Made by a program: the position numbers and the translations under genes | NCBI RefSeq assembly: GCF_000374805.1 | Contig: NZ_KB895335.1 | Coordinates: 244,046 to 308,045, forward strand | From: Chitiniphilus shinanonensis DSM 23277 | GTDB lineage: Bacteria > Pseudomonadota > Gammaproteobacteria > Burkholderiales > Chitinibacteraceae | Length of the DNA: 64,000 nucleotides | Direction: 5' to 3' | Notes under the pieces: model-generated | What the model was told of the DNA's origin: nothing | The model's database searches: none | Seen by the model: the letters and a program-made list of their open reading frames with translations, nothing else | Shown: positions 1 through 64,000 of the stretch, piece by piece | Numbering within the stretch: the stretch's first letter is position 1 | How the letters are laid out: each line of letters opens with the position of its first letter

Positions 1-632
1 ATATCCGCCTTCACCAAGATCCGGAAAGTACTTTCAAAAAGCTTGGTTCCTTCACGAAACTCCGATCGTTTATCCTCTAGCCTATTGCTCCGGGACATAA
101 GGATTACGAGTGGGGGTTTCGTCTTTCGCTCCGCAATCGCGCTAGCAAGGCCATCAATAGACACTTTGATATCGTCCGTCCGCTGCGCCGAGCAGAGGTA
201 GAGATCCATGAAGACAATGTCAGTATCGGCAACTGCAGGCACAAAATCTCGTCCCACTAAATTGCACGTCAAGCCAGAGGCTTCGAGCAACTCACGCAAA
301 ACATTTAAGTGTCCAATGTCTGCTTGCATGTCTGCTGTGTACCGCGCAAACAATGTTTGACAGAGCATTGGAGCGATTTGCTTCCTATTATCCCAAAGGC
401 AACGCACAAATCCGTCTGACTTTTGAAGCTCCTCCGCCTCCAGCTCTGAGTATCCAGGGAAAGCAACATCTAATGAATTATGGTCATCCGCGCTCAAATC
501 ATCAAAGAACTGTGTCCACTGCTGACTATCAACTGAGAGATCATCGGCAAGTGGAATTTCATCGATGGCGTCATCGACGATTAGTGCTCTAGTGATGTTC
601 GCCGCGGCGAGGATATCTGCGAGTTCAGCCAT
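1..632 (-). CDS. Partial CDS (N-terminal ~210 aa visible; C-terminus lies left of the window) encoding an atypical receiver (REC)-like domain protein. Its start ATG (632..630) overlaps the stop of the upstream kinase gene (TAATG).
   Basis: Own translation of the minus strand from 632: MAELADILAAANITRALIVDDAIDE...DIVFMDLYL...PPLVILMSRS...FRILVKADI. The DD / D / S / K succession is typical of CheY-like receivers, but an acidic insertion of ~70 aa separates the DD pair from the putative phospho-Asp. It is absent from the ORF track because it runs off the window edge. Low-GC codon usage matches the island. Confidence 0.5.
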   Translation of the reverse strand, partial: MAELADILAAANITRALIVDDAIDEIPLADDLSVDSQQWTQFFDDLSADDHNSLDVAFPGYSELEAEELQKSDGFVRCLWDNRKQIAPMLCQTLFARYTADMQADIGHLNVLRELLEASGLTCNLVGRDFVPAVADTDIVFMDLYLCSAQRTDDIKVSIDGLASAIAERKTKPPLVILMSRSNRLEDKRSEFREGTKLFESTFRILVKAD

Positions 633-2989
633 TATTTTGTCGTGTTCAATGGAAGTTCAAGTATGAAACGATTGAGGCGGCCATTGGCGTTTTCTGGACT
701 GGGATCAAGCGTCAAGGTGCCCCCCATGTAGGTCGCACACTCGCGCGCGATGAATAAGCCAAGTCCACGGCGCTTCGATTTCTCTTTCAACGAGAAGAAG
801 GATCTGAAAATGCGCTCACAGTTTTCTTGAGCAATGCCGGGGCCGTTGTCTTCGAAGAGGATGGTCGGGGGGGAGGGCAAAAGCGTAATGGAGATCGTGG
901 ACTTCTTTCCGGATTGCTTGCCAGCACCCATGTCCAGCCAATATTTAGAATTTGAGATCAGATTTTCAATTATTTGAACTACCATGCCCTTAACAGTTCG
1001 CACATTTACCGCGTCATCCGACATGGAGAGCTTCACTGAGATTTTGTGGCGCTCAAACTGAGCTTCATGGGCTTCAAGCGTGTTCAGGATGAGGTCACGC
1101 AAATCAAATGTTTCGACGCGCTGACGTCCTGAGACGCTAAGAGGATCCAACACCCGAATCCTCTTACCCACGCTTTTCATTTGAGCCCTGAGGGAGTCCA
1201 ACTTTACCTTGACTTCCGCAGGAACATTCTTGCCTCGAAGCGCCTCGAGGTTTTCGAGGGCGTTTTCAGATGCTCGTGCAAGCTCATGAGCCACGACCTC
1301 GACCATGAGGCCAACTCCAGCCATCTCTATCATCTGCCGACTTTCTTGTTCAACTTCCTCAATGCGTTGGCGAGCGCGCTCTGCGAACTCTGAAAAATCA
1401 AACAGTGTTTGTTGAAGCTCTTCAAGAGATGGGTCATCCCTTGGGGCGATTTTCCGAAGTTTTGCTAAAGCGTTTTTCGCGCGGGTGTCTAAGTTCGCGA
1501 CCTCAGTTTTAGCTTGGCTGAGGTCAACCTTCTGTGACTTATATTGCTTCTCAACGTTCTTCATCGACTTGAATAGCAAGTCCTGAATCACGTATTGCAT
1601 GATTCCCAAAAAAACTTGCTGCTCAGGGGTTTCGCGTAGGCCTTCCCGATTGGTTTGGTCAACCAAAGCGGGATTATTAACCCGTGAAATTTCAACTTTG
1701 CCTACGAACTGAGCCTTGTTGAGGGTGTATCCGGTTCGGGCTAGCGCCTTGCGATCCAAGGCAAGCCAGTCATCTTCGTCCTCACCATAGGGGAATACCC
1801 GGAATCCATCTCGATATAGCAGAATCCCAGACCAACGCTGCTGCTGTTCTCGCACCGCTCGCAGGTCGCCAATCCCATCCATAGAAGTGAGAAGACGCCG
1901 GTTATACCAATGTACCTGGAAGGTGAATGGTCCCAGTGATGCAAGAGCGCTTTCTGGTATTTCTCGCGAGGTGCCAATCACAGCCGATTCAAGGTCTTCG
2001 GCTGAAATGAGATAGTTTTCTGACTCCACCGGATGGGGAAAGCCAAGATTTTTTATCTCTATATCACATGTGAGCTGCGGCTTTCCCTCCGCGACTGTGT
2101 ATGCCCCGCTGACGGACACATGCGCACCTTGGATAAGCGCTTTTTGCATCCACGGAATACCGATGCGCTCCTCATTCCAATACAGTGCAACTCGTGGGCG
2201 TTTCTTGGGATCAATAAAGGGATCCGTCAAACGTGAGAAGTCATAGTCCGCCATTCGCTTAATACGTTCTGCAGTCCAATCTTCGGTGAGCTTTCCAATG
2301 ATGATTCGCGTCCCCGACCAACCGGTGTTCTCAATTGCATCGCCGAGTGTGGGATAAATGTCGATATCCGCCAGCATGGCATCAATTTGGGTGAAGGCAG
2401 ACCAGTCGATGTGGAGACAATTGATACGGCTGTCTGTAGCTCTGGCTGTCTCAACTCGAAGCATGTCACCAAGCCGCATAGCGGATAACCGCCCAATGCC
2501 CTTCTCTCCAAGAAACGGCGATTTTGACTCGCCAGCTCGGAGGGCTTTGTCAACCTCTCGCTTTCGAGACGCAGTGCCAATGACTAAGAAATTATTGTTC
2601 AGGTCATCAACGGACATGCCAGAGCCCGTGTCGCTAATGACAATGTGGCTCATCTCGTAAATTTTATCGAGGGCGTCCGCAAGTTCTTGGCCAGTATTTG
2701 CTTTTTGAATCAGCACCTTGGATTGGTCAAGCAGCTCAATGGACGCATCAGCATTCAACGCAGCAAGTGCGAGTGAAGTAACTACGCTGGTTGATTTTGG
2801 ATTCGCGAGCGCTTTGCGGCGCAACTCTAAGTAAGCATTGCGACGAATTACTATATTGAACCGGATGTCGACGCCATCCTTGGTCCTAGCATCAAAACCG
2901 TTCTTAATCAGTTCATAAAAAGCAATGATGTCTGAACTAATTAGTTCAGAACCTAGCTCCAAAACCGTGCGTGCCGTGATTTTGAACAC
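632..2989 (-). CDS. 785-aa dual Bergerat-fold protein: N-terminal MORC/HSP90-like GHKL ATPase fused to a C-terminal histidine-kinase core (H-box-like AHELARA plus HATPase_c).
   Basis: The N-terminus has ELIKNGFDA (N-box), DTGSGM (G1) and GEKGIGRLS (G2). The C-terminus has VAHELARASENALENL (H-box-like), IIENLISNSKYW (N-box), FEDNGPGI (G1), IFRSFFS (F) and GLGLFIAR (G2). GTG start at 2989 with AAGGAA 6 nt upstream. It lies 70 bp downstream of the PAPS-reductase gene. Confidence 0.75.
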   Translation of the reverse strand: MFKITARTVLELGSELISSDIIAFYELIKNGFDARTKDGVDIRFNIVIRRNAYLELRRKALANPKSTSVVTSLALAALNADASIELLDQSKVLIQKANTGQELADALDKIYEMSHIVISDTGSGMSVDDLNNNFLVIGTASRKREVDKALRAGESKSPFLGEKGIGRLSAMRLGDMLRVETARATDSRINCLHIDWSAFTQIDAMLADIDIYPTLGDAIENTGWSGTRIIIGKLTEDWTAERIKRMADYDFSRLTDPFIDPKKRPRVALYWNEERIGIPWMQKALIQGAHVSVSGAYTVAEGKPQLTCDIEIKNLGFPHPVESENYLISAEDLESAVIGTSREIPESALASLGPFTFQVHWYNRRLLTSMDGIGDLRAVREQQQRWSGILLYRDGFRVFPYGEDEDDWLALDRKALARTGYTLNKAQFVGKVEISRVNNPALVDQTNREGLRETPEQQVFLGIMQYVIQDLLFKSMKNVEKQYKSQKVDLSQAKTEVANLDTRAKNALAKLRKIAPRDDPSLEELQQTLFDFSEFAERARQRIEEVEQESRQMIEMAGVGLMVEVVAHELARASENALENLEALRGKNVPAEVKVKLDSLRAQMKSVGKRIRVLDPLSVSGRQRVETFDLRDLILNTLEAHEAQFERHKISVKLSMSDDAVNVRTVKGMVVQIIENLISNSKYWLDMGAGKQSGKKSTISITLLPSPPTILFEDNGPGIAQENCERIFRSFFSLKEKSKRRGLGLFIARECATYMGGTLTLDPSPENANGRLNRFILELPLNTTK

Positions 2990-3059
2990 TGTATGTTTCC
3001 TTAGTATCCCATCACCGTATCAATAATTGATCCGCCGCTGAATAAGCGCATTCCATTTC

Positions 3060-3902
3060 TCACTTATGGCAGATCAAGCAGGATCCGCCGCCTTCGTCCT
3101 CGCCGTAGACGTCATCGATGTCCTCAGGGCAGGCTTTCTCAGGCCGCAGCGGATTGATCGGGATGGCTCTACGTATGCGAGTGCGGCGAATCTCGTATTC
3201 CGCCTCGATCTCCGCCACGCGCTCCGGTTGCTCCAAGTCGCCAAGAGATTCGCCCTTAGACCACGTAAAGGGAGAGCCGTGCTCCAAAGCGTCCTTCTCC
3301 AAGGCCTTCGCCGCTTCGTAGGCCTCGGGATGCCTCTCCCTGAGGCGAACCCATTCAATCTTTTGCTGGAAGAAGCAGAACGTGCACCCGCTGCGCGAAC
3401 GCCAGTCATAATACTTGGGATAGCCGACGCCGGAGTTCTCCAAAATGTCGATCACCCCTGCCTTGTCGATCCCTGCCTCACGAAAGGGTAGCTTAACGAA
3501 CAAATTGTCTGCCTTGGCTGCATAGCCTTCTCGGTAGTCCTCATCGGCTCGAATGGCAACGTATGAGGTGACCGTGTCACCAGCTGCCAGCATAGGCCTA
3601 ACCCACTCTTCGAACGGAGCCAGCTTCAACTGCCGGGTGCACCAGCGCGAGTTAGGATTGGGTAGAAAGTGGTTGTATTGACGCAGCCAAAAGTTGAAAG
3701 TCCGCTTGGGATTCAGGCGTGCGATCGGCTTGCCAAGAAAGCCCTCAAGCTTCCCAAGGAACTCCTCAACCTCGGGAAGCTCCTCACCGGTGTCGGTAAA
3801 GAAGTAGTCGATGTCGAGCTCAGGGTGGCGGTCGCGCATGTAGACAGCCAGTGCGGCACTGTCTTTCCCGCCAGAGATACCGAGAACGTGCCGCTCAGCC
3901 AT
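3060..3902 (-). CDS. PAPS-reductase / PP-loop ATP pyrophosphatase family protein (SspD/DndC-like, 280 aa).
   Basis: PP-loop motif GISGGKDSAALA near the N-terminus and C-terminal Cys clusters (CTFCFF, CLIC). An 8-nt overlap with the upstream ATPase gene (its stop at 3895..3897) suggests translational coupling. Confidence 0.8.
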   Translation of the reverse strand: MAERHVLGISGGKDSAALAVYMRDRHPELDIDYFFTDTGEELPEVEEFLGKLEGFLGKPIARLNPKRTFNFWLRQYNHFLPNPNSRWCTRQLKLAPFEEWVRPMLAAGDTVTSYVAIRADEDYREGYAAKADNLFVKLPFREAGIDKAGVIDILENSGVGYPKYYDWRSRSGCTFCFFQQKIEWVRLRERHPEAYEAAKALEKDALEHGSPFTWSKGESLGDLEQPERVAEIEAEYEIRRTRIRRAIPINPLRPEKACPEDIDDVYGEDEGGGSCLICHK

Positions 3903-6900
3903 CTGTAGCCTCCTTATCGATAGACGCCAACTTCATCCCCGCCTTGGCCAGAATCGCTAGTAGGACTTCAGTTTTCAATCCTTGACCTTCCAGCAGCGAA
4001 GCGACCTCGTCGGCCTTGGTCTCTACTGTCTCGCGGTAGCGATCAGATATCGCGAACGAACGCGAAATAGTCTTCGTATCCGCCCCTGCGCCGATGACAA
4101 CAGCAATTGCTTCGCTATGCGCTTTACGCCCCTGCACTGCTACAAACGCTTCAGCTTCACGGAAACGCCGAGCAAACTTCACCAGCTCCAAAATCGCGGC
4201 ATCGATGTGACGGTCAACCCAATCCCTCGGGGGTTTTTCAGCTGCCAAGCTCAGAATGCCCTCAAGCGAAGCCCTGCTGCCGTCGAAGTTGGCCAAGCGT
4301 GTCGCAAATGCATCAAGGCGTAGATCACCCGAAATACCCGTGACGGACCTAGCTCTTTCACGCAGAGCCTTAAGATCATCGCGGCTCGCATCAAGCGCTT
4401 CGAACATCTTGGCCTCTACCTCGTTCAGCATCTTTCCGTAAGCACCAGCGAGCTCTTGAAGGGGGGCACGTAAGGCCTTCACGTAGGTTTTGCCATTGGC
4501 CGCATTCAGCAGCGAAGTGAGATCAACGAATAAGACCTTGTGGGGGTCGCTGGCCTTTAGAAGCAGGTCACGCATGTCCTTGGCTGTTTGCCCCAACCGA
4601 GCAGTCCTTTGAGACCATTCGGGAAGATTAAACACCATCGCCACTAGCCCACGAGCAGCTTCAAGTGGGTCTGCCGCCTCGGCCTTCTCGCCAACTTCTG
4701 TTAGGAGCTTAGAAATACCCTGAAGAATGCGGCTCTTGTCCTCATCAATGGCTACCCAGCGCAACGAGAAGCGATTTGGATCCTGAAGGCACTCGTCAAT
4801 GTCGAAGTCGGTCAACCTCGGGACGAACATACCATCCTTGTAAACGGCGACGTTGGCCTTATGAGCCAACAAAAAAGCCGCAAAGATGACAGGTTGCACA
4901 CCCAGCCTTACACCGAAAGGCGGCGCGCTCCACAGCGAGTAAATTTCGTGCGCGCCTATTCGGGTAGCGGCATCCGAAAACAGGGACCTAGTCGCTCTCC
5001 AAAGGGGTTCAAATCCTGCCGCAAAACCATCGCCAGGTGGCGTGAAACGCCATGCACCAGAGGTGTCTTTACGATGCAACCCCGTGCTATTGAGTAGGGT
5101 CTCGTAAAGCCCTCGTTCAGCGGGAAATCCCTCGAAGCCTAGTGCCTCCTGACCCTCGGCCTTAATCATCGCGTGCAGCAGCTCGCGTCGAGCCTTCACG
5201 CTGTTGCTCGACACGCCATCTCGGTTAACCAACTCGCTCCAAATTGGCGGCGAACTGCTGAACAATTCATTTGCGAGGCGTGAGGCAATGGGCGAGAGCT
5301 TTGAGCCTAGTTCAACGGCTTCATCGGTTCCGTTGTGCCACTGAGCCTGCGACACCGCAGTTTGGAGCTGATACTCCAGGCTTGCTCGCGTGGCGACCAG
5401 CCGAGCATAGACCTCACGTCGAGCGACTGCATCGCCTTGGAGCTCATGGCTATCTTTGACTTGCTCCAGCGCTACCAGCTCAGCAGAAAGCTCAGCGATG
5501 CGAGCATGATTGGCAGGAATACCAACCATCACTGGCCAGGGGCAAAGCCTGGAGCAGGCCCGAGCGCGCAATTGAGATGCCTGCTGGCTCTCTCCTTTGC
5601 CAGGCAATGCAAGGATAAACGCACCAAACTCGCCGTTCTTGGGCTGGAACTTGGCTGCGATCTTCTCCGCCTCCTCGATACTGCACAGCGAGAGTTCCAT
5701 CCAGCGCATGGTGCCAGTCTGATGGTAATGCCGTTTGGCTACCACAGGATGCAGGCTCATAAGCTGGGCTAGACGGCCATAATCGATACTCGAAGATGCA
5801 GCCATGGCTTGGGTAATAGCCGCATCAATATTGAAATCGCTGCCCTCAAATACCGACCAGGCACCGGTATAGCTCTTGTAGAGAACAACTTTCAGCGAGC
5901 GCAGTTTTTGAAGTGCAGCATCGAGCTCTTCTCTCTCTTGGTCAAGGAAGAGCGAGCCAAGCACGAAGGCATCGGCGGCCAAGCCTGATCCGTTGCGGAA
6001 CAGGTCGATGACCGCGATGTTCTTGATAAGCGCCACCAAAAGTGGGTCGCCGGCTTTGGCTTCTGCTCGCTCTACAGCCTCAACTGCTTGGGACCAGCGA
6101 TGCCCATCTGCAGAAGCGAGAATTGCCGGCTCCAGGTTCGAGCGCAGGTAGTCCCAGTAGTCATTCGGGCGGTACCAACTCGCTTCGCTCTTGAGCGTCG
6201 AATTCAGATATGAGTGGAAGCCATGAGGCTCAACCGAAGACAAGAATCCAAACGTACTGCGCTCGTTCTGCCCGAACTGTCGCTTGGAGATTGGCCCTAA
6301 CAGGGCTGCCATAGCAGGATGCAATGGCCAGCAAGCTTCCAATGCCGTGGCAAAGTTTGTCCCCACAGCAGGCCTGCGAGACCGGATTGCATCCGCGATG
6401 ATCTTGGATGCGTCTCGCATCTCAAGCGGGCGCTCGTCTGTTTCGATTGCGCGGCCAATCAGCTCAACAACTTCATCGCTTGCGGCCACGAAGGGCAAGT
6501 CGGCATAACGTCCTTGCACCTTTGCCCAATCGTCACGAGTATCGATACCCAAGCGGGCCGAATACTGTGCAAAAGATTGATGTAGCACGCCGATGACAAC
6601 AAGCCGCCCTTCAGAACGCGCTGCGGCTTCAGCCAGCTCTTGGAAGAAATAGACGTCATCCTCCGAGCCGAGGGCCGATGCCTCCAAGAATTTGCCCATC
6701 TCATCGATCAATAGCAGCACACCGTCATGTGGACGACTCTTAGCCTGTTCAAGTAAATCAGCGATGAGGCTTTGCGCGTTTGGCTCGTTAGAGCGATCGA
6801 TCGTCCTGCCCAGCGCACGACATACTGCCGCATGGAGGTCGCTGACTACGCTGCCTCGGCGGCCCACTGCCGGGACAATCAACCACCCCGCTTGGACGGG

Positions 6901-7230
6901 GAAGGCTCTGTCGAAAGTGGGCTTGGAGTCTAGGCTCAGGACTTGGCGGGCCTTCGTGCGGAGATCTTCGTCGGGATGTAATGCGCTCGCCAAGGCGACA
7001 GCGAGCGAGCTTTTACCTCCGCCAAACGGGCCGGTCCAAGTAAAGCAGCGCTGGTTAGTGCTAACAAGCTGATTGCATATCCCATCGATGACAGCAGTCG
7101 CAGTCGCGTGGCAGATGTAGCCGGATAGGGCGTCAGCTCTGCCAATGTCGGCGTCGATGCGGATGGAGCGCTGGTATTGGCGCGAAATCTGGACAACATC
7201 TGCCAGAGTCTGTTGCATCTGGTCAGTCAT
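3895..7230 (-). CDS. Large (1111 aa) P-loop NTPase, SspC-like ATPase of a phosphorothioation-type module.
   Basis: Walker A GPFGGGKSS and Walker B-like LLLIDEMGKF. ATG at 7230 overlaps the stop of the upstream DUF4007-like gene (ATGACTGA). Sits in the low-GC island. Confidence 0.8.
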   Translation of the reverse strand: MTDQMQQTLADVVQISRQYQRSIRIDADIGRADALSGYICHATATAVIDGICNQLVSTNQRCFTWTGPFGGGKSSLAVALASALHPDEDLRTKARQVLSLDSKPTFDRAFPVQAGWLIVPAVGRRGSVVSDLHAAVCRALGRTIDRSNEPNAQSLIADLLEQAKSRPHDGVLLLIDEMGKFLEASALGSEDDVYFFQELAEAAARSEGRLVVIGVLHQSFAQYSARLGIDTRDDWAKVQGRYADLPFVAASDEVVELIGRAIETDERPLEMRDASKIIADAIRSRRPAVGTNFATALEACWPLHPAMAALLGPISKRQFGQNERSTFGFLSSVEPHGFHSYLNSTLKSEASWYRPNDYWDYLRSNLEPAILASADGHRWSQAVEAVERAEAKAGDPLLVALIKNIAVIDLFRNGSGLAADAFVLGSLFLDQEREELDAALQKLRSLKVVLYKSYTGAWSVFEGSDFNIDAAITQAMAASSSIDYGRLAQLMSLHPVVAKRHYHQTGTMRWMELSLCSIEEAEKIAAKFQPKNGEFGAFILALPGKGESQQASQLRARACSRLCPWPVMVGIPANHARIAELSAELVALEQVKDSHELQGDAVARREVYARLVATRASLEYQLQTAVSQAQWHNGTDEAVELGSKLSPIASRLANELFSSSPPIWSELVNRDGVSSNSVKARRELLHAMIKAEGQEALGFEGFPAERGLYETLLNSTGLHRKDTSGAWRFTPPGDGFAAGFEPLWRATRSLFSDAATRIGAHEIYSLWSAPPFGVRLGVQPVIFAAFLLAHKANVAVYKDGMFVPRLTDFDIDECLQDPNRFSLRWVAIDEDKSRILQGISKLLTEVGEKAEAADPLEAARGLVAMVFNLPEWSQRTARLGQTAKDMRDLLLKASDPHKVLFVDLTSLLNAANGKTYVKALRAPLQELAGAYGKMLNEVEAKMFEALDASRDDLKALRERARSVTGISGDLRLDAFATRLANFDGSRASLEGILSLAAEKPPRDWVDRHIDAAILELVKFARRFREAEAFVAVQGRKAHSEAIAVVIGAGADTKTISRSFAISDRYRETVETKADEVASLLEGQGLKTEVLLAILAKAGMKLASIDKEATDG

Positions 7231-8176
7231 ATGCCCGCCTGATCATGTTCTTAATGTCTTCCTTGGACAGTTCTTTGCGATGGACTTGGCGAAGACCAGC
7301 GGAATCAGTCCATTCAAGTTTCTGGCCAGTGAAATCCGAAAGCGCAATCAACTTTTGGGCAATCGACTCCTCATCGAGTTTGAATACGCGCCCCGGCGAT
7401 CCTTCTTCGTAGGCAATCGTCTCAAATGCCAATGAACTTTGCCCTGATGCAATACGGTCCCAAAAGTCAACAAGTGCATAAGCAAAAACGCCTACGTGCA
7501 GCGATGACTTTGGGCCTCGACGGAAAGCGTAGTGCCCCTTGTACACTTCTTGGAGTAAACCAAGTTCTCCTAACAGAGGTTCGGCGAAATCTTCCGGCGT
7601 TCCTCCAGCCGCACGCGGCGCATAACTTCGAACGCACGTCTCCAAATCCCTGGAAATCGTCACTTTCGACAAACGGTGTTTGGGGTCAAGATCCCGGGCA
7701 TAGTCATTCAAAGACTCTTCCAAGTCTGCACGGGAGAAAGTGGGAGCCGATACGTGATTGAACAACCAAAACCACGTGGTAGACCGTATACATCGCCCTG
7801 CTAGCTGCCAATGCACGAGCCATGCGGTCGCGGGGTTTTCTGCGTAAGGATCCAATCCGTCATCACGCAATATCTCAGCAGCAAGCTCGTTTACTTGGAA
7901 CCCTTCCGAGTCGATCTCATCAAGGATTCCGCACGCCAAAGCCCAATGTTTCATGGACGCGACCATGTTTTTGCCAACGCCAAACTTGGCAATGGCATCG
8001 GCGTCAGCAAAGGCAGTTTTGAGGATTTTCCCGTTGGGGTCAGCGCGATTAAAGACCTTTTTCAGCCACATCTGACGAAGTGGGAAAGTCTCATGTCCTG
8101 AGAAGTGGGCAGGAACCCCGGAGCGTGCTTGGGTAGTCATAGCAGCATTATAAGGCGGCCAACTGGTGATGGTCAC
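7223..8176 (-). CDS. DUF4007-like protein (SspB-like putative nickase), about 305-317 aa.
   Basis: N-terminal FSGHETFPLRQMW motif, as I recall for DUF4007/SspB proteins. It is the first gene of the operon and the GC drop begins just upstream. The ORF starts with GTG at 8176; an alternative ATG is at 8140. Confidence 0.65.
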   Translation of the reverse strand: MTITSWPPYNAAMTTQARSGVPAHFSGHETFPLRQMWLKKVFNRADPNGKILKTAFADADAIAKFGVGKNMVASMKHWALACGILDEIDSEGFQVNELAAEILRDDGLDPYAENPATAWLVHWQLAGRCIRSTTWFWLFNHVSAPTFSRADLEESLNDYARDLDPKHRLSKVTISRDLETCVRSYAPRAAGGTPEDFAEPLLGELGLLQEVYKGHYAFRRGPKSSLHVGVFAYALVDFWDRIASGQSSLAFETIAYEEGSPGRVFKLDEESIAQKLIALSDFTGQKLEWTDSAGLRQVHRKELSKEDIKNMIRRAYD

Positions 8177-8472
8177 CAGTTGGCCGCCGCGTGTAAAACT
8201 ACGCTCCTTTCCTGCTTAGCCTGCAAGCGAAAAGAACAAGCAACCTTATGATTTTTTGCAAAAAATTCTCTTTCATCCTTGGTGTCGTTGATCTACTGCT
8301 CAAGCGCGAGCAAGCCAAAACCCCACCAGAATGTCATCACGTGCACTCTCGCTCTGCTCAACGATCTAGCGCTCGGAACGGAAGTTTTATGATGGAAGAA
8401 TAAAGAGGATGAGGTGAGCCTTGATACGCTCGCCGGCAATGCCCGCATCCAACCCATCCTGCAACGGGAAGC

Positions 8473-9309
8473 TCAATGCTTCGGCGCCTTGCCGTGCTGC
8501 CTGAGCAATGCGGCGGCCTCCCGCCGGTCGGCCTGTTCGGCCAGCATCAGCGCGGTCTTGCCGCGCTGGTTCTTGAGGCTTGGATCTGCGCCATCAGCCA
8601 ACAGCAGCTCGATCAGCGCAACGTCGCCCCGCAGTGCGGCGAGCATCAATGCGGTGGTGCCCTGCCGGCGGACCCGTGCATTCACCGGCGTTTTCATGGC
8701 CAGCAGTCGTTTCGCCAACGACTGCTTCGCCGGGCAGGTCGTGCCATCCGGGCATGAGGCCATTGCCAGCAGATGCAACGCGGTCATGCCACCATCCGTC
8801 ATGGCAACCGCGCTGGCGCCCAGATCGAGCAGGACATGCGCGTTGTCCCACCGGCTCGCGGCGATGGCGCTCATCAACGGCGTGCCACCGTCGCTGTCCC
8901 TGGGTTCGTCAGGGCGCGCGCCACGATCCAGCAGGTAGCGAACTTGGGCGGGCGTGCTGATGACCGTGGCGTAGCCAAGCCAACTCATGTCGATGAGACA
9001 GGCGTTCGGGCTGGCGCCCGCCTGCAGCATGCGGGCGATCCCTGCCGTGCCCGCGCTGGGCGCCAAGGCGTTGAGGAAGTGCACGGCGTATTCATCACCC
9101 GGCAGTGGCGGGATCGGCTTGTTCGTCGCTTGCGCACGCGCGGCTTGCTCGCTCCAGTTCAACAACTCGGTCACGTCGACCTCGGATGCGGGGCAGCGAT
9201 CGACCGCGGAAGATGGCGCGGCACCCGCGACCGTTGCTTGAAGCAGGATGCCGATGACCAGCGCCTGCGATACCGCCCGGCACACGGACCCGGAAACCCT
9301 CATCGCCAA
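8473..9309 (-). CDS. Secreted ankyrin-repeat protein (signal peptide plus at least 4 ANK repeats).
   Basis: N-terminal hydrophobic h-region ending AGAAP. Repeats of the form G.TPLM.A...LLL.GA; GTTALMLAALRGDVALIELLLADGADP. Confidence 0.75.
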   Translation of the reverse strand: MAMRVSGSVCRAVSQALVIGILLQATVAGAAPSSAVDRCPASEVDVTELLNWSEQAARAQATNKPIPPLPGDEYAVHFLNALAPSAGTAGIARMLQAGASPNACLIDMSWLGYATVISTPAQVRYLLDRGARPDEPRDSDGGTPLMSAIAASRWDNAHVLLDLGASAVAMTDGGMTALHLLAMASCPDGTTCPAKQSLAKRLLAMKTPVNARVRRQGTTALMLAALRGDVALIELLLADGADPSLKNQRGKTALMLAEQADRREAAALLRQHGKAPKH

Positions 9310-9371
9310 CTGAAAGCCCCTTTATCGGTTCCCGGTTGGCACGGCGGTGCGGCGACACCCGAATTTGCCGA

Positions 9372-10121
9372 TCACCGCTTGCCCAGCAACTGCGCGATGC
9401 TTTGGTTTCCCGCCGCGATGGCGAGATCGCGCGCAGTCTGGCCGCTGCTGTTTTTCTGCGAGACATCCGCACCACGGGCGAGCAGCACCTCGACCAGTTG
9501 TTGGTTGCCCAGCTCCGCAGCAATCATCAATGCGGTATCGCGGGTTCCGAATGCCGTCGCATTCACACGGTAGCCCCCATGCCGGATCAAGTAATCGGCG
9601 AACACGGCGGCGCCACGGAAGTCGTCATTGAGCGCGACCAGCGGCAGCAAAGTGGGGTTTTGAGCCGCATCGGGCAGACGGGCGCCGGCCTTGAGCAACT
9701 GGCAGGCAATGCCGAACTGGCCAGCGGCCAGCGCCCCCTGGAAAGGGGTTTGCCCGCTCCAGCCCGGCGCATCAACTTTGGCCCCGGCCTTGAGCAGCTC
9801 CTGAGCAGCCGGCCAGTTGCCTACCACCGCCGCCATCTCCAGCCACGTGTAACCCAAGGCACCTTGCTTTTGATCCAGCGCGCGCCGATTTTGCTGAAGC
9901 AGCATTCTCAACCGGGAGGTCGGTTCCCCGGCCACGATGGCATAACGAACCGCATCAGTGCGCGAACCCAACTTGAGCGGTGGCGAGTAGGGCTTGATTT
10001 CCACCCGCTCGCAAAAGGGCCGCAGCACAGGGGGCAACTCGCCCGCAGCGGAAATAGCCGGGCCACAAAGCTGCAAGGCAACAAAACAGAGCAGCGTCTT
10101 GAATGACGACATGGAGTCCAT
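9372..10121 (-). CDS. Secreted ankyrin-repeat protein, paralog of the preceding gene.
   Basis: Signal-peptide-like N-terminus (TLLCFVALQLCGPAISAAG). ANK repeats such as DTALMIAAELGNQQLVEVLLARGADV. Confidence 0.75.
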   Translation of the reverse strand: MDSMSSFKTLLCFVALQLCGPAISAAGELPPVLRPFCERVEIKPYSPPLKLGSRTDAVRYAIVAGEPTSRLRMLLQQNRRALDQKQGALGYTWLEMAAVVGNWPAAQELLKAGAKVDAPGWSGQTPFQGALAAGQFGIACQLLKAGARLPDAAQNPTLLPLVALNDDFRGAAVFADYLIRHGGYRVNATAFGTRDTALMIAAELGNQQLVEVLLARGADVSQKNSSGQTARDLAIAAGNQSIAQLLGKR

Positions 10122-10136
10122 TCCACAAAATCGAGG

Positions 10137-11036
10137 CTATTGCTGACCGGCGTTCTGCATGGCGCTCTGTAGCAACGCATTGGCCTCATCGTAACGGTGC
10201 TGCGTCATCAGCTGGATAAATGTCTTGGACTCGTACACATCAAAAATGCCCTTGTCCTCAAGCCGCTTGGCAATCTGCATCGCCCGCAGCGCGCTGATTC
10301 CACTGGCCTTTTCCGTATCCAGCAACCCAATCCCCAAGTCAACCAGCGGCCCCAAACCCCGCGTGACCACGCTGCCCTTGGCCGCCCGCAACGCAGCCTC
10401 GGCGGATTTCAGCTGAGAGGCCGCCTTGGCGCCCGCCGTCGCCTGGCGCGCGTCCTCGGCCTTCAGGTACTGGCCCAGCCGCGAGGTCGAATAGGTGGCC
10501 TCCTTGGTCGGCAAGGTGCCGGCCTTGCTGCCCAGCACGTCGGCGAACGGGCCCCAGCGGTCGCGCTTCATCGCGTCCTTCACCGAGGTTTCCAGCCATT
10601 TTTCCAGCGTGCCGGAGAACTTGCCGGTGAACAGCCCGGCTAAACCACCGGCCGCCGCTTCGAGGTTCTTCGAGCCGGCCTTCATGCCTATCATGCTTTC
10701 GCTGAGCAGGCGGAACTGCGGGTAGCGTTGCAGCAGCAGCCAGGTTTGCGGGTCCTGCCGCTTCAGTTCCGCCATCACCGCCGCCATATGCGTGGGACGG
10801 TTGCGCCGCAGGTATTCCAGGTAGTTCAGGTAGTCGTTCAGCTTGGGGATGCGCTTTTTCGCTTCGCCGATCAGCGTCTGCGCCTGCTGGTAGTCGGCCC
10901 GGGCATCCCGGTCCATGCCACGGCCGGGCTGCACGCTTTCCACCTTGCGGCCGCGCGGGTCGAGCGGCGGGCGATCCGAGTATTCGACGTTGCCGTAGGC
11001 ATCGGTGATTTTATAAAGCGAAGCCATTGCACTCAT
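10137..11036 (-). CDS. DUF4124-like domain protein with a long alpha-helical/charged C-terminal region (299 aa, no signal peptide).
   Basis: N-terminal YKITDAYGNVEYSDRPP matches the DUF4124 signature (Y..D..G...YSD.PP). The overlapping ORFs in other frames are R/G/A/P-rich artefacts. Confidence 0.6.
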   Translation of the reverse strand: MSAMASLYKITDAYGNVEYSDRPPLDPRGRKVESVQPGRGMDRDARADYQQAQTLIGEAKKRIPKLNDYLNYLEYLRRNRPTHMAAVMAELKRQDPQTWLLLQRYPQFRLLSESMIGMKAGSKNLEAAAGGLAGLFTGKFSGTLEKWLETSVKDAMKRDRWGPFADVLGSKAGTLPTKEATYSTSRLGQYLKAEDARQATAGAKAASQLKSAEAALRAAKGSVVTRGLGPLVDLGIGLLDTEKASGISALRAMQIAKRLEDKGIFDVYESKTFIQLMTQHRYDEANALLQSAMQNAGQQ

Positions 11037-11106
11037 CCCGTCAATTCGACAACGCCGACATCACGGCGGCGGCGGCGTCCCGGCTTATCCGCAAGGGCGA
11101 ATCGCC

Positions 11107-11526
11107 CTAGGCGCCCCAATTGGCCTGCCTGAGCGACTTCAGTATCGCCACGGCGGGATCGCTCGCGCTGCCCGCCCCCATCGGCGGCGACATTCCGCCC
11201 AGGTCGGCGCCGGGTTCGAGCACGCGGCGGTGGATCAGCTGGCCGCGCTCGAAGCACAGCAGTTCGGGCAGGTCTTCGGGCAGGTAGTCGCCGATGAATT
11301 CGGCATGCTCTTCCAGATCCAGCCACAGCCAGAGGTGCAGCGGATGGCTTTGCTGTTCGGTCGCCGCCGTGGCAAGCAGGGCCGGGTAGAGGGTGCGGCA
11401 TTTCTCGCACCACGCCTGCGCGCCCAACACCACGCAGGCGCGGGTGTCGGCCTGGTTCAGGCGGTCCGCGATGCGGCGGGCATCGGTCCATGGGTCCAGC
11501 AAGGCGATGTCGGACGAGGGGGTCAT
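11107..11526 (-). CDS. Small thioredoxin-fold-like protein with a CxxC motif (139 aa). It is the last gene of the vgrG operon.
   Basis: Real start MTPSSDIALL sits inside ORF 11107..12405, whose N-terminal 290 aa are Arg/Ala-rich junk. CEKC motif. ATGA overlap with the upstream gene at 11523..11526. Confidence 0.55.
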   Translation of the reverse strand: MTPSSDIALLDPWTDARRIADRLNQADTRACVVLGAQAWCEKCRTLYPALLATAATEQQSHPLHLWLWLDLEEHAEFIGDYLPEDLPELLCFERGQLIHRRVLEPGADLGGMSPPMGAGSASDPAVAILKSLRQANWGA

Positions 11527-13049
11527 CGATGCTCCGATACAGGCTGCGGCGCGGCGTGGGTGTCGGCGAACACGGGGCCCTTGACGCGCGTGGCGGCGAC
11601 CGGGGCCAGCAGCATCAGCCCGTGGGCGGCGACGGCGCGCACCGCGTGGGGATGATCGCCGTCGACCACGTTGCGCAGCCATTCCCGGCTGGCGGGGCGG
11701 CCGAGCAGGTGCCGTTCGGTGTTGGCGACATTCGGCACCGGATACGCGACGATCCGCGCCACGTCCGGCTGGGGCAGGCCGTTGTCCGCGTCGCGCTGCG
11801 CGTCCTGGAGCGCGAACGGATCGCCCGGAGCGCCGGCCGCCGGAGCGCCGGCCGCCGGATCGCCCGCCGCCACATCGTCCGCGATGGTCTCCACGACCGC
11901 CTCGTCCGACTCGATCACCAGGCCGTGCGCTTCCAGGTCGATGCCGGTCAAGGTCTGCCAGACCCAGCCGGCGTGGCGAGCCAGCAATGGGTCCTGCATC
12001 CAGGCGACGATGCGCGGCAACTGCGCCAGATCGCCGTGATGCAGCAGGAAGGTCAGCGCCAGGCGCGGCGGCAGCTCGCGCAGGATCGCCGCGGCGTCGG
12101 GGCTGCCCGGCGGCGTCAGCCACGCCAGGCAGGCCAGCCAGCGCAGCAGCCGGCGCAGCACCCACTGCCGCGTCGCGCCGCTGCTTCGTTGCAGTTCGGC
12201 CAGTTGGGGCGGCAACACCTCGCGCAGGATGCGCCGGGCATCGAGCAGGTTGGCGTGGGCAGGGGCGCGCGCATACAGGCGCGCCAGCCCGAGCGCGGCC
12301 TCGGCGCGCACCGGCGCCTCGCTGTCTTCCAGCAACCGCCGCAGCAAGGCCGGCGGCGAGTGGTCGACCGTCGGCTGCAAACCATCCACCCATTTGGATT
12401 CCCACGCGGCGACAAGCTCGCTCAGCGGGCCGGTGGCCTGTTCATGGGGCAGCGCGTCGCCCCAGGCGCGAATCGCCATCGCGGCCAGCGCGCGGCAGGC
12501 CGCGGCGCGCACCCACGGCGACGGCTGCGCGCCGGGATCGTCGAGCAACGGGGCCAGGCCGGGGAACGGGTCGAAGCCGCCCGGCGTGGCGCCGATCAAC
12601 GCGGCGGCGCGCAAGGCGGCCACCTGCCCGATCTCGCCGCGTTGCGCCAGATACGCCAGCGCTTCGGGCCGGGCCGCTGCCGGCAGCCAGGCCACGGCGC
12701 TGATCAGGCCGCGCATCAGCGATTCCGGGGCGGCGGATACCCGGCCCAGCAGCGCTTCGATGGCCGCTGGGTCGCGGTGGCGCCACTGCAAACCCAGCCA
12801 GGCGGCGACGAAGGCTTCGCCCGGCTGGCCCCAGCGTTCCAGCGCCTTCAGCGCGGGCGCGACGCCGTGCTCCTCGGCGACCAGCAGCCCTTCCAGATGC
12901 GCATCGAGCAGGCGGTTGAAGTGCGCGTGCCGCTCCGGGTAGAGGTTGAACGCCCGCGCCGCGCCGTCCAGTTGCGCCCAGTAGAACGCGGCATCCTCGG
13001 CGTGGCGGATCAGCAGCGGTTCGATATGGGCGGAGATCGCGGCCTGCAT
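11523..13049 (-). CDS. HEAT/ARM-like repeat protein of the T6SS-associated TIGR02270 family (PA0101-like).
   Basis: Position downstream of the effector/immunity pair, as in the P. aeruginosa vgrG1b island. Leucine/alanine-rich helical repeat composition. Confidence 0.6.
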   Translation of the reverse strand: MQAAISAHIEPLLIRHAEDAAFYWAQLDGAARAFNLYPERHAHFNRLLDAHLEGLLVAEEHGVAPALKALERWGQPGEAFVAAWLGLQWRHRDPAAIEALLGRVSAAPESLMRGLISAVAWLPAAARPEALAYLAQRGEIGQVAALRAAALIGATPGGFDPFPGLAPLLDDPGAQPSPWVRAAACRALAAMAIRAWGDALPHEQATGPLSELVAAWESKWVDGLQPTVDHSPPALLRRLLEDSEAPVRAEAALGLARLYARAPAHANLLDARRILREVLPPQLAELQRSSGATRQWVLRRLLRWLACLAWLTPPGSPDAAAILRELPPRLALTFLLHHGDLAQLPRIVAWMQDPLLARHAGWVWQTLTGIDLEAHGLVIESDEAVVETIADDVAAGDPAAGAPAAGAPGDPFALQDAQRDADNGLPQPDVARIVAYPVPNVANTERHLLGRPASREWLRNVVDGDHPHAVRAVAAHGLMLLAPVAATRVKGPVFADTHAAPQPVSEHR

Positions 13050-13092
13050 CAGCGGCCGCCCGCATCGTGGCGCGACGGAAGCATCGGCCGGC

Positions 13093-14442
13093 TCATGTCA
13101 GCGACACGTTCATCGCCTGCGCGATGGCGCGCGCGGTCATGCCGGTCTCGGGGTCGGCGGCGTCCGGGTTCGCGCCCAGTTCGATCAATCGCCGCGCCAC
13201 CGCGTCGTAGCCGTCCCACGCGCCCTGGGCGCTGATCGCGTTGACCAGCAGCAGCCAGCTGTGCGCTTGCAGCGCGGCCAGATCCAGCGCTTCGGGCTGG
13301 CCCAGCGCCGCCAGGGCGGCGTCGGGACCATCGTTGCCGATCACGTCCAGCAGCGCCTGCATACCGTCGTGGTCGGTCAGCCGATCCTGGCCGCGCCCCA
13401 ATTGCTGCCGCGCCGCGGCACGCGGCGATTGCTCGGCGAAGGCGAACGCGGAGAACAGCAACGTCCAGGTCTTGCCGTCGTAGATCGCCGCGCCGTGGGG
13501 GCTGGCGGTCAGCATCACCTTGCCGTCGGGGCTGACGTCGATCACCCCGCTGGCGTTGCGGATCGCCGCCGGCTGGTCGGGCGGCTCGATCAGCTTGCCG
13601 TCCTGCAACACCCACAAGCCGTGGTCCGAGCCGCACCACAGCCGGCCGGCGAACCACGCGGTGTCCTTGAACTGCAGGCTGAAGTGGCCTTCCAGCAAGC
13701 GCTTCCAGCGATCGTCGCGCCCCACCCACAGCGAACCGCCGTTGCCACTGATGTAGACGTTGCCATCGCCGGCGCAGCACACGGTGTAGAGCAATTCGTT
13801 GGACGGAAAATCGATCTGCCGCCACGCCTTGCCGTCGAAGTGCCAGACATCGCCGGCGCCGCCGACGGCGTAGAGGTCGTCCTCGGCAAACCCGGCGATA
13901 TCCTCGAAGCCGGTTTCCAGCACGCCTTTACCTTCCTTGGCCAGCCGCTCGGGGACGGGCGGCGACACGGGGAACGGTCGCCAGTCGTCGGCACCGGCCC
14001 GGATGCGCAACTGCCGCGCCGTGCCGGCCACCGTCAACCGTCCGGCGATCCGGGTCACCTTGGTCGGCGACCACCAGTATTCGGAATCGGGAATCTGGGG
14101 CGGGATGTCCTGCTCCACATTCGCCGTGGGCGCGTCATACCAGAAAACATGCCTGCCCATGTCCACCGCGACGAACTCCGACTTGCCATTCGCCTCGGCA
14201 TACGCCACCCGGGTGAAGTCGAAATAATCCGCCTCCTGGAAATAGAAACGCCGCTCCATCGGGCGCTCCATCCGTGCAAACAGAAAGCGCGTACGCGGCA
14301 ACGGATCGCGATGCGGGGAATCGGTGGCTTCGACCAGGATGAAGCAGTAGCGCGTGTTGTCGTAGCCGACCGCGCAGTCATAAACGGTAAAGCCTTTGAA
14401 AAAACGCTCGTACCGCTCTTTGTCGCAAATCATTTCCATCAC
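13093..14442 (-). CDS. Putative cognate immunity protein for the Tox-GHH2 effector (Tsi7-like position), with a C-terminal ankyrin-like segment.
   Basis: Starts 19 bp downstream of the effector stop. No signal peptide, so cytoplasmic. C-terminal GMTARAIAQA/ELGANPDA ANK-like repeats. Confidence 0.55.
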   Translation of the reverse strand: MMEMICDKERYERFFKGFTVYDCAVGYDNTRYCFILVEATDSPHRDPLPRTRFLFARMERPMERRFYFQEADYFDFTRVAYAEANGKSEFVAVDMGRHVFWYDAPTANVEQDIPPQIPDSEYWWSPTKVTRIAGRLTVAGTARQLRIRAGADDWRPFPVSPPVPERLAKEGKGVLETGFEDIAGFAEDDLYAVGGAGDVWHFDGKAWRQIDFPSNELLYTVCCAGDGNVYISGNGGSLWVGRDDRWKRLLEGHFSLQFKDTAWFAGRLWCGSDHGLWVLQDGKLIEPPDQPAAIRNASGVIDVSPDGKVMLTASPHGAAIYDGKTWTLLFSAFAFAEQSPRAAARQQLGRGQDRLTDHDGMQALLDVIGNDGPDAALAALGQPEALDLAALQAHSWLLLVNAISAQGAWDGYDAVARRLIELGANPDAADPETGMTARAIAQAMNVSLT

Positions 14443-14461
14443 GTTGTCCTTGAACCCGCTC

Positions 14462-16087
14462 TTAGGCGTCGCCGCCGCTCGTCAATACGCTACCGCCGCC
14501 CGCCATCCCCGAATGCGGACGCACCTTGGCTTTGTCCAGCCCGCCGCACTTGTGCGCATCCTTGTAGTACTCGTCCAGCTGCGCCTTGATGCATTTTTTG
14601 TCGCAGCCAAAGGTCAGGCTCACCATATTGGCCATTTCGTCGCGCGCCGTTTCGTAGTCCATGGTCGGCTTGGCCATGTGCATTCCCATCACCTTCTTGG
14701 TCGCGGCATGCGCCGCGCCGTGCGTACCGTGGCTGTTGGTGGTGCCTTCCAGGCAGATGGTGGGCGCGCCGGCTTCGGAGTATCCCTCCCAGCACTTGTC
14801 CTTGGGCAGCTTGTCGCGCGGCATGTCGCTGAGCTTGAGCGCCGATTTGTCCTTCTTGCCGGTGTAGCTGTTCTTCCAGCTGTCGAACGCCTGCTGTTTC
14901 GCCGCCGGGTCGGCGTCGCGGAACATCGAGTCGGGCAGCAGGTGGTGCCCGGTCTGCCCCGGGCAGCAGCCCTGCCCCGCCCAGTTGGCGGTGTTGGTGC
15001 CGGACTTGCTGTAGGGCACCAGCGTGCACTTGCGCGCGCGCAGGCAGGGGTCGGCCGCGGCCAGCGCGGCCTGCACGTCGCTCATCAGCGCCTGGGCCTG
15101 GTCGCTGTTGATGTCGGTGAGCTTCTTGATGTCGTACTTCTTGAAGGCGTCCTGCACCTTGCCGGCGGCATCCTTCAGCCGCTGCACCGTGTCCTTGATC
15201 TCGGCGACCTGGGTCTTGAATTCATCGTACATCTGGTAGGCCTGGACGCCGGTATACACCGCGTCGGCCACGGCGATCACCTGGCCGATGATGGGAATCC
15301 AGCCGGTCAGGCCGCGGCGCGCGGCGAAGGCGGCGGCCTTCTTGGCGGCGAACTCGGCGGCCTCTTTCTCCAGCTTCTCGATGACCTTCTGCTTGGCGAT
15401 GTCCTCGATCTGGCCCCACGCCTTGGCCGGGAAATCATCGACGTCGTCCACCCAATCCTGGAACTCCTTGACGCTGGAAGGCTTGATGAACAGCCCATCG
15501 CAGTGGTTCAACACCCACGAGCCGGAGTTCTTGTCGGATTTGGTGGCCGGCAGGGTCTTGCTCTTCTTGCGTTTCTTGCGCTTTTCCTCGTCGTCCGCGC
15601 ACTTCTTTTCCAGCTTCTCCTTGTCTTCCTTGCACGCTTTCTTGGTGGAGGCGTCGTCCATGTAATACGTGGGCGGCGTGTTGCTGGGCTGCGAGCCGTG
15701 GTTGTGGGTGGTCAGGTCGGTGTGGCGCGCCACGCCCAGCCCTTCGAAAATCACATCCAGCGACCACTTGGTGAAATACGCCTTGCCCTTGATCACCCGC
15801 GTCTTCACGCCTTTCTGGAACGCCTGGGTGGCCGCCTCGTTGCCGGTGCTGGTGGCGAAGTAGGAGCGATCCTCGATCGCCACTTCCTTCCTGGCGATCA
15901 GCACACTGGTGGTGCCCTTGGTGATGTCCTTGGCGTAGGCGGTGTTGGGATAGGGAATCACGATCGGACCGGCGCTGGGCGCGGGCGGGCTCCAGCACGG
16001 ATCGGGAAAGGCGGCGATCGATTTGCCGTCGGTCTTGGCCGCCTTGCAAGCGATTTCCAGATCGTTGGCATAGACGTTGGTCTTCAT
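14462..16087 (-). CDS. T6SS effector: PAAR-like DUF4150 N-terminal domain, highly charged linker and C-terminal Tox-GHH2 (HNH/EndoVII-fold) nuclease domain (Tse7-like).
   Basis: MKTNVYANDLEIACKAAKTDGKSIAAFPDPCWSPPAPSAGPIVIPYPNTAYAKD is a classic DUF4150. C-terminal GQTGHHLLPDSMF...NSHGTHGAAH carries the GHH signature. Real start (16087) lies inside ORF 14462..16201 and forms an ATGA overlap with the upstream gene. Confidence 0.8.
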   Translation of the reverse strand: MKTNVYANDLEIACKAAKTDGKSIAAFPDPCWSPPAPSAGPIVIPYPNTAYAKDITKGTTSVLIARKEVAIEDRSYFATSTGNEAATQAFQKGVKTRVIKGKAYFTKWSLDVIFEGLGVARHTDLTTHNHGSQPSNTPPTYYMDDASTKKACKEDKEKLEKKCADDEEKRKKRKKSKTLPATKSDKNSGSWVLNHCDGLFIKPSSVKEFQDWVDDVDDFPAKAWGQIEDIAKQKVIEKLEKEAAEFAAKKAAAFAARRGLTGWIPIIGQVIAVADAVYTGVQAYQMYDEFKTQVAEIKDTVQRLKDAAGKVQDAFKKYDIKKLTDINSDQAQALMSDVQAALAAADPCLRARKCTLVPYSKSGTNTANWAGQGCCPGQTGHHLLPDSMFRDADPAAKQQAFDSWKNSYTGKKDKSALKLSDMPRDKLPKDKCWEGYSEAGAPTICLEGTTNSHGTHGAAHAATKKVMGMHMAKPTMDYETARDEMANMVSLTFGCDKKCIKAQLDEYYKDAHKCGGLDKAKVRPHSGMAGGGSVLTSGGDA

Positions 16088-17187
16088 GAGGCTTCCCGGT
16101 AGCGGACGATCAGCGCGCTGCGCAGCCCGTCGTCGTTGGCCAGATGCAGCAGGCCCCGCTCGCCGGGCCCGGCGCGACGGGTCATGGCGTCGGCCAGCCA
16201 CGCCAGCGTCAGCACGCCGTTGGCCGCGCCGATCTCGCCGACGCTGCGCGCCAGCAGTTCGTGCGGAAATTGTTCGATGCGGTGTTCCAGTGCGCGCCCG
16301 ATCGCCAGCGAGGCTTCCTTGAAATACGCGCTTTCGCCGGTCATGCCGCTGATCTGGAACGCCTGGTCCGCCACCTTGCAGCCGGCCTGGGCGGCCGCAT
16401 CGCGCATCGCCTGCACCAGCGCCTTGGCGCGGTTGGGCTTATCGCTGCCCCAGTGCGCTTCCTCCACCGCCTCGCCCACGCCCTCGATCCACACCCCGCG
16501 GCCATGCGGGTCGGGCCGGCGGGTCAGCACGATGGCGGCCGCGCCCTCGCCGGGGATGAAGCCGTCGCTGTTCTCGCTGGTCTTGATGCGCTCTTGCGCC
16601 AGGTAGTGGTTGATCACCGGCGCGGACAAAAAGCTGTCGACGGCGACCACGATGCCGAAGGCGCTGTCGGACCGCGCCTGCTGCAAATGCTGGCTGACCC
16701 GGCGCAGCGCGGCGGCCAGGCCCGCCTTGCCCAGTGGCAGTACCGTGGATTCGGCGTGGCAGCGCAGGTCCAGCGCGGCCTGTGCGTCGTCCAGCGCCTG
16801 CGGCAGCCAGTGGGCGCCGGCACCGGGTCGCCCGGCCTCGGGCGCCAGCACCACGACCAGCGGCGCCGCGTCGGCCGGCAGCGGCTGCCACGGCGTCAGG
16901 CATTCGGCCAGCACCCGTTGCAGCATGTCGCGCCAGCGCGCGGCGCCCCAGACTTCCACCTGGTGCAGCGCCGCGCCGACGATGGGTTCGTGGCCTTCGG
17001 CCAGGAAATCCGTCTCGCGGAAGTGGTTCATCCGGGCGTTGATCGCCGCCGTCGCCGCCGGCGCGGTATGCCCCACCGCGCAGCAGATGCCGCGCCCGGC
17101 GATGCGCAGCGGCTTGAACGCGGCCGACGCTTCGGGCGCGGCCTCGGGCTGCTGCATCCGGCTCAGGGTTTTCCAGAAACCGTTCAT
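16084..17187 (-). CDS. Thiolase / beta-ketoacyl-synthase-like protein (PA0098-like T6SS accessory).
   Basis: Real start MNGFWKTL at 17187 inside ORF 16084..18027, whose first 280 aa are Arg/Ala-rich out-of-frame junk. ATGA overlaps at both ends. KAS-like C-terminus GEIGAANGVLTLAWL. Confidence 0.7.
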   Translation of the reverse strand: MNGFWKTLSRMQQPEAAPEASAAFKPLRIAGRGICCAVGHTAPAATAAINARMNHFRETDFLAEGHEPIVGAALHQVEVWGAARWRDMLQRVLAECLTPWQPLPADAAPLVVVLAPEAGRPGAGAHWLPQALDDAQAALDLRCHAESTVLPLGKAGLAAALRRVSQHLQQARSDSAFGIVVAVDSFLSAPVINHYLAQERIKTSENSDGFIPGEGAAAIVLTRRPDPHGRGVWIEGVGEAVEEAHWGSDKPNRAKALVQAMRDAAAQAGCKVADQAFQISGMTGESAYFKEASLAIGRALEHRIEQFPHELLARSVGEIGAANGVLTLAWLADAMTRRAGPGERGLLHLANDDGLRSALIVRYREAS

Positions 17188-18329
17188 GTCGGCAATGCTT
17201 CCTGCTCGGTCGGCGCGGGGCTGGCGCCGCAACCGGCGCAGCCGCCGCTGCCCAGCCCCAGCACCTTGTCGCGCCACCATTGGCTGTTCACCGGCCCCAG
17301 CGCCACGGTGTCGAATTCCTGGATGCGGCGGCGGATCGGCACGCTGGCGCGCCAGATGGCGCTGAAGCGCGGACCGTCCGGGTCGTCCAGTTCGAAATAC
17401 AGGGTATCGACCACCGGCGACGGCTCCTCGACGCTGTAGTCGGTGCGCAGCACGCGCAGCTTCAGGCCGTCCAGCCGGGGCAGCACGAAGCGCACGTCGT
17501 CGCGATCGGGCAGCATGTTGCGCAACACCACCGGTTCGCCGCCGCGCGGGTAGTCCATCTGCTGGTCGAGCGGCGCGCACTGGTTGAAGCGCTCGTCGAA
17601 ATCGGCCGGCAGCAGCGGGAACACTTCCTCCTGCCACTGCGCGTCGTAGGTGCCGGCGTAATCCCGGCGCGGCAGCCAATGGCGGCCGACGGCCGAGCAG
17701 GCGACCGGCTCGTAGGGGCCGCCCGGCTTGCGGATCGGCTGCTCCAGCGATTCCAGGCTGGGCGCGGGCGCGCCGTCCAGTTGCTTGAGCGTGTGCTTGC
17801 CGGCCCAACCCAGGCCGACCGGATTGCTCAGCAGCGCCTCGGTCAGCACCTGCTTCTTGTCGCCCTTGCCGGTTTCGTATTCGCGCGTGCCGCCGTAGGC
17901 GAGGCCGTAGTGCAGCGGCTGGCGGGTGAACGGCTCGGGCCGGCTCAGGCCCAGCCGCCCCAGGCGCTTGCGCCAGATGCGCGGGCCGAGCACGCGCAGG
18001 CCCTTCTTCAGCGGCCCCACCTGCCACACCACCGGCAGTTCGCGCACCGGCTGGCCGCCGGGACTGTGGGCGCTGGCGTCGAACAGCACGTCGCAGCGCG
18101 GCTTGTGGCGGACGAAATCGCTGCCGTAGAGCATGGCGCTGACGCCGGGCTCACCGACGTGCAGGTCCGCCGGCACCAGCGGCGACGGCGGCAGCGGCTG
18201 CGGGCGCTGTCCGGGCAGCGGCACGCGCCAGCTGGCCTTGGCGACGATCACCAGATGCTCGCGCCCGTGGAGGTCGAGCGCGGTGAAGGTGCTGGCCAGC
18301 AGATGCCGGGTGCCGACGATCACTTCCAT
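17184..18329 (-). CDS. DUF2169-domain T6SS accessory/adaptor protein.
   Basis: Sits between vgrG and the PAAR-like effector, the typical DUF2169 context. Motifs LHYGLAYGG and DFDERF. Confidence 0.7.
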   Translation of the reverse strand: MEVIVGTRHLLASTFTALDLHGREHLVIVAKASWRVPLPGQRPQPLPPSPLVPADLHVGEPGVSAMLYGSDFVRHKPRCDVLFDASAHSPGGQPVRELPVVWQVGPLKKGLRVLGPRIWRKRLGRLGLSRPEPFTRQPLHYGLAYGGTREYETGKGDKKQVLTEALLSNPVGLGWAGKHTLKQLDGAPAPSLESLEQPIRKPGGPYEPVACSAVGRHWLPRRDYAGTYDAQWQEEVFPLLPADFDERFNQCAPLDQQMDYPRGGEPVVLRNMLPDRDDVRFVLPRLDGLKLRVLRTDYSVEEPSPVVDTLYFELDDPDGPRFSAIWRASVPIRRRIQEFDTVALGPVNSQWWRDKVLGLGSGGCAGCGASPAPTEQEALPT

Positions 18330-18425
18330 GACGATCCCCCGAACCAGAGTAGTCCTGCCCGGTGGGACGGCAACGGCGATCCGGCAAGAAAGTGGAGGCT
18401 GGAAAAACGCACGGCCGGCGATTGC

Positions 18426-18971
18426 TCAGTTGAGGTTGACCGAGCCGCCCAGGATGCGCTGCGTGGCGCTGGCGTGGCTGGTGATGTAGGTGCCGCGCAG
18501 GGTGATGCGGCCGTCGGCGGTCATCACGATGGCGGCGTCGCCGCAGCGCAGTTCGATTTCCCGGGCGGCGTGCAGCGCGACGCGCTCGCCGTCCACCCAC
18601 AGGTCGAGGCCGTCGGCGGCGGCGGGCGCCGGGGCCGGCGTGGCCGGCGCGCCCAGCATCAGGCCCAGCACGATGGGGCGGCGCGGATCGTTGCTTTCGA
18701 ACCCCAGCGCCAGTTCGCAACCGATCTGTTCCGCGCCGAGGGCGACCATGCTGCGCGCGCCGACCGACGTCAGGCGCAGCGCGGGCACATGGACCAGCGG
18801 CAGCCCGGCCGCGTCGAAGCCGGCCAGTTGGCCGACGGCGATGCCGGTGGCCGTAGCGGGCAGCGTGGCGGTCTGTTCGAGCACCGAGTCGAGCAGGTCG
18901 GCGGACGCGGCGTCGGCTGCCGCGCCCGTATCCGGCTGAGTCGCGGCGGAAGTCCTGGCGGGCGCATTCAT
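18426..18971 (-). CDS. Hypothetical protein immediately downstream of vgrG (PA0096-like position).
   Basis: Starts 1 nt after the vgrG stop. Protein-like composition, whereas the overlapping frames are P/R/A-rich. Confidence 0.5.
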   Translation of the reverse strand: MNAPARTSAATQPDTGAAADAASADLLDSVLEQTATLPATATGIAVGQLAGFDAAGLPLVHVPALRLTSVGARSMVALGAEQIGCELALGFESNDPRRPIVLGLMLGAPATPAPAPAAADGLDLWVDGERVALHAAREIELRCGDAAIVMTADGRITLRGTYITSHASATQRILGGSVNLN

Positions 18972-18972
18972 C

Positions 18973-21222
18973 TCAGTTCTCCAGGATCTTCTTGGCCTTG
19001 AGGGTGATGTTGCCGTCGGCCTTGAGGATCTGGTCGTCGCTGGTGCCCAGGGTGAAGGTATGACCGTTGAGGATGATGGTGCCGTCGGATTTCATGGTGA
19101 AGCTCGACTTGCCCACCTTCACGGTGAATTCGTCGCCGGCGTTGATGGTGAAGCTCTTGCCCACCACCACGTGCTTGCTCAAGCCGACCTCTTCCGCCTG
19201 GACCAGCGCCACGGTGGTGTTCATCGCCGCGCCCACCGAAGTCTGGTAGGCGCCGCCGATGGTCAGCGCCTTGGCCAGGCCGATGGTCTCGGCCTTGGCC
19301 ATGGCGACGGTCTCGACCTTGTTGCCGCCGACGGTCACCGAGCGATTGCTGCCGATCTGCACGGTCTCGTTGGCGCCCACCGTTTCGGTGCGGTTCACGC
19401 CGATGACGATGGTCTCGTTCTGGCCCACGTCCTCGCTGCGGTTCTGCCCGATGCTGATGGTTTCGTTCACGTCCACCCGCTCGCTGCGGCAGTTATGCAC
19501 GGTGATGGTTTCGTTGTTGTCCACCGTCTCGGTGCGGTCGTGCTTCACCTGCACCGTTTCGTCGTTGTCCACGGTCTTGCTGCGGTTATGGCCGACCCAG
19601 TGGCTTTCGTCGTTCTCCACTTCGATGCGCTGGTCCTTCTCGGCGTGCAGCCACAGTTCTTCCTGGCCCTTCTTGTCCTCGAAGCGGATGGCGTTGGCGT
19701 TCTCGTAGGCGCCGCCGGGGCTGGAGCGGCTGAGCAGGCCGCTCTGCGTCTTGTTGGCCGGCAGATCCCACGGCGGCATGGTGGCGGCGTTGGGCACCAT
19801 GGCGGTGATCAGCGGCCGATCGGGGTTGCCGTCCAGGAACTGCACCACCACTTCGCTGCCGATGCGCGGCACCGAGACGCTGCCGAAGTTGGGGCCGCTC
19901 CAGCTGGTGGCGACGCGGATCCACGCGGACGACTTCTCGTCGTAGGCGCCTTCGCGGTCCCAGTGGAACTGCACCCGCACCCGGCCGTATTCGTCGCAGT
20001 GGATCTCCTCGCCGGGCGGGCCGACCACCAGCGCGGTCTGCAGGCCGTAGATGCGCGGCATGCTGCTGTTGAAGCCGCGCCCCGGCAGCCAGGGCACGGT
20101 CTTGCGCTGGCAGGCGAACTGGCCGCGATACAGCGCCGGCTGTTGGCCCGCCATCAGATAGTTGTTGTCGACGGTGTGGCGCACTTCGGTGACCAGGAAC
20201 TCGCGGCTCTGCGGGTCGCCTCCCAGCGCCGACGCGTCGTAGGCGCCGCCGAGGGTGAAGCTGCGGCCAGCCTGTACCTGGCGATGGTTGCCGCCGCCGG
20301 CGAAGTGCTTGCCGGTGGATTCGATCTCTTCCATCCGCTGCCGCGCCAGCCGCTCGCCGTCGCCGGGATGCTTGAAACCGTAGGCGCCGGCGTATTCGTA
20401 GACCTCGATCTCCGGCACCTCGCCCTGCCGGTTCAAGGTGTTGTCCAGCACCTGCTGCGGCTTGGGGTTCTTGAAATCGAAGCTGACCGAGGCGACCTTG
20501 CCGGACACGATCTGCCGCACCTGCGAAAACTGGTCGATGCCGTCCCGATCCAGCCCGTGCGCCTCGTCGGACCAGCTCAGCACGCTGTCGCCATCCACCG
20601 GCGGCGCCTGGGTGGAGTCGTCCGCCACGATCAGCCGGTGGCCGTCGGCGGCGTGCTCGTACCAGTAGAACCAGCCCTGGGCCTCCCAGCGGCGGTGCAG
20701 GTAGTTGTAGTCGGATTCGTCGAACTGGCAGGCGTCGGTCATCGCCGGGTCGGCGCCGTTGACGCGGCTTTCCCAATCCAGGACGGCGGGGTAGTCGGCG
20801 AACACCTGTTCGGTCTGCTCGCGCAGCGTCTTGCCGTGGAACAGGTAGTTGTCGTGGCGCAGCCGCAGGAACGCCAGCCAGGGCAGCAGCAGCATGTCGT
20901 AGACCGCGTAGCCGCCTTCGTTGCGCACGTAACGGAACTCGAACACGTAGCCGTTGAAGTAACGGGTGGTGCCGTCCTCGCGCACCAGCTGCAAGGACAC
21001 CATCTTGCCCATCACGTCCTTGAGCGCGATGCCCGGATCGTCGGACAGCACTTCCACCACGTAGCGGAAATCGCGCGACAGCCCTTCGTCCGCATCCAGG
21101 CGATTGGGAATCAGCGTGGCGGCCGGACCATCGTCCTTGGGAAATTCGAGCGTGAGCAGGCGGTTGTGCTGGGCTTCCAGCAGCCCTTGGAGCAGCTGCG
21201 CGGCGTTGAGGGCGTCGAACAT
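18973..21222 (-). CDS. vgrG: Type VI secretion spike protein VgrG.
   Basis: Typical VgrG N-terminus (MFDALNAAQLLQGLLEAQHNRLLTLEFPKDD...YFNGYVFEF) and gp5-like C-terminal beta-helix repeats (VGQNETIVIGVNRTETVGANETVQIGSNRSVTVG). Confidence 0.9.
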   Translation of the reverse strand: MFDALNAAQLLQGLLEAQHNRLLTLEFPKDDGPAATLIPNRLDADEGLSRDFRYVVEVLSDDPGIALKDVMGKMVSLQLVREDGTTRYFNGYVFEFRYVRNEGGYAVYDMLLLPWLAFLRLRHDNYLFHGKTLREQTEQVFADYPAVLDWESRVNGADPAMTDACQFDESDYNYLHRRWEAQGWFYWYEHAADGHRLIVADDSTQAPPVDGDSVLSWSDEAHGLDRDGIDQFSQVRQIVSGKVASVSFDFKNPKPQQVLDNTLNRQGEVPEIEVYEYAGAYGFKHPGDGERLARQRMEEIESTGKHFAGGGNHRQVQAGRSFTLGGAYDASALGGDPQSREFLVTEVRHTVDNNYLMAGQQPALYRGQFACQRKTVPWLPGRGFNSSMPRIYGLQTALVVGPPGEEIHCDEYGRVRVQFHWDREGAYDEKSSAWIRVATSWSGPNFGSVSVPRIGSEVVVQFLDGNPDRPLITAMVPNAATMPPWDLPANKTQSGLLSRSSPGGAYENANAIRFEDKKGQEELWLHAEKDQRIEVENDESHWVGHNRSKTVDNDETVQVKHDRTETVDNNETITVHNCRSERVDVNETISIGQNRSEDVGQNETIVIGVNRTETVGANETVQIGSNRSVTVGGNKVETVAMAKAETIGLAKALTIGGAYQTSVGAAMNTTVALVQAEEVGLSKHVVVGKSFTINAGDEFTVKVGKSSFTMKSDGTIILNGHTFTLGTSDDQILKADGNITLKAKKILEN

Positions 21223-22104
21223 GGGCGTCCTGCTGGAGGAAACGGAGATAAAGGGATGTGGAACGGCCGCACGGCTGATCTTATTCAGGAATCACTGATT
21301 GCTGATATTTATCGTCAGCCAGCCAGATGCTATCAGGCTGTTCTTTAGGTGAACAACCGGCCTGCCGCGCCAGCGGTGGAAATCCTGCGATTAATGGCCC
21401 ACGACCCGCATTTGCGCGCTGTCGCCCCGCCGTGGCTGGCGTTCCCATCACATTGCCTGCCCCGGAATACCGCCGCATCCGATGATGATGGCATGAATCA
21501 TGGTTCTTACCCCAACCTGAATAGGTGCCGCACCATGTTGCATGGCGCATTTTTCGATGCCGCCGAACAGGCCACTTTGTCAACGTGCAGCCCAGCACAT
21601 CAGGCCCGTCGCGCATCCAGCCTGAAACGAAAACATTACAAACAAAGAAAAAATAAAGCAGTCGAGTGCCGCTCGATCGATCGTGCGGTACACATCCCAG
21701 GTTATCGCCAACGCGGCAAATGAAAGCGCTTGCTGCAATGCAGCACGTTTCGGGCTACGCCTTCGCCTTATCCGATGGTCGGCCCGCCGCCCGTGGCAAC
21801 CTTCCCGCCCTCCTGAAATTTTCTTGTTTTCATTCATCGACTTATTTCCAAATCAGCCCGAAATCGCTTGGCGGCCACGCGCTCAACGGATGACTTCTGT
21901 CGACTTGCCTTCGCTGCACTTGCACAATTCATTAGGTCCACGCAGACTTGCCTTGGTGAAAACAAAAGGTTTTCAAAAGTTACAAGTAAGTTAATTCAAC
22001 AAAGCAAAGGATTGGCGACGGTCGGGCCGGCAGGATCTGAATGGTCCGGGCGACGTTGCATCGGTAGACGAGCGCGGCGGCATGCCGCGCGCAAAGGGCG
22101 GGCA

Positions 22105-22452
22105 ATGATTCTGCACATGGTGCTGTTCAAGTTCAAAAGCGGTTTCTCGTGGCAATCCCCCATCGCGCTGGACGCGGAGGCCAAGAGCAAGGGCCATCCG
22201 GCGCACATCAAGGAAATCCTGGCGTGGTTGACCGGCAGGGATATCTCGCGCCGCGAGGTGGCGGCCGACTTCACCATCGCCGGCCTGTTCAAGGATCAGG
22301 CGGCGCTGCAAAGCTATCTGGTCGATGCCGACCATATGGAAGGCGTGGTGCTGTGGCGCGAGATCGCCACCTGGCAGGTGATCGACATCGATCTGGATGC
22401 GCGCACCACCACCCACCTGGGCATCCACGAACTGTTGAGCGTCGGGGATTGA
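22105..22452 (+). CDS. Dabb-type stress-responsive alpha/beta-barrel protein (115 aa).
   Basis: MILHMVLFKFKSG... Real ATG at 22105 inside ORF 21868..22452; the stop lies 5 nt before the next gene. Confidence 0.6.
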   Translation: MILHMVLFKFKSGFSWQSPIALDAEAKSKGHPAHIKEILAWLTGRDISRREVAADFTIAGLFKDQAALQSYLVDADHMEGVVLWREIATWQVIDIDLDARTTTHLGIHELLSVGD

Positions 22453-22457
22453 CGGGC

Positions 22458-23387
22458 ATGCGCGACAAAAACAAGGGCGTGCTGTTCATCTGCGTCGCCG
22501 CGTTCTTCTGGAGCACGTCATTCTCGGTGACCAAGCTGCTGCTGGCCACGGTGCCGCCGCTGACCATCGGCGCGATCCGCTTCTCGCTGGCGGCGCTGAT
22601 CCTCTATGCCCTGATGCGCTGGCGCAACGGGCCGGCGCGGCGGAGCCAGGACATCAGGCGGTCGCTGGCGGCGGGGTTCGTCGGCATCTTCGTCTACTTC
22701 GCGCTGGAGAACGTGGGCGTGCAGTTCGCCACCGCCAGCGACGCCACGCTGATCATCGCCTCGTACCCGGTGATCACGCTGATCGGCGAGGTGTTGTTCC
22801 GCGGCAAGAAGGCGGGCGTGGCCGAGGTGGGCGGGATGATCCTGGCCTGCGTCGGCGTCTACCTGATCGCGGCGCACGGCGGCCAGTCGGCGTCGGCGCT
22901 GCGCAACTGGGGCGTGCTGATCCTGCTGCTGGGCGGCGTGGTGTGGGCCGCCTACAACCTGCTGATCAGCAGCACCGCCACCCGGCTGGACCCGCTCAGC
23001 GCCACCTGCTACCAGACCATCGCCGGCGCCCTCGCCTTCGCGCTGGCCTGCCCGATCGAGGCGCATGCCTGGCGGGCGCCCGGCGCGCTCGACGTGGGCC
23101 TGCTGCTCTACCTGTGCCTGTCGTGCTCGATCCTGGCCTTCCTGCTCTACAACGCCGGGGTCAAGTACGTGTCGTCGTCCACCGCCGTCAACATCCTCAA
23201 CCTGGTGCCGCTGTTCGGCATGGTGATCGCGGTGGCGGTGCTGGGCGAACGGCCGTCGCCGATCCAGATCCTGGGCGGCCTGATCGTGGTGGCGGGCGTG
23301 TACATCGTCAGCGCCATGGACGACAAGGCGAACCGCCCCCTCGAACATCAACAACTCGCTCGCCAATCAAGTGGAGGTTTGGAATGA
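22458..23387 (+). CDS. DMT-superfamily (EamA-like) transporter with two EamA repeats and 10 TM segments.
   Basis: MRDKNKGVLFICVAAFFWSTSFSVTKLL... Real start at 22458 inside ORF 22149..23387. Confidence 0.8.
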   Translation: MRDKNKGVLFICVAAFFWSTSFSVTKLLLATVPPLTIGAIRFSLAALILYALMRWRNGPARRSQDIRRSLAAGFVGIFVYFALENVGVQFATASDATLIIASYPVITLIGEVLFRGKKAGVAEVGGMILACVGVYLIAAHGGQSASALRNWGVLILLLGGVVWAAYNLLISSTATRLDPLSATCYQTIAGALAFALACPIEAHAWRAPGALDVGLLLYLCLSCSILAFLLYNAGVKYVSSSTAVNILNLVPLFGMVIAVAVLGERPSPIQILGGLIVVAGVYIVSAMDDKANRPLEHQQLARQSSGGLE

Positions 23388-23806
23388 AATACGACGCCGC
23401 CGAGCACAAGTGCGCCATCATCGTCGACGGCGAACTGCCGGTCGGGCTGGCCGCCAACGCGGTCAGCGTGATCGGCATCAGCTTCGGCCGGGAGATCGAG
23501 GGCATCGTCGGCCCCGATCGCTACAGCAAGGACGAGATCCGCTACCCCGGCGTGATCTATTCGCCGCTGCCGGTGCTGTCCGCCGATGCCCAATCCATTT
23601 CGGCCATCCACCAGAAGTGCCTGGAAGAGCCCGGCGTCTACCTGATGCCGTTCAGCGACCTGGCGCAGTCCTGCAAGACCTACGACGAATACACCGAGAA
23701 GTTATCCAACACCGACAACGAGCGGCTGAAGCTGGTGGCGCTGGGGCTGGTCGGCCCCCGCAAGCTGATCAACAAGCTGACCGGCAATCTGGTGCTCTTC
23801 AGATAG
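23384..23806 (+). CDS. DUF2000-family small protein (140 aa).
   Basis: MKYDAAEHKCAIIVDGELPVGLAANAVSVIGISFG. GGAGG RBS, and ATGA overlap with the transporter stop. Confidence 0.6.
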   Translation: MKYDAAEHKCAIIVDGELPVGLAANAVSVIGISFGREIEGIVGPDRYSKDEIRYPGVIYSPLPVLSADAQSISAIHQKCLEEPGVYLMPFSDLAQSCKTYDEYTEKLSNTDNERLKLVALGLVGPRKLINKLTGNLVLFR

Positions 23807-23814
23807 GAACCGAC

Positions 23815-25221
23815 ATGTACGCCATCTTCAAGGAAGACGCGCTCAACCTGGCGCGCGCGGTCTACACCGAACACGCCCAGTTCGAGCAGCAGGCACTGTC
23901 CGAAGCCGACCTGCGCGCCAGCCGCGAGCGCCGGCTGGAGCAGGTGCTGCAACACGTGTGCGAGCACTCCGCCTTCTATCGCCAGCACCTGGGCGGACAG
24001 GTGCTGGCGGCCAGCGCGCAGGGCCGGCGCGTCGGCATCGAACAGCTGCCGTTCACCACCAAGGATCACCTGCGCGAGCGCGGCTGGGACATGGTGTCCG
24101 CGCCGCTGGGCAAGGCGTGGGTGTACTACGAGACCACCGGCACCACCGGCAAGGCCACGCCATGCCCGCGCAGCGAGATCGATTCGATCTACAACAACAC
24201 GCCGCTGATCCTGCGCTACCGGCAGATCCTGAAGCAGCACGGCGCCGAGCACATCGTCGGCGTGATGGGGCCGACCGAGGTGCACTCCACCGGCGACACC
24301 TTCGAAGACGTGATGCGCAGCCTGGATTTCCCGGTGGTGAAGATGTGGCCGCGCTCGCCGGTGATCGGCAACCAGCGCGCGGCGACGCTGATCGAAGACC
24401 TGAAGATCACCGCGCTGGTGTGCACCCCGGCGGTGGCGATCTCACTGGCCAAGCACTTCCTGGCGCAGGGCAAGGATCCGAAGCACACCAGCGTGCGGGT
24501 GCTGTTCACACTGGGCGAGCTGAGCACGCCGCAGCTGCTGCGCAACCTGGGCTCGGTGTGGGGCGCCGAGGTCTACAACTGCATGTACGCCTCGCAGGAG
24601 GCGTCGATCATGGCGGTGGCCCGGCCGGACCACCAGCTCTACACCGTGCCGCTCAACAACCTGTACGAGCTGCTCGACCCCGACACCGGCACCCCCATCG
24701 ACGTGGCCAGCCACGACGAGGAATACACCGGCGAGCTGACCATCACCCATCTCTATCCCGGCCAGAAGCCGCTGGTGCGTTATCGCACCGGCGACATGAT
24801 GCGGGTGCGGCGCCAGCCCGATCACACCTGGCAGGTGACACCGATCGGCCGGGTGCGCGATCGCCTGATCCTGAATGGCCGCAACGTCTGCGCCTACGAC
24901 ATCGAGGCCGCGCTGCTGGAACACCTGGACGGCTGCCTCGATTATCAGATCGCCATCGAGCAGCACGACGGCACCGACCGCATCGCCGTGGTGGTGGCCA
25001 ACCACGCCCCGGGCAACCTGGTGCTGGATACCGAGCGCGCCGCGCGCCACATGCTGGATGCGCTGGGAGTGCCGGTGCGCATCGAGGTCGGCGAGACCGA
25101 CGCGATCACCGGCACCTCGGCGATGGTCAGCTGGAAGGCGGCGCGGGTGCACGACCGGCGCGTGGCCGACGACCACGAACGCCAGGCCGCGCTGAAGAGC
25201 TTTGCCAACCGGGGAGCCTGA
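23815..25221 (+). CDS. Phenylacetate-CoA ligase (PaaK)-like adenylate-forming enzyme.
   Basis: YYETTGTTGKATP P-loop-like motif and PaaK-like architecture. ATG at 23815 with AGGAA RBS, inside ORF 23371..25221. Confidence 0.8.
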   Translation: MYAIFKEDALNLARAVYTEHAQFEQQALSEADLRASRERRLEQVLQHVCEHSAFYRQHLGGQVLAASAQGRRVGIEQLPFTTKDHLRERGWDMVSAPLGKAWVYYETTGTTGKATPCPRSEIDSIYNNTPLILRYRQILKQHGAEHIVGVMGPTEVHSTGDTFEDVMRSLDFPVVKMWPRSPVIGNQRAATLIEDLKITALVCTPAVAISLAKHFLAQGKDPKHTSVRVLFTLGELSTPQLLRNLGSVWGAEVYNCMYASQEASIMAVARPDHQLYTVPLNNLYELLDPDTGTPIDVASHDEEYTGELTITHLYPGQKPLVRYRTGDMMRVRRQPDHTWQVTPIGRVRDRLILNGRNVCAYDIEAALLEHLDGCLDYQIAIEQHDGTDRIAVVVANHAPGNLVLDTERAARHMLDALGVPVRIEVGETDAITGTSAMVSWKAARVHDRRVADDHERQAALKSFANRGA

Positions 25222-25222
25222 G

Positions 25223-26170
25223 ATGAGCGCCACCACCACCGCGCCGCGCCACTACGGCTGGGTCCACCTCGACGGCGAGCTGCGCCCGGCCGGCGACGCC
25301 AGCCTGCCGCTGACCACCCAGGCCTTCAACTACGGCACCGGCGTGTTCGAGGGCATCCGCGCCTATCGCACCCACGCCGGCGCGCTGGCCGTGTTCCGGC
25401 TCGACGACCACCTGCGGCGGCTGCAAGCCTCGGCACGCCTGCTGAAGATCGATTCGCTGCCCGACCTGCCCGCGCTGCGCGACGCGGTGCTGGCGGTGCT
25501 GCGCCGCAACGAGTGCAACGAGGACTGCTACATCCGGCCGCTGGCGTTCAAGAAAGCCCTGCTGCCGGGTGCCGGCTTCGGCGTGAAGCTGCACGGCGTC
25601 AGCGACGGTTTCGCCATCAACTGCCTGCCGATGCCCAGCCCGCCCGTCATCGGCGCGCTGCGCTGCTGCGTACCGGCGTGGCGACGGGTGCCCGACTACT
25701 GCATCCCGGCGCGCGCCAAGGTCACCGGGCTGTACGCCAACTCCGCCCTGGCGATGGAGGCCGCGCACAGCGCCGGCTGCGACGACGCGATCCTGCTCAA
25801 CGTGCTGGGCAACGTCGCCGAGGCGACCACCACCAACGTCTTCATCCGCAAGGGCCGGCGCCTGCTCACCCCGCCATCCACCGCGCACATCCTGGAAGGC
25901 ATCACCCGCGACACCGTGCGCCGCCTGGCCGCCGAGCACACCGATCTGGTCATCGAGGAACGCGACATCGCGCTGACCGACCTGTACGGCGCCGACGAGT
26001 GCTTCCTGACCGGCACCGGGCGCGAGATCGCCGCCGTGGTGGCCATCGACGGCTACCAGATCGGCGACGGCCAGCCCGGCCCGACCGCCAGCGCGCTGTT
26101 CGAGCAATACCGGGCCGCGGTGCGCGGCGGCCTCGATCGCCATTCCGACTGGATCACCCCGGTCTACTGA
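25223..26170 (+). CDS. Class IV PLP aminotransferase (branched-chain / D-amino-acid aminotransferase family).
   Basis: YGTGVFEGIRAY, ...EATTTNVF...LTGTG motifs. Start 25223 is 2 nt after the ligase stop. Confidence 0.8.
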   Translation: MSATTTAPRHYGWVHLDGELRPAGDASLPLTTQAFNYGTGVFEGIRAYRTHAGALAVFRLDDHLRRLQASARLLKIDSLPDLPALRDAVLAVLRRNECNEDCYIRPLAFKKALLPGAGFGVKLHGVSDGFAINCLPMPSPPVIGALRCCVPAWRRVPDYCIPARAKVTGLYANSALAMEAAHSAGCDDAILLNVLGNVAEATTTNVFIRKGRRLLTPPSTAHILEGITRDTVRRLAAEHTDLVIEERDIALTDLYGADECFLTGTGREIAAVVAIDGYQIGDGQPGPTASALFEQYRAAVRGGLDRHSDWITPVY

Positions 26171-26185
26171 CATGGAGCTTGTCCT

Positions 26186-26812
26186 ATGCAGAACATAAAT
26201 CTGGCCCATGTCGGGTCGGCCAATGTCTTCACGCTGGGGCCGCAGGGCACCAGCAGCGAAGCCGCCGCCAGACACCTGATCGGCCACATGCAGCAATACT
26301 CGCTGTGCGACGAAGGCTCGGTCTGGCTGAGCGAATCCTACGAAGGCGCCCGCGACCAGTTGCTGGCCGCCAGCGACGGCCTGCTGCTGGTGGCCAACGC
26401 CTACGCCCACGTCAACGATTTCTACATGGACAACCGGCTCAACCTGGCGGCGGCCTTCGTCTTCGACACCCCCTTGTACGGCATCGCCAGCAAGAAGGAA
26501 GCCGCCCTGCCCAGCGACCTGGTGATCGCCACCCACCCGGCCCCGACGCCGCTGATCTACCAGCTGCTGCCGGAGGGCTTCGGCATCAAGGAGATCGTCA
26601 ACCGGCTGTCGACTAGCGCCTCGGCGCTGGCCGTGGTCAACGACGAAGTGCATGCCGCGCTGACCACCGCCAAGGCGGCCGATGCCTACGGGCTGAACTT
26701 CATCTCCGCCACCCGGCCGATCCGCATGCTGTGGTCGGTGTTCACCCGTGGCACCGGCCCGCGCCTCGGCCTGCGCGCCAACGACGCGCAACACCTGGCG
26801 GTGGCGCTGTAA
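26186..26812 (+). CDS. Prephenate-dehydratase (PDT)-domain-like protein lacking an ACT regulatory domain.
   Basis: VFTLGPQGTSSEAAA resembles the PDT N-terminal GP.GT.SE motif. 208 aa. Confidence 0.55.
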   Translation: MQNINLAHVGSANVFTLGPQGTSSEAAARHLIGHMQQYSLCDEGSVWLSESYEGARDQLLAASDGLLLVANAYAHVNDFYMDNRLNLAAAFVFDTPLYGIASKKEAALPSDLVIATHPAPTPLIYQLLPEGFGIKEIVNRLSTSASALAVVNDEVHAALTTAKAADAYGLNFISATRPIRMLWSVFTRGTGPRLGLRANDAQHLAVAL

Positions 26813-27780
26813 TGCGCTTCTACAGCGACGCGGAGATCCGCCGCGTGTTCACGCCGCAACAGGCGCTGCGGGCCGCGCGCCAGGCGTTCGAGCTGTTGGG
26901 CGACGGCCACTTCGTGTTCTACCCGCGCCAGGTGTACGAATCCCCCACCGGCTTCATCGGCCAGATGCCGGGCTACATCGCCGCCGGCGCGCATCGCGGC
27001 TTCGGGGTGAAGAACATCGTCGTCACCAAGGCCAGGATCGACGGCCTGCCGTCGCATAACGGCGTGGTCACGATCTTCGACCCCGACAGCGGCATGGCCC
27101 AGGCGGCGTTCGACGCCAGCACCATCACCGAATTGCGCACCGCCGCCATGTCCGCCTTCGCCACCGACCGGCTGGCGGCGCCCGGGGCAACGACACTGGC
27201 GCTGCTCGGCGCCGGCGACCAGGCGCGCGCGCACCTGGCGGCCATGCTGGCGATCCGCCCCTTGCGCCGGGTGCGGGTATGGTCGCGCAGCGCCGAAAGC
27301 CGCGAGCGCCTGCTGGCCTGGGCTCGACGCAACGTGCCCGCCGGCTGCGTGGTCGAAGGTTGCGCGGCGGTCGCCACCGCCGTGGCCGACGCCGACATCG
27401 TCTGCACCGTCAGCGGCGCCAGAAGCCCCATCCTGTCCGGCGACATGCTGGCGCCGCATGCGCACGTCAACGCCATCGGCGCCTCGCGCCCCGGCGCCGA
27501 GGAGCTGGACCCGTCGGTGTTCCGCGACGCGACCGTCTACCTCGACTGCCGCGCGGCCTGCCTGGAGGAATCGAGCGAAATCCAGCGCTACCTGGCGCAG
27601 TACGGCGACGCCGCGGCCACCGCCCTGCGCGACGCCTTCGACTTGTGCGCCGACACCGCGCGCCCGGCGCCGGGGCGTACGGTGTTCAAATCGGTCGGCT
27701 TCGCCGCGCAGGACCTGGTGGCGGCACGCAGCATCGAACGACTCTGCCAGGCGGCGTGCCTGCCGCTGATGCCGGCCTGA
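26812..27780 (+). CDS. Ornithine cyclodeaminase / mu-crystallin family NAD-dependent enzyme.
   Basis: LALLGAGDQARAHLAAM Rossmann motif and family-typical length (322 aa). TAATG overlap with the upstream gene. Confidence 0.8.
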   Translation: MRFYSDAEIRRVFTPQQALRAARQAFELLGDGHFVFYPRQVYESPTGFIGQMPGYIAAGAHRGFGVKNIVVTKARIDGLPSHNGVVTIFDPDSGMAQAAFDASTITELRTAAMSAFATDRLAAPGATTLALLGAGDQARAHLAAMLAIRPLRRVRVWSRSAESRERLLAWARRNVPAGCVVEGCAAVATAVADADIVCTVSGARSPILSGDMLAPHAHVNAIGASRPGAEELDPSVFRDATVYLDCRAACLEESSEIQRYLAQYGDAAATALRDAFDLCADTARPAPGRTVFKSVGFAAQDLVAARSIERLCQAACLPLMPA

Positions 27781-27863
27781 GCGCCTTCGCCAGGGGCTCG
27801 GCGCTTCAAAACGGACAGGGGCCTGGCAATGCCAGGCCCCTGTCCGTTTTGCACCCATCGGGA

Positions 27864-28907
27864 TCAATCCACGCGCGGATGCACCGTCACTCGCGCCGCG
27901 CCATCCTCGTCCGCCACCTCGACCCGCACCGGCAGGAAGCGCTCGATCACCATCGCGTTGGTCCGCAGATGCGACGAGGCGCAGGTCGCGGTAAAGCGGC
28001 CGCCACCGGCCAGCGCCAACGGCAACAGCAGTTGATCCGCCAGGTGCTCGCCGACGGCCGCACGGCCGGCGAGGTACTGCCGGGCTTCGCGCGCGGCACG
28101 GTCGGCCACCGCCTCGGCGCTGACGCCGCGTTCGCCGAACGCGGTGAACACTTCGCTCACCTGCTCGTGCACCACCTCGATCAACAGCACGTTGCCGGGG
28201 CCTTCGTCCGGCGGCAGCACGCGCGCTTCGCCGGCCACCTCACCCAGGTGTTGTGTCACGCGCGCCAGTTCGCGCTGGGCGACATGCGCCGGCACCCGCG
28301 CCACCAGCGCCTCGGCCCGCACCTGGCGCAGCGCGCCGCGTTCGGTCAGATCGAGCGGCTGCAATGCCGCGCACGGCGTGACGGAGGCCCGCACCTCGCC
28401 ACCGCCCGCCGGATAGAAGCCGTGGCGCAGCAGCACGAGCTGTTGCTGCACGCCCAGCGTGGCCACCAGCGGCCACCAGGCGCGGATCAGGAAATCGGCT
28501 GGCGGCGCCGCCTGGTTGTGGGTGCCGCCGCTGACCGTCACCGTACTCGGCGCATCGGCGAACCACAGCGCCGGCAGCACCGTCTGCAATACCAGCGTGC
28601 AACTGCCGGCACTGCCGATGGCAAAGCGATAGTCGCCGCCCCGGATCATGCCCGGCACGAAGCTCAGGCGGGTGGAACCCAGCTCGGCGCCCTGCACCGT
28701 CGCGCCGCAGATCGCGGCGGCGGCCTGCACCGCCGTCAGGTGCTGGCGCAGCAGGCCCGGCTTGGCGCGACCGGCGCGGATACGCTCGATGCGGAACGGC
28801 CGGCCGCTGATCGCCGACAGCGTCAGCGCGCTGCGCAACACCTGGCCGCCCCCCTCGCCTTCGGCGCCGTCCAGCGCCAGCCAGTCTTGTTGTTGTGTCG
28901 TTTTCAT
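27864..28907 (-). CDS. rtcA: RNA 3'-terminal phosphate cyclase.
   Basis: [36 protein letters not shown] is a canonical RtcA N-terminus. Confidence 0.85.
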
Positions 28908-28937
28908 CTTTGCTATGTCGTCGTTGCCCCGGCTCGC

Positions 28938-29732
28938 TCAGTGACTGATCGCCATGCGGTACAGCAGGCGGTCCAGCGCCGCGTCGTCGCCCTCGGGCTT
29001 GTTGAAATCCTGCGGCGCCTGTTCGGTCGCCAGTTCGCGCTCGATGAACGCGTGGATCAGCGGAAAACGCGGGCCATGCTCCGCTTCGCCCGCCGCCATC
29101 TTGATCGCCAGCAGGCGATTGATCTCCGCGCGCAGCGCGTCGTCGGTGACCATCGTCTCGGCCAGTTCGGCGAACCGCATCGGCGGCCGTCCGCGCCCGG
29201 CGTCGATCCAGCGCGCGGCCAGCAACGGCCGCAGCACGTACAGGTACTTCTTCAGGCGCACCGTGTCGCCTTGCAGGTACCCGCGAAAGTTCTTGCGCGC
29301 CATCATCAGGTAATGCCAGCGCCCCTTGCGCTCGGAAAAGAACGCCAGCGCCAACGCGCGCAACGCGGCCGCCGCCTCGTCGTCGGCCCGGTACACCACC
29401 GGCGAATCCAGCCATTCCAGCAAGGTGGGGTTGGAACGGCGCAGCAATTGCAGCGCCTTGCGCAGCTCCCAGCCAGCGATGTCCAGTTCGTCGCTGATCG
29501 GCAGCTCGATCACGTCGCGCTGCGGTTCCACGCGCAGATACCAATCCAGCCGGTGCACGTAGACGAAACGCACGTCGTAGTCGCTGTCCGGCGAGGCGAA
29601 ACCCCAGCCGCGACTGCCCGACTCGCAGGCAAACAGCACCCGCACATCGTGCCGCGCTTCGATCGCGGCCAGTTCATCCATCACCCGCTCGCGCACGACG
29701 GGGTCGATGGGATGGGCGCTCAGTATGGTCAT
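28938..29732 (-). CDS. Pol-beta-superfamily nucleotidyltransferase-domain protein inserted between rtcB and rtcA.
   Basis: RVLFACESGSRGWGFASPDSDYDVRFVY has the hG[GS]...DxD NTase motif. Confidence 0.7.
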   Translation of the reverse strand: MTILSAHPIDPVVRERVMDELAAIEARHDVRVLFACESGSRGWGFASPDSDYDVRFVYVHRLDWYLRVEPQRDVIELPISDELDIAGWELRKALQLLRRSNPTLLEWLDSPVVYRADDEAAAALRALALAFFSERKGRWHYLMMARKNFRGYLQGDTVRLKKYLYVLRPLLAARWIDAGRGRPPMRFAELAETMVTDDALRAEINRLLAIKMAAGEAEHGPRFPLIHAFIERELATEQAPQDFNKPEGDDAALDRLLYRMAISH

Positions 29733-29790
29733 GGTTCTGACTTCCTTCTTTTTGTCTTGTGGAAGGCCCCGACCGCGCAGGCGGTCGGGC

Positions 29791-31005
<1,215 letters not shown>

Positions 31006-31028
31006 GTTCCTGTTCTCTCTATTGCTTT

Positions 31029-31388
31029 CTATTGCTTGGCCAATCCGGCCAGGGCGCGGCGGCGTTGCTGCCGGCAGCCCAGGCAGCGTACGGCGCTGGA
31101 ATACACGTAACCCTTGGCGGTCTCGTACCACCATTGCTGTTGTTCGGCCGTCCAGACCTGGTGGGCGCCGCAATCGCGACAGGTGAACGCCAGGTCCACG
31201 TAGTAGCCGCGTATCACGAAATCCGGCCAGCCGTAGCTGTTGTACGGCGCCAGTTGCGCCGCATCGACCGTGACCGCGCCCTTGGGGCGGGGCTGGGGCG
31301 GCGGGATGCGTGCCGCGGCCGCCTGATCCCGCTTGAGTTTGCGCTGCGCCATGATGGCGGCGCGTTTTTGTTTTCCGCTTTGCATCAT
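31029..31388 (-). CDS. Small basic protein with a CxxC...CxxC zinc-ribbon, immediately upstream of rtcB.
   Basis: CRDCGAH...CLGC pair. Lys/Arg-rich N-terminus. Confidence 0.5.
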   Translation of the reverse strand: MMQSGKQKRAAIMAQRKLKRDQAAAARIPPPQPRPKGAVTVDAAQLAPYNSYGWPDFVIRGYYVDLAFTCRDCGAHQVWTAEQQQWWYETAKGYVYSSAVRCLGCRQQRRRALAGLAKQ

Positions 31389-31430
31389 GTTTTCCTCAGC
31401 GCCCGACGGAAACCGTTCCGCCGGGCGTCG

Positions 31431-32570
31431 CTATACCTTCAGTTTCACCAGTCCGTTCAACAACTGGTCCAGACCACCGAACACGGAGATCCGATCGATG
31501 CGTTCGGCCAGGCGCTCCAGCGTTTCCAACTCCTTGAGCCGCAGCGCGGTGGGGTTGTCTTCCATCACCTTGGCGGTGTTCAGCAGCGAACGGGTGGCGC
31601 CGGTTTCCTCGCGGCGGCGGATCACGTTGGCCTGCGCCGCCTTTTCGGCCTCGACCACTTGCGCCAGCAGCGCCTTCATTTCGCCGGGCAGAACGATGTC
31701 CTTCACCCCCAGGCTGGCCACCCGCACGCCGAAACCGGCCAGTCGGGTAGCGACGTGCTGTCCCACCACGTCGTCGATCACCTGTTTGTTTTCCAGCAGT
31801 TCATCGAGCGTGCGGGTGCCCACGGCGGCGCGCAGTCCGAACTGCAACTCGCGGTAAACGTGTTCCAGCGGCTTGGGCAGGCGCGAGAACGCCAGTTCCA
31901 CGTCGTCGAACAACCAGTTGGCCGCCAGGTTGATCCGCAGGCTGACCTTGTCACGGGTGAGGATTTCCTGGCCGGTGATTTCCATCGCCTGTAACCGGGT
32001 ATCCACCAGATCGACCGCCACGTCGCGGTTGAAGCGCCAGTACGCATAGCGCCCCGGCTGCAACAGCGTCACGCGCTGACCGTTCACCCGCAGCACGCCC
32101 ACCTGCCCATCCGGCACCAATACGTTCAGCACCGCGCCCAGGCCGACGATGGCCTTGCCGCGCAACGCCGGTTGCGCGATCCGCGCCAGCAGATCGGCCG
32201 GCACCGTCCAATCCTGCGTCAGATCGATGCGCTCGAAGCGTTGCGGCATCGCAGCCTTCCAGTACATCCGACGCGAACCGGGCGGCACGATCTCGACCAG
32301 GGTGTCGTTCTCGAAGCGCAGGCCGGCTTCGTTGTCGCCCAGATCGAACACGTCGAAGTGCTCGGCCACCACGGCCGGTTCGTACTGGCGCAGGTATTCG
32401 GCCAGCGGGTGTTCGAACAGCGCTTCGGTCAGCGGATAGGTGCAGGCGCTGAAGCGTGGGCGCAGCCCGGCGCGCAGATAGGTGCCGGGGTTCAACACGG
32501 CGACAAAGTCGCCATCGCGCAGCAGCAGCGCGCGTTCGTTCTTACGAACCAGGAATCGTTGCAGCATCAT
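31431..32570 (-). CDS. SPFH/band-7 (slipin-like) protein.
   Basis: Band-7 core plus C-terminal coiled coil (MKALLAQVVEAEKAAQANVIRRREETGATRSLLNTAKV). Confidence 0.8.
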   Translation of the reverse strand: MMLQRFLVRKNERALLLRDGDFVAVLNPGTYLRAGLRPRFSACTYPLTEALFEHPLAEYLRQYEPAVVAEHFDVFDLGDNEAGLRFENDTLVEIVPPGSRRMYWKAAMPQRFERIDLTQDWTVPADLLARIAQPALRGKAIVGLGAVLNVLVPDGQVGVLRVNGQRVTLLQPGRYAYWRFNRDVAVDLVDTRLQAMEITGQEILTRDKVSLRINLAANWLFDDVELAFSRLPKPLEHVYRELQFGLRAAVGTRTLDELLENKQVIDDVVGQHVATRLAGFGVRVASLGVKDIVLPGEMKALLAQVVEAEKAAQANVIRRREETGATRSLLNTAKVMEDNPTALRLKELETLERLAERIDRISVFGGLDQLLNGLVKLKV

Positions 32571-32824
32571 TTTTTCTTTTCCTTTTTTCAGTAGCGCCGT
32601 TGGCGGCGCAAAAGCCGGCGGGCGCGGGTCTGGCCGGGCCGTCGCATGACCAGCCGGGGGCCACTCGCATTGCGCCGGGCTGTCACGCGGACACCGTTGC
32701 CACCAGTGCCGCGCTCAGCGCAGAGCGCCTTGCGATGGGCTGCCGGGTGGCGATACGCCAGCCGGGCCAGACCCGCGGCAGTGTTGCCACCGCGCCGGGT
32801 ACTTCGTTTGCACAACACCGGGAA

Positions 32825-33050
32825 GGTGTTTCGGGCGGGAGTCGAACCCGCTACACACGGCTTTTGGCCGTTGCTCTACCCATGAGCTTCCGAGGGAGCG
32901 ACGTCGGGAATCGAACCCAGACGGGACACCAGTCGTCGCGCTGACTGTGCTTCGTTGCGGCGGTACACGCGGGATCGACCCACGATGCCTGCGTGCCGGT
33001 GCGGTATCTGAACCGCTTACCCCAGGGCGCACACCGTTGCGGCAGTCACC
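32825..33050 (-). ncRNA. Candidate structured leader/ncRNA with a tRNA-like module: YrlA/Y-RNA-like element of the rtc operon.
   Basis: On the minus strand: a D-arm GCTC-ATGGGTA-GAGC, an anticodon-like hairpin ACGG-CCAAAAG-CCGT and a perfect T-arm GCGGG-TTCGACT-CCCGC. Only a 4-bp acceptor pairing and no CCA. Two further T-arm-like hairpins (GGGTTCGATTCCC, GGGTCGATCCC). Lies directly downstream of a sigma54-like promoter and upstream of the SPFH gene. Confidence 0.4.
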
Positions 33051-33060
33051 GATAGGGTTA

Positions 33061-33076
33061 GCGAAAGCCGTGCCAG
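33061..33076 (-). promoter_or_regulatory. Candidate sigma54 (-24/-12) promoter for the rtc operon.
   Basis: Minus-strand sequence cTGGCACggcttTCGCt: GG/GC elements with correct 5-nt spacing, one mismatch in the -12 box. Divergent from rtcR, as in E. coli and Salmonella. Confidence 0.45.
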
Positions 33077-33211
33077 GTGCTTGGCGATAAGCAAAAATCC
33101 ACCAACTCTTTGTTTTTAATTGGTTTTAAATTCAACCGTCGCAGCCCGGCCATATGGCACCCCCGAAAATTCATATATCATCAGATCGTTTTTTATCTTT
33201 TCAGATAACCA

Positions 33212-34798
33212 ATGAAGAAGACCGTGGTCATCGGCTTTGTCGGGACAGTGCTCGATTACGCCGGCAAGGGCGGGCAGCGCTGGGACAAGTGGCGGCCGAG
33301 CGTGGGGCTGTGTCAGCAGGACGATCTGCTGGTGGATCGGCTGGAGCTGCTGCACGACAGCCGCAGCCGGGGCCTGTTCGAACGCCTGCGCCAGGACATC
33401 GCCGCCGTCTCGCCCGGCACCGAGGTGCGCAGCGTGGAGATCAACCTGCGCAACCCCTGGGATTTCGAGGAGGTCTATGGCGCGCTGCACGATTTCGCGC
33501 GCGGCTATGCCTTCGACGCCGACCACGAGGACTACCTGATCCACATCACCACCGGCACCCACGTGGCGCAGATCTGCTGGTTCCTGCTGGCGGAGGCGCG
33601 CTACCTGCCGGCGCGGCTGGTGCAGACTTCGCCGCCGGTACAGCGCCGCGAGGAGGGCGTGGCCGGCAGCTACGCGCTGATCGATCTCGATCTCTCGCGC
33701 TACGACAAGATCGCCACCCGCTTCGCCCGCGAGCAGGCGGAAACGGTGTCGTTCCTCAAATCGGGCATCGCCACGCGCAATGCGCGCTTCAACCGGATGA
33801 TCGAGCAGATCGAGCGGGTGGCGGTGCGCTCGAAGGCGCCGATGCTGCTGTGCGGCCCCACCGGTGCCGGCAAGTCGTTCCTGGCGCGGCGCATCTACGA
33901 ACTGAAGAAGGCACGCCACCAGTTGAACGGGCGCTTTGTCGAGGTCAACTGCGCGACGCTGCGCGGCGACAACGCGATGTCGGCGCTGTTCGGCCATGTG
34001 CGCGGCGCCTTCACCGGTGCGCAGGCCGAGCGCGCGGGCCTGCTGCGCAGCGCCGACGGCGGGCTGCTGTTCCTGGACGAGATCGGCGAACTGGGGCTGG
34101 ACGAGCAGGCGATGCTGCTCAAGGCCATCGAGGAGAAGCGCTTCTTTCCCTTCGGCAGCGACCGCGAGGCGGACAGCGATTTCCAGTTGATCGCGGGCAC
34201 CATGCGCGATCTGGGGCAATGGGTGGCCAGCGGGCGCTTCCGCGAGGACCTGTACGCGCGGATCAACCTGTGGACCTACACCCTGCCGGGGCTGGCCGAG
34301 CGCGCCGAGGATCTCGAACCCAACCTGGAGTTCGAACTGGCGCGTTATGCCCGCGAATACGGCGAACAGGTGCGTTTCAACGCCGAGGCGCGTCACGCCT
34401 ACCTGAAATTCGCCATGTCGCCCGACGCGGCATGGAGCGGCAACTTCCGCGAACTGTCGGCCTCGGTGACGCGGATGGCGACGCTGGCGGAGGCCGGGCG
34501 CATCACCGAGGCGGTGGTCGACGAGGAACTGGCGCGTCTGCGCCAGGGCTGGCGCACCCAGCGCGATTCGCCGTTGCGCGCCCTGATGGGCGAGCGCTTC
34601 GAGCAGCTGGACCTGTTCGACCAGTTGCAACTGGAAAGCGTGGCCGCCGTGTGCCGACAGGCCGCATCGCTATCCGACGCCGGGCGGCGGCTGTTCGGCG
34701 TCTCGCGCCAGGACAAGGCCAGACCCAACGACGCGGATCGGCTGCGCAAGTACCTGGCGCGCTACGACCTGAGCTGGCAGCAGCTGCATTCGTCCTAG
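33212..34798 (+). CDS. rtcR: Sigma54-dependent transcriptional regulator RtcR (CARF sensor domain, AAA+ domain and HTH).
   Basis: N-terminal CARF-like domain (MKKTVVIGFVGTVLDYAG...). Walker A GPTGAGKS and GAFTGA sigma54-contact motif. Confidence 0.9.
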   Translation: MKKTVVIGFVGTVLDYAGKGGQRWDKWRPSVGLCQQDDLLVDRLELLHDSRSRGLFERLRQDIAAVSPGTEVRSVEINLRNPWDFEEVYGALHDFARGYAFDADHEDYLIHITTGTHVAQICWFLLAEARYLPARLVQTSPPVQRREEGVAGSYALIDLDLSRYDKIATRFAREQAETVSFLKSGIATRNARFNRMIEQIERVAVRSKAPMLLCGPTGAGKSFLARRIYELKKARHQLNGRFVEVNCATLRGDNAMSALFGHVRGAFTGAQAERAGLLRSADGGLLFLDEIGELGLDEQAMLLKAIEEKRFFPFGSDREADSDFQLIAGTMRDLGQWVASGRFREDLYARINLWTYTLPGLAERAEDLEPNLEFELARYAREYGEQVRFNAEARHAYLKFAMSPDAAWSGNFRELSASVTRMATLAEAGRITEAVVDEELARLRQGWRTQRDSPLRALMGERFEQLDLFDQLQLESVAAVCRQAASLSDAGRRLFGVSRQDKARPNDADRLRKYLARYDLSWQQLHSS

Positions 34799-35175
34799 TG
34801 CCAGCAGTCGGGCAGCGTGGCGCCGCCGCCACAGCACCACGCCGGGGGTCTCCGCCGTGGCGACGCCCTTCGCCGACCACGCCAAGCATGTCGGTGTAAG
34901 GTGGCCCAAGCCATTGTGCGCACCATTGATTATCGCCAAGACGGCTGCGGCCCCGACAATAGGCGGGCCATGACAACCGCTACCCATCACCGCCGCAAGC
35001 TCCGCGATGCAGAAGCGTGACCTCGAGAACACGGTGATTGGAGGGGTCGCGTAACGTTGCCAATGCAAAAATTTGCACGGTCGAACGACCGACGTCAGCC
35101 CCCCGTCATCCCTGCCTTGAAGGGCCTGGTGAATCGCGGTAGTCTCGAATCACCCCCTGCAAAACGACTCCCGCC

Positions 35176-36186
35176 ATGCAACCGGCCGTTATCGCCGATA
35201 TCGCGCACCTGATCAACGAGAGTGTCCGGCTCACCTACGCCGAACCGCACGCTTCGCTCAAGTTGGCCGAGCAGGCAAGCCGCCTAGCCCCTTCCTGTCC
35301 GGATCCATTGCTGGCGGCCACCGCGTGGCAACGCTATGGCAACATGCTGTTCGCCTTCGGCCAGATCCCCGAAGGGCAGATGGCCCACCTGAAAGCGCTG
35401 ACCATCGCCGAGACCGAAGACCTGCGCGCGCTGCGCGGCGAACTGTTGCAGGAGCTGGCCGGCGCCTACTACACCCAGGGCAATTTCGACGAGGCGATCG
35501 ACTACTGGGCGGATTGCCTGGAGGCCGACGCCGACTTCTCCACCGAAACGCGCATCTACGCCTACATCGGGCTGGGGCAGGTGTATTTCGCCCACGAGCA
35601 GTTCATGGCCGCACTGAGTCAGCACCTGAACGCACAGGCGCTCACCCGCGACCACATGACGCTGGAGTTGCGGGCTCGGGTGCTGATCAATCTGGCCGCG
35701 GACCAGATCGCGCTGCACCGCTGGGCCGACGCGGGCGAGACACTGGATCGGGCCTGGCCGCTGGCGCTGGAGGACGGACACAAGGAATACCAGGGCGAGA
35801 TCCTGGTCTACCGCGCCGAAGTGGCGCTGGGCCTGGGCGATACTGCCACCGCCTGGCACTTCGTGGCGCAGGCCGAGCAGTTGCGCCGTGTCTGGCATTG
35901 GGGCGAAACCTCGGAGCTGATGCTCAAGTCGCGCATCCTGCTGGCCGAAGGCCGCGTCGATGCGGCGCTCCAGGCGATCCATCACGCGCTCGATCGTTCC
36001 AACGAGACCGGCACCGGCCACAAGACCTTCAAGGCCCACCACCTGCTGGCACAGATTTACCGCGAGCTGGGCGACCAGCCCGCGGCAGAACACCATCACC
36101 GGTTGTACCAGGAAGCCTACAAGCGCATCGTCAGTACCAGTTCATACAACAAGCTTCAGGCCCTGGAACAACGCCTCGCGCACTGA
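35176..36186 (+). CDS. TPR-repeat protein (paralog 1 of 3).
   Basis: Shares motifs with the next two genes: AYIGLGQVYFAHEQF / AHIGLGQLRYAHQHF / ALIGIGQIYFAHQDF. Confidence 0.7.
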   Translation: MQPAVIADIAHLINESVRLTYAEPHASLKLAEQASRLAPSCPDPLLAATAWQRYGNMLFAFGQIPEGQMAHLKALTIAETEDLRALRGELLQELAGAYYTQGNFDEAIDYWADCLEADADFSTETRIYAYIGLGQVYFAHEQFMAALSQHLNAQALTRDHMTLELRARVLINLAADQIALHRWADAGETLDRAWPLALEDGHKEYQGEILVYRAEVALGLGDTATAWHFVAQAEQLRRVWHWGETSELMLKSRILLAEGRVDAALQAIHHALDRSNETGTGHKTFKAHHLLAQIYRELGDQPAAEHHHRLYQEAYKRIVSTSSYNKLQALEQRLAH

Positions 36187-36559
36187 GTGCGGCGAACAAG
36201 ACCAAGCGTGGCGGTTCTGGCAACACGTGCGAAACGCAGACAGTACAAGGCGTATGGCAAGTGAGCCCAACGCAGCCAGAAGGGTTTTGGCCGCACTGAA
36301 CCGTGCCGTACTCCCAGCGTCGTACGGGGGGCGTCACGGCATCGATCGGGCAGCCCTGTGCGGCCCGACCCGAAACCGCTTTCACCGGGTATCGCACCGA
36401 CGATGCCCGTGAGGCGTTGCCCCCGCGGAGCCCCATGATCTCGCCCGTTCCAGCCATCGCCCCCGCCGCCCCCATCAGCCCAGCGTGCCCTCCCGGCGCG
36501 CGTCTTGGGGGCCGACAAGGCGCGTGGTACGCTTCAGGCCTGCCCGCTGCCCGATCACG

Positions 36560-37564
36560 ATGACCGACCTCCCCACCCTGCTGCAACGCGCCAGGAAGCT
36601 GGTGCACCATCAAAGCGCCGAAGCCATGGCCCTGGCCACCCAGGCGCGCCAGCTCGCCCAGGCCGAGCACGACGCCCGTGGCGAATCGCTGGCGCTGACC
36701 CTCTTCGCCCACGGCCTGTTCATGTTCGGCCGCTCGCACGAGGCGCAGGACACGCTGCTCGAAGCACTGGTACTGGGTGAACAGCAGGACATCGGCACCT
36801 CGCGGGGCGAAGCGTTGCAACTGGCGGCGCGGGTCGCCTATACGCTGGGCGACTACGATCGCGCCACCGATTGCTGGTGCGCGTGCATCGAGCTGGACGA
36901 CAGCGGCATCGGCACCGCCGAACGCATCCAGGCCCACATCGGTCTGGGCCAGCTGCGTTACGCGCATCAGCACTTCGAGCTGGCGCTGGCGCATCACCAG
37001 CGCGCCGCCGAGCTGGCCGAAGCCTGCGACAACGTCTATCTGACCTGCACCAGCTTCATCAATATCGCGGCCGACCTGGTGCAACTGGGCCGCTCCGCCG
37101 AAGCGGTCGACATCCTGAAGAAGACGCTGCCGCTGGTGCGCGCCGACCAGAACTACCAGTTCGAGGCGGAGATCTTCGGCATGTTCGGCCAGATCCGCAT
37201 GCAGGCCGGCGAGTACGAAGCCGCGCGCATGAGCCTGATGGTGGCGCTGAAGATCAACCGCCTGCACATCAATACCTGGGGCGAGGCGTCGGTGCTGCTG
37301 CGGCTGGGCCGGTGCAGCCTGGAGACCGACGAGCTGGAAATGGCCGCCGAGCAGTTCGAGCGGGCGCGCCTGTTGGCCGAGTCGATGGGCTCGCTGCCGC
37401 TGCTGGCCGAGCTGGAGCAATCGTTCGCCGAGCTGTACCTGCGTAGCGGCGATGCCGCCAGCGCCGCACAGCACCAGGCCCAGTACGAGCAGCTGCGGCA
37501 GAAGTTGTTGCAGCAGACGCAGTGCTCCCGTTTCGCCACGCTGGAGTTGAAGCTGCTGGAGTAG
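36560..37564 (+). CDS. TPR-repeat protein (paralog 2 of 3).
   Basis: Real ATG at 36560 inside ORF 36485..37564. Confidence 0.7.
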   Translation: MTDLPTLLQRARKLVHHQSAEAMALATQARQLAQAEHDARGESLALTLFAHGLFMFGRSHEAQDTLLEALVLGEQQDIGTSRGEALQLAARVAYTLGDYDRATDCWCACIELDDSGIGTAERIQAHIGLGQLRYAHQHFELALAHHQRAAELAEACDNVYLTCTSFINIAADLVQLGRSAEAVDILKKTLPLVRADQNYQFEAEIFGMFGQIRMQAGEYEAARMSLMVALKINRLHINTWGEASVLLRLGRCSLETDELEMAAEQFERARLLAESMGSLPLLAELEQSFAELYLRSGDAASAAQHQAQYEQLRQKLLQQTQCSRFATLELKLLE

Positions 37565-37731
37565 CAAAACTTTCCGCAGTCTGACTGTTTTTCCGCACTC
37601 CAACCCTCGATGCTGGCGGCATGTATGTAAACATACCGCCCTGCCGGCATCCAGCTGCAAGCGCTGTCTTGCCGCAGGGTTCGGCGAGGACTATCTTGGC
37701 GGATAGACCTTTCAACCCCCGCCGACCTTCA

Positions 37732-39318
37732 ATGGATCAGTCCGCCCCTACCGTCGACGCCGTCGATGCGCTCAACGCCCAGGCGCGCGTGCTCTTCCAT
37801 TCGCGCAGCGAGGAGAGCCGCGTCATCGCCGAACTGGCATGCAGGCATTCGGTGGTGTTGTCTTACAACAACGGCTTCGTGCAGGGCCTGATCAACGTCG
37901 CCATGGCGATCACCCTGCAAGGCGGCTATCTGGAAGCCGTGGCGATGATGCGCCACAGCCTCTACCTGGCGGAAACCTACGGCCTGCGCATCCCGGTGGC
38001 CGAGTGCATCCAGGAAATCGCTCGCTCCTACTACACCCTGGCCGACTACGACCGCGCCTTGCAGTACTGGGCGCAATGCCTGGACGTATCGCGCGACCAC
38101 GCCGCACAGGAAAGCTACGTGCTGGCGCTGATCGGCATCGGCCAGATCTACTTCGCCCACCAGGATTTCGACACCGCGCTGCGCCACCACGAAAAGGCCC
38201 GCGACGCCCTGACGCCCGAAGTGCCCGAGCACCTGCACGCCATGGTGCCGATCAATATCGGCATGGACCTGCTGCAACTGCTGCGGCTGGACGAAGCACT
38301 GCACGAGCTGGAAATCGGCCTGAACCGCGCCCTGCACACCCGCAACCGCGAGTTCGAGGCCGACGCCCACCACGCCATCGGCCTGGTGCGACTGGCGCAG
38401 GGCCAGCCCGACCTGGCCGAACGCCATCTCTATATCGCCATCGACGTCTGCCAGCGCTTCGGCAAGCTGTGGGGCGAGGCCAACAGCCGCGTCGCGCTGG
38501 GCCGGGTGGAGCTGGCGCGCGGCCACCCGGTGGGCGCGATCCGCCATTTGCAGGAGGCGCGCGAACTGGCGTACCAGATCGGCGCGCAACACCTGATGCT
38601 GCAGGTGGAACTGCATTTCTCCACCGCGCAGGAAATGCTGGGCGAATACATGCTGGCGTTGCAGCACTTCAAGGTCTACCACGAGCGCCAGCTGGAAGTG
38701 ATGCGCCAGACCTCGCCCTACAAGATGCAGGCGATGGAAATGCGCCTGGAGATCGAAAAAGCGCGGCTGGAAAACGACGGCCTCAAGAAGCAGCACGCCA
38801 GCCAGCGGCGCGAACTGCGTCGGGCCGAGCGCATGGCCAGCCAGGACAGCCTGACCGGCGTGCTCAACCGGCGCGGCCTGGAACGCCTGGGCAGCACGGT
38901 GTTCGGCCGCTGCCGCGAAGAGGCCACGCCGCTGGCCGCCCTGGTGCTGGACATCGACCACTTCAAGCAGGTGAACGACGAATTCGGCCATCTGGTCGGC
39001 GACAAGGTCCTGCGCCAGGTGGCGGCGCTGCTCAAGTCCGGCTGCCGCCAGGACGACGTGGTCGGGCGCTTCGGCGGCGAGGAATTCCTGGTACTGCTGC
39101 CCGGCCGAACCGTGCGCGACGCCGCCGACGTCGCCGAGCGTCTGCGCAGGCTGGTGGCCGAATGGGATTGGCTGCACCTGGCCGACGACCTGGCGGTCAC
39201 CCTCAGCGTCGGCGTCGCCGAACGCCAGTACGAACTGACGCTGACCGAACTGATCGAGAGCGCCGACCAGCGGCTCTACGTCGCAAAAAGCGCCGGCCGC
39301 AACCGCATCGCCTGTTAG
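37732..39318 (+). CDS. TPR-repeat sensor fused to a GGDEF diguanylate cyclase (paralog 3 of 3).
   Basis: C-terminal RFGGEEF active site and DHFKQVNDEFGH. Start at 37732 inside ORF 37621..39318. Confidence 0.8.
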   Translation: MDQSAPTVDAVDALNAQARVLFHSRSEESRVIAELACRHSVVLSYNNGFVQGLINVAMAITLQGGYLEAVAMMRHSLYLAETYGLRIPVAECIQEIARSYYTLADYDRALQYWAQCLDVSRDHAAQESYVLALIGIGQIYFAHQDFDTALRHHEKARDALTPEVPEHLHAMVPINIGMDLLQLLRLDEALHELEIGLNRALHTRNREFEADAHHAIGLVRLAQGQPDLAERHLYIAIDVCQRFGKLWGEANSRVALGRVELARGHPVGAIRHLQEARELAYQIGAQHLMLQVELHFSTAQEMLGEYMLALQHFKVYHERQLEVMRQTSPYKMQAMEMRLEIEKARLENDGLKKQHASQRRELRRAERMASQDSLTGVLNRRGLERLGSTVFGRCREEATPLAALVLDIDHFKQVNDEFGHLVGDKVLRQVAALLKSGCRQDDVVGRFGGEEFLVLLPGRTVRDAADVAERLRRLVAEWDWLHLADDLAVTLSVGVAERQYELTLTELIESADQRLYVAKSAGRNRIAC

Positions 39319-39498
39319 CCAACCCCGGCCATCGGGGTCGTCGCGCGGCATTCGACGCCCGCGCAACCGCCACCCCGCGCCGGCGGATCAACGCGACCTG
39401 GCTCAAAACCCTAGCGAAAATGAGGCTTTAGCCTCGGGGTTTTCCGATAAAATCGCGTTTCCGCACTGCACGATTTTTACCGAGAGCCCGTCCACGAT

Positions 39499-42400
39499 AT
39501 GGCCGATTCGATCCCCCAAGCCCAAGAGCGCCTGCGCGAGATTCCCTACAACTACACCTCGTTCTCCGACCGTGAGATCGTGGTCCGGTTGCTCGGGTCC
39601 GAGGCCTGGCGCGTGCTCGACGAATTGCGCCAGGAACGCGTCACCGGCCGTTCCGCACGCATGCTGTTCGAGGTACTGGGCGACATCTGGGCGGTCAAGC
39701 GCAACCCGTACCTGCAGGACGACCTGCTGGACAACGCCAAGCGGCTCAAGCTGCTGGTCGAGGCGCTGCACCATCGCCTGGGCGAGATCGACAAGCGCCG
39801 CCAGGGCAACGAAAAGGTCGGCGTGCTGGTCAAGCGCGGCCGCGAGGCGGTGGACAGCTTCGAGCGCGAATTCCGCGATACCGCCGCGCTGCGCCGCAAG
39901 GTGATCAAGCGCATGGCGCCGCACACCCGGCGCGACAACATCTGCTTCGACGGGCTGGCGCGCGTCAGCCACGTCACCGACGCCACCGACTGGCGCGTGG
40001 AATACCCGTTCGTCGTGCTGTCGCCGGATACCGAAGCCGAGATGGCGCCGCTGGTGGCCGCCTGTATCGAACTGGGGCTGACAGTGATCCCACGCGGCGG
40101 CGGCACCGGCTACACCGGCGGCGCCGTGCCGCTGACGCCGATGTCGGCGGTGATCAACACCGAGAAGCTCGATCGCCACAATGGCGTCGAGTTCATGCAC
40201 ATCGCGGGGCGCGACGAGCAGGTCGCCACCATCCAGTGCGGCGCCGGCGTGGTCACCCGCCGCGTGATGGAAGCCGCCGAAAGCGCGGGCCTGGTATTCG
40301 CGGTCGACCCCACCTCAGCCGACGCCTCGTGCATCGGCGGCAACGTGGCGATGAACGCCGGCGGCAAGAAGGCCGTACTGTGGGGCACCGCGCTCGACAA
40401 CCTGGTCAGCTGGAAGATGGTCGACCCGGACGGCAACTGGAAATTCATCGAGCGGCTGGATCACAACCTGGGCAAGATCCACGACGCCGAACACGCCACC
40501 TTCCGCATCACCACCTACAAGCCCGACGGCAAGACCCGCCTGGGCGAGGAAACGCTGGTGGTGCCGGGCGCGCGCTTCCGCAAGGAAGGGCTGGGCAAGG
40601 ACGTCACCGACAAATTCCTGGCCGGCCTGCCCGGCGTGCAGAAGGAAGGCACCGATGGCCTGATCACCTCGGCCCGCTTCATCCTGCACCGCATGGCGGA
40701 ACATACCCGCACCGTCTGCCTGGAGTTCTTCGGCGAAGTCAGCCGCGCCGTGCCGTCGATCGTCGAAATCAAGGATTACCTCGACGCCCATCCCGCCGTG
40801 CAGCTCGCCGGCCTGGAGCACCTGGACTGGCGCTACGTGCGCGCGGTCGGCTACGCCACCAAGGCCAAATCCAAGGGCCGGCCCAAGATGGTGCTGATCG
40901 CCGACCTGGTGTCGGACGACGAAGCCGCCGTCGGCGAGGCCGCCAGCCAGGTGGTGCGGCTGGCCAACGCCCGCAGCGGCGAAGGCTTCATCGCCGTCTC
41001 GGCCGAGGCGCGCAAGAAATTCTGGCTGGACCGCGCCCGCACCGCGGCCATCGCCAAGCACACCAATGCCTTCAAGATCAACGAAGACGTGGTGATCCCG
41101 CTGCCGCGCCTGGGCGAATACTCGGACGAGATCGAGCGCATCAACATCGAATTGTCGATCGCCAACAAGATCGAACTGCTCGACCGCCTGGCCGACTTCT
41201 TCACCCACGGCCAGTTGCCGCTCGATCTGGCCGATTCGCCGATCAGCCGCGAAGCCCTGATCGGCGAGCGCCGCGAAGCCGCGCTGGCGCTGGTCTACAA
41301 CGTGCGCGACCGCTGGAGCTGGCTGCTGGAGAACCTGGACGGCGCCTTCGAGAGCTATACCGCGCAATACCCGGACGCCCCGCTGGAATCCACTGTCGGC
41401 ACCGAAAACATGCCGCAGAGCGTCTATCACGCGCTGCGCGACTTCATGCTGCGCGTGTCGTGGAAGCGCGAGGTCTACGCCCAGCTGGAGCCGCTGTTCG
41501 CCGACCGCAACAGCAAGCCGGTGCTGGACGCGATCCAGGCGCTGCACCAGAAGGTGCTCAAGGGCCGCACCTGGGTGGCGCTGCACATGCACGCAGGCGA
41601 CGGCAACGTCCACACCAACATCCCGGTGAACTCGGACGACTACGACATGCTGCAACGCGCCCACCACGCGGTGGCGCGCATCATGGCGGTGGCGCGCCGC
41701 CTGAACGGCGTGATCTCGGGCGAGCACGGCATCGGCATCACCAAGTACGAATTCCTCACCCGCGAGGAACTGGCGCCGTTCGAAGCCTACAAGCGCCAGG
41801 TCGATCCCGAGGGCCGCTTCAACAAGGGCAAGCTGTTGCCCGGCTCGGATCTCACCAACGCCTACACCCCGTCGTTCAGCCTGCTGGGCGCCGAATCGCT
41901 GATCCTCGAACAATCGGACATCGGCGCGATCTCGGATTCGATCAAGGATTGCCTGCGCTGCGGCAAGTGCAAGCCCGTGTGCACCACCCACGTACCGCGC
42001 GCCAACCTGCTGTACAGCCCGCGCAACAAGATCCTGGCCACCGGCCTGTTGACCGAAGCCTTCCTCTACGAGGAACAGACCCGGCGCGGCATCTCGTTCC
42101 GTCACTTCGAGGAACTGGCAGACGTGGCCGACCACTGCACGGTCTGCCACCGCTGCGTGAATCCCTGTCCGGTGAAGATCGATTTCGGCGACGTATCGGT
42201 GGCGATGCGCAACTTCCTGCGCAAGGAAGGCAAGAAGCCGTTCAACCCCGGCACCGCCCTGGGCATGGCATTCCTGACGATCAAGGACCCGGCCACCATC
42301 AAGCTGCTGCGCGCAGGCATGATCCAGGTAGGCTACAAGGCCCAGCGCCTGGGCCATACCCTGGCCAAGCGCTTCGGCCTGATCCGCGGCATCACCAAAC

Positions 42401-43359
42401 AACCGCCGGCCACGCTGGGCAAGGCGCCGATCAAGGCCCAGGTGATCCACTTCATCAACAAGCCGCTGCCCGCCAAGGTGCCGGCCAAGACCGCGCGCGG
42501 CCTGCTCGATATCGAGGACAGCGCCATCGTGCCGGTGATCCGCGATCCGGAGCGCCTGCAGGAGGAATCGGAAGCCGTGTTCTACTTCCCGGGCTGCGGC
42601 TCGGAGCGGCTGTTCTCGCAGGTGGGACTGGCCACCCAGGCCATGCTGTGGCACGTCGGCGCCACCACGGTGCTGCCGCCGGGCTACCTGTGCTGCGGCT
42701 ACCCGCAGACTTCCAGCGGCTTCGCCGACAAGGGCGAGAAGATCACCACCGAGAACCGGGTGCTGTTTCACCGGGTGGCCAACACGCTCAACTACCTGGA
42801 CATCAAGACCGTGGTGGTATCGTGCGGCACCTGCATGGATCAGCTGATGAAGTACCAGTTCGAGCAGATCTTCCCCGGCTGCCGCCTGATCGACATCCAC
42901 GAGTACCTGATGGAGAAGGGCGTGAAGCTGGAGGGCGTGGACGGCGTGCGCTACATGTACCACGAGCCGTGCCACACCCCGATGAAGCAGTACAAGGGCA
43001 TCGATGTCGCCAACACGCTGATGGGCAGCAAGGTCGATCTGAACGACCGCTGCTGCGGCGAATCGGGCACCTTCGCCGTGGCCCGTCCGGACATCTCGAC
43101 CCAGGTGCGCTTCCGCAAGCAGGAAGAGATGCAGCAGGGTGCGGACAAGCTGCGCGCCGAATCGGGCGAGCAGACCCAGGTGAAGATCCTGACCTCGTGC
43201 CCGTCGTGCCTGCAGGGCCTGTCGCGCTACAACGACGACTCGCACACCGAGGCCGACTACATCGTGATCGAGATCGCCAAGCACGTGCTCGGCGAGGACT
43301 GGCAACAACGCTACGTGGAACAGGCACGCGACGGTGGCATCGAGCGCGTTTTGCTGTAG
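39499..43359 (+). CDS. DUF3683 / FAD-binding (GlcD-like) / 4Fe-4S (GlcF-like) large oxidoreductase, 1286 aa.
   Basis: FAD-binding PCMH domain (GGGTGYTGG), CxxCxxC...CP Fe-S motifs ([23 protein letters not shown]) and CCG domains. Confidence 0.85.
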
Positions 43360-43446
43360 TTGCGAGGCTTTGCGGGCGGCCCGCCAATAAGCGGGCTGCT
43401 TACGTCCGTCGTAGACGGTCGGGCCCCGTCACCGGGGTTCCCCTGA

Positions 43447-43474
43447 TTGTTTCTGGTTCGCGCTTGTTTATAAT
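43447..43474 (+). promoter_or_regulatory. Candidate sigma70 promoter for the HIT gene.
   Basis: TTGTTT (-35), 16-nt spacer, TATAAT (-10) at 43469..43474. AAAGGG RBS before the ATG at 43498. Confidence 0.4.
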
Positions 43475-43497
43475 CCCTGAAAAATCAGGAAAGGGTA

Positions 43498-43914
43498 ATG
43501 CAAAGCGTTTGCGAGCTATGTACCTCAATGGGCGGGGAACGCGTGTGGCAGGATGACTTCTGCCGCGTGGTACTCGTAGACGATCCAGCATATCCCGGTT
43601 TTACTCGCGTCATTCTGAACCGCCACGTCGCCGAACTCAGCGACCTGGACAGTGCGGAGCGTCAGCGGCTGATGAATGTAGTGACTGCCGTCGAGCGTGT
43701 GGTGCGGGATGTCTTGCACCCTGACAAAATCAATCTTGCCAGTCTGGGAAACATGGTGCCGCATCTGCATTGGCACGTGATCCCGCGATGGCAAGGCGAT
43801 CGGCATTTCCCCAGCCCGGTCTGGGCCGAACCCCGCCGTCCGAGCGCCGTGCCACCCGTCTCCGAAGAGATGCTCGGCATGCTGCGCCAGCGGCTTAGCC
43901 TGCTCGAGCCATAA
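43498..43914 (+). CDS. HIT-family (histidine triad) nucleotide hydrolase.
   Basis: HLHWHVIPR histidine triad. Confidence 0.8.
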   Translation: MQSVCELCTSMGGERVWQDDFCRVVLVDDPAYPGFTRVILNRHVAELSDLDSAERQRLMNVVTAVERVVRDVLHPDKINLASLGNMVPHLHWHVIPRWQGDRHFPSPVWAEPRRPSAVPPVSEEMLGMLRQRLSLLEP

Positions 43915-45533
43915 TGGATTCGGAAAACCTGCCCTCCTATCGCGGCGCCGCGTCGCCGCCGTTCACCGATGCCCGGTCGGCCAAAAGCTGGATGCAGCTG
44001 CTGCCGCTGATCAATGCCCCGGTTGCCCATAACGAACTCACCGAAGCGCTGACGCTGTTGAACAACAGCGGCATCACGCCCTACGAATCGCTCAAGATCC
44101 TGGAACTGTTCCGCGAAGGGATCCACATGGTCCAGACCGCGCTCACCGAGCGCTTCCTGGGCCGCGCCGTGCCCTTCGGCCAGGATGAACAGAACGCCTG
44201 GCAGCAGGTGGTCGGCATGTGGGCGCTGCTGCGCGACGCCTATGCCCGTTGCTGGCACGCCGCGCTGGACGGTCAGGCCGATGCCGTCGACCACCACGCG
44301 CTCGCCGCCGAGCGCACCCTGCGCTACCAGTGCCTGGTGATGCGCGAGCACCTGCTGGCCTACAAGCCGGTTCCGCCCGAGCAGTGGCAGGCGCTGTACG
44401 GCTACTACACGCTGGCCGACAAGGCCGGCGTGGCCGAAAAGCCCGCCAAGGACAGCATGCTCAAGGTGGCCGGCGTGGCCGCACCCGAGAACGTGTTCGT
44501 CCATACGCTGCTGCTGGCCGGCGCCAGCCCCTACCACTTCACCGCGCGGCAGATCCTGTGGCTGGACGAGCGCCTGCCGGCATTCGCCCAGCGCGCACCG
44601 CTGGAGCGCGAAGCACGCGCCCTGCCGGGGCGCGGCAGCCTGCAGATCGACTTCGCCTCGCCGTCGGCGCCCCGCCGCATCGAGCCGCGCCTCTCCGGCG
44701 ATACGGTGCGCGAGATCGATACCTACCAGCTGGCGCAGGCGCTGTCGCGCCGCATCAAGTTGCTGCGCAACGGCGAGAACCCGGAAAAACTCGGCCTGGG
44801 CGAGCAGTTCCCGTCCAGCGCGGTGGAATCGCTGCTGACCGATCTCTACCGCACCTGGTGCGAACAGCCGACCGAGCGCATCCACCCGCGCGCCGACGGC
44901 AACCGCACCATCGATGTGATCTTCGGCCTGTCACGCCAGCACCTGGCGGTCGGCAAGGGCAGCTTCGCGCTGCCCACCGACGGTCCGCAGGAACTGGCCG
45001 GCGACGATCTGGTGCGGATGCAGTTGTTCGGCCGCACCCAGACGCTCCAGACCGCCACCGCCTCGGCCGAACTGGCGCCGCACGAAACCTGGTGGCTGCG
45101 CAACGAAAGTCCGCAGGGCATGCAGTTGTCGCGCAAGGCCACGCCGGGCCATCGCGTCGCGTTGCAGCAGCTGCTGGCGGTGTCCATCGCCAACCGCTAC
45201 TACGTCGGCACCGTGCGCTGGCTGCAACAGGAAGGCGACCAGATCGTGATCGGTGTGCGCCTGCTGCCGGGGCAGCCGCATTCGGCGGCGGTGCGCCCGG
45301 TGGACCTGGTCCACGCCGGCCGCCGCGGCTGGACCGAGGGCCTGGCGCTGCCCGCCACGCCGACGCTGCGTTCGCCCGCGTCGCTGATCCTGCCGGTGGG
45401 CTGGTTCCGACCCGGCCGGCTGGTCGAGTGGTGGGATGGCGAAAGCACCCGCAAGCTGCGCCTGGAATCGGCGCTGGAACGCGGTGTCGATTACGAGCGC
45501 GTGCACTACGTGCTGGCGGGCCAGACCCGCTGA
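43914..45533 (+). CDS. Conserved hypothetical protein (539 aa) with a possible degenerate PilZ-like C-terminal motif.
   Basis: ATG overlaps the HIT stop (TAATG). NESPQG (D/NxSxxG-like) preceded by R-rich segments. No confident domain assignment. Confidence 0.55.
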   Translation: MDSENLPSYRGAASPPFTDARSAKSWMQLLPLINAPVAHNELTEALTLLNNSGITPYESLKILELFREGIHMVQTALTERFLGRAVPFGQDEQNAWQQVVGMWALLRDAYARCWHAALDGQADAVDHHALAAERTLRYQCLVMREHLLAYKPVPPEQWQALYGYYTLADKAGVAEKPAKDSMLKVAGVAAPENVFVHTLLLAGASPYHFTARQILWLDERLPAFAQRAPLEREARALPGRGSLQIDFASPSAPRRIEPRLSGDTVREIDTYQLAQALSRRIKLLRNGENPEKLGLGEQFPSSAVESLLTDLYRTWCEQPTERIHPRADGNRTIDVIFGLSRQHLAVGKGSFALPTDGPQELAGDDLVRMQLFGRTQTLQTATASAELAPHETWWLRNESPQGMQLSRKATPGHRVALQQLLAVSIANRYYVGTVRWLQQEGDQIVIGVRLLPGQPHSAAVRPVDLVHAGRRGWTEGLALPATPTLRSPASLILPVGWFRPGRLVEWWDGESTRKLRLESALERGVDYERVHYVLAGQTR

Positions 45534-45544
45534 GGTATCGTCCC

Positions 45545-45576
45545 CGCAAAAAAGCCCCGCACAAGCGGGGCTTTTT
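45545..45576. terminator. Bidirectional rho-independent terminator between convergent genes.
   Basis: AAAAAA-GCCCCGC-ACAA-GCGGGGC-TTTTT. Confidence 0.6.
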
Positions 45577-45597
45577 GTTGCCGTCGCAAAACGACGT

Positions 45598-47223
45598 TCA
45601 AGCCGTTTGCTTCGCGCCATCGCAGCCGGCCAACGCCAGCAGCGCCGCTTCGTCCACCTCGTCGATCTGCTCCGGCGGCAGGAACTCGCGCGCGTAGTCC
45701 AGCCATACCCGCTCGCGGACGAACACTTCGAACAGATCGATATCCACGTGCTGCTCGCGCGCCATCCGCGCCAGGATGGTCAGTGCCTGCGACAGCTGCA
45801 TGCCCGGCTTGTATGGCCGGTCGCGCGCGGTCAGCGCCTCGAACACGTCGGCGATGCCCATCACCCGCGCCGGCACGCTCATCTGGTCGCGGGTCAGGCC
45901 GCGCGGGTAGCCGCGCCCGTCCATGCGCTCGTGGTGGCCGCCGGCGTATTCCGGCACCACCGCCAGCCGGCGCGGCCACGGCAGCGATTCCAGCATGCGA
46001 ATGGTGACGTCGATGTGGTGGTTGATGACCTGTCGCTCGGCGGCGGTCAGCGTGCCGCGTCGGATCGACAGGTTCTCCTGCTCGTCGTCGTCGAGGAACG
46101 GCACCTCGCCCTGCGGGCCGTGCCAGGTCCAGCGGGCGATCTCGGCCACCCGCGCCACATCGGCGTCGGACATCGCCTCGCCGCCGACATTGCAGCGGTG
46201 CAGGAACGCCTGCGCATCGTCCAGCCCGGCCAGCCGCGCGCGGTAGGCCGCCTCGTCCAGATGGCCTTCCAGCTGCGCGATGCGCGCGTCGCGGCGCAAC
46301 ACCTCGAAGCGGGTGTCGATCAGCGCGATGCGGTCGAACAGCGTGTGCAGCTTGGTCGCCTTGTCGATCACGTGCACCGGGGTGGTGATCTTGCCGCAGT
46401 CGTGCAGCAGGCCGGCGATCTTCAGCGCATAGCGGTCGGTGTCGTCCATGTCGAACGCGGCCAATGGCCCTTGCCGGGTACGCACGGCGGCCTCGGCCAG
46501 CATCATGGTCAGCACCGGCACCCGCTGGCAGTGGCGGCTGGTGTAGGGCGATTTGTCGTCGATGGCCAGGTTGATCAGGCCGATGAACGATTCGAACAAC
46601 GCCTTCAGCGACTGGATCAACTGCTGGTTGGTCAGCGCCACCGCCGCCTGCGACGCCAGCGATTCCACCAGGTGGGTGTCGTCGGCATCGAACGCGCGGA
46701 TCCGCCCCGCGTCGTCGAGGGCGTTGATCAGTTGCAGCACGCCGAGCAGCTCGCCCTGGCGGTTCTTCATCGGCACGCTGAGGAACGACTGCGAGCGGTA
46801 GCCCAGGTCGGCGTCGAAGGCGCGGGTGCCGGAGAAGTCGTAGCCTTCGGCGATGTAGGCATCGTCGATGACGATGGTGCGGTCCTGGTTGGCCGCGCAG
46901 GCCACCACGTTGTTCAGGTTGGGCGTGCCGTCGGGATGCGCCAGCGGCACCGGCGGCAATCCCACCGGCACCCCGCTGGTGCCGCCCACCTTGCGGCCGA
47001 GTCGGTCGGTGATGGCGATCTCGAAGTGCAGCGCGCCATCCCGCACGATGTAGAGCGTGCCGGCGTCGGCATTGGCCAGCTCCTTGGCGGCCATCAGGAT
47101 GGCTTCGGTCAGCCGCGCGATGTCCGATTCGCCCGATAGTGCGATCCCCACCGCGTTCAGCTTCTCCAGCCGCTCGCGCAGGGCATCCCGATCGAGCTGC
47201 GGGCGATGGGGCGGAACAGCCAT
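45598..47223 (-). CDS. GAF-domain HD-GYP c-di-GMP phosphodiesterase.
   Basis: HD...HHERMDGRGYP motif. N-terminal GAF. Confidence 0.85.
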   Translation of the reverse strand: MAVPPHRPQLDRDALRERLEKLNAVGIALSGESDIARLTEAILMAAKELANADAGTLYIVRDGALHFEIAITDRLGRKVGGTSGVPVGLPPVPLAHPDGTPNLNNVVACAANQDRTIVIDDAYIAEGYDFSGTRAFDADLGYRSQSFLSVPMKNRQGELLGVLQLINALDDAGRIRAFDADDTHLVESLASQAAVALTNQQLIQSLKALFESFIGLINLAIDDKSPYTSRHCQRVPVLTMMLAEAAVRTRQGPLAAFDMDDTDRYALKIAGLLHDCGKITTPVHVIDKATKLHTLFDRIALIDTRFEVLRRDARIAQLEGHLDEAAYRARLAGLDDAQAFLHRCNVGGEAMSDADVARVAEIARWTWHGPQGEVPFLDDDEQENLSIRRGTLTAAERQVINHHIDVTIRMLESLPWPRRLAVVPEYAGGHHERMDGRGYPRGLTRDQMSVPARVMGIADVFEALTARDRPYKPGMQLSQALTILARMAREQHVDIDLFEVFVRERVWLDYAREFLPPEQIDEVDEAALLALAGCDGAKQTA

Positions 47224-47333
47224 GACGTCTCCTTGGGTGGCCCGGCGATGCCGGGCGCTGGCGAGTGGCTAACCAGCGTAGCGGCTCCGGCCGGAAGCGC
47301 GAAGCGCGGCCGGAGGGGCGTTGCCGGCTGCGC

Positions 47334-48104
47334 TCAAAACTGGATGACCTGCCCCTGCTCCAGCCGGGCAATGCGATAGCCCGCGCCCTGCTCCAGCACT
47401 TCGCGCATGGTCAGCGCATGGTCGGCCGGCTTCAAGTGGGTGATCAGGACTTCGACCGCCTCGGGACGCGCCAGCTGCGCCAGCGCGCCGACCAGCAGGC
47501 GCGGCGAAAAATGCTTGGACAGGCGGGCCAGCCCTTCCTCGCGGTCGGCGAACGCGGTTTCCACGATCAGGGTGCGCAGGTTGTCGATGGCGTTCAAGGC
47601 ACGCCAGAACTCGGGGCTGTCGGTGGTGTCGCCGGAGAACACCAGCGTGGCGGCGCCGGAATCGAAGGCGTAGGCGACGGCGGGCACGGTATGCAACACC
47701 GGCAGGGCGGTGATGCGGCAGCCGTCCACTTCGCGCGTTTCGCCGATCTCCATCGCCGCGAAACGCAGCATGGCGGCCTCGGGGCTGGGAATGGCGCTGA
47801 AATCGGGCCAGATGGCCCAGTTGAACACGTGGTCGCGCAGTACCTGCAAGGTGGCGCGGTTGGCGTGCACCGTCACCGGCCGGTCGCGCAGGCCGAGCAC
47901 GTTGTCGAGCATCATCGGCAGGCAGGCGATGTGGTCGAGATGCGCGTGGGTAAGGAAGACCTGGTCGATCCGCGCCATCTCGTCGACGGTCAGGTCGCCG
48001 ACGCCGGTGCCGGCGTCGATCAGGGTCCGCTCGCCCAGCAGCATCGAGGTGGTGCGGTTCGTGCCGCCGATGCCGCCGCTGCAGCCGAGAATACGAAGTT
48101 GCAT
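47334..48104 (-). CDS. Class-II 3',5'-cyclic-nucleotide phosphodiesterase (metallo-beta-lactamase fold).
   Basis: LTHAHLDHIACLP (HxHxDH) motif. Start MQLRILGCSGG at 48104 inside ORF 47334..48194. Confidence 0.7.
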   Translation of the reverse strand: MQLRILGCSGGIGGTNRTTSMLLGERTLIDAGTGVGDLTVDEMARIDQVFLTHAHLDHIACLPMMLDNVLGLRDRPVTVHANRATLQVLRDHVFNWAIWPDFSAIPSPEAAMLRFAAMEIGETREVDGCRITALPVLHTVPAVAYAFDSGAATLVFSGDTTDSPEFWRALNAIDNLRTLIVETAFADREEGLARLSKHFSPRLLVGALAQLARPEAVEVLITHLKPADHALTMREVLEQGAGYRIARLEQGQVIQF

Positions 48105-48221
48105 GGTGTTCCGATGAAGATGAAGAATCGGGCGCGATCCGCGCCCGATTCCATTGTGGCCGAGCAACGCCCGGCCGGCGTCGAGCCGCATCACACGCCG
48201 CCAGACGGCGTGCGATGACGC

Positions 48222-48977
48222 TCAATCGCGGATGAAGAACGCCATTTTCACGCCCATCAGCTCGATCAGGTCCTCGTCGCGCAGCGGCTGCGCCGTGGTG
48301 CCGATGTCGCGGCCGTTGACCAGCGGAGTGCGCTCGCCCTCGACGTGGACCAGCACGTAGCCCTGCTGGCGCTTGCTGATCACCGCCACCTGCGCGCCGG
48401 CGCGGCCCAGGGTGGTGGCCGGCTTGTTGAGCAGCACCTCGCGGCCGATGTTGGGCCCGGTCAGGACCTTGACCACGCCCATCGGGCCGCCTACCTGGGC
48501 AGCGGCCGGCACCGAGACGCTGGGCGCGGCCGGGCGCGGGGCCGGTTGCGCCGCCGCCGGGCGCGTGGCCACCGGCGCGGTGGACGGCCGGGTGGTGACC
48601 ACCGCTGCGGCGCGCGGCGCGGGCGGCGGTATCGGCCGGGTCGGCGCCTGCAACATCATGGTCTTCTCGAAGTCCTCGCCGCCGTCGGCGTCCTGCCAGA
48701 ACTTGAGCTGGTACTTGCCGACGACGATCTCGTCACCGTCGTTGAGCAACTGGCGCTGCACCGGCTTGCCGTTGACCAGCGTGCCGTTGGTGCTGCCCAG
48801 GTCCTCGATGAACACGTCGCGGCCGACGCGGTTGAACATGGCGTGTTCGCCCGACACCGCCAGGTTCTCGATCTGGATATCGTTGCTGGGACGGCGCCCG
48901 ACCGTGGTCCGGTCGCGCACCAGCCGCACTTCCTTGATTACATTGCCATCCAGGCAAAGCAGGACTCTCGCCATCAT
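48222..48977 (-). CDS. FHA-domain protein (two FHA-like modules separated by a Pro/Ala-rich linker).
   Basis: TVGRRPSNDIQI...STNGTLVNG, with a second GREVLLNKPATTLGR module. Confidence 0.8.
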   Translation of the reverse strand: MMARVLLCLDGNVIKEVRLVRDRTTVGRRPSNDIQIENLAVSGEHAMFNRVGRDVFIEDLGSTNGTLVNGKPVQRQLLNDGDEIVVGKYQLKFWQDADGGEDFEKTMMLQAPTRPIPPPAPRAAAVVTTRPSTAPVATRPAAAQPAPRPAAPSVSVPAAAQVGGPMGVVKVLTGPNIGREVLLNKPATTLGRAGAQVAVISKRQQGYVLVHVEGERTPLVNGRDIGTTAQPLRDEDLIELMGVKMAFFIRD

Positions 48978-49004
48978 CTTCTCCGGCCTTGGCGGCCTTG
49001 TTTC

Positions 49005-49847
49005 TTATCTTTTGTCCCGGCCGCCGCCCAGCAGCGACGAGACTTTCTGCCACAACGCGCCGCGCGCCGGGAACGGCCGCTTGACCTCGATCAGCAGCAC
49101 CGACACGTTGTCGCGCCCCCCCGCCGCGTTGGCGCGCTCCACCAGTCTGGCCACCGCCAGCGACAGATGACCGCGCAGATCGTCGAGCACCTCGGCGATC
49201 TCGGCGTCCTCCAGCATGTCGTTCAGGCCATCGGAGCACAACAGGTACAGGTCGCCCACCTGCACCGCATAGCCGTGCAGCTCGGCCTCGACCGCCGGGT
49301 CGATGCCGACGGCACGCGTCACCAGGTTCTTGTTGAGCGACAGCCGTGCCTCCTCGGGGCTGATCAGGCCGCTGTCGATCTGCTCCTGGAGGAACGAATG
49401 ATCGCGCGTCAATTGGGCCAGCACACCGTCGCGCAACCGGTAGCAGCGCGAATCGCCGACGTGCGCCACCATCACCTGGTCGTCGAAGAACAGCGTGGCG
49501 ACCAGCGTGGTGCCCATGCCGGCGCATTGCGGCTGGGATTGAGCGGTGCCGTGGATGGCGCTGTTGGCCAGGAACACCGACTCTTCCAGCACGGTGCGGG
49601 CATGCGGCACGCCGCGCCGGTCCAGCACCGCGGCGTCGCGCGTCGCCAAGCCCTCGCGCACGGTGTGCAGCATCATCTCGATGGCGATGCCGCTGGCCAC
49701 CTCGCCGGCGTTGTAGCCGCCCATGCCATCGGCGAGCACGGCGAAGCCCAGCGCGGCGTCGAAGCCCAGCGCGTCCTCGTTGTGATCGCGGATCAGCCCG
49801 GGATCGCTCGCCCCGTCCATCCGCAGCGACCGGCTCAGGTCAACCAT
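49005..49847 (-). CDS. PP2C-family Ser/Thr protein phosphatase.
   Basis: DGMGG, ...GDSR...DG.ND motifs. Confidence 0.85.
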   Translation of the reverse strand: MVDLSRSLRMDGASDPGLIRDHNEDALGFDAALGFAVLADGMGGYNAGEVASGIAIEMMLHTVREGLATRDAAVLDRRGVPHARTVLEESVFLANSAIHGTAQSQPQCAGMGTTLVATLFFDDQVMVAHVGDSRCYRLRDGVLAQLTRDHSFLQEQIDSGLISPEEARLSLNKNLVTRAVGIDPAVEAELHGYAVQVGDLYLLCSDGLNDMLEDAEIAEVLDDLRGHLSLAVARLVERANAAGGRDNVSVLLIEVKRPFPARGALWQKVSSLLGGGRDKR

Positions 49848-52356
49848 GCGCAGCCCTCTCCTTGAGTCCGGCTTCCAGCTTGGCGCACGACGCGGCGAAG
49901 TGGGCGCCGCTCTGGAACCGGGCTTCGATGTCTTTGGCCAAGGCCTTCATCGTGATGGCTGCCAGCATGCCAGGAATATGCGGGTTGAGCTTGCGCGGAT
50001 CGGTGGGCGAATCGTTGGCGATGCGGTACATCAATTCGGCCATCGATTCACCGTTGAACGGCAGGTGGCCGGTGCAGAGCTGGTACAGCATCACGCCGAG
50101 CGAGAACAGGTCGGAACGGCCATCGATCTTCTTGCCGGACAACTGCTCCGGCGACATGTACGACGGTGTGCCCAGCACCATGCCGGTGCGGGTGCGGCTG
50201 GCGTCGGTGATGCGGGCGATGCCGAAGTCGGTGACCTTGACCTGCCCGCTCTCGCGCTCGTACATCACGTTGGCCGGCTTGATGTCGCGGTGGACCACCG
50301 CCGCCTTGTGCGCGTAATCCAGCGCCTCGGCCACTCGGCGCACGATGCCCACCGCTTCGGCCAGCGGCAGCAACTGCCCGGGATGGGTGTACTGGGTAAG
50401 GTCGGCGCCCTTGAGGAATTCCATCGCGATATAGGCGAGGTCGTGTTCCTCGCCGGCGTCGTAGATGGTGACGATGCTGGGGTGGTTGAGCCGGCCGGCG
50501 GTCTCGGCCTCGCGGAAGAAGCGCTGGCGCGCTTCTTCCAGCATGTCGGACTCGAACTCCTGGCTGAGCGCCATGGTCTTGATCGCCACCACCCGGCCGA
50601 TCTTGGGATCGCGCCCCTGGTAGACCACGCCCATCGCGCCCTTGCCCAGTTCCTTTTCCACGCGGTAGCGGCCGAGCATCGGCTTTTCCACGTCGCCGCC
50701 GGCCAGCAGCAGGGTGCCGCCCTTGTCGCCGCGCCCCAGCAGCACCGTCTCGGCCATCTGCTTGGCGCGCTTCAGCTTTTCCTTCAGATCGCGGTAGCCC
50801 GGGTCGTGCCGCGCCATGTGGCGGTAGACGTTCTCCGCCTTGTTGAACTGGCGCTTGCGCTCGAAATCGAGCGCCAGGTTGTACAGCGGCTCCATCAGGT
50901 CGTCCGACAGCGGCACGCGGCGGAACTTGTCGAACGCCAGGTCGAGCTGGCCCTGCCCCTGGAACGCCAGCCCCAGCATGCGGTTGGATTCGGCCGATTC
51001 GGCGGCGCTCTTCTGACCCTGTTCCTCGGTCATCAGGTAGCGCTTGGTGGTGAGCACCGCGTGCCCCAGCAGCAGCAGCGCGGCGGGCGCCACCAGCGGC
51101 ACCCACAGCATGCCCTGCACCATCAGCGCGAACTGCGCCGCCAGCAACACCAGCAGCACGCCCGCGGTGATCGCGGCGGCGGGCGCCGCCCCCAATCGCG
51201 GCAGTCCGGCGACCAGGTACAGCGCCACCAGCAGCAGCGCGCCCCACTTGACCCAGGCCGCCCACGGGGGGCTGGTGTAGTAGTGCTGTTGCAACAGCGC
51301 CGACACGCCGTTGGCCGCCACCAGCACCGACGGCGTGGCCGCCGAGGCGGGCGTGACGTACAGCGTGCCCACGCCGAGCGCGGTGGCACCGATCAGCACT
51401 GTCTTGCCGCGATATTTCTCGGGCGCGATCTTGCCGGCGTACACGTCGTAGAACGAATCGACCGGGAAGGCGTCGGCGCCGTCGCGGCTGTAGAAGTAGG
51501 GCAGGAAGGTGCTGTCGGCGTCGGTCGGCAACTGCACGTTGCCCAGGGTCAGCGAGCGCCCCAGGTCGAGAGCGATGCGGTCGGTGCCCAGGTTGAGCGT
51601 GCGCGCGGCCACCGCCAGCGGCCAGGTGGGATAGATCGCGCCGAAATAGCGCACCGCCAGCGGCATCCGCCGCACCACGCCGTCGTCGTCCGGCACCAGC
51701 AGTTCGCCCGCGGTCAGCGCGGCGGCAGCGCCGATGCGCGGGATCGGCGGAATGGCGGCATCCACCGGCAGCGGCCAGCCGTGGGCGGGGTCGCCACCCG
51801 GCTCCAGCTCGGTGCGCGCGACGAAGTCCGGCAGCGGTTTATCCGGCTCGCCCTGCCCTTCGCCCAGCCGGAGCTGCATGGGCAGCACCAGGTTGCCGGC
51901 GTTGCGCATGCTGCGCGCCAGCTGGCTGTCCACGTCGAGCGCACCCAGCGCATGCTCGACCTGCTCGCCGAAGCCGGAGGGATAGGCCTCGGGGTTCTGG
52001 TGGAAGCGCTGCTCGAACTGCCGCAGATAAGGCAGGCCGCGATCCTGCTGCGGCTCGGTGAAGAACACCGTGGAGGCGATCACCTTGGCGCCGCCCGCCG
52101 CCAGCTTGTCGATCAGCCGAGCGTGCACTTCGCGCGACCACGGCCAGCGACCGATGTTGTCCAGGCTTTGCTGGTCGATGGCGATCACGGCGATCCGCGG
52201 ATCGGGCGCCCGTTCGGTCATCCGCATGCCGGCGTCGTAGGTGCGCGCCTCCAGCCAGCCCGACCACGGCGTGGCCCATGCCAGCACCAAGTAAGCAAGC
52301 ACGACGGCCAGTGCGACCAGGCTGTCGCGGCGCCACCATGTACGACTCATCCCCAA
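49840..52356 (-). CDS. CHASE2-sensor Ser/Thr protein kinase (CHASE2, TM segments, TPR-like region and Hanks kinase).
   Basis: Kinase motifs GKGAMGVVY, VAIK, HRDIKPANV and DFGIA. 8-nt overlap with the PP2C gene. Confidence 0.85.
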   Translation of the reverse strand: MGMSRTWWRRDSLVALAVVLAYLVLAWATPWSGWLEARTYDAGMRMTERAPDPRIAVIAIDQQSLDNIGRWPWSREVHARLIDKLAAGGAKVIASTVFFTEPQQDRGLPYLRQFEQRFHQNPEAYPSGFGEQVEHALGALDVDSQLARSMRNAGNLVLPMQLRLGEGQGEPDKPLPDFVARTELEPGGDPAHGWPLPVDAAIPPIPRIGAAAALTAGELLVPDDDGVVRRMPLAVRYFGAIYPTWPLAVAARTLNLGTDRIALDLGRSLTLGNVQLPTDADSTFLPYFYSRDGADAFPVDSFYDVYAGKIAPEKYRGKTVLIGATALGVGTLYVTPASAATPSVLVAANGVSALLQQHYYTSPPWAAWVKWGALLLVALYLVAGLPRLGAAPAAAITAGVLLVLLAAQFALMVQGMLWVPLVAPAALLLLGHAVLTTKRYLMTEEQGQKSAAESAESNRMLGLAFQGQGQLDLAFDKFRRVPLSDDLMEPLYNLALDFERKRQFNKAENVYRHMARHDPGYRDLKEKLKRAKQMAETVLLGRGDKGGTLLLAGGDVEKPMLGRYRVEKELGKGAMGVVYQGRDPKIGRVVAIKTMALSQEFESDMLEEARQRFFREAETAGRLNHPSIVTIYDAGEEHDLAYIAMEFLKGADLTQYTHPGQLLPLAEAVGIVRRVAEALDYAHKAAVVHRDIKPANVMYERESGQVKVTDFGIARITDASRTRTGMVLGTPSYMSPEQLSGKKIDGRSDLFSLGVMLYQLCTGHLPFNGESMAELMYRIANDSPTDPRKLNPHIPGMLAAITMKALAKDIEARFQSGAHFAASCAKLEAGLKERAAHG

Positions 52357-52477
52357 AACCCTGCCGGTATCCGATTTTTGCTAATGCTACTCTCGAAGGC
52401 AGTGCCAACGTTTGTTTGAATCAGTCAACCTGAGGTAATTGTGACGCAAACCGCACGCTGACAGGACGAACGTCGTT

Positions 52478-53185
52478 TCAGGGGATATCGGCGTAACCCA
52501 TGCGGCGCTGGATGATGGCGGTCTTGCGCGCCAGGCGGCGATCACCCCGATGGGTATCGTAATAACGAGGGTTGGTCACCATGGCCGCCAGACGGGCGGC
52601 TTCATAGCTGGACAAACGGGCGGCCCCCTTGCCGTAGTAGTGCCGCGATGCGGCCTCGGCGCCGAACACACCGTCGCCCCATTCGATGGAATTGAGGTAG
52701 ATCTCGAAGATGCGCCGCTTGTCGAGCACGCCTTCGAGCATCACCGTGATCAGCGCTTCCTCCAGCTTGCGCCACGGGGTGCGCCGGCCGGACAGGAACA
52801 GGTTCTTCGCCAGTTGCTGGCTGATGGTCGAGCCGCCGGCGACGATGCGGCCCTTCTTCAGGTTCTTCTCCCAGGCGGTCTGGATGCCTTCCCAGTCGAA
52901 GCCGTCGTGTTCGAGGAACTTGGCGTCCTCGCTGGCGACCAGCGCGCGCTTCAGGTTGTTGGAGATCCGGTCGTAGGGCACCCAGCGGTGGCGCAGTTCG
53001 GCGTCGGGGTCCTCCTGGCGCAGCCGCTCCAGCTGCTGGTCCATGAACGCCGTCTCGGACGGGTTGAACCAGCGCCAGGCCAGCACGTGGCCGAAGATCC
53101 ACAGGTTCCACAGCAGGAACACGGCCAGCAATGCCAGCAGTGCCCGCTTCACCCACCAGCCGAAGGTTTTGTTGTTGGTACTCAC
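52478..53185 (-). CDS. mtgA: Monofunctional biosynthetic peptidoglycan transglycosylase.
   Basis: ASEDAKFLEHDGFDWEGI and GGSTISQQLAKN (GT51 motifs). Confidence 0.85.
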   Translation of the reverse strand: MSTNNKTFGWWVKRALLALLAVFLLWNLWIFGHVLAWRWFNPSETAFMDQQLERLRQEDPDAELRHRWVPYDRISNNLKRALVASEDAKFLEHDGFDWEGIQTAWEKNLKKGRIVAGGSTISQQLAKNLFLSGRRTPWRKLEEALITVMLEGVLDKRRIFEIYLNSIEWGDGVFGAEAASRHYYGKGAARLSSYEAARLAAMVTNPRYYDTHRGDRRLARKTAIIQRRMGYADIP

Positions 53186-53226
53186 GGCAGCGCCATCGTC
53201 TTGGAACGGCGGCGATTATGCGACTG

Positions 53227-53412
53227 GCTTAGAGCCTGTTCAAAGTCTTTTCGCGGCAGCGCCGGCCCGGCCCCAAGGGTTCGGGGCATTGCCGGCGCGC
53301 TGCTGCGTTGCACGCCGCTCACGGTATTCATACCGCAGCGCGTCCTGCGCCTTGCCGCACACCGGCACTGCCCCGAACGCTGTCGCGAAAAGACTTTGAA
53401 CAGGCTCTTAGC
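53227..53412. repeat. ~185-bp nested imperfect palindrome (MITE/REP-like element) between mtgA and aroE.
   Basis: Outer arms GCTTAGAGCCTGTTCAAAGTCTTTTCGCG (53227..53255) and CGCGAAAAGACTTTGAACAGGCTCTTAGC (53384..53412). Inner arms GGGTTCGGGGCATTGCCGG and CCGGCACTGCCCCGAAC. Confidence 0.5.
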
Positions 53413-53432
53413 CCGGAGGGCGTGACAGTGCG

Positions 53433-54263
53433 TTACAGTGCGCCGCGCATCTGAGCCAGCACCGGCGCCACGTCCGGGCGGTGGCCGGTCCACAGCGCGA
53501 ACGCCTCGGCCGCCTGGCCCACCAGCATGCCCAGCCCGTCGACCCGGCGCGCGACGCCGGCGGCACGGGCCTGCGCCAGGAAGGCGGTCTCTTCCTTGCC
53601 GTACATCATGTCGTAGGCCAGCGCGCCGGGTGCGAACACGCCGTCGGGCAATGGGATCGCGGCGCCGCCCAAGCTGGCCGAGGTGGCGTTGACCACCACG
53701 TCGAAGGCGCCGGCGAGGTCGGCGAAGGCGCTGGCGCTCAGCGGCGCCGGCAGGCGCGGTGCGAACTCGTCCACCAACGCGTGCGCCTTGTCGACGCTGC
53801 GATTGGCCAGCACGATGGCGGCCGGACGTGCCTCCGCCAACGGCAACAGCACGCCGCGCGCGGCGCCGCCGGCCCCCAGCAGCAGCACGCGCCGTCCCGC
53901 CAGTTCGCCGTGGCGCAGCAGGTCGGCCACCAGCCCGGCGCCATCGGTGTTGTCGCCCAGCAGGCGGCCGTCGGCGCCGATCCGCAGGGTGTTCACCGCG
54001 CCGGCCGCCGCGGCGCGCGGCGTCAGGCTGTCGGCCAGGCGGAACGCCTCTTCCTTGAACGGCACCGTCACGTTGCAGCCGCCCGCCCCTGTCTCCACCA
54101 ACTGCCGCACGGTGGCGGCGAAACCGTCCAGCGGCGCCAGCAGGCGCTCGTAGCTGAAGTCGACCAGCCCGAACTGGGCGGCGAAGGCGGCGTGGATCTG
54201 CGGCGATTTGCTGTGGGCGATGGGGTTGCCGATGACGAAGTAGCGCATGGGACGGTGCTGCAT
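53433..54263 (-). CDS. aroE: Shikimate dehydrogenase.
   Basis: [16 protein letters not shown]... canonical AroE N-terminus. GAGGAARG Rossmann motif. Confidence 0.85.
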
Positions 54264-54344
54264 GAAGTGAAAGGCGGCCAGCGTGTCACGCCTGCCGCCC
54301 GAAAGCGAGGCCCAGGGGGCAAAGGACGGATCGAGCGGCCGGAT

Positions 54345-54797
54345 TCAGCCCTGCACCCAGGGCAGGCCGGCGGCGCGCCAGCCGTTCACGCTGTTGCGAT
54401 GCTGGCCTTCGTCCTTGTCGCCCTCGAAACCTTCCAGGATGTTGTACGCCTCGCTGTAGCCATGGGTGGCCGCCAGCTCGGCCGCGTCGTGGCTGCGCGC
54501 GCCGGAGCGGCACAGGAACAGCACCACGTCCTGGGTATCCACCTTGGTTTTCAGTTGGGTGAGGAAATCGGGGTTGAGCGACATCTCAGGGAAGCGCTTC
54601 CATTCGATCAGTTCGGCACCGGGCACCACGCCGACGAACTGCCACTCGGCGGCGGTGCGCACGTCGACGATGCGGGTGGTGGGCAGGGTCCGCGCCAGTT
54701 GATAGGCCTCGGCCGGGGTGACCGCGCCGGAATAAGGCAGGCCCAGCTGCGCTCCGCGCTCGCGGGCGCGTTTCAGGATCTCGGTGGCTTCGCTCAT
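54345..54797 (-). CDS. Single-domain rhodanese-like sulfurtransferase (150 aa).
   Basis: CRSGARS active-site loop. Start MSEATEIL at 54797 inside ORF 54345..54923. Confidence 0.7.
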   Translation of the reverse strand: MSEATEILKRARERGAQLGLPYSGAVTPAEAYQLARTLPTTRIVDVRTAAEWQFVGVVPGAELIEWKRFPEMSLNPDFLTQLKTKVDTQDVVLFLCRSGARSHDAAELAATHGYSEAYNILEGFEGDKDEGQHRNSVNGWRAAGLPWVQG

Positions 54798-54869
54798 GTC
54801 GGCTCCAGATGAAATATGACGCAAATGCGAATGAGGCATTCTAGCGCGGACGCTCCGACCGGGTGCGAC

Positions 54870-54996
54870 GCACCAATATGGTGCATCAACATGGGGCGGC
54901 GCACCCTTTGCGCGCACGTCCAAAACGACTCAGGAGCCGCAAGCGTTTGTGGCACAATGGTTCGTCTCGCGCACAGGCGCTGGCACGATTTCTGCT
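54870..54996 (+). promoter_or_regulatory. glnA control region: NtrC enhancer box plus sigma54 promoter.
   Basis: GCACCAATATGGTGCA at 54870..54885. TGGCAC-gattt-CTGC at 54981..54996 (GG/GC with 5-nt spacing). RBS GGAG before the ATG at 55076. Confidence 0.6.
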
Positions 54997-55075
54997 TCAG
55001 GATGGTCCATCCCGCGCCGACCCGGCGTCACGGGTCAGAAAAATCATCAATCCTTATTCAGCAAGGAGTTTCAAG

Positions 55076-56485
55076 ATGTCGGCAGCCGACGTTCTCAAGT
55101 TGATTCAGGAAAACGACATCAAGTTCGTGGACCTGCGTTTCACCGACACCATCGGCAAGGAGCAGCACGTGACCGTGCCGGCCCACGTGGTGGACGAGGA
55201 GTGGTTCACCAACGGCCACGCCTTCGACGGCTCGTCGATCACCGGCTGGAAGGGTATCCAGGCTTCCGACATGCTGCTGATGCCGGATCCGGCCACTGCC
55301 AACATCGATCCGTTCTTCGACGAACCGACCGTGTTCCTGACCTGCGACGTGATTGAGCCGGATACCGGCAAGGGTTACGACCGCGATCCGCGTTCCATCG
55401 CCAAGCGCGCCGAAGCCTACCTGAAGGCTTCCGGCCTGGGCGACACCGCCTACTTCGGCCCGGAACCCGAATTCTTCATCTTCGACGGCGTGCGCTGGGG
55501 CGTGGACATGTCCGGCTGCTTCCTGAAGATCGATTCGGATGAAGGCGCCTGGGCCACCGCCAGCGATACCGAAGGCGGCAACATGGGCCACCGTCCGCGC
55601 GTCAAGGGCGGCTACTTCCCGGTTCCGCCGGTCGATAGCCACCAGGACATCCGCGCCACCATGGTGCTGGTGCTCGAAGAGCTGGGCGTGCCGGTCGAAG
55701 TGTTCCACCACGAAGTGGCGAACGCCGGCCAGAACGAAATCGGCACCAAGTTCAGCACGCTGACCAAGCGCGCCGACTGGACCCAGATCCTGAAGTACGT
55801 GGTGCACAACGTGGCGCACCAGTACGGCAAGACCGCCACCTTCATGCCCAAGCCCATCGTCGGCGACAACGGTTCCGGCATGCACGTGCACCAATCGGTG
55901 TGGAAGGACGGCAAGAACCTGTTCGCGGGCAACGGCTACGCCGGCCTGTCGGACTTCGCCATCTACTACATCGGCGGCATCATCAAGCACGCCAAGGCGC
56001 TGAACGCCATCACCAACCCGGGCACCAACTCGTACAAGCGTCTGGTTCCGCACTACGAAGCTCCGGTGAAGCTGGCCTATTCCGCCCGCAACCGTTCCGC
56101 CTCGATCCGCATTCCGCACGTGGCGTCGGACAAGGGTCGCCGCATCGAAGCGCGCTTCCCGGATCCGCTGGCCAACCCGTACCTGGCCTTCTCCGCCCTG
56201 CTGATGGCCGGCCTGGACGGCGTGCAGAACAAGATCCACCCGGGCGATCCGGCCGACAAGAACCTGTACGACCTGCCGCCGGAAGAAGACAAGCTGATCC
56301 CGACCGTCTGCGCATCGCTGGAAGAAGCCCTCGATTCGCTGAACGCGGATCGCGAGTTCCTGACCCGTGGCGGCGTGTTCACCAACGAATGGATCGACTC
56401 GTACATCGAACTGAAGATGAACGAAGTCAATCGCATCCGCATGACCACGCACCCGGTCGAATTCGACATGTACTACAGCCTGTAA
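55076..56485 (+). CDS. glnA: Glutamine synthetase type I.
   Basis: [31 protein letters not shown]...; adenylylation-site region NLYDLPPEE. Start inside ORF 54863..56485. Confidence 0.95.
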
Positions 56486-56536
56486 TCAGGCCATCCGGCA
56501 CCCGCGTCGCCCCGGCGACGCCGGCCCGCCTGCCAA

Positions 56537-56565
56537 CCCCGCGCCACGGCGCGGGGTTTTTTCTT
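56537..56565 (+). terminator. Rho-independent terminator after glnA.
   Basis: CCCCGCGC-cacgg-GCGCGGGG-TTTTTTCTT. Confidence 0.6.
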
Positions 56566-56708
56566 GGCCGCGCCCCGCGCGCCCCGCGCGCCGGGCACGA
56601 CGGCCCGGCGCCCCACCCAGGCCACCCCGTGCGACGGGGAGACCAAACAGCCCCGTTCATTCGGCATCGATTCACTACACTGGAGCCATCCCGACCCTGC
56701 GCGCCTCG

Positions 56709-58196
56709 ATGTCGAAAGCCCTCGCCCACCTCTCCGCCGCCCGCCTCTCCGCCGCGTTGCTGCTCGCCTTCGTCGTGACCGCCGCGCTCAGTGCCTGGCC
56801 GGGACGCCTTGCGCCGGAGCTGCCCCCCGTGTTCTGGATGCCCGCCGGGATCAGTCTGGCCACCCTGCTGCTGATGGGGCGGCTGGGCGTGCTGCTGTGC
56901 TTCGTCGGCAACCTGATGGTCGGCTGGGCGCACTACCGCGTGGCGCCGGACGGCAACCAGGCATGGTTGCTGCCGCTGCTGGCCACGCTCGATACCGGGC
57001 AGGCCTGGCTGGCCGCCACCCAGTGGCGCCGCCGCGAGCTGAAAGGGCACCGCCCGCTGCTGCAGCGTCCGCGCGAGCTGATCTTCTTCTGGGGACAGGT
57101 CTGCGCGCTGCCGTCGCTGATGGTGCTGCTGCCCGCACTGCTGGCGATGACCACCGGCGGCGCGGCGCGGCCGCCGATGGAAGAGATCGGGCTGATCTGC
57201 CTGGAGTACGTCACCGGCAACATCCTCGGCATGCTGCTGATCGCGCCCTGCCTGGTGCTGTGGCGCGACCGGCGCCGCTGGAGCCTGCACCGCCGCGCCG
57301 AACGCTGGTGGTGGCCGCCGCAACTGCTGCTGGTGATCCTGATCGTCACCCTGGTGCTGCACGGCACCGCGCTGGTGCTGCTGTTCCCGGTGCTGCTGGC
57401 CACCACCATCTATTACCGGCTGCCGGGAGTGACGCTGTCGCTGCTGCTGATCGCCGTCACGCTCACGCTGGTCACCGCCCACGGCGGCGGGCCGTTCGAC
57501 CAAGACACCGTGCACCTGCATTTCCTGCATCTGCACCTGTTCCTGTTCTCGGTCTCGCTGACGCTGCAATACATGGCGTTCGGCCAGGAACAGTTGCTCG
57601 AATACCAGCGCGAACTGAAGCACGACGTGGCACTACGCACCCGCGAGTTGCGCAAGGCCAACGAGCGGCTGGCGGAGATGGCCACCACCGACGAGCTGAC
57701 CGGCGTGGCCAACCGGCGCGAATGGCAGCGCCATAGCGCCGAGGCCATGATGCTGGCGCGGCGCACCGACGAGCCGCTCTCGGTGCTGATGCTCGACCTC
57801 GACCACTTCAAGATGATCAACGACACCTATGGCCACCTGATCGGCGATCTGGTGCTGCGCGCGGTGTGCCACGCCTGCGAAGGCGCGCTGCGCGCCACCG
57901 ACCATTTCGGGCGCTGGGGCGGCGAGGAATTCGCCGTGCTGCTGCCCAACACCGCCGGCCTGGAAGCCGCCCAGGTCGCCGAGAAACTGCGCGCCGCCGC
58001 CGCCGCGGCATGGGTCGATCACAACGAGCGCCGGGTACAGGTCACCATCAGCGTCGGCGCCACCACGCTGCAACCGGACGACACCACGCTGGACGACCTG
58101 ATCAAGCGCGCCGACGACGCGCTCTACGCCGCCAAGCGCGCCGGGCGCAACCGGGTGGTGATCGCGCCGCCGCCGCCCGGTTCCGGCGACGACTGA
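56709..58196 (+). CDS. MASE1-domain membrane sensor fused to a GGDEF diguanylate cyclase.
   Basis: Multi-TM MASE1-like N-terminus. RWGGEEF site. Confidence 0.85.
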   Translation: MSKALAHLSAARLSAALLLAFVVTAALSAWPGRLAPELPPVFWMPAGISLATLLLMGRLGVLLCFVGNLMVGWAHYRVAPDGNQAWLLPLLATLDTGQAWLAATQWRRRELKGHRPLLQRPRELIFFWGQVCALPSLMVLLPALLAMTTGGAARPPMEEIGLICLEYVTGNILGMLLIAPCLVLWRDRRRWSLHRRAERWWWPPQLLLVILIVTLVLHGTALVLLFPVLLATTIYYRLPGVTLSLLLIAVTLTLVTAHGGGPFDQDTVHLHFLHLHLFLFSVSLTLQYMAFGQEQLLEYQRELKHDVALRTRELRKANERLAEMATTDELTGVANRREWQRHSAEAMMLARRTDEPLSVLMLDLDHFKMINDTYGHLIGDLVLRAVCHACEGALRATDHFGRWGGEEFAVLLPNTAGLEAAQVAEKLRAAAAAAWVDHNERRVQVTISVGATTLQPDDTTLDDLIKRADDALYAAKRAGRNRVVIAPPPPGSGDD

Positions 58197-58256
58197 CGGC
58201 ATGGGCCGGCCGGCGCGTACAATCCGACTTTTGCCCTCGCCCACATCCGCACCGCC

Positions 58257-58880
58257 ATGACCATCCGCGCCGTCGTCTTCGATTTCGGCGGGGTCCTGTT
58301 CGACTGGAACCCCGAGCACCTCTACCGCAAGCTGATCGCCGACGCCGACGAGCGCCGCCGCTTTCTCCGCGACGTGTGCTCGCCGGCCTGGAATCTGCAG
58401 CAGGATGCCGGCCGCAGCATCGCCGACGCCAACGCCGAACTGCTGGCGAGCCACCCGCAACACGAAGCGCTGATCCTGGCCTTCTACCAGCGCTGGCCCG
58501 AAACACTGGCCGGCACGCTGCCCGACGGCGTGGCGCTGATGGAACGACTGGAAGCCGCGCAGGTGCCGCTCTACGGGCTGACCAACTGGTCGGCGGAGAC
58601 CTTTCCCTACGCCTGGGAGCACTATCCGCTGCTGCACCGCTTCCGCCACATCGTGGTCTCGGGCCGCGAACGGCTGATCAAGCCGGACCCGGCCATCTAT
58701 CGGCTGCTGTTCGCACGCATGGCCGACGATCTGCCCGACCTGCAACCGTCCGAACTGGTGTTCATCGACGACAGCGCCAGGAACGCCGAGGCCGCCAGCG
58801 CCCTGGGCTGGCATGGCATCCACCACGTGAGCGCCGAACAGACCGCCGCGCAATTGCGGCAACTGGGCCTGGTGTTCTGA
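58257..58880 (+). CDS. HAD-superfamily hydrolase.
   Basis: VVFDFGGVLFDW (motif I DxD variant FDFGGV). IDDSARNAEAASALG. Confidence 0.8.
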   Translation: MTIRAVVFDFGGVLFDWNPEHLYRKLIADADERRRFLRDVCSPAWNLQQDAGRSIADANAELLASHPQHEALILAFYQRWPETLAGTLPDGVALMERLEAAQVPLYGLTNWSAETFPYAWEHYPLLHRFRHIVVSGRERLIKPDPAIYRLLFARMADDLPDLQPSELVFIDDSARNAEAASALGWHGIHHVSAEQTAAQLRQLGLVF

Positions 58881-59224
58881 TGGACAAGCCCCGCATCGTC
58901 ATCCGCTATTGCACCCAGTGCCAATGGCTGCTGCGCGCAGCCTGGCTGGCGCAGGAGCTGCTCTCCACCTTCGCCGACGAAGTGGGCGAGGTGGCGCTGG
59001 CGCCCGGCCGGGGCGGCATCTTCGAAATCCACTGCGGCGACGTGCTGGTGTGGGAGCGCAAGCGCGACGGCGGTTTCCCGCAAGCGGCGGAACTGAAACA
59101 GAAAATCCGCGATCTGATCGCACCGGATCGGCCGCTCGGGCATAGCGACCGCAAGCAGGCCGAACCGCCGCCGCCACCCGGATCGGACGAGATTTCCGCG
59201 CCGCCGTCGGCACCGGGCCAATAG
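58880..59224 (+). CDS. Rdx/SelW-like redox protein (CxxC).
   Basis: IRYCTQCQW motif. TGATG overlap with the HAD stop. Start inside ORF 57866..59224. Confidence 0.6.
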   Translation: MDKPRIVIRYCTQCQWLLRAAWLAQELLSTFADEVGEVALAPGRGGIFEIHCGDVLVWERKRDGGFPQAAELKQKIRDLIAPDRPLGHSDRKQAEPPPPPGSDEISAPPSAPGQ

Positions 59225-59340
59225 GAAACCAGACGAAGCAACACGCCGCCCGGCGGGCCGGTGCCAAGGTGCATCATCGTCACGACGGGTTGCCGGCGCA
59301 GAGCGGGCGATCCGGAGATCGCTGTGGTAAGGTAACCGCC

Positions 59341-59838
59341 ATGAAACCGTGTACCACCCTGCCCCTGTTGGCGCTCGCTGTCTGCATCGCCGCGCCGCTC
59401 GCCCACGCCGATATCTACAAGTACGTCGACGAGGAAGGCCGGGTCACGTTTTCCAATATTCCGATCAAGGGTTCGCAGCGCGTCTATATCGACTCGATCT
59501 CGGTCATTCCCGCACCGAAGCCGCGCACCAAGGCGAGCGGCAGCGCCAGCCCCAAGGTGAATGCGCCCTCGCCCGCCAATTTCCCCAAGGTGGATTCGGC
59601 CACGCAGAAGGCGCGCGACACCAATCGCCGCCTGATCCTCCAGGAAGAGTTGTCGGCGGAGCAGCGCGCGCTCGACGAGGCCCGCCAGTCGCTGGCCGAG
59701 GCCGAGGGCAACCGCACCGCTGAGGAAAAGCAGAACCCGCAGAAGTATGTGCAGCGCCTGTCGCGCCTGCGCGAGGCGGCGGTGGTGCACGAAAAGAACG
59801 TCGCCGCGCTGACCTCCGAACTCGGCCGCTTGCAGTAA
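59341..59838 (+). CDS. DUF4124-domain periplasmic protein with a signal peptide and coiled-coil C-terminus.
   Basis: Signal peptide LALAVCIAAPLAHA, then DIYKYVDEEGRVTFSNIP (DUF4124 signature). Confidence 0.65.
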   Translation: MKPCTTLPLLALAVCIAAPLAHADIYKYVDEEGRVTFSNIPIKGSQRVYIDSISVIPAPKPRTKASGSASPKVNAPSPANFPKVDSATQKARDTNRRLILQEELSAEQRALDEARQSLAEAEGNRTAEEKQNPQKYVQRLSRLREAAVVHEKNVAALTSELGRLQ

Positions 59839-59920
59839 CCCGCTCCCCCATCCCCAACCGCCGCGCTCCGACGCGGCGGTTGTCCGTTCGACTTCCGCGC
59901 ACCAACTTCAAGCCATCGAC

Positions 59921-59936
59921 GCACTACAATGGTGCA
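59921..59936 (+). promoter_or_regulatory. NtrC-type binding site upstream of ntrB.
   Basis: cGCACTACAATGGTGCa is a near-consensus TGCACC-N5-GGTGCA dyad. A hairpin-type terminator of the preceding gene lies at ~59857..59890. Confidence 0.45.
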
Positions 59937-60026
59937 TGCGTGCGCGTGAGCGGGTGCTCGCCGCGAGGTTTTTCGTGCATCCGCCGCTGGCCCGCAATTT
60001 GCTAGTCCAGGTGGAGCGCCAACATC

Positions 60027-61151
60027 GTGGTCCCAGCCATGCCCTACACCGTCTTCAGCGGGCTCGACTTCCTCGACGCCGCCATCCTGGCTTTTGCCGA
60101 TGACGGCGCACTGGTTTACCACAACCCGGCGGCGGCCGACCTGCTGGGGCTGCGCGAGGATCACCTCGGGCTGCCGATGGACGCCTGCCTCGGCCCGGAA
60201 AGCCCCATCGCCCAGGCGGTGCGCAACGCCTGCCGCGACAACATCTCGATCACCGAACACGAAATCCTGCTGCATACCGCCCACGGCGAGGCTTATGTCT
60301 CGATCACCGCCGGCCCGATCGAGGCCGAAGAGGCCGCGGCGCTGGTGGAAGTGCGCCAGATCGACCAGCAGCGGCGCATCGCCAACGAAGAGCGCCTGCA
60401 AGCGCAACAGCAGGCCAACCGCGAGCTGATCCGCAACCTGGCGCACGAGATCAAGAACCCGCTGGGCGGCATCCGCGGCGCGGCGCAATTGCTGGCGCAC
60501 GAGCTGCACGACCCGCAGATGCGCGAGTACACCCAGGTGATCATCGAGGAGTCGCAACGCCTGCAAAGCCTGCTCGACCGCCTGCTGACGCCGCACCGTC
60601 TGCCGCAGCTGTCCGAGATCAACGTGCACGAGGTGCTGGAGCGGGTACGCAGCCTGATGCTGGCGGAAACGCCCAACGGGCTGGCGGTGAAGCGCGACTA
60701 CGACACCAGCGTGCCGCCCCTGATCGGCGACCGCGAGCAATTGATCCAGGCCGTGCTCAACATCGTGCGCAACGCGGTGCAGGCGATGGCCGGTGTGGGC
60801 GAGATCCTGCTGCGCACGCGCATCGCGCGGCAGATCACGCTCAACCGCAAGCGCTTCCCGCTGGCCATCATGGTGCAGATCATCGACAACGGCCCCGGTA
60901 TTCCCGAGGCACTGAAGGAAACGCTGTTCTATCCGCTGGTATCGGGCCGGCCGGGCGGCACCGGCATCGGGCTGCACCTGGCGCACACCTTCGTCACCCA
61001 GCACCACGGCACCGTCGATTTCGAAAGCCGGCCCGGCTACACCTGCTTCACGCTGCATCTGCCACTCAACGGCTGGCCGGCCCCCCGCAACACCCCCGCC
61101 GACAGCGCGGGCGACGACGGCCCGGCGCACGCCGCCCGGCCCCGATCCTGA
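60027..61151 (+). CDS. ntrB: Nitrogen-regulation sensor histidine kinase NtrB (GlnL).
   Basis: LAHEIKNPLGGIRGAAQLL H-box. PAS N-terminus. The ORF starts with GTG; an alternative ATG is at 60039. Confidence 0.9.
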   Translation: MVPAMPYTVFSGLDFLDAAILAFADDGALVYHNPAAADLLGLREDHLGLPMDACLGPESPIAQAVRNACRDNISITEHEILLHTAHGEAYVSITAGPIEAEEAAALVEVRQIDQQRRIANEERLQAQQQANRELIRNLAHEIKNPLGGIRGAAQLLAHELHDPQMREYTQVIIEESQRLQSLLDRLLTPHRLPQLSEINVHEVLERVRSLMLAETPNGLAVKRDYDTSVPPLIGDREQLIQAVLNIVRNAVQAMAGVGEILLRTRIARQITLNRKRFPLAIMVQIIDNGPGIPEALKETLFYPLVSGRPGGTGIGLHLAHTFVTQHHGTVDFESRPGYTCFTLHLPLNGWPAPRNTPADSAGDDGPAHAARPRS

Positions 61152-61247
61152 AGGAGCGCTTCACCGTGACACCCCATTCCGCGCTCGAGGCCACGCCGCA
61201 TCACGGCCTCGGGCAGACATCGAGCCGGTTTTGACAAAGGACCAAGC

Positions 61248-62654
<1,407 letters not shown>

Positions 62655-62784
62655 GAACGCCGTTACACTAAAGGCCGCAGAGCGACCAACAAAACCCTTC
62701 TGGCGGCGTCACGCTTGCTTGCCGTACTACTTGTACTGTCTGCGCTGCGCGCTCCTTGCCAGAAACGCTGTGCTGGATTTTGTT

Positions 62785-62808
62785 GGCCGCTCGGAAGCGG
62801 CCTTTTTT
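62785..62808 (+). terminator. Rho-independent terminator downstream of ntrC.
   Basis: GGCCGCT-cgga-AGCGGCC-TTTTTTAT. Confidence 0.5.
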
Positions 62809-62832
62809 ATGCCCCAAACAAGTGCAAAACGA

Positions 62833-63138
62833 TCAATCGATCTCGAAGATCTTGCCGAAGTTGGCGATGTCGAGCACCGAGCGCACAGTGCCGCCGGCGT
62901 GTCGCAGCACGATGCGGCGGCCGCCGGCGCGCTCGTTCAGCAGCAACAGCATGCCCAGCGCGGCGGAATCCAGATAATCGACGCCGGCAAAGTCGATCTC
63001 CACGGTCTCGATGCCCGATTCGGCCAGCGCGGCGGTGGTCGCCTCCTTGAACTGGCGGTGGCCTTCGAAAGTGAAATGTCCGTGGATCTGGACGCGGGCA
63101 ACCGGCGGATTCAGCAGCAGTGTGGCTTGCATGGGCAC
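62833..63138 (-). CDS. STAS-domain protein (anti-sigma-factor-antagonist-like).
   Basis: ~100 aa with GVDYLDSAALGMLLLL, typical STAS. Confidence 0.65.
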   Translation of the reverse strand: MPMQATLLLNPPVARVQIHGHFTFEGHRQFKEATTAALAESGIETVEIDFAGVDYLDSAALGMLLLLNERAGGRRIVLRHAGGTVRSVLDIANFGKIFEID

Positions 63139-63243
63139 TTCCTGTGAGTGGATGCCGGGGCGCCGGATACCGCGCCGGCCGGCGCAACGATGAAGACGGT
63201 ACTGTGATGGTAGACAGCGCCGTCGCCGTGGGCCAGCCGGCGG

Positions 63244-64000
63244 CTACGCCGCCTTGTCGGCGCCTTGGTCGTTGGGCTCCGGGGTGCGCGGCGCGGCGCC
63301 GGGCGCGTCCACGCCATAGCGGCGCTGGGTTCGGCGATAGGCGTCGATCAACTGGCGCATCTTGCCGTTGGCCGGATCCAGCCGCTTGGCGCGCGAGAGA
63401 TATTGCTCGGCCAGATGCATGTATTGCGGGTTCCAGCCATCGCGGTTGATCAGCGACAGGATGGTGTGCACCGCGTTGAGCAGCACCTGCACGTTGCCCG
63501 GCAGCGACTCCAGCGCGCTGACGAAGCGCTTGGCCGCGCCGGCCAGATCGCCCGCCTGCACGGCACGCACCGCTTCGTTGTTGAGTTCCAGGATGTCCTG
63601 GGTTGCGGCGGTGATCAGCGCGCTGCCGGTCTCCGGCTCGCCCAGCGACTGATACAGCCCCTCGACGCGCGCCATCAGCTCGGTGTCGTCGTGGCTGCTG
63701 CGCAGCGCCTTGCGCACGAAGGATTCGCCCTGGTCGCGCAGCTTGCGCGCGTAGCAGGCGTGCGCCGCCTCCAGCAGGACGCCGGCCGGCACGTCGTCCA
63801 TGTCCTCCAGCTGGTCGCAGGCTTCCTTGAGCTTCTGCCGAGCCTTGTCGCGCTCCAGCTTGCTGTCGCCGCCGATCTGCTCGGCCACCGCGGCATCCAC
63901 CAGTTGCAACAGCACCTCGGCGGCGGGGTCGCCGCGGAAATCGTGCTTGAGCCGGGTGCTGGTGCGGCGCGCGGCGCCGATGTCGCCCCGCTCCAGCTGC
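63244..64000 (-). CDS. TPR-like helical-repeat protein, partial (N-terminus lies beyond the right edge of the window).
   Basis: The listed start is a GTG. The reading frame stays open to the window end (…QLERGDIGAARRTSTRLKHDFRGDPAAEVLLQLVD...). Confidence 0.5.
   Translation of the reverse strand, partial: QLERGDIGAARRTSTRLKHDFRGDPAAEVLLQLVDAAVAEQIGGDSKLERDKARQKLKEACDQLEDMDDVPAGVLLEAAHACYARKLRDQGESFVRKALRSSHDDTELMARVEGLYQSLGEPETGSALITAATQDILELNNEAVRAVQAGDLAGAAKRFVSALESLPGNVQVLLNAVHTILSLINRDGWNPQYMHLAEQYLSRAKRLDPANGKMRQLIDAYRRTQRRYGVDAPGAAPRTPEPNDQGADKAA

Follow-up and report, generated by a model that had tools for sequence, protein, structure and literature searches.

A histidine kinase and receiver-domain protein pair linked to SspBCD phosphorothioation genes in Chitiniphilus shinanonensis and across bacterial phyla

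[quoted passage not shown] 2020, as cited in PMC8092258. SspE and SspFGH are reported at frequencies of 7.3-7.4%, and SspFGH without restraint is toxic to cells lacking phosphorothioation (PT) (PMC8092258). Two other kinds of system are relevant. Detocs is a defensive two-component system (PMC11249213). Prokaryotic MORC/paraMORC-type GHKL ATPases are part of restriction-modification systems (PMC2292703), and for their GHKL domains, as for that of GHKL-Shedu (PMC12137116), the proposed role is to clamp DNA or to control an effector, either fused or a separate partner. An orphan Ssp locus of Acinetobacter baumannii global clone 2 (GC2) is mentioned in one sentence of a 2025 paper (PMC12421847), in which its proteins were not analysed; this sentence was the only mention found in the literature of the protein pair described below.

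A phosphorothioation core in a low-GC operon

In Chitiniphilus shinanonensis, five minus-strand genes form a low-GC operon adjoining gyrB-dnaN-dnaA, at positions 1-8176 of the window, which is the whole 64-kb stretch of DNA analysed (Table 1). The GC content is 0.47-0.58 over positions 1-8500 and 0.62-0.75 beyond, in agreement with the low-GC island of the initial annotation. The open reading frames were also found where that annotation had placed them, with the fifth starting at 632. The ORF coordinates account for the 8-nt overlaps at 7223-7230 and 3895-3902, and TAATG at 630-634 is, as claimed, the kinase stop codon overlapping the ATG of the next gene; sspD and the kinase gene are 70 nt apart. 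The region upstream of sspB is presumed to be the promoter region of the operon, and a promoter scan of it returned a score not above chance. The operon is horizontally acquired.

Table 1. Features of the operon, in window coordinates
Feature	Position	Strand	Details
Gene 5, atypical response regulator	1..632	-	First 210 codons of 682 aa; remainder left of window
Gene 4, dual-GHKL protein	632..2989	-	Soluble, 785 aa; N-terminal Hsp90/MORC-like ATPase, C-terminal histidine-kinase core
sspD, PAPS-reductase/PP-loop enzyme	3060..3902	-	280 aa; SGGKDS motif, C-terminal Cys clusters; 8-nt overlap with sspC
sspC, BrxC/PglY-like P-loop ATPase	3895..7230	-	1111 aa; Walker A GPFGGGKS; 8-nt overlap with sspB
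sspB, DUF4007 DNA-binding subunit of phosphorothioation module	7223..8176	-	317 aa, GTG start; Pfam and PADLOC
Low-GC intergenic region upstream of sspB	8177..8472	.	Right island boundary, GC shift at about 8500

The SspB-SspC-SspD architecture proposed at first was confirmed for all three proteins by HMM search, with matches far above chance. The sspB product matches DUF4007 (E=1.9e-87, Pfam) and SspB (E=1.6e-116, PADLOC), the sspC product matches the PADLOC SspC model with 1477 bits across residues 9-1047 as well as BrxC (E=2.7e-103), and the sspD product matches SspD (E=5e-137, PADLOC) and PAPS_reduct (E=2e-05, Pfam). Judged by these profiles, genes 1-3 are true SspB, SspC and SspD. The start of sspB may be the ATG at codon 13, since homologue alignments begin at residue 14-24.

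The absence of SspA, SspE and SspFGH claimed for the window was borne out by tblastn at E<=1e-3, which found no homologue of SspA, SspE, SspG or SspH in the 64 kb, nor any hit for a partial SspF query. PADLOC reported no SspE, SspF, SspG, SspH, DndF, DndG or DndH model for any of the five operon proteins.

The kinase and its receiver-domain partner

The product of gene 4 had been read as a fusion of a GHKL ATPase to a histidine kinase, and this reading holds: both ATPase domains were matched in Pfam (HATPase_c_3, 6e-14, residues 113-200; HATPase_c, 1.2e-17, residues 670-782), and every catalytic motif of each is present. The N-terminal ATPase carries E26, N30 and D33, D120-G-G124 (DxGxG) and G161-EKGIG. 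It is followed by a very conserved middle domain, a coiled coil and a C-terminus with the H-box AH568ELAR and the N, G1, F and G2 boxes (H568, N676/N680, D714-G-G718, F728/F731, G742-G744). The catalytic motifs of both domains are invariant in 27 homologues from several phyla. Profile matches to solved kinases and Hsp90-family N-domains in the PDB (LvrB, 3e-15; TRAP1 N-domain, 5e-08) agree with the motif assignment, and no transmembrane segment was found in the 785 residues. By sequence, the kinase is a cytoplasmic protein in which an intact GHKL ATPase of the Hsp90/MORC type at the N-terminus is combined with a complete histidine-kinase core.

The complete gene 5, encoding 682 aa, was read from a contig (L001) of the same species that is identical to this one. 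The partner, initially called a receiver-like gene, does contain a receiver domain, but it is not a small receiver, as the full protein has a large output region. The receiver domain holds a helical insert of ~90 aa. In the structural model the ends of strands b1, b3, b4 and b5 carry D20, D21, D143, S180 and K208, and these five residues are invariant in all 124 family members examined. The fold is that of a receiver and the phospho-acceptor residues are invariant, D143 being the predicted phospho-acceptor.

Past the receiver, the layout consists of a helical region, a predicted MazF/CcdB-fold domain and a C-terminal alpha/beta domain, with G355-D356, C406-D407, G421, W455 and R503 conserved in at least 122 of the 124 members. 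The predicted fold of the output domain matches MazF/CcdB/Kid toxins in two structure searches. MazF structures were top-ranked by Foldseek with a probability of up to 0.99 and weak E-values (0.03-0.25), in a region of moderate model confidence, with a mean pLDDT of 66 in the truncated model and about 50-82 in the full-length model. Sequence profiles gave no MazF or PemK match to the gene 5 protein, and the MazF catalytic residues could not be mapped onto the output domain. Since no Pfam family was detected in the 682-aa protein or three homologues, no HTH or other DNA-binding output was detected. As modelled, the output looks like a MazF/CcdB-like toxin domain at the level of the fold only; this restriction, together with the absence of an antitoxin-like gene, was counted against the toxin reading.

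In all 19 loci in which both genes are complete, the kinase gene immediately precedes the receiver gene. The identities of the kinase correlate with those of the receiver protein at r=0.97, versus r=0.34-0.47 with SspB, SspC or SspD. The stop-start overlap, the adjacency and these correlations mark the two proteins as a cognate, co-evolving pair.

Linkage to Ssp loci and possible roles of the pair

The association of this pair with SspBCD is seen again across bacterial phyla. Of 23 species-level loci, from at least five phyla, 19 have SspBCD within 10 kb of the pair, and the order and orientation of the genes take at least three different forms. The four loci without a full SspBCD nearby comprise two with gene fragments (L025, L026), one at a contig end (L028) and one with SspGH (L011). 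All six plasmids that carry the pair are among the 80 SspB carriers of 72,556 plasmids (0.11%), for which our own arithmetic gives a chance probability of about 1e-15 to 1e-18. On pSWIT01 the linkage is still kept, with SspBCD beside a homologue of 25% identity. The initial annotation had left open whether the pair is syntenic with such modules elsewhere; it is, and gene neighbourhoods indicate a tight and specific linkage to Ssp loci.

Public annotation calls the kinase a 'sensor histidine kinase' and the partner a 'hypothetical protein' or 'response receiver domain' protein. Such names would suit an ordinary housekeeping two-component system with an unusual response regulator, standing near Ssp by chance, to which we assign almost no probability. 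The pair sits inside the low-GC island, in the SspBCD operon with its overlapping or closely spaced genes, and has neither a membrane or periplasmic sensor domain nor a DNA-binding output. Chance placement next to Ssp is effectively refuted by the synteny conserved across phyla.

The GC content of the pair is usually 3-10 points lower than that of SspBCD, and the two have incongruent phylogenies; the module recombines independently of SspBCD, and because of these two differences the pair appears to move as its own cassette. Independent recombination fits a generic signal and equally fits a looser functional link to SspBCD. Other defence genes are clustered near the pair (STAND NTPases, a helicase/GHKL/PLD trio, toxin-antitoxin genes). 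Both observations would be expected of an autonomous two-component abortive-infection system with Detocs-like logic, found in the same defence islands as Ssp but independent of SspBCD and triggered by a phage cue that has nothing to do with phosphorothioation. We consider this improbable: the co-location on plasmids and in genomes is near-obligate, it persists down to 25-31% identity, and ordinary defence-island neighbours are less faithful to Ssp than the pair is.

We give about an even chance to a mobile SspBCD module co-transcribed with its own two-protein phosphorelay, which would activate a toxin-like effector; in predicted role, the pair is probably a new arm of phosphorothioate-based phage defence. 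SspBCD and a desulfurase encoded elsewhere (IscS or SspA) would place phosphorothioate marks on host DNA. The GHKL domain would act as a nucleotide-driven clamp that reads whether DNA is unmodified or invading, or what state the Ssp machinery is in, a cue that we purely infer, and would control autophosphorylation on His568. Transfer of the phosphoryl group from His568 to Asp143 of the response regulator would free the C-terminal output with its toxin-like domain, which would then arrest the infected cell or damage the invader nucleic acid.

The initial annotation had placed the pair at the locus instead of a known restriction partner. This stands for the present locus and a few others, the pair being the sole companion of SspBCD seen here, on pSWIT01 and in A. 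baumannii GC2, but not for most loci across the family, where it lies beside SspFGH (L003, L005-L008, L022, L024, L029), SspE (L016, L017, L020) or the helicase/GHKL/PLD trio. The presence of a known effector, SspFGH or SspE, at most loci was counted against the effector reading, as the pair could then be regulatory. DNA damage, replication state, or redox or sulfur status would then lead it to adjust how active or how abundant the phosphorothioation machinery is, or SspFGH or SspE where these are co-resident, and the large C-terminal region would be a protein- or nucleic-acid-binding adaptor. The purpose would be to avoid self-toxicity or to set the partial modification level that is typical of PT systems. 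The pair shares one operon with SspBCD here and is directly upstream of SspFGH on the same strand in Agrobacterium, the reported toxicity of unrestrained SspFGH to PT-lacking cells (PMC8092258) would make control useful, and no catalytic residues of known nucleases can be mapped on the gene 5 protein. Against this, no DNA-binding or transcription-factor domain can be recognised in the output, whose sole fold match is to toxins. The pair is also kept at loci without SspE or SspFGH, and therefore does not regulate these alone, and its free swapping between divergent SspBCD sets (r=0.34-0.47) speaks against specific protein-protein control of SspBCD. A regulatory role is, in our estimate, rather unlikely.

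Comparison with known systems

The output domain of gene 5 differs from MazF/Kid/CcdB/ToxN-type toxins in having no sequence-level similarity to them, in being embedded in a 682-aa protein, and in a variable insert of ~35 aa after the first strand. Its invariant C406-D407 motif has no established counterpart among these toxins, and with no antitoxin gene here, control would fall to the fused receiver domain. The kinase shares with MORC/paraMORC and GHKL-Shedu proteins an N-terminal HATPase_c_3-type GHKL domain with intact ATP-binding motifs and a defence-gene context. In contrast to these, its GHKL ATPase is joined in one protein to a full histidine-kinase core, and the ATPase is closest by sequence to Hsp90-family N-domains; a search of PMC2292703 gave nothing bearing on a GHKL-histidine kinase fusion.

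The likeness to Detocs, taken by its description and the proposed reading of the pair, is one of logic: a cytoplasmic histidine kinase acts with a receiver-domain protein whose output is toxic or effector-like rather than a transcription factor. From the work of Rousset and colleagues in 2023, Detocs is reported to have three genes, one of them for a receiver-only 'buffer' protein, with a PNP ATP-nucleosidase as the usual effector. The present pair has two genes, no buffer and no PNP domain, its kinase has an extra N-terminal GHKL ATPase, and the module is tied to a DNA-modification system.

In the A. baumannii GC2 locus, SspB-SspC-SspD adjoin a 779-aa kinase, 31% identical over its full length (E=8e-102), and a 637-aa partner with the receiver residues DD/D/T-S/K and an xPCDL motif. 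The proteins are very divergent, the match of the partner to the family profile being weak (hhalign E=4e-4, probability 35%). Unlike the present operon, the pair there is convergent to sspBCD, and the neighbouring genes are annotated as transposase, endonuclease and excisionase.

With SspABCD-SspE and SspABCD-SspFGH, the locus has in common the SspB, SspC and SspD modification core, supported by high-scoring PADLOC matches. Instead of a DUF262/DUF1524 nickase (SspE) or the trio of SspF, SspG and FtsK-like SspH, the partner here is a histidine kinase with a receiver-domain protein, so that control would be by phosphorylation; PADLOC reported no SspE or SspFGH model for either protein of the pair. 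Like SspE and SspFGH, the pair is an accessory module beside sspBCD that is exchanged among SspBCD lineages and can co-occur with other accessory modules, and its presence at at least 6 of 80 plasmid Ssp loci is near the frequency reported for each of those two. If the phosphorelay reading is correct, the pair would be a third kind of Ssp partner module besides SspE and SspFGH, working alone, as here, or stacked with them.

SspBCD genes and layout of the island

The island at the left end of the window holds five co-directional genes on the minus strand (Table), of which the first three form a true SspBCD modification module. SspB matches Pfam DUF4007 over the full profile (E=1.9e-87) and the PADLOC SspB model (E=1.6e-116). 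SspC is matched by the PADLOC SspC model with 1476.9 bits over residues 9-1047, BrxC being a weaker relative; its translation carries the Walker A motif GPFGGGKS and belongs to the class of ~1100-aa BrxC/PglY-like P-loop ATPases. SspD is recognised by PADLOC over its full length (E=5e-137) and by Pfam PAPS_reduct (2e-05), and its translation contains the PP-loop motif SGGKDS and C-terminal cysteines. The remaining two genes encode a histidine kinase and a receiver protein, hereafter the partner, and are together referred to as the pair. The two 8-nt gene overlaps and the TAATG junction described in the initial annotation agree with the ORF positions.

Table. Features of the island and of the adjacent cluster, in window coordinates
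Feature	Position	Strand	Remark
sspB gene	7223-8176	minus	317 aa
sspC gene	3895-7230	minus	1111 aa
sspD gene	3060-3902	minus	280 aa
kinase gene	632-2989	minus	785 aa
fifth gene (partner)	ATG at 632-630, continues past left window edge	minus	start overlaps TAA of kinase gene
ankyrin-repeat proteins	8473-9309, 9372-10121	minus	possibly immunity proteins
DUF4124 protein	within 8473-21222	minus	type VI cargo cluster
PAAR-like protein with Tox-GHH2 HNH nuclease toxin	14462-16201	minus	type VI cargo cluster
VgrG	18973-21222	minus	type VI cargo cluster

The GC content is 0.47-0.58 over window positions 1-8500, compared to 0.62-0.75 beyond. An identical locus is present in Chitiniphilus shinanonensis GCA_030160775.1 (L001), from which the fifth gene could be read at its full length of 682 aa. 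In L001, this gene is followed by a strong hairpin (L001:13652-13678) and then by the convergent genes gyrB-dnaN-dnaA, so that the island lies directly downstream of these and adjoins the replication-origin gene cluster (L001:13568-18548, left of the window). A scan of the window found no tRNA gene and hence no tRNA integration site there, and no integrase is among the genes called beside the island in L001. The promoter and terminator scan gave no signal above chance, its sole notable item being the hairpin between the fifth gene and gyrB. To the right of the island, a type VI secretion cargo cluster extends over window positions 8473-21222 on the minus strand.

Searches with tblastn found no homologue of SspA (an Aminotran_5 cysteine desulfurase) within the 64-kb window. 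The missing SspA is normal and does not disqualify the module, because IscS encoded elsewhere in the genome can replace it (PMC8092258). The same searches of the window gave no homologue of SspE (DUF262/GmrSD_N and DUF1524/GmrSD_C), of SspG or of the FtsK-like SspH, and no match to the partial SspF query; PADLOC reported no SspE model for any of the five proteins. In L001, gyrB comes straight after the fifth gene with no SspFGH between them. Since the defining genes of both types were tested and are absent, the locus is an Ssp variant outside the SspE and SspFGH types. The pair is also not SspFGH or SspE in disguise, as PADLOC reported no such model for either the kinase or the partner.

Association and exchange between the pair and SspBCD

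A pattern scan with one genome per species yielded 23 related loci, which were annotated by tblastn. The kinase gene is immediately upstream of the partner gene in all 19 loci in which both are complete, and SspBCD lies within 10 kb of the pair in 19 of the 23. Of the other four, L025 and L026 contain gene fragments only, L028 lies at a contig end, and in L011 SspG/SspH are present and the view ends. Gene order is variable, including SspBCD-kinase-receiver, kinase-receiver-(SspA)-SspBCD, and divergent or convergent layouts. Among 72,556 plasmid records, 80 carry an SspB homologue and six carry the partner, all six being within the 80; by our own arithmetic the chance of this overlap is ~1e-15 to 1e-18, and at least 7.5% of the Ssp loci on plasmids have the pair. 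Distant members keep the association. On pSWIT01 of Rhizorhabdus wittichii, a partner of 25% identity is found in the order kinase-partner-XRE-SspA-SspB-SspC-SspD. In Acinetobacter baumannii VB1190, SspBCD faces, in convergent orientation, a 779-aa kinase with 31% identity across its whole length (E=8e-102), and both the receiver residues and the PCDL motif are retained in the adjoining 637-aa partner. The pair is thus linked to Ssp tightly, specifically and with evolutionary persistence. Such near-obligate co-location with Ssp is a poor fit to the explanation that the pair is an Ssp-independent abortive-infection system, which we consider unlikely.

The A. baumannii locus (L031, CP040048.1 541050-569913) adjoins genes annotated as an endonuclease, two transposases and an excisionase, which suggests that the locus is transposon cargo; the transposon is possibly Tn7-like. 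It should be mentioned that CP040048.1, a 658-kb record described as a 'plasmid', could instead be a misassigned part of the chromosome. At L011, from a Bryobacteraceae MAG, divergent SspG/SspH (34-37% identity) and methyltransferase-domain proteins flank the pair (10-7396 and 12192-14905). SspBCD is not in view at L011; the pair may have another modification partner there, or the stretch in view may just stop short of SspBCD.

Within this association, the pair and SspBCD behave as two co-evolving cassettes that recombine. Across 17 loci, the identities of the kinase and the partner are correlated with r=0.97, and those of SspB, SspC and SspD among themselves with r=0.93-0.97, while the correlation between the two sets is only 0.34-0.47. 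The kinase of a Rhodocyclaceae locus is 90% identical and its SspC 61%; in an Acidovorax locus the values are 63% and 81%, respectively. According to the tblastn annotation, the kinase is 61-62% identical between phyla where SspC is 27-28% identical. In the island itself, the kinase and receiver genes have a GC content of 0.50 compared to 0.52-0.58 for sspBCD, and across the 23 loci the pair is usually 3-10 GC points under SspBCD. The GC offset and the incongruent identities suggest that the two cassettes arose separately and have recombined repeatedly. SspE and SspFGH reportedly show the same modular behaviour and function together with heterologous SspBCD (PMC8092258). SspFGH is also reported to be toxic to cells that lack the phosphorothioate modification.

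The initial annotation placed the pair in the position of a restriction partner, and this description holds for the present locus; for the family overall it does not, as known effectors are co-resident in most loci. SspFGH is found beside the pair in 13 distinct loci (L003 and L009 counted once), and SspE with GmrSD_N and GmrSD_C in L017 and L020 by Pfam, with an equivalent 775-aa ORF in L016. A PbeA-like helicase, an MzaB-like GHKL protein and a DrmC-like PLD protein accompany the pair in two distinct loci. No known effector was seen beside the pair at the present locus, on pSWIT01, in A. baumannii, or in the Bifidobacteriaceae, Methylobacter and Erythrobacter MAG loci. These two groups of loci bear on the role of the pair in opposite ways. 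That most loci already hold an effector speaks for the pair being a regulator rather than an effector, a reading we regard as less likely; its retention in loci with no other effector favours an effector role.

Several further proteins recur around the pair or SspBCD. The helicase/GHKL/PLD trio, a recurrent neighbour of SspBCD (L004:5476-9856, L010:3116-7493 and L027:18499-21822), consists of a PbeA-like DEAD/ResIII helicase (548 aa), an MzaB-like HATPase_c_3 protein (583 aa) and a DrmC-like PLD-type protein (291 aa), and could be another phosphorothioate-linked restriction module. In two unrelated alphaproteobacterial loci, the gene after the pair encodes a TPR-containing STAND NTPase of ~990 aa (AAA_16/NB-ARC; L004:14527-17484 and L017:12092-15082). 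In a Bifidobacteriaceae MAG, an 813-aa protein comes after the pair (L012:12070-14511) and shows a weak HATPase_c_3 match, with E=4.6e-05 just under the Pfam gathering cut-off. A paralogous relationship of the GHKL and middle regions of the kinase to this 813-aa protein or to the 583-aa MzaB-like protein of L004 was rejected, as BLASTP found no significant similarity.

Predicted domains of the kinase and its partner

By its motifs, the 785-aa kinase is predicted to be a catalytically complete dual-GHKL histidine kinase. Pfam places HATPase_c_3 at residues 113-200 (E=6e-14) and HATPase_c at residues 670-782 (E=1.2e-17). We aligned 27 homologues from beta-, alpha- and gammaproteobacteria and from MAGs labelled Bifidobacteriaceae, Verrucomicrobiota and Bryobacteraceae. 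In the N-terminal GHKL domain, motifs I-III are intact (E26/N30/D33, D120-G-G124 and G161-EKGIG-166) and invariant in these homologues. Also invariant is the kinase core, comprising H568 in AHELAR (the DHp H-box), N676/N680, D714-G-G718, F728/F731 and G742-G744. The N-terminal part of a family profile matches the N-domains of Hsp90, TRAP1 and Grp94 (~5e-08), and the C-terminal part matches histidine kinases of known structure (LvrB, 3e-15). Between them, a middle region of ~200 residues (~250-460) is extremely conserved across the 27 homologues and has no family match. No membrane segment was detected in the kinase.

The partner has a receiver fold in which the acidic pocket, the phospho-Asp, the Ser/Thr and the Lys are present; this domain was recognised solely from conserved residues and structure. 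For the 210 residues encoded inside the window, scans with Pfam (even at E<=10), NCBIfam and PADLOC returned no match, nor did Pfam or PADLOC scans of the full 682 aa or Pfam scans of three homologues at E<=10. At 50% identity, the family falls into 943 clusters. Its members come from Proteobacteria and from MAGs with the labels Acidobacteriota, Actinomycetota and Verrucomicrobiota, and a Chloroflexota plasmid gives a partial match of 26% identity.

For the output region, residues 212-660 were re-modelled alone, with a mean pLDDT of 66 and ~80 in the beta-rich part. In an independent Foldseek search with this model, MazF structures took ranks 1-4 and 6-9 at E-values of 0.03-0.25; the highest probability was 0.99, and the highest TM score, on target length, was 0.62. 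The alignments span ~155 columns for targets of ~105 residues, which fits a variable insert after the first strand, which we place at residues 361-395. The output region is modelled as the SH3-like barrel fold of MazF/Kid/CcdB, a statement at the level of the fold only. G355-D356, C406-D407, G421, W455 and R503 are kept in at least 122 of 124 family members. Against the PDB, the full-family profile gave noise only, as did a profile of residues 346-506, with no MazF or CcdB chain at E<=10. As no sequence profile of PemK/MazF or CcdB matches, the MazF-like assignment is one of fold. The MazF catalytic residues could not be mapped onto the partner, and in L001 no small gene for an antitoxin lies beside the 682-aa gene; the output is presumably controlled by the fused receiver domain. 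It is noted that one 1049-aa representative protein (P0360) joins an AAA/BrxC-like N-terminal region, with weak DUF6079 and AAA_16 matches, to the equivalent of partner output residues 235-523, and may be a genuine fusion or a product of chimeric assembly.

Proposed role and comparison with known systems

Our favoured reading, in which we place moderate confidence, is that the pair is an effector module with a toxin-like output. Besides its retention where no other effector exists, this reading is favoured because the output has no DNA-binding domain and resembles only toxins, and because the modular exchange is like that of SspE and SspFGH. The GHKL part of the kinase would sense DNA or its modification status, H568 would transfer a phosphoryl group to D143 of the partner, and the partner would then give the toxin-like output. 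A more specific proposal, which is tentative and somewhat unlikely, is a phosphorelay that reads the DNA backbone modification and ends in a MazF/CcdB-fold domain that kills or arrests the cell. The GHKL clamp would tell phosphorothioated self DNA from an unmodified invader, or detect sabotage of the Ssp machinery; the response regulator would be phosphorylated upon this signal, and its MazF/CcdB-fold domain would kill or arrest the cell.

About 84% of 2,678 surveyed sspBCD clusters are without both SspE and SspFGH, and the authors of that survey raised the question of further restriction partners (PMC8092258). The pair is a concrete and widespread candidate for such a partner, and a divergent form of it is found with the 'nuclease-less' Ssp system characteristic of A. 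baumannii global clone 2. If the pair is functional, modification-dependent immunity would gain phosphorylation-based signalling, and the toxin-fold domain would be a new output class for response regulators. Should the modification-reading phosphorelay be true, it would be the first case of a two-component system coupled to an epigenetic DNA mark, and it would provide the effector so far missing from some of the ~84% of sspBCD loci reported without SspE and SspFGH, among them that of A. baumannii global clone 2.

Our searches of the literature on phosphorothioation or Ssp with kinases, HATPase, MORC or two-component systems found no description of the pair, and the comparative surveys of Dnd and of BREX (Aravind/Krishnan-type) do not cover it. 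Only a single sentence mentioning it was found, in a paper on A. baumannii (PMC12421847). In the literature searched, the pair has thus been noticed once in passing and never analysed.

We have compared the pair to systems with related parts. Modular exchange with SspBCD is common to SspE, SspFGH and the pair. MazF/CcdB toxins share with the partner the modelled SH3-like barrel fold, but not their sequence profile or an adjacent antitoxin gene. The logic of the pair is like that of Detocs, to which the initial annotation had likened it. Detocs reportedly consists of three genes (Rousset et al. 2023), including the receiver-only buffer DtcB and a receiver-fused PNP (ATP nucleosidase) or comparable effector. 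In contrast, the present operon encodes no more than the kinase and a single receiver protein of 682 aa besides SspBCD, with no stand-alone receiver gene between SspD and gyrB, and the PNP effector is replaced by a match to the MazF/CcdB fold, so that gene content and domains set the two apart. A classical Detocs was rejected, as the locus has neither the buffer protein nor a PNP domain. A further difference from Detocs is the extra GHKL ATPase of the pair's kinase, whose intact motifs I-III are also a feature of MORC/paraMORC-type GHKL ATPases.

What the first reader, a model, noticed from the sequence alone, without database searches (positions are those of the whole stretch)
632..2989. Protein with two Bergerat-fold ATPase domains: MORC/HSP90-like GHKL N-terminus fused to a histidine-kinase core
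The N-terminal ~230 aa carry the motif I-III set of GHKL ATPases (ELIKNGFDA, DTGSGM, GEKGIGRLS). This is distinct from the C-terminal canonical HK catalytic domain, which has N, G1, F and G2 boxes and is preceded by an H-box-like AHELARA helix. Histidine kinases normally use PAS, HAMP or TM sensors. A MORC-like domain of the kind that clamps DNA in eukaryotic MORCs and some prokaryotic conflict systems would be an unusual input domain here. It suggests DNA or nucleotide sensing feeding a phosphorelay.
Basis: seen in the sequence. Interest (0 to 1): 0.7.

Follow-up and report, generated by a model that had tools for sequence, protein, structure and literature searches.

The report
MORC-like histidine kinase beside phosphorothioation genes
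The gene encodes a soluble histidine kinase whose sensor is a MORC/Hsp90-like ATPase; the fusion was already described by computer analysis in 2021, and here it and its receiver-domain partner sit next to the SspBCD DNA-phosphorothioation genes, so they may be an untested defence or control arm of that system.

Summary
Window 632-2989 (minus strand) encodes a 785-aa soluble protein. It has an N-terminal GHKL ATPase plus transducer-like domain (MORC/SMCHD1/Hsp90/MutL-like), a coiled coil, a DHp helix with invariant His568, and a canonical kinase ATP-binding domain. All ATP-binding motifs of both Bergerat domains are conserved.

The architecture is not new. It is "group 1" (HATPase_c_3 + HEF_HK + HATPase_c) of the two-component-like family described in silico by Bellieny-Rabelo et al. 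2021. That family is paired with an "RR-like" gene and linked to restriction-modification.

- The next gene overlaps the kinase stop codon (TAATG). It encodes a receiver-fold protein with the conserved Asp-Asp, Asp143, Ser180 and Lys208, plus a ~450-aa output domain with no detectable relative.
- Directly upstream are sspB, sspC and sspD.
- The kinase-partner cassette lies near ssp genes in 29 of 35 genome loci and in 15 of 15 plasmid records, in several arrangements, down to 31% identity (including Acinetobacter baumannii).

My best reading is an Ssp-coupled two-component module: kinase His568 to partner Asp143, which then activates the output domain. Function is untested. It is a new member of a known kind.

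The parts
632..2989 (-). Gene for the 785-aa soluble paraMORC-type histidine kinase (HEF_HK-type 'HK-like' protein). GTG start at 2989, TAA stop at 632-634.
   Evidence: ORF. Identical protein P0001 in Chitiniphilus shinanonensis. Pfam HATPase_c_3 plus HATPase_c. HEF_HK matched weakly in 31 of 34 family members.
2285..2989 (-). N-terminal Bergerat (GHKL) ATPase domain, aa 1 to about 235. It has motif I E26/N30/D33, a four-helix insertion at aa 50-113, motif II D120/G122/G124, and the lid G161-K163-G164-G166.
   Evidence: Pfam PF13589 E 6e-14. NCBIfam BbrUII/HgiDII restriction-enzyme GHKL E 6e-15. TRAP1/Hsp90 sequence hits. These residues are invariant across the family. Model secondary structure.
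1634..2284 (-). Transducer-like (S5-type) middle domain, aa about 236-452. It carries the conserved WSGILLYRDGFRVFPYG...DDW...NK...DQTNRE block (G388, R393, R397, D406-D407-W408, R448 invariant).
1334..1633 (-). Three long helices (aa about 453-552) joining the ATPase module to the kinase core; probably a coiled-coil signal transmitter.
   Evidence: Model helices H455-483, H491-514 and H520-549. Confidence is low, and the protein was modelled as a monomer.
1136..1333 (-). DHp (dimerisation and histidine-phosphotransfer) hairpin, aa about 553-618. The H-box is EVVAHELARA; the His568 codon is at 1286-1288.
635..1135 (-). Kinase catalytic ATP-binding (CA) domain, aa 619-785, with N, G1, F and G2 boxes.
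1..632 (-). First 210 codons of the partner gene, cut by the window edge (full length 682 aa in contig BSOZ01000068.1). This part is the receiver (REC) domain with a helical insertion. D20-D21 lie within nt 561-584, D143 is at 204-206, S180 lies within 87-110, and K208 is at 9-11. The start ATG overlaps the kinase stop codon (TAATG).
3060..3902 (-). sspD (PAPS-reductase-like ATP pyrophosphatase of the Ssp phosphorothioation system), 70 nt upstream of the kinase gene.
   Evidence: PADLOC SspD E 5e-137, full length. Pfam PAPS_reduct.
3895..7230 (-). sspC (large P-loop ATPase of the Ssp system, related to BrxC/PglY).
   Evidence: PADLOC SspC, 1477 bits, full length.
7223..8176 (-). sspB (DUF4007 DNA-binding/nicking component of the Ssp system); first gene of the operon.
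   Evidence: PADLOC SspB E 1.6e-116 and Pfam DUF4007 E 1.9e-87. G+C of 1-8000 is 50-56% against about 62-72% in the rest of the window.

Best explanation
The ORF is the kinase half of a dedicated two-gene, cytoplasmic two-component cassette that belongs functionally to the SspBCD DNA-phosphorothioation system.

Proposed mechanism, with what is shown and what is inferred:
1. SspBCD, with a host cysteine desulfurase, puts phosphorothioate marks on host DNA. This is established for Ssp systems generally; here it is inferred from homology.
2. The kinase is a soluble dimer. Its N-terminal paraMORC/Hsp90-like GHKL-plus-transducer ATPase binds and hydrolyses ATP. By analogy with MORC, MutL and GyrB clamps, it engages DNA or the Ssp machinery and so reads whether DNA is marked. 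This step is inferred.
3. That ATPase cycle is passed through a ~100-residue coiled coil to the DHp/CA core, which autophosphorylates His568. The motifs are shown; the activity is inferred.
4. The phosphoryl group moves to Asp143 of the translationally coupled 682-aa partner. The receiver fold and catalytic residues are shown; the transfer is inferred.
5. Phosphorylation switches on the partner's family-specific ~450-aa output domain, which has an invariant Cys406 and nearly invariant Asp407, and conserved Arg484, Arg486 and Arg503. I think this most likely acts against unmarked (invading) DNA or aborts infection. That would make the pair a third kind of Ssp 'restriction' arm beside SspE and SspFGH. 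This last step is the weakest.
For: Domains and motifs:
- Two intact Bergerat domains plus an invariant H-box His.
- The partner has a receiver fold with conserved D20/D21, D143, S180 and K208.
- Gene coupling: the kinase stop overlaps the partner start here (TAATG) and by a few nt in nearly all loci.

Linkage to Ssp:
- sspB-sspC-sspD lie directly upstream on the same strand.
- SspD lies within 10 kb in 29 of 35 genome loci from many phyla. The arrangements differ: same strand, convergent, or separated by other genes.
- Four of the six exceptions are short or cut contigs, or have SspFGH running to the edge of the fetched locus. The other two are L029, which still has about 7.5 kb downstream of the partner with no ssp hit, and L030, a decayed kinase gene with no partner.
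- All 15 plasmid-collection records with a full-length homolog are among the only 75 of 72,556 records with an SspD match, always within about 13 kb.
- Seven of these were inspected and all show kinase + partner + ssp(A)BCD.
- In Chlorohelix the pair sits inside the operon, between sspC and sspD.
- Distant representatives (31-37% identity), including A. baumannii, are also Ssp-linked.

Support for a defence role:
- In this genome, Methylorubrum, A. baumannii and an integrative element (L048), the pair is the only companion of ssp(A)BCD seen.
- 84% of sspBCD clusters lack SspE or SspFGH (PMC8092258).
- The locus is a low-G+C island, and the cassette occurs on plasmids and integrative elements.
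- There is a precedent for a defensive kinase to receiver-effector relay: Detocs (bioRxiv 10.1101/2023.01.24.525353).
- The wider family is enriched near restriction-modification genes (PMC8011034).
Against: - There is no experiment of any kind on this family.
- The pair often coexists with SspFGH (about 10 loci) or SspE (L015/L016), so it need not be 'the' restriction arm. Its position inside a modification operon fits a regulator equally well.
- What the GHKL module senses is unknown. DNA clamping is only an analogy.
- The structure models are of moderate confidence (pLDDT 75 and 79) and low in the DHp and transducer loops.
- The samples are partly redundant. There are two identical Agrobacterium plasmids and three A. 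baumannii records, and the genome loci were recruited with peptides from this protein.
Confidence: 0.45

Rival explanations
1. The pair is a regulatory two-component system for the Ssp system. It senses phosphorothioate density, DNA state or nucleotide pools, and tunes SspBCD activity or the activity of neighbouring restriction modules (SspE, SspFGH), much as DndB does for Dnd. It kills nothing itself.
For: - The pair is tied to the modification genes rather than to any one restriction module. It occurs with sspBCD alone, with SspE, or with SspFGH, and inside the sspA-B-C-[pair]-D operon in Chlorohelix.
- The authors who described the family proposed control of restriction-modification systems and possibly NTP sensing (PMC8011034). 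A 2020 survey speculated that these kinases regulate SspE in Acinetobacter (PMC7464106).
- Phosphorothioate marks are known to be partial and kept at a set density (PMC12914056), which invites a feedback device.
- The output domain shows no toxic fold.
Against: - The partner has no helix-turn-helix or other known regulatory output in any library searched.
- A 450-aa conserved output domain with an invariant Cys406, a nearly invariant Asp407 and several arginines looks more like an enzyme or DNA-binding machine than a simple switch.
- In many loci there is no other restriction gene to regulate.
- The kinase gene is disrupted in some genomes: L020 is interrupted and L026 and L030 are truncated. 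That is commoner for costly defence genes.
Confidence: 0.3
2. The pair is an autonomous defence system, or an addiction module of mobile islands. It merely travels with ssp genes in defence islands and does not depend on phosphorothioate marks.
For: - Defence genes cluster. The neighbourhoods also hold AbiE, RES toxins, Mrr, HNH-STAND proteins and DndD/PbeC-like ATPases.
- Relatives described in 2021 sit mainly beside C5-cytosine methylases and Vsr, not ssp (PMC8011034). The module can therefore pair with other systems.
- One 10-kb contig (L047) shows the pair without visible ssp genes.
Against: - 15 of 15 plasmid records and 29 of 35 genome loci carry ssp genes nearby, in several gene orders and down to 31% identity. 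That is much tighter than ordinary island co-occurrence.
- No locus with ample flanks and an intact pair was seen to lack both SspBCD and SspFGH.
- The pair is embedded inside an ssp operon in one genome.
Confidence: 0.12
3. The N-terminal module works like Hsp90 or as a nucleotide sensor, not on DNA. It reports ATP/NTP levels or binds a protein client, for example a phage protein or an Ssp subunit, and that is the kinase's input.
For: - By sequence, the closest solved relatives of aa 69-200 are TRAP1, GRP94, HtpG and Hsp90, not MORC or MutL.
- Motif I ELIKNGFDA and motif II DTGSGM resemble Hsp90's ELISNSSDA and DTGIGMT. This comparison is from my memory of Hsp90, not from a tool.
- A nearly invariant N447 and invariant R448 (the 'NRE' triplet) recall the Hsp90 middle-domain catalytic Arg loop.
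- The authors of PMC8011034 suggested NTP sensing.
Against: - Fold comparison ranks SMCHD1 and MORC2 at or above Hsp90s.
- The best family-level match outside kinases is the GHKL domain of BbrUII/HgiDII-type restriction enzymes.
- The genomic context is all about DNA modification.
- The NRE loop is low-confidence in the model.
Confidence: 0.1
4. It is an ordinary sensor kinase with a decayed duplicate ATP-binding domain, and has no special role.
For: Public annotation calls it 'signal transduction histidine kinase' or 'ATP-binding protein'.
Against: - The N-terminal domain keeps every catalytic GHKL residue across 30-100% identity.
- It belongs to a different GHKL family (PF13589) and has its own transducer domain.
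- The architecture and length are fixed across at least 185 sequence clusters.
Confidence: 0.02

Closest known systems
HEF_HK / Response_reg_2 'two-component-system-like' pairs (Bellieny-Rabelo, Pretorius & Moleleki, Genome Biol Evol 2021, PMC8011034; Pfam PF19191 and PF19192)
   Same: - The architecture is the same as their 'group 1': N-terminal HATPase_c_3, a HisKA-like DHp with His-Glu, and C-terminal HATPase_c.
- The protein is soluble.
- An adjacent gene encodes a divergent receiver domain followed by an unknown region.
- The pair lies among DNA-modification and restriction genes.
- They proposed descent from paraMORC ATPases.
- HEF_HK is matched in 31 of 34 members of the present family.
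   Different: - The match of this protein to PF19191 is below Pfam's cut-off (16.6 against 24.1 bits).
- None of 34 partners matches PF19192 or any receiver model at E <= 0.05. This is therefore a divergent branch.
- The paper stresses C5-cytosine methylases, Vsr and type II restriction-modification, and its main text never mentions Ssp, DUF4007, PAPS reductase or phosphorothioation. Here the partner system is SspBCD.
- That paper is also purely computational.
Detocs (DtcA-DtcB-DtcC defensive two-component system; bioRxiv 10.1101/2023.01.24.525353)
   Same: The logic is the same: a cytoplasmic sensor kinase phosphorylates a receiver domain fused to a non-DNA-binding effector instead of a transcription factor. 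In Detocs the His and Asp are needed for phage defence.
   Different: - The Detocs sensor is a TPR array, not a GHKL ATPase.
- Detocs has a third 'buffer' receiver protein, DtcB, which is absent here.
- Its effectors are known folds (PNP ATP nucleosidase, nuclease, transmembrane); here the output is unknown.
- Detocs is not tied to a DNA-modification system.
- PADLOC gave no hit to this protein other than type II restriction-enzyme GHKL models.
SspE and SspFGH, the known restriction partners of SspABCD (Xiong et al. 2020, known to me only through other papers' reference lists; Wang et al. 2021, PMC8092258)
   Same: They share the genomic position, next to sspBCD. They are NTP-driven proteins that are supposed to read phosphorothioate status. 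Several partners can share one modification module: SspE and SspFGH are compatible and additive.
   Different: There is no sequence relationship. The kinase and partner hit no SspE, F, G or H model, whereas true SspE and SspFGH in neighbouring loci hit them strongly. SspE is a DUF262-family protein with PT-stimulated GTPase/NTPase and DNA-nicking activities; SspF has a Walker A motif and SspH resembles FtsK-like translocases. Neither uses phosphotransfer.
Prokaryotic MORC / paraMORC GHKL ATPases of restriction-modification systems (Iyer, Abhiman & Aravind 2008, PMC2292703) and eukaryotic MORC/SMCHD1
   Different: Here the module is fused to a complete histidine-kinase core, rather than working with a helicase or nuclease. 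The MORC signature GhXhhpXXRhl is only approximated: G388-ILLYRDGF-R397-VF has one extra residue. By sequence, Hsp90s score better than MORCs.

Membership tests
HEF_HK-type HK-like proteins (PF19191; PMC8011034) | DHp hairpin matching the HEF_HK profile, with a core His followed by an acidic residue | tested here: inconclusive
   This protein matches PF19191 at aa 559-618 with E 0.012 and 16.6 bits, below the 24.1-bit cut-off. 31 of 34 family members match at E <= 0.05, best 1.3e-5. H568-E569 are invariant.
HEF_HK-type HK-like proteins (PF19191; PMC8011034) | Group 1 architecture HATPase_c_3 + DHp + HATPase_c, soluble | tested here: met
   PF13589 at aa 113-200 and PF02518 at aa 670-782, both found in 34 of 34 members. 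No hydrophobic segment.
HEF_HK-type HK-like proteins (PF19191; PMC8011034) | Adjacent gene carrying the Response_reg_2 (PF19192) receiver-like domain | tested here: inconclusive
   An adjacent, overlapping gene with a receiver fold and the conserved Asp-Asp/Asp/Ser/Lys is present. However, none of 34 partners matches PF19192 at E <= 0.05. UniRef names the protein 'Response receiver d...'.
Class I (HisKA-type) sensor histidine kinase | H-box His on DHp helix 1, plus a CA domain with N, G1, F and G2 boxes | tested here: met
Class I (HisKA-type) sensor histidine kinase | ATP-dependent autophosphorylation and transfer to a cognate receiver Asp | not testable with these tools
   This needs biochemistry. 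Only the residues are shown: H568 in the kinase and D143 in the partner.
MORC / paraMORC ATPases | GHKL domain with all nucleotide-binding motifs, followed by an S5-fold domain | tested here: met
MORC / paraMORC ATPases | MORC-specific S5 motif GhXhhpXXRhl (PMC2292703) | tested here: inconclusive
   The sequence G388-I-L-L-Y-R-D-G-F-R397-V-F fits only with one extra residue before the Arg. G388, R393 and R397 are invariant.
Hsp90 / HtpG chaperones | Hsp90 N, middle and C-terminal dimerisation domains | tested here: not met
   Only the N-terminal GHKL region matches by sequence (aa 69-200, E 1.7e-7 with the family profile). The C-terminal half is a histidine-kinase core.
Detocs | Three genes: sensor kinase DtcA, stand-alone buffer receiver DtcB, and receiver-effector DtcC | tested here: not met
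   The cassette has two genes. Here gyrB follows directly. No small receiver gene lies between or beside the pair in the loci inspected. The kinase and partner had no PADLOC hits beyond restriction-enzyme GHKL models.
Ssp phosphorothioation-based defence (as an accessory module) | Conserved genomic coupling to sspBCD | tested here: met
   29 of 35 genome loci. 15 of 15 plasmid records, against 75 SspD-positive records in 72,556. Distant representatives are also linked.
Ssp phosphorothioation-based defence (as an accessory module) | Homology to a known Ssp restriction component (SspE, SspF, SspG or SspH) | tested here: not met
   There are no PADLOC SspE/F/G/H hits for the kinase or the partner. 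The same library detects SspE and SspFGH in neighbouring genes of other loci.
Ssp phosphorothioation-based defence (as an accessory module) | Activity that depends on, or is blocked by, phosphorothioate marks; protection against phage | not testable with these tools
   This requires genetics and biochemistry.

The most novel reading that the evidence does not exclude
The kinase-partner pair is the missing effector arm for a sizeable share of 'orphan' SspBCD systems. About 20% of SspD-positive plasmid records carry it, against about 7% each for SspE and SspFGH in the 2021 survey. In this reading a MORC-like ATP-driven clamp reads the phosphorothioate status of DNA and converts it into a His-to-Asp phosphorelay. 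That relay unleashes an effector domain of a fold not yet seen in solved structures. It would be the first case of an epigenetic DNA mark being read out through two-component signalling.
Probability: 0.3. Interest if true: 0.8.

Novelty: new member of a known kind. Interest (0 to 1): 0.5.

Why it matters
Most sspBCD clusters (84% in the 2021 survey, PMC8092258) have no known restriction partner. The role of the HEF_HK/RR-like pairs described in 2021 is also unknown. Showing that one clade of these pairs is almost always embedded in Ssp loci joins the two open questions and gives a direct test. This includes the Ssp locus described in global clone 2 Acinetobacter baumannii, where two papers noted 'a histidine kinase' beside ssp genes in passing (PMC7464106, PMC12421847); the A. 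baumannii record examined here carries the same arrangement. The test is to clone sspBCD plus the pair and mutate His568, Asp143, the N-terminal ATPase and Cys406/Asp407. If the pair is an effector, it adds a third Ssp defence type and a new effector fold. If it is a regulator, it may explain how phosphorothioate density is kept partial and constant.

Tried and rejected
- **Partner against the family libraries and PDB sequences.** Single-sequence searches of Pfam, PADLOC, NCBIfam and PDB, and the 82-sequence profile against PDB, gave nothing usable. The only hits were chance-level (TIR-STING E 0.13, RagA E 0.27).
No alignment. The receiver assignment therefore rests on the fold and the catalytic residues.
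- **Foldseek of the partner model against PDB.** No hit at E <= 0.001.
- **AFDB50 library.** Not available.
- **Profile of the output domain alone** (34 diverse sequences) against 5.8 billion proteins. The 120 listed of 300 hits are all the same 640-706-aa family (plus a few fragments), with no other architectures and no Pfam domains.
- **Literature.** The Aravind-lab papers on Dnd (PMC10853773), BREX (PMC12839542), NTP-dependent conflict systems (PMC7159879) and MORCs (PMC2292703) do not describe this fusion or pair. The BREX type 4 gut paper (PMC12914056) does not mention kinases. The supplements of PMC8011034 are not held, so I could not check whether DUF4007 or PAPS_reduct appear in its neighbourhood tables.
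- **Output domain as a papain-like or caspase-like Cys protease**, suggested by the conserved 'xxCDL' after a strand. Rejected as unsupported: no conserved His partner survives in the wide alignment.
- **Promoter and terminator scans.** No better than shuffled sequence.

Full report
**What is there.** Window 632-2989 on the minus strand is a 785-codon ORF with a GTG start. An identical protein is annotated as hypothetical protein GCM10007860_29920 of Chitiniphilus shinanonensis. Pfam finds two different Bergerat-fold domains: HATPase_c_3 (PF13589, aa 113-200, E 6e-14) and HATPase_c (PF02518, aa 670-782, E 1e-17). The protein has no hydrophobic segment.

**The N-terminal half.** It is a GHKL ATPase plus a second, transducer-like domain.
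- By sequence, the nearest solved proteins are TRAP1, GRP94 and HtpG.
- The nearest curated family outside kinases is the GHKL domain of BbrUII/HgiDII restriction enzymes.
- Motif I (E26, N30, D33), motif II (D120, G122, G124) and the lid (G161, K163, G164, G166) are invariant. So is a block in the second domain (G388, R393, R397, D406-D407-W408, R448).
- The MORC signature GhXhhpXXRhl (PMC2292703) is matched only with one extra residue.

I therefore call the module MORC/Hsp90-like (paraMORC-type) without choosing between them. Three long helices (aa 455-549) join it to the DHp.

**The partner gene.** The kinase stop codon overlaps the start of the next gene (TAATG). The window holds only that gene's first 210 codons (nt 632-1). 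The full gene is 682 aa in contig BSOZ01000068.1 and is followed by gyrB-dnaN-dnaA on the opposite strand.

The remaining ~450 residues consist of a helical region followed by a beta-rich domain. They have an invariant Cys406 and nearly invariant Asp407, and conserved Arg484, Arg486, Gln494 and Arg503. They have no detectable relative: Foldseek gives nothing at E <= 0.001, and a profile search returns only the same family.

**Context.** Immediately upstream on the same strand are SspD (3060-3902), SspC (3895-7230) and SspB (7223-8176). PADLOC E-values run from 5e-137 to 0, and Pfam DUF4007 gives 1.9e-87. The block has 50-56% G+C against about 62-72% for the rest of the window, so it is an acquired island. 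No SspE or SspFGH is present between gyrB and the flanking ankyrin genes.

**Is the linkage real?** The evidence comes from genome loci, plasmid records and distant representatives.
- *Genome loci.* I fetched 35 loci encoding relatives (52-90% identity, many phyla). The partner follows the kinase wherever the contig and the gene allow, usually with a short overlap. SspD lies within 10 kb in 29 of the 35.
- *Gene order.* The order varies: ssp genes upstream on the same strand, ssp genes downstream and convergent, or separated by SspE (L015/L016) or other genes.
- *The six exceptions.* Two are short contigs (L019, L033). Two have SspF-G-H running to the edge of the fetched locus (L011, L012). 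One is a contig cut inside the kinase gene that still has about 7.5 kb downstream of the partner without an ssp hit (L029). One is a decayed kinase gene with no partner (L030).
- *Plasmid records.* Exactly 15 records hold a full-length homolog (E <= 1e-40). All 15 are among the 75 records out of 72,556 with an SspD match, always within about 13 kb. Some records are redundant or are chromosomes filed as plasmids.
- *Inspected records.* All seven records I inspected show kinase + hypothetical partner + ssp(A)BCD. In Candidatus Chlorohelix the pair lies between sspC and sspD.
- *Distant representatives.* Members at 31-37% identity, including Acinetobacter baumannii, are also Ssp-linked. One 10-kb contig shows no ssp genes.
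- *Co-occurring partners.* SspFGH is also nearby in about ten loci.

**What is already known.** The architecture is not new. Bellieny-Rabelo et al. 2021 (PMC8011034) defined HEF_HK (PF19191) and Response_reg_2 (PF19192). They reported 91.6% adjacency of the two gene families in 644 regions. They found HATPase_c_3 + HEF_HK + HATPase_c in 174 of 222 sequences, noted that the proteins are soluble, found enrichment of restriction-modification genes (especially C5-methylases and Vsr), and proposed an origin from paraMORCs. Their main text never mentions Ssp, DUF4007, PAPS reductase or phosphorothioation.

The present protein matches HEF_HK below Pfam's cut-off, while 31 of 34 family members match weakly. 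None of 34 partners matches Response_reg_2. This is therefore a divergent, Ssp-associated branch of that family.

Two papers noticed in passing that histidine-kinase genes sit beside ssp genes in Acinetobacter (PMC7464106; PMC12421847). I confirmed that the A. baumannii gene is a full-length homolog at 31% identity with the same partner. I found no experimental work and no dedicated PADLOC or NCBIfam model. The library I could search lacks many subscription-journal papers.

**Mechanism.** These things are shown:
- two intact ATP-binding domains;
- an invariant phospho-His and a cognate receiver with all catalytic residues;
- translational coupling of the two genes;
- near-obligate linkage to Ssp genes.

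These things are inferred:
- the GHKL-transducer module senses DNA state or the Ssp machinery;
- this gates autophosphorylation of H568;
- the phosphoryl group passes to D143;
- the output domain then acts.

I favour a defence or restriction-like output (0.45). In several genomes the pair is the only companion of sspBCD. 84% of sspBCD clusters lack SspE or SspFGH. The cassette rides on islands, plasmids and integrative elements. Detocs is a precedent for a defensive kinase-to-effector relay.

A regulator of phosphorothioation or of neighbouring restriction modules is the main rival (0.3). Simple co-location (0.12) and a non-DNA, Hsp90-like or NTP-sensing input (0.1) cannot be excluded.

**Verdict.** The fusion is not novel, because it was described in silico in 2021. 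The new content here is the strong, specific tie to SspBCD, the fold-level confirmation of both proteins, and the orphan output domain. It is a new member of a known but uncharacterised kind, of moderate interest.

Noticed in passing
window 1-8200 (and L001 3975-13567): The five-gene block sspB-sspC-sspD-kinase-partner has 50-56% G+C against about 62-72% for the host. It lies between gyrB-dnaN-dnaA (next to the chromosome origin genes) and two ankyrin-repeat genes. No integrase or tRNA is in view, and there is no sspA; a host cysteine desulfurase would be needed.
   Followed up: partly
L008 14436-16877, L013 14375-16807, L021 7527-9959, L025 6567-9005, L036 7391-9829, L037 14441-16852, L039 16618-19143 (minus); possibly L045 11612-14035: A conserved ~810-aa protein (45-80% identical among seven loci) sits directly before the kinase or after the partner. 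It has only a weak HATPase_c_3 match in three of the seven and no PADLOC hit. L045 has a gene of similar size in the same position, not compared. It is a possible third component in a subset of cassettes, and it is absent from this window.
   Followed up: partly
L004 14524-17484, L014 14501-17428, L016 about 14503-17418: A ~980-aa protein with AAA_16/STAND and TPR domains (an HNH match in L014 only) follows the partner gene in L004 and L014, and tblastn finds a 36%-identical relative at the same place in L016. It is probably a separate defence gene.
   Followed up: no
L015/L016 7617-9944: A full-length SspE (PADLOC E 1.7e-280) lies between sspD and the kinase gene. The pair therefore coexists with SspE as well as with SspFGH.
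   Followed up: yes
L040 (Candidatus Chlorohelix plasmid) 6422-26351: The gene order is sspA-sspB-sspC-kinase-partner-sspD, then two genes and an FtsK-domain gene that look like SspF, SspG and SspH by position and size (not scanned). The pair sits between sspC and sspD in that same-strand run of ssp genes.
   Followed up: partly
L020 10001-18362; L026 10001-10825; L030 10001-11872: The kinase gene is interrupted about 4.4 kb before the partner in a Hydrogenophilales genome. It is truncated or frameshifted in two other genomes, and one of those has also lost the partner. This may be decay of a costly gene, or assembly errors.
   Followed up: no
L045 5370-6495: Two extra genes lie between sspC and sspD in one metagenomic locus. 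One has a nucleoside 2-deoxyribosyltransferase-like domain. An Mrr_cat nuclease gene follows the cassette.
   Followed up: no
L011 8269-9759 and L012 8423-9868: A ~490-aa protein with a weak methyltransferase-like match lies between SspH and the kinase gene in two Acidobacteria loci. In L011 a class I SAM methyltransferase resembling MADS mad2 lies downstream.
   Followed up: no
window 8473-9309: An ankyrin-repeat protein with a signal-peptide-like N-terminus lies at the high-G+C edge of the island. A second ankyrin gene follows in the contig.
   Followed up: no

Follow-up and report, generated by a model that had tools for sequence, protein, structure and literature searches.

The minus strand of the 64,000-nucleotide stretch of Chitiniphilus shinanonensis DSM 23277 analysed here (the window) encodes, between a divergent rtcR gene and an RNA-repair operon headed by a Band-7 gene, a tRNA-like element (unit 2, 32825..32894) that fits the predicted b7a-tRNA (band 7-associated tRNA) class. 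Unit 2 is one module of a structured leader of ~480 nt, running from ~33050 to 32571, and directly upstream of it lies a second, reduced tRNA-like unit without an anticodon arm (unit 1, 32898..32939). Both beta- and gamma-proteobacteria have members of the family at the equivalent site, upstream of their Band-7 genes. Its D and T arms (the tRNA 'elbow') and inner acceptor pairs are constrained, and its anticodon loop is free: it is often a tetraloop, and in unit 1 loop and stem are both deleted. Positions are those of the window, and all features lie on the minus strand unless marked (+).

The first operon gene (31431..32570), which starts 261 nt downstream of unit 2, encodes a 379-aa Band-7/SPFH ('slipin') protein (Pfam Band_7, 2.8e-27) with 100% identity to a protein of Chitiniphilus shinanonensis. 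Its N-terminal domain is rich in beta structure, and no transmembrane segment is predicted (maximum Kyte-Doolittle hydropathy 1.54). Its AlphaFold2 model (pLDDT 82) consists of beta-repeats, an SPFH domain and a long helix, and Foldseek matched the model to stomatin, HflK/C and major vault protein (~410 aligned columns). The operon continues with a 119-aa treble-clef zinc finger protein (zf_Tbcl, 31029..31388; PF13451, 9.1e-14), RtcB RNA ligase (listed open reading frame 29791..31173; Pfam RtcB, 1.5e-130), RlaP nucleotidyltransferase (28938..29732; PF10127, 3e-100) and, as the last gene, RtcA RNA 3'-phosphate cyclase (27864..28907; Pfam RTC, 1.2e-79). The true start of RtcB is probably near 31010, judging from the 404-aa Jeongeupia protein and the Jeongeupia gene layout. 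The gene after RtcA is convergent and belongs to the ornithine cyclodeaminase family. Upstream and divergent is RtcR (33212..34798 (+)), with a CARF-like RtcR domain (Pfam RtcR, 3.2e-88) and a sigma54 activator domain (Sigma54_activat, 1.5e-48). A sigma54-type promoter read from the sequence (33061..33075, TGGCACGGCTTTCGC, GG-N10-GC) places the estimated transcription start near 33050, and 50 of 81 leaders, the window included, carry TGGCAC-N5-TCGC 456-574 nt ahead of the Band-7 start. The upstream promoter, the Pfam-identified operon genes and the divergent RtcR agree with the initial annotation, which had placed the element within an RtcR/sigma54-driven rtc RNA-repair transcript.

Unit 2 folds into a cloverleaf with its arms in the canonical order acceptor-D-anticodon-T-acceptor. 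The core (32893-32831) comprises a 4-bp acceptor stem (UCGG/CCGA, 32893-32890 with 32834-32831), a canonical D arm (GCTC/ATGGGTA/GAGC, 32887-32873), an anticodon-type hairpin (32871-32857), the variable region GTGTA and a canonical T arm (GCGGG/TTCGACT/CCCGC, 32851-32835), and CCA is not encoded. The Rfam tRNA model (RF00005) matched 32893..32831 with 32.8 bits, above its gathering score of 29 (E-value 0.005 for the whole window), in a local alignment (model positions 4-67), so that the outer acceptor pairs are missing. This geometry is as first described, except that the anticodon-type hairpin had been read as a 4-bp stem with the 7-nt loop CCAAAAG and a C at position 33; the orthologues favour a 5-bp stem with the 5-nt loop CAAAA, as in orthologue L028 (ACCGC CAAAA GCGGT). 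A family covariance model (R1), built from 75 orthologous elements with the window left out, matched 32894..32825 with 71.6 bits (E=2.8e-18), and unit 2 was its sole significant match in the 64 kb.

Confirmed Band-7 loci numbered 484. Across relatives, most of 80 loci have an ARAGORN or Rfam tRNA match at 230-410 nt upstream of the Band-7 gene, and R1 matches 76 of the 78 orthologous Band-7 loci that have enough upstream sequence. Most of these 78 loci are also in the R1 training set, so this recovery is not independent, and the independent evidence is a structure-blind MAFFT alignment. In the unit 2 family (n=78), 87.8% of cells are paired, the shuffles reaching 73% and the slid controls 33-46%. 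Pairing in the anticodon stem is 96.6%, and all five of its pairs show compensatory changes; in the inner acceptor stem it is 97%, a GC/CG swap dividing 47 from 25 sequences. The outer three acceptor pairs, by comparison, are just 42% paired, and an acceptor of only four pairs is the form found in most beta-proteobacteria. The covariation that the initial annotation had proposed to look for in orthologous regions is therefore present in the stems. The anticodon loop has 7 nt in 41 of 78 sequences and otherwise mostly 4-6 nt (UUCG, GNRA or CAAAA), the overall range being 4-8 nt with one 15-nt outlier.

These patterns bear on whether the element is instead a bona fide or recently decayed tRNA gene that is intergenic by chance. 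Such an origin would account for a score above the Rfam tRNA gathering threshold and for the tRNAs with ordinary anticodons that ARAGORN calls at the element's position in some relatives. However, over the whole window ARAGORN called no tRNA genes, and no sigma70-like promoter was found on the element's strand. In place of the 7-bp acceptor stem, discriminator and CCA of a canonical tRNA, unit 2 has four acceptor pairs; in place of a 7-nt loop with U33 and a conserved anticodon, it has the five nucleotides CAAAA. The anticodon triplets of the family are not conserved, differing even between close relatives and often giving way to a tetraloop. Position and D and T arms are nevertheless kept across two proteobacterial classes with compensatory changes, which points to selection on a non-decoding RNA rather than to decay. 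We regard a tRNA gene, intact or decaying, as the least probable of all the alternatives considered, and the earlier view that this is not a functional tRNA gene stands on the silence of ARAGORN, the short acceptor and the missing CCA.

Unit 1 carries a 6-bp acceptor-like stem (GCGACG/CGUCGC), a short D-like segment that includes GG (ACUGGUGU) and a T arm (CUGGG-UUCGAUU-CCCGA, 32920-32904). Of two extra T-arm-like hairpins noticed at first, one (GGGTTCGATTCCC) is conserved and is this T arm. The other (GGGTCGATCCC, 32981-32971) did not hold up: it has a 5-nt loop, forms the tip of leader hairpin P2 and is not T-arm-like in relatives. At 62 of 68 loci the upstream T arm is bordered immediately by a 6-7-bp stem, compared with 23% of shuffled controls, and the sequences of these stems differ greatly between loci. 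This shuffled-upstream control stands in place of a formal pair count, which would be circular because the sequences had been trimmed by complementarity. In Pseudomonas, a full cloverleaf occupies the position of unit 1, and the two units, each with an acceptor stem of 6-7 bp, adjoin as in a tRNA precursor.

The units are embedded in further conserved structure. At the 5' end, hairpin P1 (32995..33030; apical GCGGU UCAGAU ACCGC, 33016-33001) closely resembles the Jeongeupia version and is followed by a conserved motif, CCGG(U/C)(G/A)C; in the family its helix is 96% paired, with compensatory change in 6 of 9 pairs. Hairpin P2 (32966..32995; tip GGG-UCGAU-CCC, 32981-32971) has 91% pairing and shows compensatory change in 12 of its 15 pairs. 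Directly 3' of unit 2 is a short hairpin (32815..32829, ACACC-UUCCC-GGUGU) that is kept in the family with compensatory changes, for example CUGCC/GGCAG, UUGCC/GGCAA and CUGUC/GACAG. Alignments then show a conserved single-stranded motif (32790..32805, GAAGUACCCGGCGCGG; family consensus GCAGUACCCGCCGG), and beyond it lies a long extended helix (32623..32777) in which 32777-32760 pairs with 32639-32623 and the apical part is variable. In the window, 12 of the 14 consensus pairs of this helix form, and the helix also appears in the minimum-free-energy fold; in the family it is 92% paired, with compensatory changes in 12 of 14 pairs. A hairpin read from the sequence just upstream of the ribosome-binding site (32594..32609, GCGCCG-CCAA-CGGCGC) is specific to the window, being an insertion relative to the orthologues. 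The folding z-score of the whole leader is -3.84. Over 58 non-tRNA leader pairs, derived from the same alignment on which their pairing was scored, 92% of cells are paired and 38 pairs show compensatory change, compared with 13-17 in slid controls. The initial annotation had recognized structure up to ~33045; that structure is real, but the lower bound then set for it is not, as folding runs on to ~32594.

Two further candidates in this region were set aside. A closing helix, UGCCG/CGGCA (columns 110-114 with 582-586 of alignment A2), is near-invariant, shows no covariation and has 3 of 5 pairs in the window. A 105-aa open reading frame over the element (32715..33032(-)) was judged spurious on the basis of non-triplet indels and compensatory base-pair changes in relatives.

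The association of the leader tracks Band-7, not RtcR or RtcB. Chitinimonas has the leader, Band_7 and zf_Tbcl only, and Comamonadaceae-type loci have the leader without a detectable sigma54 promoter. No TROVE/Rsr gene was found among the operon and flanking genes, an absence that had been thought unusual. The first gene is Band-7 and the element occurs in 76 of 78 Band-7 loci, and in operons of this type the absence of Rsr is the norm. In P. entomophila L031, Chromobacterium and Chitinimonas, the leader and Band-7 are kept and the tRNA-like units are lost or degraded, so that these modules can be dispensed with.

According to the secondary account in Wang et al. (2018, bioRxiv 10.1101/312249), Burroughs and Aravind (2016, Nucleic Acids Res 44:8525) predicted the b7a-tRNA as a tRNA-resembling non-coding RNA beside Band-7 genes in RtcB operons. 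The same preprint presents it as a proposed counterpart of YrlA, functional or redundant, that was unvalidated as of that date. Unit 2 fits this class, an equation that rests on the secondary description of Wang et al.: it is adjacent to Band-7 in an RtcB-type operon, it resembles a tRNA cloverleaf above the Rfam gathering score, it is homologous to the elements of other Band-7 loci (the R1 match above) and, as in that description, no Rsr is needed. Beyond the 2018 secondary mention, the searchable literature gave no experimental detection (expression, processing or binding) of b7a-tRNA or of the leader.

The first reading of the element was as a YrlA/Y-RNA candidate, which would work with Ro60/Rsr encoded elsewhere if it were a YrlA-type Y RNA. 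It is a tRNA mimic located in an rtc operon, and the Rfam YrlA model (RF02553) does match a Pseudomonas orthologue (L001) sub-threshold, at 34.9 bits compared with a gathering score of 69. Against this reading, the same model gave no match over 32400-33300 at E<=10, the arms are in canonical, not permuted, order, no TROVE/Rsr gene lies in or beside the operon and the association is with Band-7. YrlA identity is very improbable, only slightly less so than that of a tRNA gene. The Rfam scan suggested at the outset matched only the tRNA family in the window and no YrlA; in the leader no other family appeared either at gathering or at E<=10, and only tRNA matches passed gathering in 20 orthologous loci. 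The more general idea that the element and its rtc operon are a counterpart of YrlA agrees with the hypothesis published for the b7a-tRNA class, as relayed in that preprint. The sub-threshold Pseudomonas match extends over the unit 1 T arm and the unit 2 D arm.

We consider the best explanation, and as a whole a somewhat probable one, to be that the leader RNA with its two units is the RNA partner of a Band-7 scaffold. On this analysis, the RNA would be made only upon RtcR firing, would neither decode nor be aminoacylated and, either as the 5' UTR or after processing, would associate with the soluble, vault-protein-like Band-7 protein, with the zinc-finger protein possibly sharing the complex. 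The two tRNA elbows may then mimic, or else recruit, the surfaces by which the repair enzymes bind tRNA, as proposed for YrlA with Ro60/Rsr. A more ambitious form, which we hold to be possible and rather unlikely, makes the b7a-tRNA only one module of a larger ~480-nt RNA that is the dedicated RNA subunit of a vault-like Band-7 particle organising RtcB/RlaP/RtcA repair. This RNA would present two elbows, one from a unit without an anticodon arm, and a ~150-nt extended helix; as tetraloops freely replace the anticodon loops, its working surfaces would be the elbows, not the anticodons.

A search between the RNA and the start of Band-7 found no intrinsic terminator, and the data therefore agree equally well with a role purely in cis. 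The leader could be a processing or stability determinant (RNase P, RNase Z, RNase E entry or 5'-end protection) or a feedback device, in which leader fragments with 2',3'-cyclic phosphates serve as input to the CARF domain of RtcR until they are religated by RtcB. The element lies in the 5' UTR, the leader keeps its length and helices as far as the ribosome-binding site and the abutting Pseudomonas units, with their 6-7-bp acceptors, have the look of a tRNA precursor. Salmonella RtcR is activated by tRNA fragments, and YrlA of M. smegmatis is cut by RNase P. However, with four acceptor pairs, most beta-proteobacterial unit 2 elements would serve RNase P poorly as substrates; the leader is kept in loci without RtcR and the sigma54 promoter; and the anticodon loops, where a nuclease would cut, are unconserved and often stable tetraloops. 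We judge a purely cis-acting leader unlikely, a little more so than the particle subunit.

The freedom of the anticodon loop cuts both ways for another possibility, that the RNA is a decoy or competitive inhibitor whose tRNA bodies bind tRNA-targeting toxins uncleaved while RtcB repairs real tRNAs. A kept body with its loop swapped for UUCG or GNRA, or deleted, is how an uncleavable decoy would look, the RNA would be induced along with the repair enzymes and the idea had previously been raised for YrlA. Most anticodon nucleases, however, recognise the anticodon loop itself, the very feature that the family does not retain; at one or two copies per mRNA, the RNA would face a very large tRNA pool; and the tight Band-7 linkage and the large conserved flanking structure would go unexplained. 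A decoy is accordingly less likely again than a cis-acting leader, and an RNA partner of Band-7 remains our preferred reading. The sensor, decoy and substrate roles that the initial annotation offered for the element are possible ones, the data favouring none of them and contradicting none.

RtcB/RtcA operons are widespread, and their bacterial substrates and cofactors are poorly defined. The b7a-tRNA is the predicted Band-7 counterpart of the Ro60-Y RNA pair, with no test of it in the searchable literature. The boundaries of the element and its neighbours, the reduced second unit and the division into constrained and free parts provide handles for experiments, and the large conserved leader fold could be the real functional unit. 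This ~480-nt leader may be previously undescribed, no earlier description having been found in the accessible accounts; the b7a-tRNA itself was already predicted in 2016. Assembly of the RNA with the vault-protein-like Band-7 protein, if it occurs, would link bacterial RNA repair with how vault and Ro ribonucleoproteins arose; should the RNA be only a leader, it would be one more ordinary representative of a class already known.

Three known systems offer comparisons. The element shares with mascRNA a tRNA-like fold inside a longer RNA, and unit 1 of one relative (L024) matches the Rfam mascRNA-menRNA family sub-threshold (27 bits compared with a gathering score of 42.5). However, mascRNA belongs to a eukaryotic family and is released by RNase P and RNase Z, and the window has no such match. 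The vault particle resembles the Band-7 system in the modelled N-terminal beta repeats, SPFH 'shoulder' and long helix, and in having a small structured RNA genetically tied to the protein. The Band-7 protein has 379 aa, however, compared with ~800-900 aa for major vault protein, and vault RNAs do not fold as tRNA-like cloverleaves; the vault serves as an analogy, and a Band-7 cage or an enclosure of the RNA by it would be hypothetical. In YrlA, the mimic is circularly permuted (T arm, closed acceptor hairpin, D arm), lacks an anticodon loop and is set on a Ro60-binding stem, whereas in unit 2 the order is canonical, a hairpin of the anticodon type is present, the 4-bp acceptor is open and the partner gene is Band-7 rather than rsr. 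Both are tRNA mimics in which the D and T arms are conserved and a CCA end is missing, both stand under RtcR/sigma54 with RtcB and RtcA (rsr-yrlBA-rtcBA operons in the case of YrlA) and both are proposed to act as the cofactor of a scaffold protein in RNA repair.

The RNA element lies on the minus strand, in the leader of an rtc operon. A sigma54-type promoter (TGGCACGGCTTTCGC, 33075-33061 (-)), divergent from the RtcR gene (33212..34798 (+)), is followed after a leader of about 480 nt by genes for a Band_7/SPFH protein (32570..31431 (-)), a treble-clef zinc-finger protein (zf_Tbcl; 31388..31029 (-)) and, in that order on the same strand, RtcB, RlaP and RtcA; the operon's downstream neighbour is a convergent, unrelated gene. 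Read from the sequence, the core (32893..32831 (-)) of the tRNA-like element, here unit 2, has a cloverleaf layout, with a 4-bp acceptor stem (UCGG/CCGA), A at positions 8 and 9, a D arm (GCUC-AUGGGUA-GAGC), a hairpin in the anticodon position (ACGGC-CAAAA-GCCGU), a variable region (GUGUA) and a T arm (GCGGG-UUCGACU-CCCGC). The Rfam 15 tRNA model matches this core locally (model positions 4-67; 32.8 bits, gathering score 29), and tRNA is the sole Rfam family detected across the 64-kb window, where ARAGORN called no tRNA. The 492-nt stretch from promoter to first start codon has a folding z of -3.84, beating 100/100 dinucleotide-preserving shuffles, and its minimum-free-energy fold contains the cloverleaf arms. 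Sequence, Rfam and folding agree with the structure described in the initial annotation, apart from three corrections, to the anticodon loop, the role of a second hairpin and a third hairpin. The loop had been read as 7 nt with C at position 33; a 5-bp stem with a 5-nt loop is favoured, because the CAAAA loop is common to the window and an orthologous locus (L028). No terminator-like site or sigma70-like promoter was found on the minus strand inside the leader, suggesting that unit 2 is transcribed as a portion of the operon's 5' leader.

Unit 2 is a real, conserved, structured feature. Among 80 loci with Band-7 orthologues (58-68% identity), most have a tRNA-like element 230-410 nt 5' of the Band-7 gene (ARAGORN, Rfam tRNA), and 50 of 81 leaders, the window counted, carry the same kind of sigma54 promoter 456-574 nt before the Band-7 start. 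Covariation, a check named at the outset, was scored on a structure-blind MAFFT alignment of 78 elements, and the stems do covary: pairing across the cloverleaf is 87.8%, compared with 73% when shuffled and 33-46% with partners slid by 1-3 columns. It reaches 96.6% in the anticodon stem, where each of the five pairs has compensatory change, and 99.7% in the T stem; the D stem is virtually invariant. For the four inner acceptor pairs the figure is 97%, with a swap between GC and CG (47 versus 25 sequences), and the three outer pairs form in just 42% of cells, which argues that the short 4-bp stem already noticed in the window is a family trait and no accident of this genome; the stem reaches 6-7 bp in Pseudomonas and Burkholderia only. 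The anticodon loop has 7 nt in 41/78 elements and otherwise 4-6 nt (UUCG, GCAA, GAAA, C-UUCG-G, CAAAA), and the 'anticodons' vary even among close relatives. A covariance model trained on 75 orthologous elements, with the window left out, finds unit 2 at 32894..32825 (-) (71.6 bits, E = 2.8e-18) and has no other significant match in the window; it matches 76 of the 78 loci with enough upstream sequence, most of which were in its training set.

Two T-arm motifs (GGUUCGAnUC) occur in nearly all leaders, spaced 54-83 nt apart (typically 68-79). In the window, the second motif belongs to another tRNA-like unit just upstream, unit 1 (32939-32898 (-)), whose T arm (32920-32904) is the hairpin GGGTTCGATTCCC. 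The initial annotation had listed two extra T-arm-like hairpins, and this one is a genuine T arm, that of unit 1. The other, GGGTCGATCCC (32981-32971), has a 5-nt loop, forms the tip of P2, one of two 5' leader hairpins, and lacks T-arm character even in Jeongeupia, the closest relative. Unit 1 (in orthologous loci, for example, at L001 2576-2646 and L037 2619-2676) is a complete cloverleaf in Pseudomonas, adjoining unit 2 with zero spacer and usually with a short loop closing its anticodon stem. The beta-proteobacterial form, which is also that of the window, is reduced: it consists of an acceptor-like stem of 6-7 bp, a short hairpin resembling a D arm with GG in its loop (typically UGGU), a linker of a few bases and the T arm, and the anticodon arm is absent. 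An acceptor-like stem directly surrounds the unit 1 T arm in 62/68 loci, compared with 23% of shuffled controls, and the stem sequences differ, unrelated from locus to locus. Unit 1 of L024 (2627-2672) also gave a sub-threshold mascRNA-menRNA match (27 bits, gathering score 42.5). As judged from these alignments, selection preserves the elbow formed by the D and T arms, together with the inner acceptor pairs, and does not act on the anticodon loop, where a tetraloop is allowed; in unit 1 the whole anticodon arm is dispensable. An uncleavable decoy for tRNA-targeting toxins is one alternative explanation of such an element.

Structure extends beyond the tRNA-like units. The RNAalifold consensus of the window and 16 beta-proteobacterial leaders has 90 pairs, 55 with compensatory changes. 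Without both units, 58 pairs remain, located in two hairpins at the 5' end, a further small hairpin and a long extended helix (~150 nt); these are 92% paired, with two-sided change in 38 versus 13-17 in slid controls, on a structure derived from the same alignment used to score it. In the window, 12 of 14 consensus pairs of the long helix form (32777-32760 with 32639-32623 (-)), and a short hairpin 3' of unit 2 (32829-32815 (-)) has compensatory changes. Gathering-score Rfam matches in 20 orthologous loci were to tRNA only, and when the window leader and two orthologous leaders were scanned permissively, any non-tRNA match was sub-threshold. On covariation, the ~480-nt leader (about 33050-32571 (-)) as a whole is a conserved structured RNA, with many compensatory changes in its non-tRNA helices. 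A nearly invariant motif upstream of unit 1, UAUGCCGCC (leader alignment columns 110-116), has two possible pairing partners, CGGCA just before the ribosome-binding site (columns 582-586) and GGCGGCA inside the long-helix region (columns 417-423); covariation in this alignment favours neither. The candidate pairing in the window joins 32961-32965 with 32613-32617 (-), where the motif is weaker (GUACCGCC). Alternatively, such a leader could act purely in cis, by way of processing or stability, or by feeding cleaved fragments back to RtcR.

The Band-7 protein is the gene product to which the RNA is tied. A Chitiniphilus shinanonensis protein matches it with 100% identity, and its 'slipin family' relatives number in the thousands, across Pseudomonas (P. 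aeruginosa included), Burkholderia, Chromobacterium and many other beta-proteobacteria. No transmembrane segment is predicted in the protein (31431-32570 (-)), and in its structural model (pLDDT 82) beta domains at the N terminus are accompanied by an SPFH domain and a long helix. In Foldseek, this model matches stomatin, HflK/C and prohibitin rings, and it also aligns with the major vault protein of eukaryotes along about 410 columns, N-terminal part included. Two kinds of locus indicate that the RNA follows Band-7, not RtcR or RtcB. In Chitinimonas lacunae (L082, 1818-4059), the locus is minimal, a long leader followed by Band_7 and zf_Tbcl only, with unit 2 degenerate (23 bits) and RtcR, RtcB, RlaP and RtcA all absent nearby, which suggests that leader, Band-7 and zinc finger form the core module. 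In eight Comamonadaceae-type loci (L048, L054, L061, L062, L067, L068, L073 and L079), no sigma54 promoter motif was found beside the leader. These eight carry instead a same-strand array of mixed-isotype canonical tRNA genes (for example, L079 801-1875; L061 1145-1705 and 1890-2483), two or three in L048 and L054 and four to nine in the others. In six of the eight (not L054 or L062), a gene for a conserved HNH endonuclease of ~190 aa, which Pfam confirmed in L061 and L073, comes after the array and is itself followed by the tRNA-like leader and Band-7. The arrangement gives the impression of spare tRNAs linked to RNA repair. Promoter, leader helices and Band-7 are kept in Pseudomonas entomophila (L031, 2545-3003), where plain hairpins replace the tRNA-like units, and in Chromobacterium (L083, 2210-2291), where the units are cut to barely more than two T arms. 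With units lost or decayed in these loci and in Chitinimonas while the leader stays, the tRNA-like modules are not indispensable everywhere.

Unit 2 very probably belongs to the band 7-associated tRNAs (b7a-tRNA), a class predicted in 2016, and agrees in position and type with the account in the Discussion of Wang et al. 2018 (bioRxiv 10.1101/312249), which cites Burroughs and Aravind 2016. In that account, b7a-tRNA is a predicted ncRNA with a strong likeness to tRNA, encoded beside a Band-7 gene in RtcB operons; it may be functionally redundant with YrlA, the bacterial Y RNA partnered with Ro60/Rsr, and had no experimental validation as of that preprint; our literature search found no experimental work on a leader RNA of this type. 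Papers on the P. aeruginosa RtcB and SPFH proteins name the Band-7 gene (PA4582, PaFlo8) in the rtc locus and leave the RNA unmentioned. The initial annotation instead proposed a YrlA-like RNA and found the missing Rsr surprising. No TROVE/Rsr protein is encoded within the operon or among adjoining genes, and none need be expected of a class tied to Band-7. The YrlA label itself fails: Rfam YrlA has no match at E<=10, and unit 2 has canonical arm order, unlike YrlA, a circularly permuted tRNA mimic (T stem-loop, closed acceptor hairpin, D stem-loop) without an anticodon loop, whose 'anticodon stem' runs on into the Ro60-binding stem. We note as a curiosity, and no sign of YrlA membership, that tandem units locally mimic its permuted T-then-D order; in Pseudomonas L001 (2619-2670), a sub-threshold YrlA match (34.9 bits, gathering score 69) spans the unit 1 T arm, the junction and the unit 2 D arm.

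These features add to a known class a tandem reduced unit, a short acceptor stem as family trait, an unconstrained anticodon loop and a ~480-nt covarying leader. They would gain in significance should the extended architecture turn out not to have been described before and the idea of a Band-7 ribonucleoprotein hold up. In that idea, the leader or a processed piece of it would be the RNA partner of an oligomeric Band-7 scaffold, and its two tRNA-like elbows may mimic or recruit the tRNA-binding surfaces of repair enzymes. We offer this mechanism tentatively, at rather less than even chances; b7a-tRNA identity and RNA partnership, put as one combined statement, are slightly favoured. The proposed role of the leader with Band-7 would parallel that proposed for YrlA with Ro60.
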